From NCBI GenBank assembly GCA_964188305.1, contig OZ076890.1: a stretch of DNA of 64,000 nt. One strand, written 5' to 3'. Position 1 is the stretch's first letter, and each line of letters begins with the position of its first letter. This stretch comes from Podarcis bocagei (Eukaryota). This document shows positions 1 to 64,000 of this stretch, one piece after another. The position numbers were made by a program, and so were the translations under genes. The notes beneath the pieces were generated by a model, which worked only from the letters and a program-made list of their open reading frames with translations, ran no database searches and had not been told where the DNA came from.

Positions 1-754
1 ATCTGAGTGAATTATGTGCGTGGTCTGTGTGCCAGGCCAGTGTTTGCAATAATCCAACTCATGTCATGATTGGCAGTTATTATACAAGCATCTATTGTTA
101 AGAAAACTACTTAACACTACTGTCTTTGAAAGTGGTTGTCAATTGAATACTTCAGAACTGAACAGTGGTCAGACTTCAAGAATATGTAGATCTACAGAGG
201 TAAAAGGAATCGTGGTTCCAATTTTTATCCTATTAACAACATTACTAGTAGAAAATGTATTAAGATTCAATACAATTCATTCCTCTCATGTTGAGTATTA
301 AAATAATGATATCCCTTATAATTTCTAAATGACTATGGATCAGCTATAGTGTTGTGAAGGTGCTGCCATGACCCTTTCATTTTTAATTCTCTTTTATGCA
401 AGTTTCTGACCTGCATAAATTTGACAACCCCAAGGTGTTTCCACAACTTTCATATTAATTCTACCTTAATGGGACTCTTTGGCTTAACTTTCCAGGTTTG
501 GGCATTTAATATCCTAGCCATAGAAAGAATATATAACACGTGTAGCTGATAGATCGCCAGAAGACTGCGTTTTACAATATTTAGTAGGCAGATGGGATAA
601 TCTCAGTTTAAATCTGTTTGAAATATAACTTTAATCATCACGTTGCCATAAGCCCATAGCCTTCTGGCATCTTCAACATATATGATAAAAGTGTTTTAAA
701 ATTAATGTATTAGTCCCAACAATGGCCTGGCTCTGACGCATTCTCACTCATATA

Positions 755-1119
755 CCGTATTTTTCGCTCTATAACACGCACCAGACCATAATACGCACGT
801 AGTTTTTAGAGGAGGAAAACAAGAAAAAAAATATTCTAAACGAAATAGTGGATATATGATTTTTATGGTTTATGCTATGGCCACAGACATGTGATCTGAC
901 AGTGAGTTTGGAGTAGCCCAATGCAAAAATCCTGAGGATCCATGTGGATCCATGCTTTGTAACCACGGAGGAGGGAAGGAAGGGGAACCATGGATCCTCT
1001 GCTCACGACTGCAGCAGATCCCCCCCGCCACCCGCAGGCATTCACTCCATAACACGCACAGACATTTCCCCTTACTTTCTAGGAGGGAAAAAGTGAGTGT
1101 TATGGTGCAAAAAATACGG
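755..1119. mobile_element. Non-autonomous Tc1/mariner-superfamily DNA transposon (MITE)
   Basis: Terminal inverted repeats CCGTATTTTT...AAAAATACGG flanked by TA on both sides. A related copy lies at 34850-35199. Confidence 0.75.
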
Positions 1120-1509
1120 TATTTTAACAAAGCAAAGTGGAGCTTTCCCACTTCACTGAATCAGTGGGAAATTAGCTCAAGAACATAATAGTGCCATCAC
1201 ATCACTCCAAGCATCTAGGACCTACATCCTGCTTCCTACAGTAGCCAATCAGATGCTTCTGGGAAGTCCACAAGCAGGGCTCAGAAGCAATGGTCCTCTC
1301 CCAATGGTGTAATTGGAGAGCACAGAAAAGTAGACTTCCTGTGGACACAGAGGCTCCATATAACCAACATGGGTAGTAGTCATAGTTAGACCTATCCTTT
1401 ACGAATCTGCCCAGATCCCTGGTTCAATGGGGAAGCCGTGAATTTCTTGGCCTTATGGCTGAGGTCAAATATATGGTGTAGCAGTACAACTGTCTTTGGA
1501 CTATTGAAG

Positions 1510-1857
1510 CAAACCCTCCAAGTGTCCCTGTTTTCCAGGGACAGTCCCAGATTTACAGAAGCTGTCCAGGTTTCTAATTTGATCACAGAATGCCCCGCTT
1601 TTCCTTAGGACGTCCCTATTTTCATCAGAGAAATATTGGAGGGTATGGAGTTATCTGACCCCTGAGCCATCTGAAGACAGCCCTGTATAGGGAAGTTTTT
1701 ATTTAATGTTTTATTATGCCTTTATATTATGTTGGAAGCTGCCCAGGGTGGCTGGGGCAACCCTCTCAGATGGGCAGGGAACAGTAAAATTAGTATTAAT
1801 AATATTATTATGGAACAGGACACCCCTATTTTCATTGGAGAAACGTTGGAGAGTATG
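1510..1857 (+). mobile_element. Composite MITE-like repeat containing an L2 LINE 3' end
   Basis: Ends CA(A)ACCCTCCAA...TTGGAGAGTATG. Internal 1670-1800 matches the L2 3' end seen at 17780-17920. An inverted copy lies at 2991-3328 and a partial one at about 63554-63640. Confidence 0.55.
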
Positions 1858-1957
1858 CTGAGTTGACACCTGTATGTAACTACACAATACGATGTTCATT
1901 TAATCATACCATCTGCACATGAGGAGGTTATTCAATTTTATTTTATTTTTAATAGTA

Positions 1958-2166
1958 CAGTGGTACCTCGGGTTACACACTCCACTAACCCAGAAATACT
2001 GCTTCAGGTTAAGAACTTTGCTTCAGGATAAGAACAGAAATCGGGCTCCGGCGGAGCGGCGGCAGCAGGAGCCCCATTAGCTAAAGTGGTGCTTCAGGCT
2101 AAGAACAGTTTCAGGTTAAGAACAGACATCCGGAACGAATTAAGTACTTAACCCAAGGTACCACTG
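1958..2166. mobile_element. Tigger/pogo-like (Tc1/mariner) MITE
   Basis: TIRs CAGTGGTACCT...AGGTACCACTG with TA TSD. There are four near-identical copies in the window. Confidence 0.8.
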
Positions 2167-2990
2167 TATCTGGTATGGTCCTTCCTGGTGAAAGGGTTCA
2201 GCTTGACTTGATTTAGATTCCCTCTCATGGTGCTTTATTCCTCTTCAAAGCACATCCTTCCAAAGGACACACTCGGTGTTCTCACCTAAAGAGAGCTACA
2301 CACCTAAAAGAAATGACAAAAACAAGGTAGAGTGACTACAATGCTTTTATGTAGGAGGTTGGAGCACAGACTTGAGCAACCAGTTCTGCTCCCATTGCGG
2401 CCAGCCTTAAAAAACCAGGACACAAAATCAAAGCAGATGGGTATGTCGAGGCCATAGGTGTCATGTGTCAGTAGCCACAGTGGCCAATCTGATGCCTATG
2501 GGAAGCTTGTGAGAACTTTCCACAGGGACCTGGTTGGCCATCATGAGAACAAAACTAGATGGGTCTTCGGTCTGGTCTAGCAGGGTTTGTCTTATGTTCT
2601 TAAGGAGCGGGCATGATTCATACAGTCCTATTTTCCCAGGTCCAGCATTCCAGGATGGGGACTGGGGGTGGGGTGGGGTGGGCATTTGCCAGTTACAGGG
2701 CTTCAGACTCTGTCTACCATACCTGCTACTAACAGACTGGCCTGCCCTTCATTCATTGCCCTGAGGACACAAGTGAGGACAACAGAGAGGCTGTCAACTG
2801 GCAAACTGCCTTCCTGGTAGCACTTGCTCCAATGTTTACCTTGTGGCATGGTAATGGGGGTTCCAAGGCATGAGGCCCTCAGATGATCTGGTTGGTGCAG
2901 GCCAGCTATGAAAGCAGCCGACCGAAGGGCCCTCCAAAGAAGGAATGGGGCCTGGCTTTCCCTGAGGAGTTCTGTCAACCCAGATGTTCA

Positions 2991-3328
2991 CATGTCCTCC
3001 AACATTTTTCTGATGAAAATAGAGATACAATAACAACAACTCGCCCAACTGATTGGGCTGCCCTAGCCATTCTGGGAGGCTTCCAACATATATAAAAAGA
3101 GAATAAAACATAAAATATTAAACATATCCCTTATACAGGACTGTCTTCAGACGTCTTCTAAAGGTTGTATCTCCCTGGCTCAGGGGTCACTTAACCCTCC
3201 AACATTTCTCCAATCAAATTAGGGATGTCCTAAGAGAAAACAGGACATTCCAGGATCAAATCAGAAATTGGAATGGCTTCTGTAAATCTGGGACTGTCCC
3301 TAGAAAAATAGAGACACTTGGGGAATCT
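2991..3328 (-). mobile_element. Second, inverted copy of the composite MITE/L2-tail repeat
   Basis: Reverse complement of 1510-1857, including the internal L2 3' end. Confidence 0.55.
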
Positions 3329-3633
3329 GTGTTCATGCACCGTGGTGGATTTTGAACAAAGCCAGCTTGTTTCTAATGTTGCATGCACTGGGTGCATTGC
3401 TTGAATGATAGAACAAAGCAGTTCGGGTAATTCAGTTCAGGCTGCTATCCCACTTAAGTAAGTGCCACTAAACGAAGCAAGACTTATTTCTGAGAAGACG
3501 TGCACAAAATTGCATTGTTACCCTTCTACTTTGGGAGGAGTTTTCTCTCTGTATACTAAAATGAGCCTTCACTTCATCTGGCATTTTCCCACTAAGACTT
3601 CTGAACTCTGAGAAGTCCATTTGCTGTTCTTTT

Positions 3634-4219
3634 TGTGGGATGTAAACACAGGAGCAGTCAATGACAACATTCCTAGAGTATACATGTTACAACATGGGGA
3701 GGGATGTCTGTCCATCAAGCAGGTAAACTTCCTGGGGACGGACTTCCTCCACATGTGACCAGAGGTGGGTGTGGCCTCACCTGTGCAGGTAATGACAAAA
3801 AAGCACAGGGCAGGCAGCCATCTCTCTCTCTCTGCCATCACCTTTCGAAGAAGCAGGATGCCCTCTTGGCTCTCAGCCAAGAGAGGAGAGGGCTATCTTC
3901 CTATAAGATAGATTCTAAGTGTATTTTACCTTTTTAAGCCTGTCTGCCGTCTGGGATCATATTGTGAACAGATCGTGAGTAAACTCTTTTATACTTTTAT
4001 AAAGACTGTGTTGTGTCTTGTATTTTAAGAGGGAACAAAGGGGAAATTACCAGAGTAATTATTATAGAGGTTCTAGCGAACCTGTGCACACGTTACCGTT
4101 GCGAACTTAAAGGGGAATGTCTATAAACTCTGCTGATATTTTGGGAACTTGTTAGCACAAGTTGGACAAGGATATAATTAGTCAATATATCCTCTCCTGC
4201 ACCCCAGAACATTCCCACA
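3634..4219 (+). repeat. Copia 5' LTR
   Basis: Direct repeat of 8562-9147. Putative TATA (TATAAGA, 3902-3908) and poly(A)-signal variant AGTAAA (3978-3983) followed by a GT-rich tract. Confidence 0.97.
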
Positions 4220-4237
4220 AAGGGTAAATGGCCCCAG
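4220..4237 (+). promoter_or_regulatory. Primer-binding-site region (degenerate half-tRNAiMet type)
   Basis: AAGGGTAAATGGCCCCAG directly after the 5' LTR. It matches 11/15 ungapped to GGGTTATGGGCCCAG, the complement of the tRNAiMet anticodon arm used by copia-type elements. Confidence 0.55.
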
Positions 4238-4506
4238 TATTGCATATTTCTGCATATTTTTGAAGGATTGCATTGGATTGTGATTTTGAGTTGAGTAGTA
4301 TTTTTCTGAGTTAACTTCCTGGTAAGCACATGGTCCTTTGTTCCATTGTGCAGTGGGGATTAAGCAACCCCCCCCCTTCCCTCAGAGTTCACAGTGACCC
4401 AAGGCAGTGAAGAATTGTTTTGCATTTTGAGATTTTTGAGATTTTGATTTTAAAATTTTGAGAAATTTTTGAAATTTTGAAGAATTTTCAAATTTTGGAT
4501 TTTAAG

Positions 4507-7500
4507 ATGGCTAGAGCAGCTTTTGATAGTGATGCGAAGCTAGGAATGCCTGTGCTGAATGAGTACAATTTCATGCACTGGAAGCAGCGCTTGATAGCAT
4601 GTTTAGATTATAAGCATATTTTGGAAGCTTTAAAGCCTCAGCCTACAGGATCGTCTGAGGAGGATTTAGCCAAGATAAGTGCTTGGAAACGTATGAACAG
4701 CGAAGCTAGACACATAATTTTGAGTGGACTTCGTGATGAGCAGCTATCATTAATAAATAGTACAGATGATGCATCTCAAATCTTAAGAGATATTGAGCGC
4801 GTATATGGAGAATCTAGCATAAACAGCTTCAGAAACTTGGTGTGTAAATTAACCAGATTGAGGATGAATTCAAAAGAGGAATTCACAGAGCACATCAACA
4901 AATTTACTGAGATTATTCAAAGAATTGATCTGACTCCCAAAGCTTTTGATGAGGATACAAAGATAGCATTTTTGTTATCATCACTTGGACCACGCTTTAG
5001 CGCATTTGTAAGTTTGATGGCTCATAAACAAGGTCTGACTTTTAAAGACTTGATTGGTTATTTAAAAGAAGAATGCAGAGATAGAGCTGAATCTCCAGTG
5101 AGAAATGCTAGAAGCAAGGACAGCAGTTATGCATCTTGGCAATGTACAAAGTCCAAAGAGATGCCTAAGAAAGTGATTTGCTTTAATTGTAACAAAGAAG
5201 GACACATTGCAAAGAACTGCAGAGCTCCTAAAGCGAAGAAACCCCACCCCTTTCAGCCAAAAGGGGAAAAGAAGGGGAAATGTGAATGCACATGGTTACT
5301 GCAAGAAAGGAACTTAGCTGTCCAGAATCGTGAAAATAAACGTAATAAATGGATTTTAGATTCAGGAGCGAGTTCGCATTTTTCATATAAAAGGGACTAT
5401 TTTAATGAGATTAATGAAATAAATGATGAAGAAGGATCTGAAATTGAGATTGCAGATGGTAACATTGTTAAAGCAAAAGGTGCAGGTTCCATGAGCCTGA
5501 AATGCAATATAAACAATGAATGCATTGAGAACACAATCTCTAGAGTTTTGTACGTTCCAGAGCTGAGCTGCAATTTAATCAGCGTGTCCACTTTGGACAA
5601 GAAAGGTTTCCAGGTCACATTTGGAAATGGAGAATGTAAAGTGACTAGAAATGGCAAAGTGTTTGCTCAAGCAAAGCTAATAAATGGTGTATATGAGCTT
5701 GATCTTTCAGAGAACCAGTCTGCAAAAGTGGCACATTCCAGCCAGAAGGATGAAGCAGATCTAGACTTATGGCACAGAAGGCTAGGACACAGGGACGCCA
5801 GCCTCATTCTGGATCTACAGAAAAGAAATCTTGTAAGAGGTTTGCAGGTAAAGCAGAGCAACAAAGCTCCAGCAAAGTGCATAAGCTGTATTACTGAGAA
5901 GGCTATAAAACCTTCATTTCCACGTTGTGCAGAACAAAGGAGCAACAAAGTGCTTGACATAGTGCACACTGACATATGTGGACCCATGAATGTTCCCTCA
6001 CTGGGAAAGAATAGATATATTTTAATATTTCTGGATGACTTTTCAAGATTTTGTGTTGTATATTTCCTCAAAGAGAAGAGTGAGACAGTGGAGAAGCTCC
6101 AGGAATACATTGCCATGGTCAAGAACAAATTCCAGAGAGCTCCAGCTGTGTTAATGAGTGACAATGGAGGTGAGTACTGCTCAAATGAAATGCAGGCTCT
6201 CCTGGCCAAGGAAGGAATTGCACACGTAACCACAATTCCTTACACACCACAGCAGAATGCCATAGCTGAGAGAAAGTTTAGGTCCATTATGGACATGACA
6301 AGGTGCATGCTAAAGGATGCACGTTTGCCACAAAAGCTGTGGGCCGAAGGAGTGTACACGTCGGTCTATTTGCAGAATAGACTGCCAACTAGAGGTGCAG
6401 AGCGCACACCATTTGAACTTTGGCATGGGAAAGCTCCCAATCTGTCGCACATACGTGTGTTTGGAAGTCCGTGTTACTTCCACGTGCCCAAGGAACACAG
6501 ACACAAGCTTGACTCCAGGGCAAAAGCAGGTATCCTTGTGGGATATGCTTCTGGAGGCAAAGGATACAGAATTATGGACTTACAAACTGGTAAGACAAAT
6601 GCATACCATGCGGTTTATTTTGATGAATATGGAAAAGTAGACACTAAGAACACTGTTGTGGATTCTTCAGATGAGTCAGAAAGGACTCAAGAGTTTGTAT
6701 ATTTCCCTTTTGAGACCCCACAAAGTAATTATCTGCCTTCGAGTGTTACAGCGCCCCATACAGGCGACGCACCAGAAGACGCAGAGAACCAGAACCCTGG
6801 CGGCACCAGAGACGAAGATGAGGATTCAGATGGGGACATGCCTGCGTTGGAGGAGGATGAGGAAGCTGATGCGGTCGCACAACCAGAGGTCAGGATCTCA
6901 TCCAGAACCAACAAAGGTGTCCCACCAGTACGGTTGTCCTACTTTGCAGGGTCGGCGTTTCCACAGGAACCTTCCACTTGGGAAGAGATACAGGAGATGC
7001 CAGCTGCAGAAGCCAGTCTCTGGAGGAAGGCCGCGCAGGAGGAGATGGATGCACTGCATCAGAACAAGACCTGGACACTCACTGAGCTGCCTCCCGGTAA
7101 GAAGGCCATTGGCAGTAAATGGGTTTTCAAGGTTAAGAAGGGGTCAGAAGGAGAAGTGCAGCGCTACAAAGCTAGACTTGTGGCACAGGGATTTTCACAG
7201 CGTTTTGGTGAAGACTATGATGAAGTTTTTGCACCAACTGTGAGGTACAGCAGCGTAAGAATGCTTTTAAGCATTGCAGCCTCCAAGAAAATGAGGGTGA
7301 AACACATAGACATTGCTACCGCTTTTCTACATGGGCAGATTTCAGAGGAAATTTACATGAAGCAGCCCAAAGGTTTTGTAAAACCACATGAGGCACATCT
7401 AGTGTGCAAACTGCAGAAAGGACTTTATGGACTTAAACAGGCTGCCAGAGCCTGGAACCAGAAGTTGCATAAAATGCTGACGCAACTTGGGTACAAGCAA

Positions 7501-8517
7501 GGCGACGCTGACAAGTGCTTGTACAGTAGGTCAAATAATGGACAATTCTCATATATCCTAGCATTTGTTGATGACCTGATTATTGCCACAGCAAGTGAGA
7601 AAGACTATACACAGATAGTAAAACACCTCAGCAAGGAGGTGGAGGTCAAGGAGCTAGGAGATGTCCAGTATTACCTCGGGATCCAGGTGGAAAGAGAAGA
7701 GGACGGCTCATTTCTTCTCAACCAAAGACAGAAGATCCATGAGCTAGTTGAGCACATGCAGATGCAAGACGCACATCCAGTTGCTACACCGATGGCTACT
7801 GACTTCCTGAAGAATCAGCAGGATTCGAAGCAGTTGCCAGACAACAATGACTACAGGTCGGCGATTGGTAAACTTTTGTATTTAGTTACCACATGTAGAC
7901 CTGACTTAGCTAATGCTGTGGGGATTCTTAGCAGAAAAGTGAATTCTCCCACTGAGCATGATTGGGCAGGTGTAAAGAGGGTGGTGCGATATTTGAAGGG
8001 TACCATGAATTGTAAATTAAGGTTACCAGCCGTCAGAGACCCTAAGTTGGTTGGGTATACTGATGCTGATTGGGCTGGGGATAATGCTGATTATAAATCA
8101 ACAAGTGGTCATGTTTTCATGTTTGGGGATGGACCTGTTTCATGGGGCAGTTATAAACAGAGCTGTGTAGCATTATCTTCCACAGAATCAGAGTACGTTG
8201 CAGCAACAGAAGCCTGCAGAGAGATCGCCTGGCTTGATCAACTCATAAAGGACTTTGGGTTGGTGAGAAAAGGGCCTGTCAGCTTGCTAGAGGACAATCA
8301 AAGTTGCCTGAAGCTGACGCAGAGTGAGAAGTTCCTGGCCAGAACAAAACACATTGGGGTTAAATACCACTACATACGCCAGATGATCCAGGATGGACTT
8401 GTGGAACTATCCTACTGCAGCACCCAAGAGATGACTGCTGACATCCTGACGAAACCCCTACCAAGAGAGAGTTTCCAGAATCTACGTGTCAAGCTGGGAC
8501 TCTGGGTGGTTGAATAA
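4507..8517 (+). CDS. Copia gag-pol polyprotein (1336 aa from the first ATG)
   Basis: Uninterrupted ORF. Zinc knuckle CFNCNKEGHIAKNC. Protease WILDSGASSH. Integrase WHRRLGH..CISC, HTD/SDNGGEY/AER and GKGY. RT KARLVAQGF, LYGLKQ, FVDD. RNase H YTDADWAG, EDNQ, ADILTK. The ORF track starts at TTG 4477, but the first ATG is 4507. Confidence 0.97.
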   Translation: MARAAFDSDAKLGMPVLNEYNFMHWKQRLIACLDYKHILEALKPQPTGSSEEDLAKISAWKRMNSEARHIILSGLRDEQLSLINSTDDASQILRDIERVYGESSINSFRNLVCKLTRLRMNSKEEFTEHINKFTEIIQRIDLTPKAFDEDTKIAFLLSSLGPRFSAFVSLMAHKQGLTFKDLIGYLKEECRDRAESPVRNARSKDSSYASWQCTKSKEMPKKVICFNCNKEGHIAKNCRAPKAKKPHPFQPKGEKKGKCECTWLLQERNLAVQNRENKRNKWILDSGASSHFSYKRDYFNEINEINDEEGSEIEIADGNIVKAKGAGSMSLKCNINNECIENTISRVLYVPELSCNLISVSTLDKKGFQVTFGNGECKVTRNGKVFAQAKLINGVYELDLSENQSAKVAHSSQKDEADLDLWHRRLGHRDASLILDLQKRNLVRGLQVKQSNKAPAKCISCITEKAIKPSFPRCAEQRSNKVLDIVHTDICGPMNVPSLGKNRYILIFLDDFSRFCVVYFLKEKSETVEKLQEYIAMVKNKFQRAPAVLMSDNGGEYCSNEMQALLAKEGIAHVTTIPYTPQQNAIAERKFRSIMDMTRCMLKDARLPQKLWAEGVYTSVYLQNRLPTRGAERTPFELWHGKAPNLSHIRVFGSPCYFHVPKEHRHKLDSRAKAGILVGYASGGKGYRIMDLQTGKTNAYHAVYFDEYGKVDTKNTVVDSSDESERTQEFVYFPFETPQSNYLPSSVTAPHTGDAPEDAENQNPGGTRDEDEDSDGDMPALEEDEEADAVAQPEVRISSRTNKGVPPVRLSYFAGSAFPQEPSTWEEIQEMPAAEASLWRKAAQEEMDALHQNKTWTLTELPPGKKAIGSKWVFKVKKGSEGEVQRYKARLVAQGFSQRFGEDYDEVFAPTVRYSSVRMLLSIAASKKMRVKHIDIATAFLHGQISEEIYMKQPKGFVKPHEAHLVCKLQKGLYGLKQAARAWNQKLHKMLTQLGYKQGDADKCLYSRSNNGQFSYILAFVDDLIIATASEKDYTQIVKHLSKEVEVKELGDVQYYLGIQVEREEDGSFLLNQRQKIHELVEHMQMQDAHPVATPMATDFLKNQQDSKQLPDNNDYRSAIGKLLYLVTTCRPDLANAVGILSRKVNSPTEHDWAGVKRVVRYLKGTMNCKLRLPAVRDPKLVGYTDADWAGDNADYKSTSGHVFMFGDGPVSWGSYKQSCVALSSTESEYVAATEACREIAWLDQLIKDFGLVRKGPVSLLEDNQSCLKLTQSEKFLARTKHIGVKYHYIRQMIQDGLVELSYCSTQEMTADILTKPLPRESFQNLRVKLGLWVVE

Positions 8518-8561
8518 AGTTGTTTATGTTTTGTATATGTTGTATTGCCTGAGAAGGGGTA

Positions 8562-9147
8562 TGTGGGATGTAAACACAGGAGCAGTCAATGACAACATTC
8601 CTAGAGTATACATGTTACAACATGGGGAGGGATGTCTGTCCATCAAGCAGGTAAACTTCCTGGGGACGGACTTCCTCCACATGTGACCAGAGGTGGGTGT
8701 GGCCTCACCTGTGCAGGTAATGACAAAAAAGCACAGGGCAGGCAGCCATCTCTCTCTCTCTGCCATCACCTTTCGAAGAAGCAGGATGCCCTCTTGGCTC
8801 TCAGCCAAGAGAGGAGAGGGCTATCTTCCTATAAGATAGATTCTAAGTGTATTTTACCTTTTTAAGCCTGTCTGCCGTCTGGGATCATATTGTGAACAGA
8901 TCGTGAGTAAACTCTTTTATACTTTTATAAAGACTGTGTTGTGTCTTGTATTTTAAGAGGGAACAAAGGGGAAATTACCAGAGTAATTATTATAGAGGTT
9001 CTAGCGAACCTGTGCACACGTTACCGTTGCGAACTTAAAGGGGAATGTCTATAAACTCTGCTGATATTTTGGGAACTTGTTAGCACAAGTTGGACAAGGA
9101 TATAATTAGTCAATATATCCTCTCCTGCACCCCAGAACATTCCCACA
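8562..9147 (+). repeat. Copia 3' LTR
   Basis: Direct repeat of 3634-4219, preceded by the polypurine tract. Confidence 0.97.
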
Positions 9148-12100
9148 CTTTTCAGCAGAAAAGCTAACATTATCACTTCTGAAGGGATTTTGTTTGAGCG
9201 CAATGTTCCTGTACGAGTGACGTGAGCCCGGATGAAAGGCAGTAAGAGAGTGCCATCTTGTGCTTATATTGGGAAATGTAGTTTAGGAAATAGAGGTGGT
9301 TTGGTGAGAGAGAAATCAGCTGTAAATGTTTAATATATGTAATAAAACTCAATGAGAGGCATGCATCTTAACTAACATTGGGCAGTCTACTGGAGACAGG
9401 GCTGCCAATTCTGTTCACTCATGTTTCCAGCCGGATAGCTCAGTTAAATGCAGACTTTATGAGTTTTCCAAGCATTGCCCAAATATTGTAGGTTCATTAG
9501 GTGTTTGCCAAGGAATAAGAACATGGGATAGATGCCATCAATACAATGGAATAGTGTGGCCACTTGTATTTGCATAAAATTTACCCTTACTAAGATATAG
9601 GTAGATATGCAAACTGAGAAATATTTAATTAAGCAGAAATACAATACCTCTCAGTGAGGGAGGTTATGACAGGAGATATGTCTGCTGTTTAAATGCTATC
9701 TTTTGATGGGTCTTCAAGGCATTGTATGGAATAAGTGTCTAACAAATGTGAATAACAACAACATGACTGGGTTACATGCACATGTGGTTGTACATGTCTG
9801 GGCCTTGTGTGACAAATTTATTCTCTATACGTATCAGGGTGATGTGCTCAGACTTAACTCCAGTCTCTCCTTATGCACAGACAATGCACCAACAAGCTCC
9901 GCTTGTGAACCAGCTCTCAGAATTTCTAAAACTAATGAAAACTGTCCAGACCTTCCCAACTGTAATTTTTGAAAAGCCGGTTCTCCGTAAGAATACATAA
10001 CATCCGCAGTCTAATCTGCTCCAATATCTGCAGCTTTTGTTGTTGGTATCAATCAAAACAAAACACTTCAGAAAGCAGGTATTCACCATGTTTGCATGGG
10101 GGTTAGCAGAACTTAAGCTTTCAAAGATAATTTTATAGGGAATACTCATTTTATTGTTGTAATGCATACTGTTCAGAACCGAAGAGTTGACATTTGGTAA
10201 CGCATTACCCTTTTCTTTTCGTGTTAGGTGAGCTTTGTCGGCAGATAATTCCTGTGCCATTTCCTTTCAATGTTCACTGGGTTCTTCACCTGTGTGCCAG
10301 AACAAATTTATCATGCCCTCTAAGTCCCAGTTTTTCTAAGCACCATCTAGAGGCCTCCCAAGTAAGAACCAAAGCCTGCTTGTGTCAAAATCAATAGCAA
10401 AACATCAATTGATTTCTATTTAGAACGATTTGAAGTCATATTGAATATACTGCAAGTGGGGCCAGGCATGTAGAAAAATGGGGATTTTGTCTTCCCTTTA
10501 CCTATTATTTCCTTCTTTGTGGACACAGGTGGTCTGCTTATTGGATTGCTCCTCTTCCTGACCACAGACAGGCCTTATAGAATCATAGAACTGAAGAGTT
10601 GGAAAGGGCGAGGGTCACGTAGTCCAGCCCCCTGCAGGAATATTTTGCCCAGTGTGGGTGTCAAACCGGAGACCCAGAGATTAGGCATCTCTCTGGGAGA
10701 GGGGGGCTTCCCATGGACCCAAACGAGGCTTGAGCAGTGCACTCCAACCTATCAGAGAATTTAGCAGTCCCACTGAATGGCACTGGGTCAAAGAAGGCTA
10801 ATCTAGCCTGGTTAAGAGTTCTGGAGATCTCAAGAGCTTGCCTCCACTTTTCGTGGCATTTTGGTTGGCCTAACAGAGCTGCAAACCTAATACAGATTTC
10901 AGGTGCTGTTTTTCAAATGGGCCAGCACCTATTTTGTTGAGAAACAGCGAGCCTTGAAATATTCAAAATACCTCTTTTCACATTTTTGTGACTCATTCAT
11001 AACAGCACTGCACTTCCCGTAGGGAGAACTTTCCCATTGACAACTTTGCAATCCCACTGACTGAAGAGGATCCAGTCAGTTGATGCTGTGCGCAATTGTT
11101 GCTTACCAAATTAATTCCCTTTTATCACTATCCTAGGTAAAGATTGCTGAGTGACATCCTGCACCACACTGGGCAACATCAATTGCAACACCCTTTCACA
11201 TGGTTTAACTCACCACCCTGACAGTTTGATGCATGTAGCCTAGTCTGGAAGACACAGTGCACCAGCCTGAAAAAAACACGGTACAAGCAAGAGCTGTTTT
11301 CTCAAAATGTCAGAGATAAAAATTACATGAGAAAATAGGTGGCTGGAATTTTCAGGGAACTGGCACCCTGATCCTCAAATGGTGGCCACAATCCAGTTAA
11401 GAGTTAGTCATGTACAAGCTCCACTGAAAGCAGAGGTGCGCAGTGCAATCTTATGCATGTTTACTTGGAAGTAAGACCCACTGTGTTTAAGGAGGCTTAC
11501 TCCCTAGTAGGCTTGTTTAAGACCAGAACTGTGTATGTGTCGCTAGTAATATGCTTCATTGGCTTCAAAAGAACTTAACCATTCTTAACTTTAGTTGGGT
11601 CAGAACCAATGTATGAAAATAAGCCTGCTCATTTTGGTACATATACTGCTATGTGTACATTTTCCTTCCAAGTTTCAAAGCAAATTTATCTTTCATTATT
11701 GGATTCAAAGAGGGGGCAGTTGACCAATTTCTCTTTGTTTAGAGAGGGAGTGACTAAGACCTTTTCAGGGATGAAGAAGAACCTTTTTCAGCCTGACAGC
11801 CAAATGTCCTTATGGACAACCTTTCCCGGGCCATATGTTGATTGTGGGCATGGCCAGAGGCCAACAGTGGGTGGAGCAACAGGTGAGAATCTTACCTTTG
11901 TACAGTAGGTGACATTTGAGCTATGCAAAAATCAGGTGTTTACACACACACACCAAATACCTCCATAACAGACAAGCACTACGCCTTATCACAGTTCAAG
12001 GAGACATTCCAGCCAGGGGTAAATTTTTGTGGAGGATGCATTGTGGGGGAACTGAGGGGTGTCTCTGAGGAAGAGTTGTGGCCTGGGGAGAGTCCTGAGA

Positions 12101-12733
12101 GTCAGACTGAGACATCTGGATTGGGCCACATTTGGTCTCTGGGTCTAAGGTTCCCCACCCTTGGCTCATATAATAACCATACAGTATTATTAAATACCAG
12201 TTGCTTAGCGAATTGTTTTAAATACTACAGTCTGGGGTTTTTTACTTGTTCAGTACATAGGTTGACAAGGATNNNNNNNNNNNNNNNNNNNNNNNNNNNN
12301 NNNNNNNNNNNNNNNNNNNNNNNNNNNNNNNNNNNNNNNNNNNNNNNNNNNNNNNNNNNNNNNNNNNNNNNNNNNNNNNNNNNNNNNNNNNNNNNNNNNN
12401 NNNNNNNNNNNNTTTTCAGATCCAGAGTTGAGTCCCTAAGGTTGGACGGCGCCTTGTATGCCTCTTTCTAGCAACTCCTGCAGCCAATCTGCTTTCCTTT
12501 GGACCACACCAGCAAGGCCAAGAGGAGGGTCTTGTTGTCTCTGCAGCCCAGGCCTTCCACACATACTGCCCAGGCTTACGTCCCGGGGAGGTCACTTTGG
12601 TGCTGCTAATACAGCGGTTTGACTTCACCCCTGGAGGCACACTCCATTGTCTCTTGAGACAGACAGCTGTCAACAACAAATATGCCTGGATAAGAAACAA
12701 CACTTTAATAACCCATCAGGCAAAACAAAACAC

Positions 12734-12858
12734 TTAAAGGTATAACAGAAACCGTTTCAGCTCATCTGGTAGCAGAAGTTCACTCATTCTCTGTCGCTGT
12801 TTGCATCTCAAGGACTTCCGTATGCAAAGGCGGCACAACTGCATCAAGGAGAAGGGCC
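12734..12858 (-). CDS. ASB9: ASB9 last coding exon (SOCS box)
   Basis: ag|GPFSLMQLCRLCIRKSLRCKQRQRMSELLLPDELKRFLLYL*. 125 nt. The seven exons sum to 885 nt = 294 aa, the same as human ASB9. Confidence 0.93.
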
Positions 12859-14441
12859 CTGGAGAGGGGAAGAGGCCAAAGAAACAAGCAAGGTATTATT
12901 GACTTCATAACACTTTCCCACAAAACACCGTCTGCAGCTGCATCACAAGGTCAGCTTTTCCCGAAGCAGCTGCACTGAAACAAAACAGCTTTGAGTTCTC
13001 TACTCTCACAGTGCACCTGAAAGCTTCAAGAAATTCTTGTGTTTGACTTTTCCAAATTGAGATATATTGTTCAAGGTCAAAAGCAAATTACTGCATAAGA
13101 GAAATATGGGCTGAAACAAAGACAAACAAAGCAACTGACTGTATTACAAAGGCTACTGCTAAATGGGCAATGAAATAATATAAAAATAGATTTGATTGTC
13201 TGTAATCTTTGGGTCTATAATCTTTAAAAAAAAATTGCAGCAACCAATTATTGCCATACGGCTTTAAGATGAAAGTGAAATAGCAATTTTCTGGAATAAC
13301 ATTGATTTTAGTTAAGTGGGCCATTCTACTTTCTCCAGCCCCAAATGGTGATAGTAGTGGGATTTCATCCTTGACCATTATCTGTGGGAAAGAGTTAAAT
13401 ACTGCCTTTACCTCAATGAATTTGCAATCCTTTTCTCCCCTTGCTGAAACTGCAGGGCAGGGTGGAGGGAGAGAGAAAAATAGATACAAAGGAGAAGGTC
13501 AGAGTGATAGCGCTGATTTCTAGACAGGAGAGATTGTCTATAGAACGGGAAGTTGCTAGTGCAAGTTCTACACAGCTCAAAACCATCTAGGAAGGCAATT
13601 GAATAACTGAACAACAGATCTCCTGGGGAAAATACACAGGAAGTTAATTGGGTTAAAAGAGTAAGATTTTCTGAACTTTTTTTGGGGGGGGGAACAACCT
13701 CAAAGCTGAACGGGGGGGGGGAAGGGAGGATTATCTTTTGATCATGATATCATGCAAAGCAGATGCTCAGTGTGGAAGCAGCTTTTGTCAGCAAAAACCC
13801 CTAAATTTATCCCCTCAGCTACATTAGTGGTTGCAGAGGTCTCCCCTCTGATATAAAGTCAAAAATTGAATTTGAAGGGGGGGGGAGTTATCTCTCTCGG
13901 CCCTGACACCCCTCATAGAGTAGCATGCACAAACCGTGTCACAACCGTGTCACAATGGATTTCAAGCAGGGAGCAGAATGCAGATCTCTAGGTCTCTCAA
14001 GTAAATGAAGAGCAGGCAGAAAAGGGGAAACTTTCCTCTGCGGCCATGATCCAGTGGTAACAGGGGAAATTGCCTTTCCAGCATCAAAGACTACATAGAG
14101 TGTAATATCTGAATATGGGCACAGTATACAGATTTCCCAATGATTTTTTTAAAAAACCCACCATCAAAATACTTATTTATGTACAGCCTCAGTGAGATTC
14201 ATACTTGAGGCCTTCAAAACATTTCACAATAGTATAATAACTATACATAGATAGCAAGAGTTAGGCTATGCACATATTTCATCTTTTATTTATCCCTTGA
14301 AATGATTCCACACAGATGCAACTATGTTGGCGGGAATAATCTACTGTAGTACATCAGGCCTATACAGCAAACCTTCTAAGGCTTCATATATGACATCTAC
14401 ACTAGCATTATAAAAAAACACCAACCCACCATCATTTATAT

Positions 14442-14577
14442 CAGGCATAGGCAAACTCGGCCCTCCAGATGTTTTGGGACTACAACTCCCATCATCCCTA
14501 GCTAACAGGACCAGTGGTCAGGGATTATGGGAGTTGTAGTCCCAAAACATCTGGAGGGCCGAGTTTGCCTATGCCTG
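14442..14577. mobile_element. Palindromic hAT MITE
   Basis: Long inverted arms CAGGCATAGGCAAACTCGGCCCTCCAGATG... and an exact 8-bp TSD ATTTATAT (14434-14441 / 14578-14585). Degenerate relatives lie at about 17595-17713, 25640-25770, 49662-49798 and 50810-50915. Confidence 0.88.
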
Positions 14578-14904
14578 ATTTATATCATACAATGCATATC
14601 CCTTAGTGTCTGTATATAACATTTTGATCTAAGTGAATATGTGTGTCTAAGTGTGTAGACGTAGATATAAATATATGCATAAAGAGTCAGACTGAGCTTA
14701 CAGTCTCCTATCCTGGAAAACATAACAAGCAGGACCAATGTGAATTAGTTTTATGCTCATCAGGAAATATGCAAAAGGAAATATAAATTTTGTGTGATAA
14801 GGAGGGTCCCCAAATTTGCTTACAGATCTGAAACAATACAGTCCCACTGGTCTGTTTTTCTTTTACACTATCTGCTGTATTCTTTCAATGCAACAAATAG
14901 TATC

Positions 14905-14967
<63 letters not shown>
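14905..14967. repeat. (AAT)n microsatellite
   Basis: Direct observation. Confidence 0.95.
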
Positions 14968-14970
<3 letters not shown>

Positions 14971-15549
14971 ACTACATATGCACAAGAAAATCGAGTCTAT
15001 TTTGATGGGTATAAATTTGCTGAAAAGAAGTGTATAGCAGAAGGGAACCTGCTATCAAAGCATTCACATGTTATTGTCACACCAGATGATTCATATTGGC
15101 AGTACATCCTACAAGACTTTTTTTCCTTCTTGGAGCACTTTCCCACCCAACTTATTTCTGTTTCATACCAAGAAATATGGGTGTGGATACTTGTCTCTGA
15201 ACAAAAATCGCAAAGAGTAACTAGGATAAAAACCAAGGTTTTGGAGTTACAAGAACACACAGTTCTACTTTCTTCTGAGACCTGGATCCTACAAAGATGC
15301 CCTTGAATGTGTAGCAATCGGCATGTGTACTCCCTATCATAACTTGAGGGTCACATTGTGGCATCAGTTGTTGTAACCAATGCGAGTTATCTGCATGGTT
15401 TTTTTTATTATTATTTAGCTCAGATTAACAAGTATAATTAACAATGTGGTGGGAGGAGAGAGAGAGAGAGAGAGTGTGTGTCCTTTTCAAAGCTTGATTC
15501 AGCACTCTTAAATACTTTGAATTTGAATGAAACCAAGATTAATAGGCAC

Positions 15550-15741
15550 CTTCTCTCTGCAGCAGTGTCTGCACTAGCGTGTTGTTTGGAGGAACCAGGT
15601 CTGCTGGCTTTTTGCCCTCGGCATTCACAGCCCCGATGTCTGCTCCAAACTCAATAAGTAAATGCACTAAATTAGCATTGGAGGTCTGAGCAGCCACGTG
15701 GAGAGGGGAATTCAGTCCTTTCCCAGTATTTGCACTCGCTC
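15550..15741 (-). CDS. ASB9: ASB9 coding exon 6 (ankyrin repeats)
   Basis: GASANTGKGLNSPLHVAA...VQTLLQREG. 192 nt, AG/GT boundaries. Confidence 0.93.
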
Positions 15742-17189
15742 CTGGGGGGAGAAAAGGAAAGGAAAAAGTTAAAACTAGCAAAAGCTGCAGTTCCCCATAT
15801 TCTTTATTACCTCTGGTCAGTTTAAGGATCATTTAAGGCTCACACAATCTCCTCCTATATATGCACATTAGTTGCTGGGGGTTTTTTAGTTTAAATTTCA
15901 ACTGGCTTCAAGCCTGTTCACGGACTTTGGCTTGCAGCCAAAGCAACGTGGAAACTGAACACGCATGAAAGGATTCGGGGATGTTCACAAAGAATGATTG
16001 ATGCCTTTGCACAGTACAGGTCCCAGTGTTCTTGACAATTAACCTAACAAGCAAATATTTCAACCCACGTAGGTTGTCTCAGGCAGGTGTTTGAGTTGGC
16101 AGGAGAACAGAGAGCAAACTGTAGAAAGCTGCAAGGCAAGTTCACTTCTGTCTGCGCAAAATTTGTTACAGTTTAGCCAAACTGAGGTACTCACTCTGGT
16201 TTCATTAGGTGTGAATCTCTCAGTTCGGCAACTCAAACGTCCGGCGCGGCTTCCGCTTGAGTTCAAGAAGCTCTTGCAACCAATCAGAAGCCGTGCCTCG
16301 GTTGCCAAATATTTCAGAAGTCAAACGGTCTTCCAGAATGGATTACGTTTGACAACCAAGGTTTGACTGTATCTGTTATTCTACTGTGAGACAGGAACCT
16401 GTGCACTCCCNNNNNNNNNNNNNNNNNNNNNNNNNNNNNNNNNNNNNNNNNNNNNNNNNNNNNNNNNNNNNNNNNNNNNNNNNNNNNNNNNNNNNNNNNN
16501 NNNNNNNNNNNNNNNNNNNNNNNNNNNNNNNNNNNNNNNTCCTGATCACTGGCCATGCTGGTTGGGGCTGATAGGATTTGGAGTTCAGCAGGCTTCTCAT
16601 CCCTGCTATAAGGGTATGGTATGTTCCTAGTGGCCTTAAGTAAATTTGCAATTTTAATGCAATCAGCGCAAGGAGAAGAATACCCTCTGTACTCCTGATC
16701 TGAGGAGAGACTGTGGCTCAGTAGGCTTCTCATGGAAAAGGTCCCAGGTTCGGTCCCCAGCATCTCCTCATCGGGTTGGGAGGCATCTGACTGAAACCCC
16801 GACCACTGCCCATCTATACTGAGACAAATAGAGCTAGATAGACAAAAGATCTGGTTCATATAAGGGAGCTTCCTGTATTGCTATGATGGGGTGGACAGGT
16901 TCAAGAAGGGGCGTGGGTGGTTTTGTGTTTACATCGGCCACGGCCCCCTCTGAGTAAGGAGAACCTTGTTGTGGTGGATCTAACTTGTTAAAATATGAGC
17001 TTATTTATTTCAGTGGCTGCTGTCCAAAGAGATACCCTGGGATCTGTTAACACCTTAAAAATTCTGCAGGCAAAATTCTTGCATCACTGTTATTTCCCTT
17101 TTGGGGGTGGGGATTCATTCTTCCCTTGCTGTTTTTGGAATTCCCTCCCTCTACTTAGGTTTTCTAAAAACTATTATATACCTGTATAA

Positions 17190-17437
17190 CTGAAGGAGCG
17201 ACTCCACCTTCATCATCCAACCCAGATACTGAGAAGTCCAGGCAGAGGACCTTCTTGATAGTGGAATTCACCCTGCGGAATGCCCTCCCATCAGATGTCA
17301 AGCAGATAAACTAATAAACAACTATTTAACTTTTAGAAGACACCTGAAGGCAGCCCTGTTCAGGGAAGTTTTTAGTGGTTGATGTTTTATTGTGTTTTTA
17401 GTATTTTGTTGGGAGCTGCCCAGTCAGATGGGCAGCA

Positions 17438-17484
<47 letters not shown>
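17190..17484 (+). mobile_element. L2-clade LINE 3' fragment with (TTA)n tail
   Basis: Degenerate match to the 3' end of the L2 copy at 17720-18595, in the opposite orientation. Confidence 0.75.
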
Positions 17485-17485
<1 letters not shown>

Positions 17486-17719
17486 AGATCTCCTCAGGCT
17501 GGCTCATAACCTTTCTTTTGTGCGTGGATGATGTCATTTTGGCTTCATAAGGATCCATCTTTGAAGAGAGAGTTTGCTCTTGGCTTACAAATCAAGGGTA
17601 GCCGACATGGTGCTCTCCAGATGTTTTAAACTACAATTCCCATCAGCCCCAGCCAGTGTGGCCAAAGGTCATGGATAACTGGAGCTGTAGTCCACCATGT
17701 TGCCTACCCCTGCTGCAGG

Positions 17720-17778
<59 letters not shown>

Positions 17779-18595
17779 TTATTATTTATACCCCGCCCAT
17801 CTGGCTGGGTTTCCCCAGCCACTCTGGGCGGCTTCCAAAAGAATATTAAAATACTGTGATACATCAAACATTAAAAGCTTCCCTAAACAGGGCTGCCTTC
17901 AGATGTCTTCTAAAAGTCTGGTAGTTGTTGTTCTCTTTGACAGCTGGTGGGAGGGCGTTCCACAGGGAAGGCACCACTACCGAGAAGGCCCTCTGCCTGG
18001 TTCCCTGTAACTTGGCTTCTCGCAGTGAGGGAACCGCCAGAAGGCCCTCGGTGCTGGACCTCAGTGTCCGGGTAGAACGATGGGGGTGGAGACGCTCCTT
18101 CAGATATACTGGACCAAGGCCGTTTAGGGCTTTAAAGGTCAGCACCAACACTTTGAATTGTGCTCGGAAACGTACTGGGAGCCAATGTAGGTCTTTCAAG
18201 ACCGGTGTTATATGGTCTCGGCGGCCGCTCCCAGTCACCAGTCTGGCTACTGCATTCTGGATTAGTTGTAGTTTCCGGGTCACCTTCAAAGGTAGCCCCA
18301 TGTAGAGCGCATTGCAGTAGTCCAAGCGGGAGATAACCAGAGCATGCACCACTCTGGCGAGGCAGTCCGCGGGCAGATAGGGTCTCAGCCTACGTACCAG
18401 ATGGAGCTGGTACACAGCTGCCCTGGACACGGATTTAATCTGTGCCTCCATGGACAGCTGTGAGTCCAAAATGACTCCCAGGCTGCGCACCTGGTCCTTC
18501 AGGGGCACGGTTACCCCATTCAGGACCAGGGAATCCTCCACACCTGCCCGCCTCCTGTCCCCCAGAAACAGTACTTCTGTCTTGTCAGGATTCAA
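17720..18595 (-). mobile_element. 5'-truncated L2-clade LINE (C-terminal ORF2, 3'UTR, (TTA)n tail)
   Basis: Open 243-aa ORF 17864-18595 with L2 motifs NPDKTE, LGVILDSQLSM, SRLDYCNAL and HITPVLKDLHWLPV. Microsatellite tail at 17720-17776. Confidence 0.92.
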
Positions 18596-18614
18596 ATAAC
18601 ATTTTAAAAATTAC

Positions 18615-18749
18615 CTGACTCAAGTAATTTTTTGACACAGTCCTCTTGCTGGCTCTCACAAGCGACGTATAGTGGAGTACCAAGATGCTTTATGTTGTGA
18701 TCAATATTGACTCCGTGGGATACAAGGGCTTCCACACATTTGGTGTGAC
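18615..18749 (-). CDS. ASB9: ASB9 coding exon 5
   Basis: GHTKCVEALVSHGVNIDHNIKHLGTPLYVACESQQEDCVKKLLES. 135 nt, AG/GT. Confidence 0.93.
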
Positions 18750-19436
18750 CTTAAAGGATTACAGGCAGTTTATAAGTCGTATCAAAACCAACCTGATGAC
18801 TAAAACATTGTAGCCTTGATAGAAATCAGCAAGGCTTTGCTGTCTTTTCAACAATTTTCCAGTTTCATCCACTCTCTTTGTCTCTAACAATAAGGTTTCT
18901 TTTTCTGCCAAATTTTAATGAACCTATTTGGTGGGATTGACGGTTGCTGCTTCTGCACAATAAAATTCAAACAAACATTGTTTCCTGCATTATCTTATTT
19001 CCTAACCACCCCAAGAAAACAGGGCTAGCCCTCTTAGAAAGCCAGTGTGATAGAAGTTGTGCTCAGTGATAACACTAAACCATGGTTTATCATTATGGTA
19101 ATAAGGCTACTCTCTTCCAGGACTTGCACCTCCCCTCCCTCCTTTGGTGCATCTGTGAGGTAGTGATTGGAATCACTTTCTGTTTCAGATTAACTGCAGT
19201 TAGGCGTGTCATTCAAACCCAGTACTGTGGTTGATGCTGGTTAGTGAAAACAAACCGGCTGCATAAACCATGGTTTGATTAAACATACATACACATCACA
19301 GGTGGTTTTGAGTTTATATGCAACCCATGCATTTAAATGAAACAATGGATAAATAAAAAAGGGGAAAAAACAAAATAAAATGAAACAATGGATGCAAAGA
19401 TTGTGTTGGCATAAAGGCACATCTGCTGACATTTAC

Positions 19437-19587
19437 CTCGCTTAGCAGCTTCGTGGATAGGTGATGCCAGATCGCACACGGCATGGGGGCTGGCTCCATG
19501 CTGCAGTAACAGGTTCAAGCAGTCTACACTGCCACTGACACAAGCATTGAACAAAGGGGTGTTCCAGTCAATGGTAGCCATGTTCAC
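19437..19587 (-). CDS. ASB9: ASB9 coding exon 4
   Basis: VNMATIDWNTPLFNACVSGSVDCLNLLLQHGASPHAVCDLASPIHEAAKR. 151 nt. Confidence 0.94.
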
Positions 19588-20170
19588 CTGAAAGGGAAAG
19601 AGCCAGCAATGTAGATGTTGCCTAAAGCAGTGGAACAAGCATTGGGAAAACAGCCATGCAAATGAATATTGACTAACCACCCCACCATAAGTCATTTTGT
19701 TGGCATTAAGCGTGACATTTTCGTCAGCCAGAAATAAGCATATGCCACCTAGCTTTCAATTTGAGACCTTCTTGCTCTTTTCAGTGCTAAGACACAGTCC
19801 TAAGAACGTTTGGAGCATTATCAAAATGTGGTTTGCTCATACCCTGTTCCCATCCAGCCAAGATCAGGGGCAATGACTTTCAGAGATTCCAGCCCCTGGC
19901 CTTGTTTTCTATAAACAAATTACTACAATCAGTCAGCAGCAACCTTGCACATAGCATATGCAATTCTAGAATATTTATTCTATTCTTAATAGATTGTCCT
20001 GGCGGTGATTGGGAAGGATTTTTTCCCAACCACAGATTGGTCAGCGACAATGAGAAAGTAGTGCCGAGTGTTTGTGTGTGTGTCATCATTGGCATGGCTC
20101 ACTTTCTTGAGCTATCAGGGCATCTTATTTCTGCATGCACCCAAATCCCAGACATCTTCAAGTTACTCAC

Positions 20171-20278
20171 ATTGGCCCCGTGTTTTAACAAGACACTGGC
20201 ACAGGCAGAATGTCCCCCTAAGCAAGCTTCGTGGAGAGGAGACACACAATCTGCTGTCACAAGATTCACACTACTTCC
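20171..20278 (-). CDS. ASB9: ASB9 coding exon 3
   Basis: GSSVNLVTADCVSPLHEACLGGHSACASVLLKHGAN. 108 nt. Confidence 0.93.
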
Positions 20279-22573
20279 CTGGTTTAAAATAAAAAGAAAG
20301 GATAATTAGAGGCTGATCCCTGCATGAATCTGAAATGTTTTATGTTGCCAGCAGTGCAAGTCTATTCACTAATACTCAGAGGCAAGTCCCATTAATTTAA
20401 ATTAAATGAGGTAAGTGTTGTGTACAGCATCACAGTCCTAAGCACTGGAGCACCCTTGGTCTCAGAGACGGTAGCGATTGTTGTTTCAGTTGCGTAAGTC
20501 CCACTGAGGTGAGGAAGGATTGTAGGACACTGCCTCAGACCATTGGTCCATTTAGTTCAAAATTCCAGACACTGACTGGTAGCTAGTGGTGGACAAATCT
20601 GTCACCTTGTTCTCTCATTTTATCCATTTTTCAAATCTTAAATTCAGTGCTCGACATTTCTGCAGCAATGTGGGATTTTTTAATTCTCACAAAAAACCAT
20701 CAGCATTTTCATGCAAATTTATCCTAATAAACACATTTTCACATGCAGTGCCGGCTAATATACATTTCTGTAAGCAATTTCCTCCTAACAGGATACCTTT
20801 TCTAAATATAGAATCGAACACTTTCATCTAATACACTCATATTCACATTCTTTGGTTGGAGAACTACATTGCAAAGTTCAGAGACTCTGCACAGCTGTTG
20901 TTAATATACTACTGCATTAGTCAGCAGTGCCATTCCCCACACCCATGTTCCTTTTGCAATGCCTATTTACAAGTAAATTCCACTCAGGAAGGTTCATCCC
21001 GATGCTAATGACAAGCCTCCTGTTTGCAGTTTCAGCTTGTTGATCTGGGCTCTGATCTAAATAGCCTTTGTAAATTTCCACAATGTCCGTTTCTTTTCCA
21101 GAGTGGTGGGGGTGATACCCTCTCACTGTTTTCTCTTTTCTTTTTCAAACGGTAAAATGGCATTAAGTTTCAACATTTAAAAATGAGAAAAAGGAAGTGA
21201 GAAGAAATCAGTAAGTAAGGCTACCATCCTAACTTGACAGCAAATCCCATGGCACTCAATAGGACTGATTTCTGACATGGTTACAATTGCACTGTAAAAC
21301 TGCCCCACACCCTGCTACAATTCTGGAAAACGAAACAAACACAGGGGGAATTAGATAGGGTCTATTGCAGGCTTATTAACTACTCGCCCCTTGGCCTGGA
21401 TCAAAAGCAATAAAAAGTTCATCAATAAAATGGACTGTACTTGCAAAGACAGAGTGTTCAGTTTAAAGGCACTGGAGCCCCGAAATACCGTAATAGCATT
21501 TCACCTGCTCACCCTGGACAAGCTGATGCTGCAACTGCATCTTATTGCAAAATAATCACTATAAATTGAGGGTAGAAAAACTTGGGGGGCTTACCCACAA
21601 AATACTAGACTGCAACAGTTAATAACAACAAAATACTAGACTGCAACAGTTAATAACAACACATATTAAAAAAGTGAGTGGACACAGAAAGAAGTGCTCA
21701 TATGGAAGCATCCCTGTTCACAGAATTGGAAGTGACCTCAAAGGCCATGTAGCCCACCTCCCTGCCAATGCAGCAAACAAGTGTCACAGCATCCCTGGTA
21801 GATGGCCTTCAGGCCTCCACTAAAAAAAAACTCTGAACAAAGGAGGATCCACCACCTTCCAAGGCAGTCTGTTGAGTACCAGCTAGTGGGGCAGAGTGTC
21901 ACTCACCTGGCTTCCCAAAACAGGTTGCTACCGATAATCAAGGGTGTGTTGAGGTGGCAGAGAGGTCAGCATGGTTGCAGGAGGAGAAGTGTTGGACTGG
22001 CTCTGCTGCTGCATCTGCACCACGCCAGCATCACCACGGCCTCACCTGCTCTGTTATCAGCAGTGACCTCCACATGGGAAGTCGAGTGAGCAATGCTGCT
22101 CCACCTCACCAGCTGCTACTGGTCTGGTCCATTCAACGATATCCTTCCTTTTGCCTTCAATACAACTTTCTTAATGGGATTAATGCATAGTGTTCCTCTT
22201 AAGCTATGCTACATGTTTATATATGATTCGTTTTATCAGCCCACTTAGTCAACATTAACATGTAGCTTCCAGAAAGCTCCCGCTGTCATTAGTGGACTTA
22301 TGCAAAAGTGAGATGGATAATCACCATTCCTCCTACAAAGAACAACTGAAAGGATCTCTTCCCTTTCCAACTCTCAACTCTTGGGGTGCTTTGTTTTTGT
22401 TTTCGTTTTGGTTTCGAATAGCTCACAAGACTACCATTTTCTGAAAACATTACATTTTAGTTCTCCTTCAGGTCAACACATATGTCAAACCTTTGCTACC
22501 TTACTGCATAAAATGGACAAGAGGCTTAATGAGCAAGGCAAAATCAATGTTTATCTCCCTAATGGTGCAGTAC

Positions 22574-22653
22574 CTGATGGATGAGTTTCTTCAGAGCAAG
22601 CAGCTGCCCATGAATGGAAGCATCGTGCAAAGGAGACCAGTCAGAAACAAAAT
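22574..22653 (-). CDS. ASB9: ASB9 coding exon 2
   Basis: DFVSDWSPLHDASIHGQLLALKKLIHQ. 80 nt. Confidence 0.92.
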
Positions 22654-24358
22654 CTGCATCAAGAGGGGAAACAAGGTTTAAGAATAAGAATGTGATTAAA
22701 TGAAGTTATCTACTCTTGGTTTGGGGAAAGTAGCTCAGTAAATCCGGCACTGTCTAAAAGGATTCTTAAAGGTTAAGCGATATCCATGTGTTTGAATGTG
22801 ATTACCGTACTTCATCCCTGCTTCAGTAAGCAAAAGCAATTGTGTTTTATTACCCGACCTGTCAACCTGATCTCAAGGCAATGAACTTCGAGGGAAGACC
22901 AAACTGTTGCATGCTAGAGAAACAGATAAAAAGTCAGTATCATAGCACATCCATTGGCATGTCTTTTCTTTTCTTTTCCTCTTCAATGATGATGCTTGGC
23001 TAGTATCCATATATATACTACCTTGATATACTCTCCTTGTTTGCATTACCTAGTAGGCAGAACAACAGATTATGCCAGGTATGCCTGCCTATACTGTTTT
23101 TACTCCCCTTCCTCTGTTATTTCTCCTGGGTCAGATTTTAGCTGGTAAACTCCACAGAATAAGGACAGCATGCACTTTGATTGTTTAATAACAACAGCAG
23201 CAGCAACTGCTACATTCTGGAATGATTTACAGACTGCTATACCATTCAGAATGTCATCATGAGAGAAGGTCCAGCTGCTGGCAATGTATGGTTTTCCGCT
23301 CAATTTGATAATAAAGATACTGCAGTACCTATCTGTGAGAGGAGACTCCTTCTTCCATGTTTTGTCACAGATCATTAACCAAACTGCTAAACAAACATAA
23401 ATCCTCAATAATGGCTCACTGGAAACACAGCTCAGCAAAACAGTGAAACCTGAAAAGGTATCAAAATACCCTCTCAATAACTTGTTCCTTAACTATTTTT
23501 TACTCCTTTCCATTTTTTTATCTCATCCATGCCCTCATACTTTTCTTTCAGTTCTGCTCATTCTCATTGACAAGAACTCTTCCAGGCCAATCACATTTAT
23601 GCTTATATCATTGCAACAACCTCTGAGGTTAGACTGAGGCAAAGTGTCCTGGTTCACATACAATATTAAGCCATGGCTTGTTTACCCTAACTGTGGTTTG
23701 TTTGAATGTCCAAACCCATCCCAGTAAAATAATAACAGTTTGTTTTCCGCCAAAAAAAAAACATAACTGTTTGTTGACTTATGAACTCTGCCTTGTTTTT
23801 ACTATGGTTTGGTGTCACATCTGAACCCAACAGCCTTGCTGAACCATGGTGAGTCTGTTCTCCTCACCCCTGACACTTGTAAAGCTAAAATGGCACAAGA
23901 CAAGAGTAGTTGGAAAACAAGCCAAAATTTGGAGAAAAGAAGGCATGGCTTGCTTGTTCACTTGCTTGTGACATGACTCATGGTTTGTTGAACAAAGTAT
24001 GGCTTAGAATTATGTGTAAAAACAGCCAGTGACTGGTTCAAAATAATCAGTGATGTTCATGGGGAATCTGAACCAAAATCCCAACATTCCAAGAGTAAAG
24101 TTGCAATTCTCTACACACTTACCTGGGAGTAAACTCTATTGGACATGCATAGGGTTGCACTGTAGCACTCTACGCATTTGAACTACACCAATTCATTGTG
24201 ATGTATCTTAATCTGTGACACATTAGTGAGGGGAGTTTAGATGAATTGATCTCCTGATCCATACCTAAATCTTAATTTCCAGCTTTTAGCCACAGACATG
24301 AAAAACATCAAATGAATATGTTATTTTTAAAATTATGAATGGTTTAACATTAGAATAA

Positions 24359-24712
24359 GGGACCCGGGTGGCGCTGTGGGTTAAACCACAGAGCCTAGGG
24401 TCTTGCCGATCGGAAGGTCACGGTTCGAATCCCCGCGACAGGGTGAGCTCCCGTTGCTCAGTCCCAGCTCCTGCCAACCTAGCAGTTCAAAAGCACCCCA
24501 AAAAGTGCAAGTAGATAAATAGGTACCGCTCCGGAGGGGAAGGTAAACGGCATTTCCGTGCGCTGCTCTGGTTCGCCAGAAGCGGCATTGTCATGCTGGC
24601 CACATGACCCGGAAGCTGTACGCCGGCTTCCTCAGCCAATAAAGCGAGATGAGCGCTGCAACCCCAGAGTCGGTCACAAATGGTCCTAATGGTCAGGGGT
24701 CCCTTTACCTTT
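24359..24712 (+). mobile_element. Sauria-SINE-like element, full length
   Basis: tRNA-like head (GGTGGCGCTGTGG...GGTTCGAATCCC), CCTTTACCTTT tail and TSD TTTAACATTAGAATA. Confidence 0.85.
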
Positions 24713-27164
24713 AACATTAGAATATAATACCTACAGGATGATCTACTGACGTAGTCCTTAGGGTATAGATCTAGCCACCTGGGTGGTATTCCCTGGTGCC
24801 AGTTACCAGAGGACTATGTTATTACATGCTATGGGTGTCGGACTTGATGGCGGTCTATTTTCATGCATTGTGGTAGGTCCAGGCCACCATCCTCTGCCCT
24901 ATCCTCCAAGAGAAGTAGGTTGCCTCTAATGAGGATATAGCTCACCTGTTGCATTACCTATAAAAGGTAGATGATAAATCAACAGTGTTGCACAACTGAT
25001 CAGAATCAGGAGAGCATAAAGACTGTGCTTGGAGTCCAACTGTTCAAAGGTTTCAATAAAGTTTGCCTATGTAATAATGACAACCATGAGACCACAGTGG
25101 AAACACTAGCTCAGACAAAATCATTGAAACAAAACTTTTATTTTCTAAATGGGAGCTGAACTTGCTTAATTTGGGGGACACTTCTCCCTATTTTGCTGCT
25201 GTCACTTGCAAATCATAAGTGAATAAGTTGATTAAATTTTGTAAGCCCTGGGCCCCTCTTCTTAAGTAGCTACGCCAGCAGTTTGTTTTTAACATCCTGA
25301 AAAATAATATGTTATCCTGAACTCAGCATCAATGTCTCTTATCCATGTAAAAATCACCACCTCCCCCATCAGATCCACAGGGAAACTAAGAGGAAAATGC
25401 AAACAGAATTACTTGTCTGCTGTGAATGATTTTCCAAGGTTACAGCCAGCTATGATCCAATCTGTATCTGCAGAACATCATGTAATAGAACCCTCGTGAG
25501 ACTGTACCCAAGGAAGACTGTAGCTAAGTGGTAGATCACATCATGCCTTGCAAGGTCCCAAATTCAATGTCAGCTAAATGGGCAAGTGCCAAGTGATGGG
25601 ACAGACCTCTTCCAGGCGCTCAGAAAACATCCTGCTAGTTAGAGTAGACTGTGACCATCCAGATATCATTGGACTCCAGCTCCCATCAGCCCCAGCCAGC
25701 ACAGTCAATGGCCAGGGATGATGGAAGCTGTAGTTCAGCAACACCTGGAAGGCTACAGGTTCCTCACCCCTGGAGTACTGAGTTCTATGGACCAATGGTC
25801 CCACTCAGTATGAGGAGGTGTCACATTTTCCATTTCAGAATGCAGGGTGGGATTAAATGTTTCCCTATGCCATAAACTTCCTGCATAAAGAAAGCTTCTA
25901 TATCAGAGAGAAAGCCTGGCCATAACTCTTCTCTTTCATATGCTAGTTTTTCATGGACAAGGATGGCTTGTTTTTAGAGTGGGGAGCATTCGGGCTTGTA
26001 ATTCTCCACCTGCAGGAGAAGGCTGCAATGTATGATTTTCTGAATTCGTTGATCAAATATGTAAAATGAATATACTGGGTGGAGTTGAATGTTGCATGAA
26101 TGTTCCATCGATGCACTGCTGCCTGCCAGACAGAATGATCTTGTCCTCGCCACCCCCACATGCTGCTCTGACCCTCCCACGCCATTTTATGATTCCCTCT
26201 AGGATTTCTGGCGCAACTGTGGAAAACATGATTGCCGCTGCAATTTGTACATCAATCCTCCATAAACATAACAGGCAGTGTGGTACAGCAGCCAAACTGT
26301 TTGCGTTAAGATGTGAGATAGCCAGGTTCCAATCCTCATTCAGGGAAGCTCCCCCATTACGTTTGCTCCAGGAAAACACCCTGGTTACACTGGACTGCCC
26401 TGCAAGAAATGTATGTACTGCAGATGCCACAAAGCATTGTGTATGTGCATCCAGGAATTCTCATTTCCCATACACGTGCATGTGGTTGTTTAAAGAGACA
26501 TGTACATGCCTAGCCGCAATTTGCATATTTGCTGCGTGAAATGCTGATGTTAACACCAGTGTTTCCTGCACTGATTGTAATGCACAGCGCTGCCCTTGGC
26601 CATGAAATTCCTTAGTTGGCATTTGGCAAAGTACCCAGTCTTCTCATCCTGTTCTACCTCACATGGCTATTCTGAGATTAAAAAAAATAAAACTGAGCTT
26701 GTAGACAGGGTACAAATGAAATAAATAAAAGTTATCTCTAAATTAAGTCTCAGAGAACAGGCTTAAAATAATGACAGATGAATTAAAAGGGGGGAAATGT
26801 ATATTGCTATGGCACTTGGAAATTAAATAAGCAATGTGGATCTCGTTCCTCCACTAAACTGAATATTGAGGGTAACAGAAGTAGGCCCCTATCTACACTA
26901 TATATTTGAAGCGGGATCATACTGCTTGATACAGCCACGGCTTCCCTCAAAGAATCCTGCAAAGTTTAATTTGTTAATTGTGCTGAGAGTTGTTAGGAGA
27001 CCCCAAATCCCATCATAGATCCACAATTCTCAGATTAGCTTAACAGTCAATTCCTGGTCCCGGAAAACTCTGGGAATTGTAGTTCTGCTAGGAAAATGGG
27101 GGTGGTCTCATAACAACTCTCTTAACAAACTACAGTTCCCAGGATTCTTCGGGGGAAGCCACTA

Positions 27165-27380
27165 CAGTGGTACCTTGGTTGTCGAACGTAATGCGTTCCG
27201 GGAGTCCGTTCAACTACCAGAACAGTTTGAAAACCACGGCGCGGCTTCCAATTGGCTGCAGGAGCTTCCTGCACTCAATCTGAAGCCGCGGAAGCCGTGT
27301 CGGACATTCAGCTTCCAAAAAACGTTCACAAACAGGAACACTCACTTCTGGGTTTGCGGCGTTCGGGACCCGATTTGTTT
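27165..27380. mobile_element. Tc1/mariner MITE fragment (second subfamily)
   Basis: TA+CAGTGGTACCTTGGTTGTCGAAC terminus. A related inverted fragment lies at about 16210-16369. Confidence 0.6.
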
Positions 27381-28299
27381 GGGTGCAGGTGGGCCCTACT
27401 CTATGTGCACATAGTGTCACTTCTGTTTACCAGGATGGGTTTGGGGCACAGGTGGAAGGGTTGGTGAAGCCAGGGTTGCAGAGTCACTCTGGTAGAACAA
27501 ATCCCGCAACACCTCCCATATACACCTATAGAGTCTCACTTCTATCTACCCTAGCGTCACGTTGTCCCAGTAAGTAGTAGCAGCAACAACACTTCTCTTG
27601 GGAAGGCAGTGACATGGCACTGCCCCACCACGTCAGCTACTCCTGACAGTTACAATATTATAATATATGTATCTTCATAAAAGTAGATCTGGTAAAACAG
27701 GAATGTTTGTAAAGCGAATGTCTATATGTATCTTCAACTTGCATACTTCTAATCTTAAATACGCACTCATTCATTGTGGCAGCATGTTCAGCTCACATGC
27801 TGTATCATTAAATCAGTTTCTAAATCAACAAGAGCAAATATCGATTCATCTAACTGTGAAAGAACTATTCTTTATCACAAATGCCAAATGTTCTATATTT
27901 TTTAAAAAACACTGGTGAAAGCAGTTTGCCAGTTATCTTAACTTATTGTATGCTTGCTCACATCTAGTGGCAATGATTCAAAACAAGTCATAAGTTAGAC
28001 TGATAACACCTTAACTTTTCCATTCATCTAGGCTTTTTAACTACCTCCCATATGCTTTTAAAATTACATAGATCACTCTGTTATTTTAAGCACTGTGGTG
28101 CTTTTCACATTTACATTTGCTTTTTGCTGCATTTTATTGTGTTTTTTTTGCATTGCTAAACTATTCTGAAATGTGGTATAGAAATGTTCTAAAGACATTA
28201 TTCTATACATTAACTCTCATTGAGCAGCCATGATCCTTCCACCTCCACTTTGAAACAATCTCTTCCCTTCCCTTTTGTAAAAACAGCATTATTACTTAC

Positions 28300-28393
28300 C
28301 TCCCATCAGTAGATTAGGTAGGTATGTTGGATGAGGCTGGCTTTCTGATCTCTGGGATATGCCAGCGTTCGCATTTGCCCCTTCCACATCCAT
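28300..28393 (-). CDS. ASB9: ASB9 first coding exon
   Basis: MDVEGANANAGISQRSESQPHPTYLPNLLMG|gtaagt. 94 nt. It resembles human ...LLSNPLMG, and the phase fits exon 2. Upstream acceptor at 28463-28464. Confidence 0.85.
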
Positions 28394-29532
28394 TGCGACA
28401 CTGGACAGTCTGGCTACTGTGATTTCACTTCACAGCTGAGAAGAGTTCAAATTCCATCTCGCCTGTTAAAAAAATATCCCAAGTTCTATGAGTCATTTAT
28501 TAAGCAGTGTGTGTGCAAGTGAAGAACATTTTGCAGAAGACCAAGGCTTCAGTGCTAGCATCAAGTTTACAGGAACCCAAATACCTGGGCACTCCAGCTT
28601 AACAGAACACCTCTTCATTGACTGGGTTAAAAAGTACATGAAGATTTCGGGCACAGAGAACAAAGTGAGGGATGTGGCTGATGTCATATCCTTTCCAGGA
28701 CCATGTCCAATCAGCGAGTTTGCCTTCTGTTTTTATAAGAAAGGAACTTCTCAGTTGCCAAAAAAACAAGACAGAAAGAGCCAGTTTTACTAGCTCAGCA
28801 AACTGTGCCTTCAGGGGATTTATAACAGAGAAAGAGAGAAAGAGAAGGGGGGGGGGTTAGCGCTGTCTGCAATGCCTTTATCACAAGGCACAAATTAATT
28901 TGTTTTTAGACATACCATCACAAACATTCAAAAAAGCATGACTACACGCAGAAATGGCAAGCTGAATCCTTTCTGCACAGAAGTTTTTGCACCACATACC
29001 ACAAGAATATTAAAACCACATGTTTGGAGAGCTGTTTCCAACTGCTCCTTTATACTCCCTATGGCATGAAAAAGCACAGTGTTAGGCAGAGCTTCTTTAT
29101 TTAATTTTAATATCTTGACCACAGATGAACTCAAGACGACACATGATGAAGGGTAAACAAAGCAAAACCCCATTCAAACCAACACTGTTCTATTCACCCC
29201 CACCCCCACCCACCCCCGTCTATCCGTTTCTGTTTAGGGACTTAATATTACACTTGGTAGTTTGCTTTTTTTTTTTTACCTGAATAGAAACTTATTAACT
29301 TAGTGGCCCTTCAAGGAAAAATGGCTGGCAACTCCCCAACTATAATCAAATGAAAACAGAGAGGAGCAACGACCACTCATGAGCCTCTCTAAGGCTCACT
29401 GAGCAAGGGGGAAAGGAGGAGACTGGCATATTATAAGACAGCGGTGACTGCAATGTATGAGGATCCTGTGTTCTTCTTTTGGCAGTTTGTTATTATTACT
29501 ACTATTATTAAAGTACAGATAAAACCACTTAC

Positions 29533-29715
29533 CCTATTGTGGGCAGTGGCGATTCAGCTTGGGGTTGGCGGAGAGCTGGGGTGGGTGGGGTGAGGATCAC
29601 CTGTGGGGCTGGCTGATGTCAGTAATAGCCACGGCTGGACAAGTGGGGGGGGGGGATAACCCGCCAAACTTCTAATTTCAAATGGGCCAATCAGTACCCT
29701 AGTAGGGCGGGCAGT
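29533..29715 (-). promoter_or_regulatory. ASB9: Putative ASB9 promoter and non-coding first exon
   Basis: Donor AGG|GTAAGT at 29533/29532, CCAAT box at 29687-29691, GC box GGGCGGG at 29705-29711. The first coding exon has its own acceptor, so an upstream exon is expected. Confidence 0.5.
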
Positions 29716-29899
29716 GAAATAAGTTGTGGTTTGTTTTCTTGTTTGTGGAATGGTTCCTAGTGTGTTGAAGAAACCATGATAAAAAAAACAAAACAGGGCT
29801 TTGTGTTGTGGATAAATAATGAGACAATTAAAAGGTAGAATTCAAGGGAAAAAATTAGTTATCCAAACACACTGTAGCATCATCAGTTAATTTAAACGT

Positions 29900-30287
29900 A
29901 AGGTAAAAAGGTAAAGGACCCCTGGATGGTTAAGTCCAGTCAAAGGCGACTATGGTGTGTGGCGCTCATCTCGCTTTCAGGCCAAGGGAGTCGGCGTTTG
30001 TCCACAAACAGCTTTCTGGGTCATGTGGCCAGCATGAGCAAACCACTACCGGCTCAATGGGACACCGTGACGGAAGCCAGAGCACACAGAAACGCCGTTT
30101 ACCTTCGCGCCACAGTGGTACCTATTTTTCTACTTGAACTGGTGTGTTTTCAAACTGCTAGGTTGGCAGGAGCTGGGGCGGAGCAACGGAAGCTCACTAC
30201 GGTATATCGTGGGGATTCGAACCACCTACTTTCCGATCATCAAGCACTAGATGCTCTGTGGTTTAGACCTCATGCCACCCACGTCCC
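29900..30287 (-). mobile_element. Sauria-SINE-like element
   Basis: Reverse-complement relative of 24359-24712. Confidence 0.82.
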
Positions 30288-31146
30288 TTAATTAAATTAA
30301 ATTGTAAAGTACATTAAATGATGTATACAAATAAAAGTATTTATCCCCAACCCGCAACTCTGAAATATTTAATAATATATTTCCCGTTCAAGCTTCCACA
30401 CACCTGGAAGGGCTTCAGAAATCATGACTCAGTGCTCTTCTCATTTAGGAACTAAGCACAGCCTATCACAACAGTTCTTTTCGGAAAATGTGAACGGACT
30501 GAGTAGCATAGGTAGCTCATTCCATTTGTTGGAATAGCTCTTAGCCTCCAGAGTGAAACATCAGCCTTAATCCTACACATTGATGTGTCTGACAGTCTGG
30601 TCTTTGACCGCATTTCACATAACTGACAGTAAACTGAAAGTGGGAGATGGGGCTATACATCAGGACTGAATGATGAGAATTGGCAGAGCAATGTAGGAAC
30701 AGTTGCATTATGTCTGCTTTCATTATGCTCAAGGTAAAGCTATCCAGTCTTTTCAACAGTGCCTGTTTTTCGCTATAAAAAACAGCAAATCAAAGGCAGC
30801 TGCGATTTTCCACAATTCAGGTTTTGCTTCTGAACGTCATACCTTCTGATTCTGATGTGCAGGTGTAAAGTGCCAGCGCTTATGTATGCAAAATGGACCA
30901 CTCATACACAAGATGAAACTATCAACCGCCTGGCGGAGCCCTTAAGTTTGTAGAAATAGAAAATATCTGGGGAGGGAACCCTGAAAAGGAGGGGAGTCAA
31001 AAGACAGCCTAATGAGCCTGCTCAGTTGTCATGGAATGCAAACCAGCTGTCAGAATGGTGGCAAAATGGATGAGGAGGGTAATGGAGTATCCTGGGTACA
31101 GGCATGGCTGACTGACTGGAATAATGAACAGGAACATTCCACACTA

Positions 31147-31388
31147 CAGTGGTACCTTGGGTTACATACGCTTCAGGTTATATACGCTTCAGGTTACACA
31201 CTCCGCTAACCCAGAAATAGTGCTTCAGGTTAAGAACTTTATTTCAGGATGAGAACAGAAATCGGGCTCCGGCAGCGCAGCAGCAGCGGGAGGCCCCATT
31301 AGCTAAAGTGGTGCTTCAGGTTAAGAACAGTTTCAGGTTAAGTACGCACCTCTGGAACGAATTAAGTACTTAACCCGAGGTACCACTG
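31147..31388. mobile_element. Tigger/pogo-like MITE
   Basis: Same TIRs and TA TSD as 1958-2166. Confidence 0.8.
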
Positions 31389-31503
31389 TACACTATTCTG
31401 TTGCAGGTCCCAATTGTACTCCTAAAATACCAGTCTTTAGCTTCACAATGTGTATGTATATATACCAGTCTTTAGCTTCACAATGTGTATATATACATAC
31501 ATA

Positions 31504-31546
<43 letters not shown>

Positions 31547-33988
31547 ACTCACTATGGCAGGAGGTCCTTGCCCCAACAACCTACAGTTTTCCAGTTGAAG
31601 GATCTAAAACATGAGTGTCGGTTCTGGCCACATAATTGGGCAATGTGATGGTTTCTTTTAGTGTCACTCCCCACATTCAACTGAGCATATATGTGTCAGG
31701 GGAAGGTTTGCAATTGCAATCCCCTTCCTCCTTCAATTTCTACTTAGTGTACTTGCACAGAACATGTGAAGAGGATTACAGGCATATGGAGGGAGGGGCC
31801 TTTATAGTGCAGGGACCCCAAAGCAACACATTGACCCAAAGCAGCAGATCGTCATTTGGTGACAACGTGGGACAAAGTCTTCTCAGGGACAGCACCCACA
31901 CCAGACAATTCACGAGGCAGAGACAAGGATATATTCTAAACTCCTCTTAAACACCAACGGTTGCCCAAGCTTCCACTGATTCAAATTCTTGTGACTTTTT
32001 CATTCTCTGTTTTGTACACCACTCCATTTTATTTGAGCCGTATCATTTTGTTTCAATCTTGTTTTTAGGAAGTTTCACCAAACGCCGTTGTTTTAACATA
32101 AACCATTTAAAGCACCATTTGTAAATAAATATACACATAGGAACTCAAATGGGATTTAGTGAGGGATGCCACCCAGTGTCAAGGTGATGGCACCCCCTAA
32201 ATAAAAATTAAGAGCACCCAAGTGTAAACACGTCCCAGCATTTTGGACTAAGCTCAGCATAAGGTGCTTACTCATTCGTAGAAAGGGGGCCAGGAAACGG
32301 CTTCAACCTGCAATTCAGTTCTTGACCAAACGGCCTTTACTATGGATCATAAACCAATGAATAAATTAGTCATAGTCCGGCGGGGGGGGGGGCACGACTT
32401 CCTTTCAGGTTGATATTACATAATAAAGTAACACGGGCAGAAACCCCACTTTGGAAAAAGCAAGGTCATGACAAGATAACAGACTAATGGAATAGGTGGT
32501 CTCAAGCCTGTGGTGGGATGGTGGCTCACCATTGAAAGGGGAAGATAAAGGCTTTAGATTTTAAGAAAGCTCATGGGATCTTACCTCCTCACACTTGGTC
32601 CCCCAGACACTTCCTTTCCCGCTCCAAGGAGGCAGGGAAAGAAGGCAGGAAGGAGATCACGCCAGGCACTTGGGAGCAATATTCTTCGTGTTTCCTTTTG
32701 TTGCTCTTCCCAGTCTCCTTGCTGCTAGCATGCTGAAAAGACGTGCATCAGGGATCTAGTATGAATAGGTAAGGTCCCAGGGGATTTCTTGAGATATAGG
32801 TCTTCTCTGAAGGGGCCTACCTGCTGGGCATGGCTGGCTGGGGTGGGGCCAGGAGAGGCAAGGCCTTTAACCTAGCAACCACATGATCCTGCAAGTCTTC
32901 CCTCCCTTCCAGTTTCTGAGACAAAGGAGTAGAGCTGGCAGAGACACAGGCTGTTGGAAGGAGCTGGGCTTTCAGATGCCTCTCATACCTTTGCTTCCTT
33001 TTGCCTAAGAACCTCAGTTTTGATGTCCAAAGCCTCGTTAAGACTCATGAATTCATTTATGCTTTTTGCAGCACCAGCCGATACACATTTCTGGTACAAC
33101 AGTGCCCTGTTTCCAAACTCTTCTAGTCATCTGTATGCATACCAGATTCCAACTCTGAGTTCCTTCCAATAAGTGTGTAAGATCCAGGTACTGTAGCTCT
33201 ATAAATAAAGCTGTCAAAACATTTATAAATGGTTTCAGAAATGTCAAACAGTGGAACACACCTAACCCTTTTGAAATCTTTAGACAGAGAGATATTGACT
33301 GTTGCTTAATAAGAAAACCTTTAGACTAGTTTGGTGTAGTTCAGTGACCATTTTTTATGTGTGCTAGTCTGAATAATTTAAGTTATAGAAAATATAAATA
33401 CTGATTTTTTAAAAATAAAAAAGGTTATTCTATAAAAGACAAGGTTTGTTTGTTTGTTTTAAAAGTGACACGGTGCTGTTCAGTGGTATGTGTCAGGCAT
33501 TTTATATGACGTTACAGATGACCCCTTTGTTACTCTCCTGAATTTGATGTAGGGTAAAAATGTTTTTACAACCTGGCAGGATAGCACAGGCTTACTAAAC
33601 ATGCACACTGTGCTACCGCTTAGTAAATGGACACATATCCAGCTTACTGACAAATGTTTGGGGATAGGAGAGATAATATTGGAAAGCTGCTATACACATA
33701 TTTAGAAGCATTTTCTTCTTCTATTACTACTTCATGTCTTCCAGGCTCAAGGCCTGCCACTGGAAACATTCAGAAACTCAGCCCTGGCTATTAGGACTCT
33801 CTGTCTTCTCTGAAGATTTCTTGCCATTTCTGGCAGCTAAGAACATAAGAGATGCTCTGCTGAATCAGACCCAAGGCCCGTCTTGTCTAGCATCCTATTC
33901 TCACAGTGGCCAACCGGATACCCATAGGGTGCTTGCAAGCACAGCACTTACTTCAATTTCCCCCTGCAGCATCCTGCTTATTGTTTTG

Positions 33989-34235
33989 ACACTGAGGTCC
34001 AGCGCCGAGGGCCTTCTGGCGGTTCCCTCACTGCGAGAGGTGAGGTTACAGGGAACCAGGCAGAGGGCCTTCTTGGTAGTGGCGCCTGCCCTGCGAAACG
34101 CCCTCAAGGCAATAAACAACTATTTTGCTTTTAAAAGACAACTGAAGGCGGCCCTGTTTAGGGAAGTTTTTAATGTCTGATGCTGTATTGTTTTTAATAT
34201 TCAATTGGAAGCCGCCCAGAGTAGCTGGGGAAATG
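33989..34235 (+). mobile_element. L2 LINE 3' fragment nested in an older repeat (about 33840-34340)
   Basis: TLRSSAEGLLAVPSLREVRLQGTRQRAF...ALFREVFNV is nearly identical to the end of the 17864-18595 ORF. Confidence 0.85.
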
Positions 34236-34587
34236 GAACGGAACCTACTGCTCCAGGACACTTGCATATTTCCCACAGGCATCTGTTTGTCCCCTGTGAG
34301 AACAGGATGCTAGACTAGATGGGTCATTGGCATTTTCTTATGTCTCAGACAAGTCACCTTGTCACATACCTGGCTCTGAGCAATGCAGCAGTAAACCTGC
34401 ATTATTGTGCACTCTGCCTAAATAATAGTGAGATTGTTTGGCACTCAGGTATCACAGGGAATAGTGAATGTGAATTGGCTAAAAGTTTAATACGTGACAA
34501 AACGAACTGGTTTTGTGGAAGAGAGAGCAAAACTAGGGCTGCCATATGTCTGGGATTTCAAAGACGGAATTGACATCCAGGGGGAAT

Positions 34588-34604
34588 CGCCAGAAGGTGG
34601 CGCT
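34588..34604 (+). promoter_or_regulatory. Candidate CTCF site between ASB9 and ASB11
   Basis: CGCCAGAAGGTGGCGCT is close to the CTCF core consensus. Motif evidence only. Confidence 0.4.
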
Positions 34605-34849
34605 TTGTCCTGGATCTTAAGCAAGTTAATTGAAAAATCACATTTTTATTTGTGTTTTTGTAAACAAAAAACAAAACAAAAACCCACCACAACCCTCAAA
34701 CTTAGCGGTTTGTCTAAAAAAAGCTCAACTTAGGGGTCCTGGTTTCTACTTTTTGGAGTATGTCAATCCTAGCAAAACCGTTTCTGAAATAGATCCACCA
34801 AGATTCAAAACGTTCACCTGGTCTCAGAGAGCCCTCCTGTGTGCATTTA

Positions 34850-35199
34850 CCGTATTTTTCACCCTATAGGACGCACTTTTTCCCCTCCAAAAATGAAGGG
34901 GAAATGTGTGTGCGTCCTATGGGGCGAATGCAGGCTTTCGCTGAAGCCTGGAGAGCGAGAGGCATCGGTGCGCACCGACCCCTCTCACTCTCCAGGCTTC
35001 AGGAAGCTCTCAGCCAGCCTTGGGAGTCCGCGGGAGTTCCCGTCGGGCTCCCTAGGCTTGTGGATAGCAGCCTGCATCTCGGGCTTCCCCCACCCCAGCC
35101 CCGTGCCTGGGAGGGAAATAATTTTTTTCCCTTTATTTCCCCCCAAAAAAACTAGGTGTGTCCTTTGGGCCGGTGCGTCCTATGGGGCGAAAAATACGG
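34850..35199. mobile_element. Tc1/mariner-superfamily MITE
   Basis: TA-CCGTATTTTTC...GAAAAATACGG-TA. Same family as 755-1119. Confidence 0.75.
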
Positions 35200-35966
35200 T
35201 AAGTAGAGTTAGCTTTTAATGGCAAAAATTACAGGTAATTTTCACAGGCAGAAAGATAACTGTTTTCTATAATGGACTAGATGTTACTGATTCAGTGTCA
35301 TTTATCTTTTCAGAAACTAAGCAATCAACCATTTCCCGTGAATCCATTTGTTCTGCTTCATACGGTATGTGCCCGTGATAACGCCAACATTAATGGATCC
35401 TCTTCCTCCTCTTTTAGAGCAGATGAGAAAGTATGACCTTGTTGTTATACCAGGTGTATTTTCATCTTCTAGGCGTTGGCTAATCCTGCTCTGAATTTTA
35501 ATGGCCTTAAAAAAGGACGTGGCAATTGAATTATACGCTCTGCTTATCAAAGAACAAAGTAACTTGCAGATAGGTTTAGGTGTGTTTAATTAAAATGAGA
35601 AACATTTAATGGACTTACTGAACATCTACACCAGTTAAAATGTAAGACTATGGATATGCTGCAGATGTAGTGCTCTAATACAAAGAGGTACAATAAACCA
35701 TGGGGAAGGTATGAGAAGAACCCTAGAGCCCATTTTGCTGTGATTACATAGAAACTGCTTCATTTTGGGCTAAACATTTGAAAAGCAAACTTTCAACCTC
35801 CAGAACAAGCTTTGCACAGAAAATAATGCACAGATGCTCTTTTCAAGATTGCTATATTATGGTTTTAAGCCCCATGTGCCTTTGTTAATTTTCACCCTGG
35901 TTTTTATTATATTAAGAGTAAACAATCTTTTTTGTTGATTCTATTAGCCTACAAAGAACTGTAAGG

Positions 35967-36091
35967 TTATCGGAACAAAAGAAAATCTTCAAGTCGTTCA
36001 GGTAAGTGTAGTTTGTGGACTAAATAAAGGCATGATCGGCCCAAGCATTTTCGGATACACAATCGGCACAGTTGGGCAAGCCTAGGAGGGC
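35967..36091 (-). CDS. ASB11: ASB11 last exon (SOCS box)
   Basis: GPPRLAQLCRLCIRKCLGRSCLYLVHKLHLPERLEDFLLFR*. 125 nt. Confidence 0.95.
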
Positions 36092-36679
36092 CTGGTGGAA
36101 GAGAGAAAAAAGAACAGTAGTATGAATTCAATAATGTCAACTCAGAGATAAGTACAGCATATATCACTGGGCAGAAATCTAGTCTATAAGGAGACTGTGA
36201 CTCAAGGGTAGGCAAATCCAGGTAAAAAGCTAGATAGAAAAAGCATCATTAATTCAAATTTAGATTTTAGCTTCCATGGGAATAATTGGGAACCTAGATT
36301 ACACTATATTTAGCTCACTAAATAATTTTTGAAGCACAACGATACAGAACCTGGGCTTTAGTTAAACCAAAGTAATTTAATAAAATTTTCACTATTCTGT
36401 ATATAGAGATAAATGCTACACTCTTGTCTGGTGGCTTTCCATTTCCATTTTTGCTTTACAATTTAATTCCCAGATTTTTATGCACAGGCAAAGCAGATCA
36501 CTTCCTTTCCCCATCTCCATATATTTCATTTGTATAGCCATGATCTAATTGGCTCAAATTCTCTTAAAGTCATTCAAGGACATCCCTGTAACCAGTTAAC
36601 CCCTAAGAACCTCTGTGGACAACAATAAGACCTGACAATTTGCAAGAAGCATGACGGTGACAAATGTCTAGGCCATTAC

Positions 36680-36871
36680 CTTCCCGGAGCAACAGTGCCC
36701 GTTCAACAGAGCTATTAGGTGCAGCAAGATCAAGAGCACATTTTAATTCAGAATTTCTACATTTCAAGCTGGCCCCGTAGTCTGTTAACAAGGTGACAAT
36801 TTCTGCACTGGATTTTCTAGCGGCTGCATGAAGTGGTGTGTCCAGTCCCTTACCCAGGTTGACACTAGCTC
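36680..36871 (-). CDS. ASB11: ASB11 exon 6
   Basis: GASVNLGKGLDTPLHAAARKSSAEIVTLLTDYGA...ALLLREG. 192 nt. Confidence 0.95.
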
Positions 36872-38113
36872 CTTGGAGAGAATGTATGGAAAGGAAAACA
36901 AACCAGTTAGCATTACATGGAAAGAAGACAAGAAGACAGCAATGTGAATTTTTATTTCCTCCTTTAATACTTTTTCTTAACGCTGGAATAAATTACTTCT
37001 CTAAAAACTATTTCTATGTCAGCAGCTAGGTTTGTTCCCCACCCCACCTCCCAGGGAACTGAGGAACAGATAAGAGAAGTAGGGATGGAGTCTGCATTCC
37101 AAGGCAAAATTACTTAACTCACTTTCTGAAACAATATGTGAACTGAAACGCAACTATCCTTTGAAATTCAGACTTCTTGGAATTTTGCTGTGCAGTTCTC
37201 CAGACAAGTAAAGTGCACAAAATGCATTTACTAGGCTAAAATGTGCATAGAAATGCATTTATTAATGGAAATAACATACCAAAATGCATTTATTAATGGA
37301 AATAACATACCAAAATGCATTACGTTAAGGAAAATTACTTGCAAAATGACTTTAATAATAATAATCACAATAATCATAAAAATCTTAGCCCTTGGAACCA
37401 ATACTAGCTCCAGCCTCCAAAAGTGGGGTATGCTAACATCAGTCCTCCTTTTCCTTCAGGTGAGGACAATTCTCAAGGCTTGGAGTATAAATATTATTTA
37501 GGGAGATAAGGGAGCATCCCAGTGATGCCTGTCCCTCCCAGGCACCAGGGCTGTTGATTTCTTGCAGTCTCCCTAGGCTTGGAGATGTAGCACGACAACA
37601 AACTTCCCTCAGCATCTGTATTAGAGACTTGGCTGGGCTACATGTTCTGCTTGCTTCTAGGAAATGGAAGCTTAGGAACTAGCCAAGGTCCGCACAGAAT
37701 GTTCCAGACTTGCATTTATATCTCCCTGTCAGCCATTTGGAGTATTTTTTATTTTTATTTTTTGAGTTTCAACACTATTTACAAAGATACAGTAAAAACA
37801 ACTAAAACAGTTTGTTTTAATAGAAAAAACAAAACAAAATAAGATGGACTTAAAAACAATACAAAATAAACACCTTTACACCGAGCTGGGAAAGCTTGTT
37901 GAAACAAAAATGTCTTCAATGGTTTCTGGAAATTACAAATAGTGGACAGCTGCCGTATCTCAACAGAGGTGCTGTTCCACAGAACAGGGACAGCTGTTCT
38001 GAAAGCCTTGCTCCATCTTACAATGGAGTGTGTTCCTGAAATAGTGTTGGCATGTTGAGGAATGCAGCAGCCCACCAATCCCATCCAAGAAAACCCAACA
38101 CACGCCAGAGTAC

Positions 38114-38248
38114 CTAGTTCTAAAAGTTTCTTGACACAGTCTGTCCTTTGATTCACGCAGGCCACATACAGTACTGTTCCATGCTGTGGGTTTTCTTGGT
38201 CCACATCAACACCATTGGCTAAAAGAATTTCCATACATTCCCTGTGGC
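38114..38248 (-). CDS. ASB11: ASB11 exon 5
   Basis: GHRECMEILLANGVDVDQENPQHGTVLYVACVNQRTDCVKKLLEL. 135 nt. Confidence 0.95.
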
Positions 38249-38302
38249 CTATGTAAACACAGAGGAGAAAACCTTGTTGAACTATAGAGCAGCAAGTGGC
38301 CT

Positions 38303-38653
38303 AAAGGTAAAGGGACCCCAGGCCATTAGGTCCAGTTGTGGCCGACTCTGGGGTTGCAGCGCTCATCTCACTTTATTGGCCGAGGGAGTCGGCGTACAGC
38401 TTCCTTGTCATGTGGCCAGCATGACTAAGCCGCTTCTGGTGAACCAGAGCAGCGCACAGAAACGCCATTTACCTTCCCACTGGAGCAGTAACTATTTATC
38501 TACTTGCACTTTGATGTGCTTTCAAACTGCTAGGTTGGCAGGAGCAGGGACTGAGCAATGGGAGCTCACCCCGTCGCAGGGATTCGAACCGCCGACCTTC
38601 TGATTGGCAAGTCCTAGGCTCTGTGGTTTAACTCACAGCGCCACCCACGTCCC
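38303..38653 (-). mobile_element. Sauria-SINE-like element
   Basis: Reverse complement of the 24359-24712 family. Confidence 0.85.
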
Positions 38654-39270
38654 TAGAAACCCTCTAAATGCTCTCTAACTAGACACTCCTAAACCCCATT
38701 GACCTGAATCCTGCCTCTGAAGAATGATGTGGGATGGACTGCTTAACCCTTCCCCCACAGCCATTTTTCTACTCAAAATTTCGTCCAGCTGCTTCCCTTC
38801 CCTTTGTTTATGTATTGTATTTCTTTGTCACACAATCACTGTTTGCCCACCAATTTCCTGCCCAAATTCCACACACACCTTGTTTCTATTTACTTATTTA
38901 GAAAGGTTTTGTCCCCATCCTCTTCCTTGCTGAGTTCTACAATGGTTAACACTGTGACTTAGGTGGAAGATGAGGAAGCTGACAGGCAGGATCCACGCCT
39001 GGGCTGGTTGAAGACTGAGGTTGGTGAGGCAGCCTCTAGTGACCCTGAGTCTCCCTGCATCACCAATGAAGCTTAATGCCTCTGATAACTGTTTATGGCT
39101 TTCTACCTGCTCTGCTCATCAACAGTGGCCCAGAATTGGGAGGGCAGGGGGAATGGGCTGGACCCACCTTGTTAGGCAGTCAATTGGAATCTCACTTGGG
39201 ACCGACAAGCTCTGCAGAGCATCTGACATTCTTGTATCTAGTTAAAATTATCCCAAACCACTACTGTTAC

Positions 39271-39421
39271 CTCTCTTGACAGCTTCATGAATCGGGGAAG
39301 CAAAATGATTCTCCAGTTGCGGCCGGGCACCAAATTCAAGCAGCATATCGACGGTAGGGGCACTGCCACAACGGCAAGCATTAAACAGAGGTGTGATCCC
39401 ATCTAAAGTGACTGCATTCAC
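39271..39421 (-). CDS. ASB11: ASB11 exon 4
   Basis: VNAVTLDGITPLFNACRCGSAPTVDMLLEFGARPQLENHFASPIHEAVKR. 151 nt. Confidence 0.95.
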
Positions 39422-39623
39422 CTGCAACACAGAACAAAGACAAGACTGAGGGTGTGGGTGGATGCTGTTAGAGAGTCAAGCACTTCTTGTTATTGATTTC
39501 TTTTTATGGTATTTGTGCCTACTTTTAACTCTTCCATTTTGATTATCTTCTTGGACATTCCCAATAATACAAAATGCACACAGTTCCCCTGTTAGATCCC
39601 ATTTTGAAGCAGCATCTCTCATA

Positions 39624-39849
39624 CAGTGGTACCTCAGGTTAAGAACTTAATTCGTTCTGGAGGTCCGTTCTTAACCTGAAACTGTTCTTAACCTGAAGCA
39701 CCACTTTAGCCAATGGAGCCTTCTGCTGCCGCCGCGGCACCACAGTACAATTTCTGTTCTCATCCTGAGGCAAAGTTCTTAACCTGAGGTACTATTTCTG
39801 GGTTAGCGGAGTCTGTAACCTGAAGCATCTGTAACCCGAGGTACCACTG
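39624..39849. mobile_element. Tigger/pogo-like MITE
   Basis: Same TIRs and TA TSD as 1958-2166, in the opposite orientation. Confidence 0.8.
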
Positions 39850-40043
39850 TACAGGAAAGCAGAGGCATAGCTACAGGGGGCTAGCAAGGTTTTTTGCCCT
39901 GGGTGACTCCTCCAGAGGGGCAACCATTGAAGCTCCCAGCCTCTGTGTGCATACACAAATGCACGTGGAGGGTGTGCCAAACTGGGGCTTTGACCCTGTT
40001 GAAATAAAGCCTAGTTTAACCAGGAGGTCATGGTAGTACTCAC

Positions 40044-40151
40044 CCGAGCACCATGTTCCAGTAACACTTTTGCACAAGCAACATGGCCACCCAAGCAAGC
40101 CTCGTGAAGAGCAGTAACATGGTCTATTGTAACAATGTTCACATTGAACCC
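40044..40151 (-). CDS. ASB11: ASB11 exon 3
   Basis: GFNVNIVTIDHVTALHEACLGGHVACAKVLLEHGAR. 108 nt. Confidence 0.95.
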
Positions 40152-40745
40152 CTACAGTTGAGAACAAAAGGTATGGATAATAATCAGTTCCAAAATAATA
40201 ATAATGTATAGCTACACGGATTTAATATTGGCTTGAATTAAAACACCCTTTTCCAGTGGTTAGATTTGTGGTTCAGCAAAATTTAATCTGCAAGAGTTCT
40301 CCCAGAACAAGCATAGTTTAAGCAATCCAATTTCTCTAACTGAAGAGAGATTGGATGCAAGAGGTATAAAATATCGGCCTGCTACTTACCTACTTCATGG
40401 GGCTCTTGTGAGAATAAAATAGAGGGAACATGTATACCACTCTGCATTACTTCAAGGAAAGGTGAAATAAAAATGCAATTTTAAAAATAATTTTTAAAAA
40501 CTCTTTACACAGCAGCATTACTCAGCAATAGAGCCTTCTCCACAATATGAACTAATTGATGTGCTCAGTTCCCCTGGAAACAGAATTTTATGGGGAATCA
40601 GTGTGAAGACAGGTAAGTAGAGAATATGGTAAGAAATTTATTAATAAATCACCCATTGTCTCCTTATGGATGCTGAACTGGTGTGAGCATGAGCAAAGTT
40701 TGTGAAGAAAAATTGCATTGGGAGAAAAAGAACTATGAACACGGC

Positions 40746-40890
40746 CAGTGGCGTAGCGTGGGGGGTGCAGGGGGGCTGGCCGCACCGGGCGCAACATCTG
40801 GGGGTTAGGGTTAGGGGGCGCAAATCCACGGGTTAGGGGGCGCAAATTACTTGCTTGCCCCGGGTGCTGACAACCCACGCTACACCACTG
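40746..40890. mobile_element. GC-rich hAT MITE
   Basis: TIRs CAGTGGCGTAGCG...CGCTACACCACTG with 8-bp TSD AACACGGC/AACGCGGC. A sister copy lies at 58532-58686. Confidence 0.8.
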
Positions 40891-41332
40891 AACGCGGCTG
40901 CTTCTAAAGAATTCATGGTTTTGGACTTCTGCTACGCCAACACTTCAAGCTGCAGTCTAGAACTTATCCCTCTCTTGTGTCTTTCCAAAAAATTGACACT
41001 TTCACCACTACAATAAACAGATCTGGAAAAGGAGGGGGATTTTTGTTTCTAAATCTTGGTGAAAACACCCTGGGCAACCTGCAGTCATTGTGTGAATTGG
41101 CCCTAAGTTTATTCCCTTTCATGCAATCTTTGCAAGCTCTGCTCAGTTCAGTTTTGAATTTGCACACTCAACACTGAATTTATTTGTGTAGTCTGTATGC
41201 ATTGTTGTGAATAGAATGTTTGGGGTGCAATCCTATACACATTTAACCTGAGGGCAAGTCTCATTGCTGCTCAGTAGACATGTAGGATTGCATTGTAAAA
41301 TCAGGGAAGTACGGTATATTAGGGTTTCTTAC

Positions 41333-41412
41333 CTGTGCTATCAAGGTTTTCAATGAGAGGAGGCGCCCTTGAAAGGCGGCTTCGTGAAGGGGAGATCTGT
41401 CTGCCCATGAGC
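41333..41412 (-). CDS. ASB11: ASB11 exon 2
   Basis: GSWADRSPLHEAAFQGRLLSLKTLIAQ. 80 nt. Confidence 0.95.
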
Positions 41413-41454
41413 CTAAAACAAGATCACTGAAAGATAAGTCTATAGAACAGAGAT

Positions 41455-41640
41455 CCCTGCTCCTGCCAACCTAGCAGTTTGAAAGCACATCAAAGTGCAA
41501 GTAGATAAATAGGTACGGCTCTGGCAGGAAGCTAAACAGCGTTTCCATGCGCTGCTCCCTTGGCCAATAAAGCGAGATGAGCACCACAACCCCAGAGTCA
41601 GTCACAACTGGACCTAATGGTCAGGGGTCCCTTTACCTTT
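41455..41640 (+). mobile_element. Sauria-SINE-like fragment (5'-truncated, internally deleted)
   Basis: Matches the 3' half of 24359-24712, with the CCTTTACCTTT tail. Confidence 0.8.
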
Positions 41641-41777
41641 AAATACAATTATGCCCCTTTTTATAGAGGAATGTTATTTGGGCATTTCTTGAGGGAAAAT
41701 GGCATCCTCAAGTTCTCTCCTTTGCTACAACATGCAGGATCACTTTCTGCCCAGAAACCTTGGATAGGTAGTATATA

Positions 41778-41818
<41 letters not shown>

Positions 41819-42992
41819 CCATGCTCTGATATCATCATATATATGTTCCTCCACTCACCATCATCAGTGGCCCAATGCAAATTATTTTGCTTTAACATGG
41901 AGCAGGGAACAGTGTCTGAACCGAGCATTAGGTCGTTATCTCCCCCACCTCCCGTAGGCCAAATTTAACAAGTAGGTGGGGCCACCCGCCTGTCGATTGC
42001 CTGACAACATAATGAAATCAAGCCACGTGGGCTGCACAAAAAGCACTTTTCAAAGCACTCTGCACAACCTGACCATCAGCCAGTTGTCATGTCTCGCAAA
42101 ACCTATTGCAAGACCCCAGTAGAGAGCCATTTGAAACACTTTGCAAGACTCATCAATCAGAAACTGGTGACTAGACTTCTGTTCCTTCACGGCCCATTTG
42201 GAGTCAATAAGAAAGGAGAGAGAGAGAGAGAGAGAACAACCATACTTCTGTTGTGATCTCGTGCATGCATACAGGGCTGTCTTTACCCGGGGGTGCAAGG
42301 GGCGCCAAATGTTTACCTCTCTATCAGTGGCAGTGAAAAGCAATGGAGCGTAAGTCCCCACCCCTCCTCCATTGCTCTGTTACTCCATAGCATCAAACAA
42401 AAGCAGTTTTTTTCTGCTGCACCATTGTTACAGGTGAGCAAAACCCCCCCCCAAAGTCAACAACTTTGAGTTCACCCCCCTAAAAAAGGGGGCTCTGGGC
42501 CGATCTTTGCACCCCGGCGACGCATATGCTAAAGATGGCCCTACATGCACATCTAGCAGTCAAATCCCACTGAGCACAGTGTGACTTACTTCTGAATAAA
42601 TAGGTGCACTCAGTAAATCCATGTAATTCTTATTGTGATATATAGCAGTTGGAGCAGGGGCTCCAGTTACATTAAGCAGAACCGTGCCAGTTCTGTGATT
42701 AATTGATATCACCTTCCATTTTCCGTAACTTGGGTTTGGCTCTCTTTATACTCTTAAGCCATGAAGCTCAAAGGAGCAAATATTGCCTTACCTGTGATGC
42801 TGCAAACAAGAGATGCATTAACGTACAAAATAGCACGAAATGTGAGGGTTAAATATAACCATGAAAACAAGAACAGGCCCAGGCTATAAATATCTGTACG
42901 TGTCCGTCTTTTAAGTACAAGCTTTCTACATGCAGCTGCTTAATGTATTTGCACAAAGAGAGCTGTAGTTTTCTAAGCAACCTAGAACATAC

Positions 42993-43083
42993 CTCCTTGA
43001 AACATATGACAAATATAATTCCCATAAGGTACACCTCTTAAGGCTCCAGGTACTGAAGGCATCCCGGAAACGGTATTTTTCAT
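42993..43083 (-). CDS. ASB11: ASB11 alternative first exon 1b
   Basis: MKNTVSGMPSVPGALRGVPYGNYICHMFQG|gtatgt. 91 nt, phase 1. It resembles the human alternative N-terminus ...GDYICHTFQG. Confidence 0.8.
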
Positions 43084-44433
43084 GAAGCTCTGAGAGTAAA
43101 TGCAGCAGCGCTGGACAGCATTACTTTAAAGCTTAGCGGTAACGATGTGTAAGTAATCTAATCGAGGTCAGAGCTGGTGGTCAGGTGGTGTTTTGAAAAA
43201 CGATACTCAGTTTGACAGACTGGCAAAAGGCAACGTGGCAGAGAAAAAGAGCGTAGATAACCAATACCTTTTCGTCTGAATTGTTTTTATTTTATTTTTT
43301 TAAGCCTTCAGTGAGGGAAACTGATGTGTTTGAAAATAAACATATGCTACCTTATAGAATTGCAGAGATAAGTGGGAACTGCAGGCCATAAAATGTAGAG
43401 AGATTAATAATATCATTCATAACCATTACTGCTTCTGACAGATTTACTGACTCCGACGGGACAGCTCATTGATACTTATGTAGCCTAGACACAAATAAAT
43501 TATACCTAATAAATATTATAATTGCATCATTTACAGATCATTTTGTCTCCATGACTGATGTTTGAAAAACCACATTGTTGCAATTGTGTATTTAAAAGCA
43601 GTTTTTCTCCCCTGTTCATGTTTGACATTGCAGATTAAAATTTGTAGCGTGCACAACTTTGTATTTGCAAGGCTATGAGAATGCCTAGGAAATAAGCCGG
43701 CGATAATGGAAGATTTTTGATAATGTCAGTTTAAATGATGTTAAAACCCCCTATCCCTGCATTCTCCATCATTTTATTGCCATGGATGAATCATAAGTAG
43801 CCAGGACTGCGATGAACCCAGAAGGACATTAAGTCAACACATCTGGCCAAAGACCCAAGCTTAACATTTTGTGATTCATTCACATATAGTAAAGTTGTAA
43901 ACTTGCTGCCCTGCTTGGCAGAGAAAGCAGGAACAATCCAGTTTCATCCCTCCAATAAAAGCGAGCCAAGCCACGTGCAACTGCTGTTCAAGCAGACATT
44001 TTACTCTCCCAGCAAGTGTCTTCTTTCAGAAAAGGCATATTCTAAATCTTTCACATTTTTGTACGCATAATGATGCAACAGACCCACAATAAGACCGTAT
44101 TAAATAAATACCGAAATAGTTTAAATAGCAGCATTGCAGAATTCTGGCTTTTAAAATAATAATAACAATAAAAAGAAAACCTTATTTCCTATAACAAAAA
44201 TAAATATCACCTTATATTGAAGCACATTGGTTTTCCCTGCTAATCTTTAATTCTTCATCTTAGACATATTCATTCTAGCTTATGCTTGTATTAACAAAAT
44301 CATACACACATTTATATTTCCAACCGGCTTGATTACAATGCAGTCATGAGTATCAATTTTTGACAATTTCAGTGATTTTTTGGGTTTTTTTTAGATCAGT
44401 TAGTTTTTTAAATATTTATCTCTACAATTTTAC

Positions 44434-44611
44434 CTGGGGCTATTCCATAGATCTCTTCTGCTATCCTTGCAGCCTCTTTCCTGTTCCCTTTCACAATATA
44501 GAAATGGGTCAGTAAAGCCAAAGAGATTTTGATTAAGAGCTTGAAACAAAACAAAGCAAAGATTGCAAAATAAATGTTATTGAAAGCATTGAGTATCGTA
44601 CTGCCTTCCAT
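44434..44611 (-). CDS. ASB11: ASB11 first exon 1a (hydrophobic N-terminus)
   Basis: MEGSTILNAFNNIYFAIFALFCFKLLIKISLALLTHFYIVKGNRKEAARIAEEIYGIAP. 178 nt. It matches human FKLLIKVFLALLTHFYIVKGNRKEAARIAEEIYG. Confidence 0.93.
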
Positions 44612-47049
44612 TTTGTTTTGCCCTTTGTATAACTTCACAGGTCTCCTAAGTTACATTCACTATTATTGGTATCATATGACATCTATTTTAAACTCTCCGG
44701 CCGCTGATGTTCCTCTGTTACCAAAAATACACCCTGTTTTTGTCCCAAGCAAGCTATTGATATTAAATAACAATGCTTAGGATTAAAAAAAAGCTTAATG
44801 CTTTTCTCTTCCTGTTCAGATTTGTGCAAATTCATGTTTATTTCATCCATGTTTATTTCATCCCACTGTATTCTATTTGTATATTCCATTTTAATATTTG
44901 TTAAAAGAGGAACAATCTGCCCTGTGATCTCACAAGGAAACACTGCATTCAGCATTCCTAAATTTATATAGTAATTTATTTAGGTTTGAGCTAATTTTTA
45001 TGGACATTTGCATAGAACATTTTCTTTTAATTCGTATGTTTCGAAGTTGCAGTGTCTTAGGAACCTGTTAATAATGTCCAGACAACACTAGGTGGAGCTA
45101 TTGGAATACAACATTTTCCTGTGTAATCTGTCACAGTGTGGCAGGCCGAAAGAAAGGTTTATGCCTACTTACCGTAGTCTAGATCAGTTTACATCCACAA
45201 GACATTAATGAAAGTGGTCAGTTAATTGCCCTTAACACTAAAAGGAGATTAGCCCATATATGATAATTTGCTGCAAGCTACTGCAAAAAAAATTGCAAGC
45301 CATTATCATTGCATGAATTTCTGGCCCCCAAAATTGCCATTCTGTGAAAGCCATTTTCCAAATTGCATTTAACTCCCCCATCTACCTCATCACAAGTGAG
45401 TCTTACGGAGAAAGAGAACCATTTGGACAAATGTCAAACCACTTTGTGAGGGGAAAAAGCTAAGTGCTTGTTTTTTCCACAGCCTTCTTTAGTGATGCCA
45501 GAATTGAACCTGGTACATTTGGTACATTTTATTCTTTATTTATTGAATTTATATATCGCCCTATACCTAGGGGTCTTACTACTGTGCCTTACTACTAAGA
45601 TACAGTCCTTTCCCTTAAAGAAGCTAGTATTTGAAAAACACAGTACTGGCTTTCTCAGCCGCCAAACCTTTAAACCAGAGGCAAGGAACCTGTGCCCATT
45701 CATGCTGGGCTTCAGCTCCCAGCAGACCCAGCCAACAGAGCCAAAGGGAGATTTCAGTCCATTTTAAATAGCAGACTTGGGGTTGGGAGTGAGATCCAAT
45801 TCCGATCATGGCTGGGGTGGAGGCAAAAGGTTCAAGCTCCCATCCCCACATGGCATAGTCCTGATCTAGTGCATTATTCTCCTTATGGCCTCGGGCCGTA
45901 TATATCCAGTGGATCACTCACACAGGTGAGGGATGGTCTCCTGTAAATACCACTGTTATCAGCAAGTCCCTTCCGCACAATGGAAGAATTAAGCCTTTCC
46001 TGCTGTGGCGCCTTACCTTTGGAATTCCCTCCCCTTGAATATTAGGAAGGTGCCATTTTTGACGCCTTCTCAGCGCCTGCTTAAGACCTTCCCTCCTGTT
46101 AAGTTGAGATCTTTCCTCATCTGCATCTGTACTGGAATTGTTTTTAAGGTAATTTTATTGTTGCATCTCTTAGAAGCCATCCTAGGCTCCTTTGGGAGCA
46201 GGGTGTAAAGTAATAAGAAGGCTAATTGCAATGCAGATGAGTGGTTTTGGAGAGGATTACATCTGGAGGGAAGGGTGAAACCTTCCCTAGCATCAAATAA
46301 AAAATCCCCTGCTGCAGGGTTAGCATTTAGCTTCACCCCAAGTCTTACCACATGAGTGGTAGAACAGAATTCTTTAAAAAGGAGGAGTGTGGGGACATTT
46401 TTATTCCATGTGTATGGAATGAAAGGATGCACAGGAAAACCTCTAGTCGTAGTTCATTCCTTCTGACCAAGCTTGCCATAGAAATTATACACGTCACTGC
46501 ATATTACTTAATAACTGGTACCTTTATTTTTCTATATACATTTTAAATATGGCACATCAGACAGTAGTTCTAGGATAAACCCAAATAATAAAACACAGAT
46601 AGACAGTAGATCGAATCATTCAGTGCTGAATGCATTAGGGAACCAAATTTTAGAAGGTCTGGAAAAGTTGGTCTAAAAAGAAATATGACCAATAAGCAGG
46701 TTGAAGGCATAGAACTATTCTCTGCATTTCAAAGTTGCTTCGTAAAGATATCCCCATTGCTGCTAACATGCCGCTTTCTTTTTCATACAACATCAATGAA
46801 CGTAGGTCTTTCTGGTAGTCTGTTACAGAACAAGGATAAAGTTTGTTGTAGCATATATCAGCAGTCAGGTGGCAATGTCCTTGCAGATCCATTCGCCGTC
46901 TTAATAACGAAGACAGACTGGATTTTAATTGTATTTTTTAGCAGTAAAGCCACCCATATCCATGATCATTATTGTTTAACAGTCAATGGTGGGCAGCTAC
47001 TTTGCAAAGCAGTGTGGTAGTGGTAGTACAGGAGATAACAAAAGCTCAG

Positions 47050-47176
47050 TCATGGTGTTTCTCTGCTTTGGGACCCGTGAGGACTTCTTCCCCCTCTTGG
47101 GCGGCAACAGTGCCTCGAGCAGGCCGGCCGAGCGGTTGGGCACATTCTGGCTTGGAATGGGCATTTGTCTTCACAG
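47050..47176 (-). CDS. VEGFD: VEGFD last exon (7)
   Basis: SCEDKCPFQARMCPTARPACSRHCCRPRGGRSPHGSQSRETP*. 127 nt. Confidence 0.9.
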
Positions 47177-47471
47177 CTGTTTGAAGACAGTAAGTCAGAG
47201 AAGACAATGTGGTAAGTGCACCCTTCTGTTCCATGGAGTATGTACAGGAACGCATGAAAAGACTATGTCCATTACGGTCATGTGAAGGGAGGTACAGAAT
47301 GGCTCCACATTGCATGGAAGATCTTCATTCATTATCATTTTGTTACATGGGAGATTTACGTGCTACACAAGCCCTATCATTTAGTACAAATTTCAACCCG
47401 GGGTGGGAATCAATCAACCTGGCTGTGGACCAAGCATGCCGCATAGAACTCAAATGTAATGGAAGGCTTAC

Positions 47472-47638
47472 CTGCATGTTTCTGCATTAAACTCCTTGTG
47501 TTTCTGAAGGCAGCTGTCTTGGTTCTCCATACACAAGTAACAGCTGCAGTTCTCTTTGTTCTGAAATAAATTGCCAGTGCATTTCCATTTACAGGTGCAC
47601 TCACAATTTTCCTCATCAAAGTTCATATTTGGTGCACA
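47472..47638 (-). CDS. VEGFD: VEGFD exon 6, conserved portion (5' boundary defective in this sequence)
   Basis: CAPNMNFDEENCECTCKWKCTGNLFQNKENCSCYLCMENQDSCLQKHKEFNAETC|gtaagc. No in-frame AG acceptor upstream (see findings). Confidence 0.8.
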
Positions 47639-47807
47639 TGAGAGAGATAAAGGGTGTCACTCAAAGGTAATATCCTGCAGGTGTACAGCAAGACTTGAAC
47701 TTAACCTATAAAATGCACTATTTATGGCACTGTGAGTCCAGAAATCTGAACTCCTATTAACCTGCCATTAAAACAATGGAATCCACAGCTTGAAAAGAAT
47801 GTAACTA

Positions 47808-48036
47808 CAGTGGTACCTTGGGTTAAGAACTTAATTCGTTCCAGAGGTCCGTTCTTAAGCTGAAACTGTTCTTAACCTGAGGTACCACTTTAGCCAATGG
47901 GGCCTCCCGCTGCTGCTGCTGCGCCGCCGCCACACAATTTCTGTTCTCATCCTGAAACAAAGTTCTTAACCTGAGGTACTATTTCTGGGTTAGTGGAGTC
48001 TGTAACCTGAAGCGTCTGTAACCCGAGGTACCACTG
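47808..48036. mobile_element. Tigger/pogo-like MITE
   Basis: Same TIRs and TA TSD as 1958-2166. Confidence 0.8.
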
Positions 48037-49000
48037 TATAATGAAGTTGATATTCTAGCAGAAATAAACAGAGTCTGTATGGATACGGACTTTAAAGGTC
48101 ATGACAGCAATATACATACATTTAAAGTGTACCGCACACCCCAAGTATTCTAGGAACTGCAGTTCCCCCCTGCAGCACTATGTGTATGATGTATACACAG
48201 CCATTTTCTAGGGTGTGTGTTTTTTTCAGTTGGGCTCTAAAGAGCTAGCTTAGCCTGGCTTTGCAGGCTTTTTGCCTTCCCCCTTTTGAATAGAAGACCC
48301 TAATGACAATTTCACAAACTCCTCCTTAGTTTCTCCCACATGGTTTGCTTTGTGGCATGGGGCGGTGAGGTTGTTTAGGAAAAACAAAGTGCAAAGCACC
48401 CTTGAACATCTGGCGCTAGCTGTGCAGCGCTTTTGGTCCAGGTCATTAATTGCAATCACAATTATCTGGAGTTGCTTCTCTTCCTGGGGTGGGGCAGTAT
48501 TTGTCTCAGCAATGGCTAGAAATCACTTGGTAAGTATTTTCTTCCCACCCGCTTTGAACATCAGATTCTCAATGCCATATCATAAGGAAATTGCTCTTGA
48601 AACTTGCCCAGATTTTACTATCTTTCCAGGTGCACATAGCCTAGGATAATCAATGATGATGATGATGATGATGATGATCCCGCTGTGCATGCAAAGTTGG
48701 GTGGGAGTATCTGGGAGGAGGAGAAATGCTTTGCTTCAAATGAAGGAGTGTTACTTCTGTCTGACTGAGCTTCTCATTTCAGTTTATTCTAGTAAAAGCA
48801 AAATGCTTTTAACTACCAATCTGTCCAGATTTACTCTTTTGTTCCTGGATGCAGAGTTACAGAAGTGTGTGGGGGGGGGGTCACCTCCGCCCACCTATTT
48901 CAGTTTCATAATGTTGTTGTTCATAATGTTGTTATGTTGTTCTTTTAACTGGTCCAGATTTCAATATTAAAGTGTGTATATAAGTAGTACTAGTATATAC

Positions 49001-49098
49001 CTTCCCTTCTGCCAGGACGATCTTTGTCTACAACACATTCACATTTATCGCTGTCCCACATCCAGCCACTACGACACAGTTTGTTTATTTGGGGGCAA
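49001..49098 (-). CDS. VEGFD: VEGFD exon 5
   Basis: CPQINKLCRSGWMWDSDKCECVVDKDRPGRRE. 98 nt, phase 2 to 1. Confidence 0.9.
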
Positions 49099-49281
49099 CT
49101 AGAAGGAAACAAAAGACCAAATAAATATGTTAAGAACACATTTAAAAAGTAACTGATGTATACACACCGCTTCGTTATATGTTTCTTATGGAAGTGTGGT
49201 ATATAAATATTCAAATAAATACATGCAAAAATGGCATTTGAGAGCCAGCTTGGCGGGGGGAGGGGGCTAGTCAAATTAATT

Positions 49282-49635
49282 AAAGGTAAAGATAAAGGGA
49301 CCCCTGACCATTAGGTCCAGTCGCAGACAACTCTGGGGTTGCAGCGCTCATCTCACTTTATTGGCCGAGGGAACCGACGTACAGCTTCCGGGTCATGTGG
49401 CCAGCATGACTAAGCCGCTTCTGGAAAACCAGAGCAGCGCACAGAAATGCCGTTTACCTTCCCACCGGAGCGGTACCTATTTATCTACTTGCACTTCATG
49501 CTTCTGAACTGCTAGGTTGGCAGGAGCAGGGACCGAGCAACGGGAGCTTACTCTGTCACAGGGATTTGAACTGCCAACCTTCTGATCGGCAAGTCCTAGG
49601 CTCTGTGGTTTAACCCACAGCGCCACCCGTGTCCC
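49282..49635 (-). mobile_element. Sauria-SINE-like element
   Basis: Reverse complement of the 24359-24712 family, with flanking repeat CTAGTCAAAT. Confidence 0.85.
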
Positions 49636-50302
49636 TACACCTAGTCAAATACATTAAACTAGGGTTCCTCAATTTGGTGCCTTCCACATATTTTGGACTA
49701 CAATTCTCATCATCCCCAGCCGGCACAAACATGCTGGATGAAGCAGATGGTAGTTACAGCCCAGAACATCAGGAAGGTACCAGGTTGGGGAAAGGCTGAG
49801 TTAAGTAGACAGACGGCACATGGCTGTGGTGTATTGGGGCTCAGAGTCTGTTGAGAAGCTTCTGCATTTAGAGACATGTCTTAGGAACTTCGACCAGAAG
49901 CCTCATTGCCGTCAAAGGAACAGTTCAAGGAATTGCATTTGCTAAGTCATCAAACTGGGGCCTCGATACATTCCAACTGCCTGCTGTTTATTAATTTGCC
50001 ACAGCTGCCTGTGACAGTTTTGACTCTCTTTTTAAAAAATGTAAATATTAAAGATGCCACAGTAATTAAAAAATGCTGCTAGAAGAGAAGTCTATGCGTT
50101 ATGTAACATATTTCTACATTGCTTTTCCAAGCAGCCATTAACTTTTCTTTGTAGCATTGAAAAACATACTTTTTAAAAACATCGGATAACCGCTGATCTT
50201 AGAACAAAGCATACAATTCATGAACACTCAGAAAAGCTTCATGACTGATTGTGTATCTTTTTAAAAAAATGGGATAGAGAGAAGACTGACTGCCCATCTT
50301 AC

Positions 50303-50451
50303 CTATCCTCTTCTGGATATTGAACAGATCTTCGTATGATGGTGTACGATGGACGCTGAGCATTTGTTAAGCACTTGCAACCAGTGTGGTTTGCAATTTT
50401 GACTTGAATCGGATCTGGCACATTTGTTAAAGGAACTGAAATCTCAAAGAG
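50303..50451 (-). CDS. VEGFD: VEGFD exon 4
   Basis: LFEISVPLTNVPDPIQVKIANHTGCKCLTNAQRPSYTIIRRSVQYPEED. 149 nt. Contains the IIRR/S convertase site. Confidence 0.95.
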
Positions 50452-51055
50452 CTGGAAAGATGAAATACAGCATTTTTCACTACTCCTATTAAAACTCATC
50501 GTTAAATAGCCTCCCCTCATTGTTAAATAGCCTCCACATTTCCTGCTCAATGAAGCAAAATACCGGTAGTGGACTGAGCTTCATCTTAGGAATCCTCAGT
50601 TACAATTCACCCCTAAGGACATGCGATGGGCATGAGTCTAACATGTACCTGAAATCTTTGATAGTCTGCAGCTCCTTGTCATGTGTTCACGCCATGTCCT
50701 CCTCTTCACATTGTGGAGTCTATAGTTCTACAGACTTGAATGAATGTGGGACAGCCACACTTCCTCTGCCATGGTGAATAGATTCATAGCTATGGACAAC
50801 TTTCATGGCCTTGTTCTTCCCCAACATGGCGTCCTCTGCGTGTTTTGGGTTACAACTCCTATCAGCTGGGGTTGATGGGAGTTCAACGCCAGAGGACACC
50901 CCGTTGGGTGGCTGGTCTTCCTACACACACTTACTTAGGAAAGAGCTATCTATGAGTCTATTCCATTAAGAGGGGCTTGCTTCAAAGCCAACCTGCATAG
51001 GATTTGACGGTTAAGGAGAAACAAACTGCAGAAGAGTAGAAAAAAGTCCAAATAC

Positions 51056-51246
51056 CATTTTAGATATGTAAGATGTGCTGGTGTTCACGCAGCTTAGGCT
51101 CTCTTCATTGCAGCAGCCTCCGCATCTGTAGACATTCACACAAGGAGGCTTGAAGAATTTATTGGTGGCCATGCCCAGCTCTTTGGCAACTTCCACACAG
51201 GTCTCCCTCGGCACGCACTGAGTCCTTTGCCACTCCTCATCTATGA
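51056..51246 (-). CDS. VEGFD: VEGFD exon 3 (cystine-knot VEGF homology domain)
   Basis: VIDEEWQRTQCVPRETCVEVAKELGMATNKFFKPPCVNVYRCGGCCNEESLSCVNTSTSYISKM. 191 nt. Confidence 0.97.
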
Positions 51247-53301
51247 CTGGAGAACAAAGGAGCCATTCTAAAAGCAGCAATTGCCATCACACAACTGGGC
51301 TCACCAGCTCACTGGCTTGCTCTCTTGAGTCCTTCGTAGCTGTGTGAGATGCAGCACTGCACTTTGACAACATTATGACATCTGCTGTTTATTAATATAA
51401 ATGAGCCAAGCTAGTTGTGCAATGAAATGCGGCAGAGTGGAGTGCTCCCTCTGCCATGGTATTTCATTCCCACCCACCCCTGCAACAGCTGGTCAACATT
51501 TCATGGCCATGCTCAGTCCTCACTGGGCTGTCTGATAGACATGGTTCTCCCATGAGTTTTCCCTGTAAAAACCTGGCACTGCTGCAAACCAGTTTGTGCT
51601 TCCTTTCTGTGTTTGGATGGTCCCCTGTTGGCCTGCAGGGATGCACACTCACCTCTGAAATGGCAGTTTGGAAAGAGAGGGATCATGATCAATTCTGAAT
51701 TGCTTCAATAACAGTGAGAGCTTTACCAACTGACCACCATAGCTGATGTAGTTATAATTTTTCCCCTTATCCTTTCTGTGCTTTACAATGTGTTCTGTAA
51801 AACCCAGATATGATAGATTTTGTCATCAGGCCCCTTAGAGGTGCAGGACTGACGTGGTAACTAACCTCATGATCTGCCAGATCCACACAATGCTGCCCAA
51901 CACTGATGATCCAATGCCATCATTGGATCCAGCTTGGGGTGACATGAAGCTTATGAATACCAGTTGCAGGGACTCACAGCTGAGGAGAACATGGTGACCT
52001 TCAGGCCCTGCTTGTGGGTTTCTCCAAGACATCTGGTTGGGTCACTGTGAGTTCAGGATGCTAGACTGCACTGGGCCCTTGGCCTGATCTAGTCAATCTC
52101 TTCTGATGTAACTGGCCAGAAAAGGGGTGGGAATAATGTCTGGCCTTCTCCTGACCTTTTAACACGTATCTGATGAGCTCAAAGGGGGCAGGTGAATCTT
52201 TTCATAACATGGTGGCAGACATTATGACCTGCTCTTTGGTCACCTGATCAAATGGCTGTTAAAAGGGACAGCTATAAGGGCCAGTTCAGGAATTAGCAAC
52301 CTTTGGTCTAACTACAAAAATGCAGATGCCACAGCACACCCGTAGGGTATGACCAGAGCCCATGGCATCCTTTCCAATGTTTTAGTCTCTGTTTCTTCCT
52401 CTCTTTGTAAGAACAGATGTCCAGGAAGCTCCTGCCCAGAAAAGTCCAAGCTGATAAAGTGTTTTACATCAGGGCACACCTAATAAAAACAGGCATTTGA
52501 ATGTTTCTGCATTTCAAGCTGCTGTTGGCACATTCCTTTTAAATATTGCTGTCTGTTTACATTTTTCATTGCAGTGGAAAAATGCTTTGTTTAGAGCATC
52601 ATTGCTTGAACTGTGTTGTGAGCGGAAACAAAGAAAAATACCTAGTTTTGTGCAGAAAATCTAAAGAAGTCTGTGGCAGGCTTAGAGGACATTCCTCCTC
52701 TTTTTGGTCTCCTTTGGTACGTAAGGCCACTGCCCATATTGCATTCAGCACACGTGAGACGGGATGCCTGATACAGATCTTGCAACAATGGGTTTGACAC
52801 CTGTCTGCACTTCAAACTCAGAACTTCGATCAAGCACCCTTTCAGCACATTGCATTTTTTGTTTTGTTTTTTTCAGGGTGTGAATTTGCAAGTTTGTAGA
52901 CACCTTTCCAGGTGAGCACATTAAATCATGGAATGAATGCTCCATGGCTTATGCTTTCCTTCCAGGGATCCATGCAGCTTTTCCCAGGGTAGCACCCCAA
53001 GCAAAAAAAAAGTCCATTGCTTTATTGCTGACAAAATGTCATTTCCTCCCAGCCAAACAAGCACCACAAACACGGTTGTGGGATGCTTTCGGTATAGTGG
53101 CTATGCTATATCAATACATATTGGACAGTGTCTGGGAAATCTCTAGACACATGGTGACTCCTATCCGTACCATTTTTGACTTTTTAAAATATTATTTTAC
53201 TTTATTTTCAAATGGATTTTTTTTTTAAAAAAAGACAGCTTCCTCCTTGTAGCACTCAGAGCACTGACATAACCTTATGAACAAGGAACAGACCCATCAG
53301 T

Positions 53302-53340
<39 letters not shown>

Positions 53341-54127
53341 AGGCACAAAAACAAAATGCATATAACAACCTGCCTTTCACATAAAAACAGGGGTGGCCCG
53401 AGACCTTTTGGCACCTGAGGAGAAACATCTCTCAAAAGTATGGATAATTTGGATGGTTAAAATTTGGATAAGTATTGATATGCAGTTATAAATATTATTA
53501 TTAGGACCCATGGAAGGGAAGGGGGAAGTCAGGAGATTCAGAGCAATCTCGATATATGGATCTTGAATTATTTTTTATGTGTGTTTATATTTGTTAAAAA
53601 TCAAATAAAAAAAACTTACACACAAAAAAGAGAAACGTCTCACAGCCGCCACCCCACCACACCCACACACCCCAGATGCGAGCGCAAACTCTGTAAGTCT
53701 TCCTCATCGGACCAGGGTATGGGTGGTGGTGAGGAAAGATCCTTTCTTGATTTCCACTTCCTGCCCAGCAGTGGAGTTAGGATTGACTCTTCCCATCAGG
53801 AAAAGCCGACCAAAGCCCCACCACACTGCCCGGTGAGGGGGACGAATCTCCCACCGACTTGTCAGCAATGCCTGTCCTCTCGCCAACTTGGTAGGAGGTG
53901 TTCTGCAGAGCTTTGCTGCCAGTCCTTCACAGCTGCTAGAGACCAGGGAGAAGACCAGTGGCAAAGCTGCGGGGTGGAAGAGGGGTGATGCTTCTTGCAG
54001 GATGCCACCTGAGGCAGCTGCCTCACCCAGCCTCATGGGTGGGTCAGCTCTGCATACGAACAAGACAGCAGCCCGACATATGTCACTGTGGATCCAGAAA
54101 TATTCAGTTCATAAACTGTGAGCCTAC

Positions 54128-54338
54128 CTTTCAGTATCTCAATATCATAGAAAGCAGCGGCAAATCTCGTGGAGCGATGCGAGGCTGATCTGGAATCCAG
54201 AGCGGCCATGCCCTTGAGCTTTAGCCGGCACTTCCAAAGCTTCCAGTCTTCAGAGTGGGTGATGCGAAGAAGCTCTTCCAGGCTAGCAGCTTTCCTGATC
54301 TGCTGCTCTGACCACTCCAGGGCAGAAAGTGACGTTCT
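54128..54338 (-). CDS. VEGFD: VEGFD exon 2
   Basis: RTSLSALEWSEQQIRKAASLEELLRITHSEDWKLWKCRLKLK...SRSASHRSTRFAAAFYDIEILK. 211 nt. Confidence 0.97.
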
Positions 54339-55126
54339 CTGTAAGAAAGGGGGCGGAAACAGAAGATCAGTCCTGTGCCTACATATATAGACCTTAGGTA
54401 GGAAAGAGCACACATTTCTGTTGAATATGCAAATGTAATATAGACTGTAAAAATATAGACTTTAAAATATATATCAGGCTGGGTTAAATAATCACTCTTG
54501 GATTAAAGGAGGTGTTATTTTCTAAGGTTTGTAACTAAAGAATTGGTTACAAAGGATCCCAGATATGGGATCACCAACCCATGGTTTTTCTATTATTTAT
54601 TTATTAACTAAATTTATATACCACCCTTCATCCTAGCATCACAGGGCAGTTTACAATATAAAAATACAAAAATACATAGCATACTAACAACAAAAGCAAT
54701 AAAAGCCATTGGTTGTTTAATTAGCCAAGGGTCTGGTAGAAGAGGAATGTTTTTGCCTGGTGACCAAATATATGTAATGAAGGCACCAGGTAAGCTTCCC
54801 CGGGGAGAGCATTCCACAAATGGGAGGCCACCAAAGAAAAGGCCTGTTCTCGTGTTGCCGCCCTCCAGACCTCTCCTGGAAGAGGCACACAAAGAAAGGA
54901 CTCCGATGATGGTTGCAGGGTCTATTCATAAGGGGAGAGGTGCTCCTTGAGATACTGCTGGATAAATAATCCAAAATGTCAGGAGTCTGTCCCTTGTTCA
55001 AATCTGATCAAGAATTCCTAATCATAGAAAAGAAATATGAAGAATTCCCCTAGCATACCAAGAAGTGCCTTGGGATAAACAAACATATATCCAGTCAGTA
55101 GAATCATGAAGAACTGACTTACAGTA

Positions 55127-55362
55127 AAAATAAAAAAATTCCTTCCAGTAGCACCTTAAAGACCAACTAAGTTAGTTCTTGGTATGAGCTTTCGTGTGCA
55201 TGCACACTTCTTCAGATACACATTCTTCAGATACACATTCTGAAGAAGTGTGCATGCACACGAAAGCTCATACCAAGAACTAACTTAGTTGGTCTTTAAG
55301 GTGCTACTGGAAGGAATTTTTTTATTTTGACTATGGCAGACCAACACGGCTACCTATCTACT
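55127..55362. mobile_element. Penelope-like element fragment forming an inverted repeat
   Basis: Perfect 90-bp arms at 55127-55216 and 55239-55328 plus a short tail. 14-bp TSD ACTGACTTACAGTA at 55113-55126 and 55363-55376. Each arm carries a hammerhead core. Confidence 0.8.
55182..55219 (-). ncRNA. Minimal type I hammerhead ribozyme motif
   Basis: 5'-GUAU-CUGAAGA-A-GUGUGC-AU-GCACAC-GAAA-GC-UC-AUAC-3' gives stem I, the CUGANGA core, stem II, GAAA and the NUH site. Confidence 0.7.
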
Positions 55363-56823
55363 ACTGACTTACAGTAGCCATGAAAAACATTCAACAATGT
55401 CCATAACATTTTACAGTTAACTTGATGTGTAAAGCAGTACTGTTGCATGCACAAGACAGAAGTGCTCACAGCATTAACACAGATTGTGTCTTCCTGTTAG
55501 GTTCCCAGGGAGACTGCCAAGCTTTTGGCCCAGCATATAACAAGAGAGCAGTGAGAGAAGAACTGGGAGGTAAATTTAGGAACTTATGACTGTCCATTTC
55601 AGAAGACCCTATTGTCTCCTGAAGTTGCACCCGTGGTCTTCACACTCTGCAGCATCGACTCACGGGGAATTATGAATTATTTGAGGACATTAATCAAACA
55701 TGGTTTGCTTTCAAGCAACCCAGGAACCAAGCTGTATAAGCTCCTTAACCTGGCACACACACAGTGCCATGCCACTGGTATGTGGAAGATGATTATGACC
55801 AAGCAGTACCAAAAATGTCAATCCAGGAGATACAAGACCCTGGTTGGTGGCTCCAGCCATTTCCCCCCCAAAATGGAATATATACAATAGCTGAAAGCTA
55901 CTCATATTTCCTTAGCTACTGTGTCTTGGGATTTTTGTTTTCAATTTATTGTAAGAGCTTGCCACATTGTTAAAAACCAAGTCAAATACACAACTGTATT
56001 TCTTGTGAACTTTGAAGCACTGGAAAGGGAGGGCATATCTTTCTACTCATTTTCATGAATAAAAAAGGCCTGGGCTGGATAAAGCTCTCCAAGTTCCCTT
56101 TACCTTCCCCACTCCCCCTCAAAGTGATAAGTCCATCAAGGACATGCGGTGGGATGTTTAAAAACATGTGCTTTTTATCTGCTCTTGCCGTTTTAAAAAC
56201 ATGGTGCATGGTAACAGCCTAAAAGAGAGGGCTCTCTTTCAAGACTTACCAAAGAAGAATGTCACTCCTCAGGGGAATTGACGGGATCAATTTTCCGGAA
56301 TATTGTGACCACATTTATTTTATGTAGAAACCGTTGCTCATCATGACTTTTAGTCACAAGGAATTTAGACGAGCAGAGGGTTCAGAAAGCCAATAAATAT
56401 GTTCATTGACAACATGTGTACTTTACAAAATTTCTTAACTCCTAAGGAAATAAATATTCACAGCACATGCCATGAAATGTAATTTGTGGTGGTAGCCCTG
56501 GAACATTGGGCTGTGTTTCCAATTGCTGTATTAAATGAAAAATAACTTTGATCTCTCATCTCTCAAATTTTGCTAATTAAGCAGGCGTGTAAATAGAGAA
56601 TATCCCCATAGCTAATCGGTTGAGCTGTGTTGAGGTGGCCTGGCTATTTACTGGGTTAGGGCAGGGTTTGATAGCTGGCCACCTAGGTATAGGAGGAGAA
56701 ATTAAATTCAGTGCACATTTAAAGGTGAATCTATCAAGTTTTCACTTTCTGAAACAATAAAAGAACTAAAACATAGACATCCTTTAAAATTCGTACTTAC
56801 CTGAATTTTGTGATGCAGCAATC

Positions 56824-56960
56824 CATAGAACTGTAGAGTTAGAACGGACCACAAGGGTCATTTAGTCCAACCCCCTGCAATGCAGGAATCTTTTGCCCAA
56901 GGCAAGACTCGAACTCATTACCCTGAGATTAAGAGTCTCATGCTCTATCAACTGAGTTAT
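56824..56960 (-). mobile_element. tRNA-Lys-derived SINE with CR1-like tail
   Basis: Minus strand reads ..CTCAGTTGATAGAGCATGAGACTCTTAATCTCAGGGTAATGAGTTCGAG.. (tRNA-Lys-CTT-like), followed by a GTTGGACTAAATGACC...TTCTATG CR1-type 3' end. A degenerate relative lies at about 10577-10690. Confidence 0.7.
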
Positions 56961-58267
56961 TCTGAGTTCCCACCAAACTATGTTTACAACAAAGCATACT
57001 TAAGGGGAAGGTGGGCATAAAATGAATATATTAGTGGGGGAGGGAGACAAAAATGATAATGTGGGGACACTGTTTGCAAAAATGAATACATTAGTCAAAA
57101 CTGCATACAAAAAAAATGGGCCACTTGACTATCCAAGCCTGAAAGTTCGATTTGGATCCCTAAAAAGTACAGTGCTCCCTTCTTCCCTAGGGCAGAAGAA
57201 ACATATTGAAGAAACCGTCTCTTACAGCACCTGCTCTTCAGATTTGGCTTTGCCAAACTTCCCCTCGTAGCTCTTTCTGGAACAGCTGTCTGGGAGAAAA
57301 AGGGCTCTCAATAAACAGCCTGAATCTTCTTTGCTCAGTGAACACATCCATAGGGTCAAGTACCTTTTTAAGGCAGATGGAGTCCTGGAGATTTACCGCA
57401 AACGTCCTGGCTTTGGTCAAAGGAAAGCCTGGACATTGGCTCTGAACTCCTGCTTGGAACCAGGGAAGAAGCGGGGAGTGAAGAGCGACATTGGAAATGG
57501 CGAGTGGGATGAAGATCTACATTGGGATTCTCTGCCGCTTTGGATTCTTGCACCTGAGGCGATTGCCTCACCTTCCCTCATGGGTGGGCCGGCCCTGGGT
57601 GTCACTGCCTTTCATTAGGTTCACAAATGCTAAGAGGGGAGAATTGTGAAGCTACTTTGCCCAGACAAGAGCCTACACACACACACACACACACACAGAG
57701 TGTTTCTTCTGCCTTGCTGCTTCCTGGAGATGATTAAATTCCACTTTCTCCCACCCGGTGCCTGCTGGCTACTCTCCCTACCCAACAAGAGAGGCATTGT
57801 TCTGTCTCTCCAAGCTCTTACCTCTTCCAAAACTTCCTCTGTGGTCTCTCCATCTATTGGTCCAAGCATGTGGGAGGAGCTCTGCTTGAACTGGGCCAAA
57901 CCAGAGCAGCTGTCTTTACAGGTCAGGGGCACTGCCAAAGCAATGGTTCCTCTTCTTTCCCAGAGGGCACAGTGTCTGGCCTTTTATGAAGTGATGGAGT
58001 TGGGTGCCAAGCCCAGCATTTGTGGGCTACAGGAACAGCAACACTACATAAGAGAGAGCCAACTATATAGGCACTCCCGCTGGACTTGACTGCTTCAGGT
58101 ATGCAGCACTGAGCTGTATTTAAACTCCAACACCTCTCTGGTCCTAACTCCACACACAGAGGCAGATCCTCTCTCTTTGTCTAATGAAACACAGGCTTCA
58201 ACTTGCTGTCATACTGGGACCAAGCCCATGTTAGGCAGGCTACAGTCATTGTGTAAAGTTCAGGAAA

Positions 58268-58268
<1 letters not shown>

Positions 58269-58343
<75 letters not shown>
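58269..58343. repeat. Compound (CT)n(CA)n microsatellite
   Basis: Direct observation. Other simple repeats: (CA)n at about 31506-31545, (GAT)n at about 41778-41818 and 48652-48678, (GT)n at about 53304-53335. Confidence 0.95.
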
Positions 58344-58346
<3 letters not shown>

Positions 58347-58531
58347 TGTTGTAATATGATATGGTGAGGGAAACCAACACTTTTTGCCACACACTGCTGG
58401 GAAATTTTAAAACATAGGCAGACCAGATGAGTCTTGGGGTGTGATCCAGCAGGGATCTTCTTATGTTTTTAAAGGGAATTCTGCACATAGGTGTTTCAAG
58501 GCATTTGCCCTACATAATTTAAGCTTGGGCT

Positions 58532-58686
58532 CAGTGGCGTAGCATGGGGGGTGCAGGGGGGGGCCGGCCGCACTGGGTGCAACATCTGGGGGGGGGGCGC
58601 TCGCACTTGAGTGCTAAAATCCACGGGTTAGGGGGCGCAAATTACTTGCCTTGCCCCGGGTGCTGACAACCAACGCTACGCCACTG
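58532..58686. mobile_element. GC-rich hAT MITE
   Basis: TIRs CAGTGGCGTAGC...GCTACGCCACTG with exact 8-bp TSD CTTGGGCT. Confidence 0.85.
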
Positions 58687-60495
58687 CTTGGGCTCTTCTC
58701 TGTAGCATAAAGATCCCTGCCAAGAGGATTGTAAAGCCAGTCCAGTCCATCAATCTACTTCGCACCAAGCTGCCCATAGTTCTATATGAAAGAAGAGCTG
58801 CTTGATGTCGCTGAGATTTAGAATAACCTGCCACTCAAAATGTTTCATAGTACTTTTGAGCCACAGGCTGCAATTCTGTACTCACTGACCTGGAAATAAG
58901 CCCCCTGCAATTCAATGGGGCTTTCTTCTGAGTAGGCAGGTATAGAATTGCATCAGCTGAAATATATTCCAAACTATAGAAAAATCAGCAAATAATAGGT
59001 AATTGGTGTAAAAAAGAACGATTTCAAAACCTCCGGAGATTTAACAAAATAGCCTATTCTCGTTCCTATGTAGAAATCATTGGCAGCCCAATCCTTATGC
59101 AAGGACGGTCAACAGTGGAGCTCACTCCCAAGCAATTATGCATAACATAGGTTTGCAGCCTTAATTTTATTAACAATAAATGTATTTTGATAAGTTAAAA
59201 GAAAATCATTTCATGGAGGATACCAGAAAGGCTGACTTCTACTCTAGCAGGAAGTAATGATAACCCTCCTTCTCTCTTTTTAGTTTGACCTACACAGTAT
59301 ATCCATGTTGCTTCTGCAATATAATTGGCATTATATCATTATACTGCAGAAATACCCTGGGGCCTGGCTGATTCACATTTTTGCCAAATGCCAGCAGTTA
59401 CATCCCCCCCCCCCCGTTAATGGGAACATAACAGGATTCTTGCTTGAATCTTCAATTCAGTTTTCTTATTTACTGAAGAAGCTAACAGTAGAATGTAACA
59501 AGTTAAGGAAATGAGGAACACTGATACCTTTTTAAAACTTTCAAAGTCTCGTAAATATGTTATTTACACAATGAAGTTGTAAGGGAGGCTAGAATATTAT
59601 CTTTTGAAAGCTTACATCATGAACCAACCTTAGAAGGCATTTTCCATATCAGATCTGGCAAAGAATTACTTCTCAAACCATGTAGGAATTCAGCCTTAAT
59701 TATTCAGACTGGATTGGTACATTATACAGCAGTAAGGAGTTTCTCTAATCACACACATATACATTTGACAATATCCTGGAATGACAAAAACTTCTAGGAA
59801 CTAGATATTAAAGGGTAGTAGCAAATACGTTATTTGGGAACAGTATTTAAAACCTAATTATTTTCCAAGTGGATCCGTGCAAAAAGAGAGTGACTGATAG
59901 GTCAAAAAGACAACCTTCCTAATCTTGCCAAAGAAAGAGAAAGCTTACAGGTAATGCACAAATTGTTTGGAGAGATGCAGCAAAAGCACTGACTGCAGAT
60001 GAAACAATTTAAGAGAAGGCTATGTTATTTCAAAAAAGTTCTGTCATACTGGAATTCTCAAAAAGGTTCCATTTGGCCATCTGCCACTGCTGAAAATGAA
60101 TTATCGTTTAACACAATATATTTTTAAGTGGCCCAAAAAGAAAAGTATCAATCAGCTGTGAATGTAGATTCATTACATTCCTGTTTTCTATATACTCCTT
60201 AAGGCAGAAGTCAGCCAAAAGTTAAATACTATTTATTTCAATGGGTTAGTTAAACATGCACTTTAGTCTTCCCCTTGGAAATCTGGCAGGTCAGAAAAAT
60301 GCTTAAATTGGCTGGACCGTGCTGTTAAATCTTCTCCGATGGTGTTACACGTGTAAAAGTTGTTTATTTATGCAATACTTAAGAGTCACCCCAGAAAGAA
60401 CTTTAAAAAGTGCCACTGTAGTCCGAAGATCGTTTCAGACAGGAAAACCCATGTGGTCTCGAGATGCAGACAATTCCAAAATAAAGCCCACTTAC

Positions 60496-60576
60496 CTTTA
60501 CAGATCCATGTTCAGAACCTTGCAGATGTAGAAAAGACACTATAAATATGTTTACAGTTGTCCACGGCTTGTACAT
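60496..60576 (-). CDS. VEGFD: VEGFD exon 1 (signal peptide)
   Basis: MYKPWTTVNIFIVSFLHLQGSEHGSVK|gtaagt. 81 nt. It resembles human MYREWVVVNVF...EHGPVK. Confidence 0.9.
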
Positions 60577-61679
60577 CCTTGTGGTTAACGTCCACACTTT
60601 GCTACACAGTTGAAGTCACACAGCTGGAGAAGAACGTTTCGAAATTCATTTCTCTACGAACTGCTATTGTTTTTAAAAATGCATACCCTGAATCTTACTC
60701 TCCACGTAAACTTAAAGAGTATACACGAGATGTAAACAGCACAGTTAAAAAAGAAGGGTAAAATTCACTTAAACAATGTCATCTCTTTCTTGTAGGTACT
60801 TTTTAGATATAATAAAAATACAAAAGTTAAAAAATGTTTCCAGAAGCAGGCAAATACAGGTTCCAGTCTATTAAAAAAAATAATCAATCCATTTCCCACC
60901 TGGACACAAAGAGAAACTCAAAATTAATTCGTGGTCCAGGAAAGGTTAAAATCTGCTGAGGGGGTTTGGTGCTCCATGTTACAAGCTTCCTTTTAAGACG
61001 GCAGTAGGACGGCCGATGCTTTGAGCTAGAGAGAGCTGTAATCCAACTCTCTGTATTGAAACTTTTTTTCACAGTCTTCATGGAAGCCTGCAGAAGCCTG
61101 CGTCTTAAATCTGATACAGACACTGGCAGAAAACAAGAGTCACATGTTGGCTCCTATCCCATTCTGTCCCTACCAATGGTGTAGTATTTACTAAACTAAC
61201 CGATGCAATGTGTGCCACCATTATTTTAAAAGGTATTACCTGAAACATGAAACTTCAGCACATGGTCTTACCAAGTATACATACAGCTACACACAGACAC
61301 ACACACACACCTTTCCTTTACGTTTTCTGTGTTGTAAGGATTTTGAGAAAACCATTTCATTTATTAAAGCAGTGCTTTTACAAAGAAAGGGCATGAGACT
61401 ATGTTTTAGATGAAAACATTTTTTATTACAGATAAACAGAATGTTTATATATCATGTATATCTCAGAGTAATAAAAATGGAGCTGTACCCGTCTATGACA
61501 CTCTAATAGCTAACTTTGGCTCCAGGCATACTAGAAATATTATTTGGGCTCAATCTGGCAAACCCACATGATCAGTACTAATGAAGCAAATGGAATCAGT
61601 AAATGCAGTAAAGATCAAGGTGTACAGCTGGAAAATTGTTTTTAAAAAAGCCAGTCAGCCTGGGTTCTGCTACCCCACA

Positions 61680-61795
61680 TCATTTGTTTCCAATCTTTGA
61701 TTTCCAAGTGGTGGCTCTCTCAAATCCATTTCTTGCATTTCTGAAGTCATTAAAGGCTTGTTGAATTTCTTCCTGTGTATTCATCACAAATGGAC
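61680..61795 (-). CDS. PIR: Pirin last exon
   Basis: GPFVMNTQEEIQQAFNDFRNARNGFERATTWKSKIGNK*. It matches the pirin C-terminus and the expected synteny. Confidence 0.93.
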
Positions 61796-63365
61796 CTAAG
61801 ATATAGATTGCAAAATTCAGGATAGTGTTTAATTATTCTGGGCTTTAGGCTTTCTGTAGATGAATTCAAATTGCAACTCATTCCTTCTCCTGTCTCCTCC
61901 TCCTTTTTGGTCCCCAGATTCATTCCCAAGGGCTCAGCTGCGTTGAAGGCTGGCATAGAGGTTGCACCAAATCAACGGATTGCTGAGCGAGCAACTGAGC
62001 AAGGATTGCTCAATAGCATTTGACGACAGGTTCTTCTTTTCCCTTCTTCACATTAAAGGGAAATCTTGGGGATTCCACACATGCTGGTTGTGGAGGGGGA
62101 ATATCTGACCCTATAAATAAGGGGCAGCTAATCAATACTTTGGGTGCCCCATCTGGCCCCCAACCAATTTTTTTCCTGCCCCCTGAACCCACTGATTTTG
62201 GCCACTGCAACAAAAAGAGGGGGAGATGAGGTAGATATGTGTGTGGAGCACAGCACCCTGATGGGATGCAAACTGTCCCCTTCCTGGTCATCAGATTGTT
62301 TGGTTGATAAGGAGGAGGGCTGTGGGGTGAGCACGCCCACTGCTTGTATGAAGCCCCATATGGACTGGCCGTGGGTGACTGTGGCCCTTGTACCACAGAC
62401 TGTTAGCCACCATGCTCTAAATGATGGAGGAGTTTGCCATGGTTTGCATCTGGTGGAGAGGGCAGAGCAAGGCAGAGGGAGGAACATATTGCTATCAACC
62501 TTCAAGTCTTCTCTAGAACTGTTTCCACAGACACTCGCAGGCAAAGGCCTGCAGATTCAGGTGAAGCCCAGGGTCCCCCCCTCAGGCCACAACACACGCA
62601 AGTTCTCGGTCACTTTACACGTGTGTGCATCAAGATCATATGCACTCATATGTCATGTATTTACTTGCAGGAATGCATGGACTCAACCTGACTAATGTAT
62701 ACACAACATTATTCACACTGTCGTTCATAGCCATTCCCACCCATGCATTTATGTGCCATGTACAGCACTGCATCAGTGCAGATGGCTCTATGGTAAGCAA
62801 GTTACTGAAATTACATGGGAGTAACAGTCTTGGTTCTTCTCCCCAAACCCATCCTCCCCTTCTCACATTTTACTTGCCAGTAGCTTTGTGCAATGATGGT
62901 AAGATATATCTAGCAACAACAGCAAGGCCTGGCAGCTTTGAGTCCCTTTGCAAGGAGGCCAGTAACATTTACTTACTTTGCTTTCCAACGTTTATACACT
63001 TCTTTTCAAAAAAATTATTTACAAATCTCTTAATGCACAATGTAACATGATACATCCTTCAACTGGGGAAATAATCTGAATGACCTGACTGCTCAAACCC
63101 CAGCCTGTTTTTCCAAGAGCAAAACACAACTGTAACAAAAGATTCCAAGCAAGGCCTCTCAAATACAGTGATTTACAAACAGAGAATATCCCTATAAATA
63201 CCAGTGGAAGGCCAAAGCAGCATGTCACTGATGTTCAGTTGTGGATTTTTCAACAGAAGGGCGGGGGGAGATATTCCAGAATAAACACCTGAGGTTGAAG
63301 ATGAAAATACGTTCTGCATACCCCATTTGTTTAAAAAGAAGACGACTTGTTAAACAGATATTTAC

Positions 63366-63432
63366 CATGTTGCACTACAGGTTCCTTTATGGGCTCCCCA
63401 GCCACCAAGACAAAATGGCTCATTTCAGGATC
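63366..63432 (-). CDS. PIR: Pirin penultimate exon (gene continues beyond the window)
   Basis: DPEMSHFVLVAGEPIKEPVVQH|gtaaa. 67 nt. The phase fits the last exon. Confidence 0.92.
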
Positions 63433-64000
63433 CTAAAAGGATGAGCAGAAAGCATCCATCAGCAGCATATAAATTACATTTTGAGATTTTGAGATTAGAT
63501 ACCCAAAGCAGGAGCAAATTACAATACAGTAGATCACAAGTGTTTTGCCTCAGCATACCTTCCAAGTGTCCCGACTTTCCAGGGACAGTCCCAGAATTAT
63601 GAAAGCCTTTCAGGTTTCTGATTTGACCCTGGAGCGTCGCTGTTTCCCCCACCGCTGCCAAGCTCAGGGAGAAGGATGAGCCAGCGCTTGTCCCAAGCGA
63701 TGACCCATGGCCTCTCCATGTGGGCTGAACAAATGGTTAGTGGGAAGGCGAATAAACACCAAGCAAATCAGGGTGGATGCAGTATAACTGCCCCACAAAA
63801 AACCAGAATCAATTCTCAATAAAGACCAGGTACAATCTAACCTCTTGGTAAGTTTTCTGCGTGAAACCCAAATAAGCAGGTCATCTGGAAAGGGCCCTGT
63901 GCCTAAAGTGGGATTTGGATCCTATCTAAATACAGTATTATGGACTACATGCAAGTTGTTATTAAATATATGGTGAATTTGAACATGTAAACAAAGGGGG

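Follow-up and report, generated by a model that had tools for sequence, protein, structure and literature searches.

PIGA encodes the catalytic subunit for the first step of GPI-anchor synthesis; it is needed to attach GPI-anchored proteins and is essential in vertebrates. In mammals, the X-linkage of this gene explains why one somatic mutation can give rise to paroxysmal nocturnal haemoglobinuria. In human, the genes around it are ordered ASB9-ASB11-PIGA-VEGFD, and a block of the same composition is found in birds and fish. In chicken, BMX, VEGFD, PIGA and ASB11 are listed with consecutive Ensembl gene numbers, PIGA standing between VEGFD and ASB11 (PMC9957280). In the locus of another bird, Vidua (L003), a 453-aa PIGA gene recognised by PF08288 lies upstream of ASB11 on the same strand, with 6.7 kb between its end and the start of ASB11. 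In a fish (L006, GCA_977066305.1), PIGA is represented by exons 2-6, of which exon 2 is split, and an ankyrin-SOCS gene of the ASB9/11 type comes next, within 3 kb. Since bird, fish and chicken all keep PIGA beside an ASB gene, the arrangement of squamates reported below is the derived one. The only turtle locus considered, that of Carettochelys, contained neither PIGA nor VEGFD within the 10-kb flank upstream of ASB11.

Two minor observations concern the genes of this block. In the ASB9/11-type gene of the fish (13630-16046 of the same record), nothing was found to match exon 1 of tetrapod ASB11, which resembles a membrane anchor. A dog UniRef entry of 315 aa (P0285) is called 'Ankyrin repeat and SOCS box containing 11', yet its Pfam domains are those of the PIGA family and it matches PIGA of squamates; the name is probably a slip that arose from the adjacency of PIGA and ASB11 in mammals.

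The wall lizard Podarcis bocagei was compared with this block through a single stretch of 64 kb, hereafter the window. As in birds, mammals and fish, VEGFD, ASB11 and ASB9 follow one another in the same order and on a single strand, and the first exon of ASB11 together with its 5' flank is conserved from the wall lizard to birds. The wall lizard differs in one respect: no PIGA stands between VEGFD and ASB11, where it would usually be found. A preliminary description of this DNA had given the gene order as the same in other vertebrates, which holds for the bird, for chicken as reported in the cited paper and for the fish; squamates, taken as a whole, depart from it.

Flanking genes and content of the VEGFD-ASB11 spacer

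ASB9, ASB11 and VEGFD are all encoded on the minus strand of the window. ASB9 extends from ~12740 to 22700 and was recognised by its Ank and SOCS_box Pfam domains. ASB11 (35970..44611) comprises seven coding exons, which were located by tblastn with the annotated ASB11 proteins of gecko (P0098) and Pogona (P0337) and by the Pfam domains Ank and SOCS_box. Exon 1 (about 44434-44611, with its ATG at 44611..44609) matches residues 1-64 of both annotated proteins with 89% identity, and the remaining six exons lie below it down to 35970, the SOCS-box exon occupying 35970-36143. Residues 1-322 of the gecko and Pogona proteins are thus covered by the window, with 67-89% identity per exon except for exon 2 (about 41315-41536), which is ~50% identical in a padded alignment. 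When the ORF of exon 1 was used as a query against 1.8 billion representative proteins, the best full-length match was a bird ASB11, and a second search that followed listed ASB11 from many vertebrates. ASB11, VEGFD and the snake PIGA discussed below were compared exon by exon.

The growth-factor gene on the other side we take to be VEGFD and not VEGFC, from its position beside ASB11 and from the C-terminus of VEGF-D. Its last coding exon (47050..47176) was read from the translation of 47053-47262; it ends in a TGA stop codon at 47052..47050, and its acceptor was placed by eye at ~47177. In gecko, the gene adjoining ASB11 has a PDGF domain, and its last exon shares 62% identity with this one; for the python gene in the equivalent position, the figure is 54%. 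Coding exons 2-6 lie upstream on the minus strand (47471..54461), each contained in a stop-free piece of the six-frame translation: exon 6 in 47471-47656, where Pfam finds the CXCXC repeat, exon 5 in 48993-49310, exon 4 in 50302-50580, exon 3 in 51014-51286, with the PDGF/VEGF domain (Pfam, E 1.8e-19), and exon 2 in 54036-54461. The upstream exons of VEGFD accordingly reach at least 54461.

Between the ATG of ASB11 (44611) and the stop codon of VEGFD (47050-47052) lie 2,438 bases (44612-47049). The two N runs of the window are found at 12273-12412 and 16411-16539, and none falls within this spacer. Over 44251-47500, GC content varies from 0.32 to 0.47 and the observed/expected ratio of CpG from 0.14 to 0.43; the spacer holds no CpG-rich promoter of the kind expected of a housekeeping gene. 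Its longest stop-free stretch encodes 127 aa on the minus strand (46073-46453). Among the ORFs of the spacer that begin with a start codon, the three longest gave no Pfam domain, PIGA and Glyco_transf_4 included, and the 120-aa start-codon ORF at 46070-46432 is without a Pfam match. The preliminary description had given the distance as about 2.4 kb, with no N-gap, no PIGA-like ORF and no CpG island, and all of this is borne out by the measurements. It had also credited PIGA with a coding exon of more than 700 nt, which agrees with the 750 nt of the exon-2 ORF of rattlesnake PIGA.

PIGA was searched for with tblastn, using exons 2-6 taken from the bird Vidua, the fish and the rattlesnake (L007) as queries. 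The best match in the whole window had an E value of 0.37, and the best in the spacer an E value of 1.9. No recognisable relic of PIGA is present in the spacer or in the rest of the window.

What the spacer does contain can largely be read from comparison with other squamates. Next to ASB11, a block at 44428-44790 shows 86-88% identity (blastn) to its positional counterpart in gecko, python and Pogona, and the block starting at 44428 shows 83% identity to bird, where the match reaches 44741 only. The part of this block that lies within the spacer (44612..44790, minus strand) is the conserved 5' flank of ASB11 and probably includes its 5'UTR and core promoter. Further along, a conserved non-coding block (45021..45461) aligns to the regions upstream of ASB11 in gecko (L002 5622-5986), python (L009 7629-8022) and Pogona (L008 4816-4932), with 68-73% identity and with order and orientation kept; blastn gave no match for it in the bird locus. 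This block is a candidate squamate regulatory element that may serve either ASB11 or VEGFD.

Two repeat-derived stretches follow. The first (45471..45637) is a fragment of a high-copy interspersed repeat, over which the summed depth of contigs reaches ~9,000-24,000 in all four runs examined, versus ~15-50 in the flanks, and at whose edge (45539-45565) contigs end. The second (45972..46305) resembles a SINE or the tail of a LINE; depth over it rises 5-15 fold, and an ORF at 46005-46208 encodes a motif that resembles LINE/SINE tails found elsewhere in the window. Next to VEGFD, 46424..47049 on the minus strand most likely represents the 3' untranslated region of VEGFD, as suggested by alignment to gecko and python and by an AATAAA on the minus strand, read directly at about 46400-46405. 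In gecko, 46424-47228 aligns with 70% identity to the last exon of VEGFD plus its downstream sequence (L002 59-841), and in python the alignment covers 46553-46729 and 46872-47187. The content of the spacer is best explained as the VEGFD 3'UTR, a non-coding block conserved among squamates, two repeat fragments and the 5' flank of ASB11.

The same slot in other squamates and the new location of PIGA

The ASB11 loci of other species were examined with flanks of 10 kb, exon 1 of ASB11 being placed at 10001 in all three squamates. In the gecko Eublepharis (L002), the last exon of VEGFD is found at 31-228 and the annotated 350-aa PDGF-domain gene to which it belongs ends at 231; between VEGFD and ASB11 there is no called gene, no ORF of at least 120 aa and no PIGA exon. 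In python (L009), the last exon of VEGFD lies at 1520-1687, and neither a PIGA exon nor a called gene separates it from ASB11. In Pogona (L008), VEGFD lies outside the 10 kb upstream of ASB11, in which no PIGA exon was found, and ASB9 lies downstream. By blastn, the last exon of VEGFD, the non-coding block and exon 1 of ASB11 follow one another in gecko and python in the same order as in the wall lizard, and in Pogona the non-coding block and exon 1 of ASB11 are likewise in order. Because these conserved blocks align in order, the 2.4-kb spacer of the wall lizard is a compact form of an 8-10-kb spacer common to squamates. A slot free of PIGA is thus shared by a gecko, a lacertid and a snake, three distant squamates.

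The absence of PIGA could also have been produced by the assembly, if at least ~10 kb holding the gene had been collapsed or misplaced, as the preliminary description had considered. Contigs from four public runs (X1, X3, X4 and X8; labels A, B and F; three studies) were therefore placed on 43300-48300. Run X1 may be the sample behind the assembly of the window, while X3 carries the species label of the window and comes from another study. In all four runs, 43300-47827 is tiled by contigs: a single contig (43300-44916) crosses exon 1 of ASB11, a middle one covers 44889-45564, and another single contig (45541-47827) reaches VEGFD exons 7 and 6. These contigs break at repeats within the spacer and are joined by overlaps of only 25-30 bases at the repeat edges (44889-44916 and 45539-45565). 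Such breaks are normal for contigs of this kind, and taken alone the contigs would be compatible with an insertion placed exactly at a repeat edge, a loophole closed off by the comparison with gecko and python, which shows the same adjacency. The same tiling without a large insertion was obtained from four runs, three species labels and three studies, the indels within 44612-47049 being small ones of up to 11 nt. In addition, VEGFD and ASB11 are adjacent in the independent gecko and python assemblies, with which the spacer aligns block by block. An assembly error is thus extremely unlikely and the suspicion of 10 kb or more of mis-assembled sequence is not supported; 44612-47049 is best explained as the true VEGFD-ASB11 intergenic spacer of Podarcis bocagei.

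PIGA itself has persisted in squamates. Exon-sized queries retrieved annotated PIGA proteins from Varanus komodoensis (a 189-aa GenBank model and a 421-aa RefSeq isoform X2), Pogona vitticeps (isoform X8), Sphaerodactylus townsendi (isoform X2) and Crotalus adamanteus (278 aa), and from tuatara too. The new neighbourhood was examined in one snake, Crotalus adamanteus, in a record (L007) taken from the 145.6-Mb chromosome sequence CM077936.1. There, PIGA consists of five coding exons and four introns over ~9 kb (9866-18822), with the usual boundaries. Exon 2 (9866-10615) is an ORF of 750 nt that starts with ATG and matches PF08288 (E 8e-43); it is followed by exon 3 (12544-12681), exon 4 (14481-14618), exon 5 (17470-17703) and exon 6 (18562-18822), which ends in a stop codon. 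By their sequence, the five coding exons look intact and the annotated protein of 278 aa would be a partial model. As the usual vertebrate exon pattern is kept, the Crotalus gene is not a processed copy. A weak CpG-enriched patch, with an observed/expected ratio of up to 0.83, is found ~1 kb upstream of the ATG exon. Some 4.7 kb upstream of PIGA and head to head with it lies a single-exon Sulfotransfer_2 gene (4051-5184, E 2.4e-63), whose nearest clusters in the protein atlas are those of CHST13 and CHST11; we offer its possible identity as a CHST11/13-like gene as a lead only.

The cluster table places ASB11 of Pogona on a sequence of 266,210,064 bp (the record of L008) and PIGA on one of 122,171,294 bp. 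For Varanus, ASB11 is assigned to a sequence of 138,280,312 bp and PIGA to one of 37,404,197 bp, a placement on which the GenBank and RefSeq accessions agree for both genes. Provided that the two proteins of each species were taken from a single assembly, PIGA of Pogona and of Varanus sits on another chromosome or large scaffold than ASB11. This proviso is likely to hold for Varanus, where GenBank and RefSeq accessions pair up, and is plausible for Pogona.

Proposed route and timing of the relocation

Genes are known to change place by DNA-mediated relocation, in which a duplicate is made and the parent copy is then lost, and by retrogene replacement, as for copies derived from X-linked genes. 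Squamate PIGA has features in common with both. As in the former, the Crotalus gene is intact, with its introns, beside unrelated genes, and its old neighbours have closed up; here, neither a two-copy intermediate nor a relic of the parent was seen, and the route is one that we infer. As in the latter, an essential gene whose block lies on the X in mammals no longer occupies its ancestral site, but squamate PIGA differs in that its introns are kept, as seen in Crotalus.

Very probably, PIGA underwent an old relocation at the DNA level in squamates, and the gene, intact and still containing its introns, now resides on another chromosome, a reading that is extrapolated from other squamates to the wall lizard's own PIGA. 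PIGA would once have stood between VEGFD and ASB11, where fish, birds and mammals have it to this day, and would have departed before geckos split from the other squamates, or earlier in lepidosaurs. Most likely, the whole gene would have been duplicated at the DNA level to a new site and its original copy lost afterwards; alternatively, the gene may have been excised by two breakpoints. This would have been a single old event, and the wall-lizard PIGA would probably lie at the same new site. With less assurance, we lean slightly towards the fuller proposal that PIGA moved only once, in the squamate or lepidosaur stem, without its neighbours, to a head-to-head place beside a CHST11/13-like gene on another chromosome.

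Relocation of PIGA in this lineage had been proposed in the preliminary description, by DNA transposition or by a retrogene. The relocation itself is upheld by the slot being empty in three squamates and by the presence of PIGA elsewhere in Crotalus, Pogona, Varanus and Sphaerodactylus, and as to mechanism the evidence favours the DNA-level route and goes against the retrogene. Had a processed, intronless copy taken over elsewhere before the original was lost, the slot would be empty and without a relic, as is observed. The rattlesnake gene, however, with its five coding exons over ~9 kb and introns at the usual boundaries, contradicts this explanation for snakes. The GenBank model of Varanus PIGA (P0208) points the same way, as it carries non-PIGA sequence that stops precisely at the exon 4/5 boundary. 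So do three squamate-like exon-5 ORFs found in assemblies of public runs (P0206, P0211 and P0212, their taxon being deduced from shared residues only), whose ends coincide with the exon edges, with intron-like sequence beyond. Replacement by a retrogene, contradicted in snakes and unsupported in the other squamates, is very unlikely.

It may also be asked whether PIGA was relocated several times independently, or whether a rearrangement carried away its neighbours instead. A single new neighbourhood of PIGA was seen, that of Crotalus, which leaves some room for independent moves, but the empty slot and the conserved block are common to gecko, lacertid and snake, so that one event in their common ancestor is the simplest account. 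VEGFD, ASB11 and ASB9 moreover retain the order and the common strand that are seen around bird PIGA, which speaks against both variants, and we consider them unlikely. Outright loss of PIGA in the wall lizard would agree with its absence from the window, the search having covered these 64 kb, but four other squamates have the gene and it is essential in vertebrates; the probability of such a loss is practically negligible.

Squamates have thus given up, with no sign of harm, a position of PIGA that is conserved from fish to mammals, and they offer a clean case of an essential single gene changing chromosome with its introns intact. If the single move in the stem is true, it would constitute a dated and clean DNA-level relocation of an essential housekeeping gene without its neighbours. 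The adjacency of VEGFD and ASB11 without PIGA is usable as a clade marker, and it calls for caution with synteny-based orthology and with "missing gene" calls in reptile genomes. Within a limited search of the literature, we found no paper describing the relocation of PIGA in squamates. The rearrangement is nevertheless already legible in public annotations; it is an ordinary lineage-specific break of local gene order and points to no novel biology.

Other features of the window

Just outside the spacer, the contigs of runs X3, X4 and X8 carry 53 extra letters at 47638/47640 that are lacking from the window and from X1. The site (47638-47640) coincides with the acceptor end of exon 6 of the minus-strand gene VEGFD. 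This difference may represent an individual or allelic deletion of ~52 nt in the window, rather than a fixed trait. The adjoining intron 5 of VEGFD (47642-48142) contains an extremely high-copy repeat, over which the summed contig depth is in the millions and many contigs join to themselves. At the other end of the window, an uninterrupted ORF of 1,346 aa (4477-8517) encodes a gag-pol protein of the Ty1/Copia type. Near-identical ORFs of 94-103 aa are found at 3569-3880 and 8524-8808, and probably lie within the LTRs of this Ty1/Copia element.
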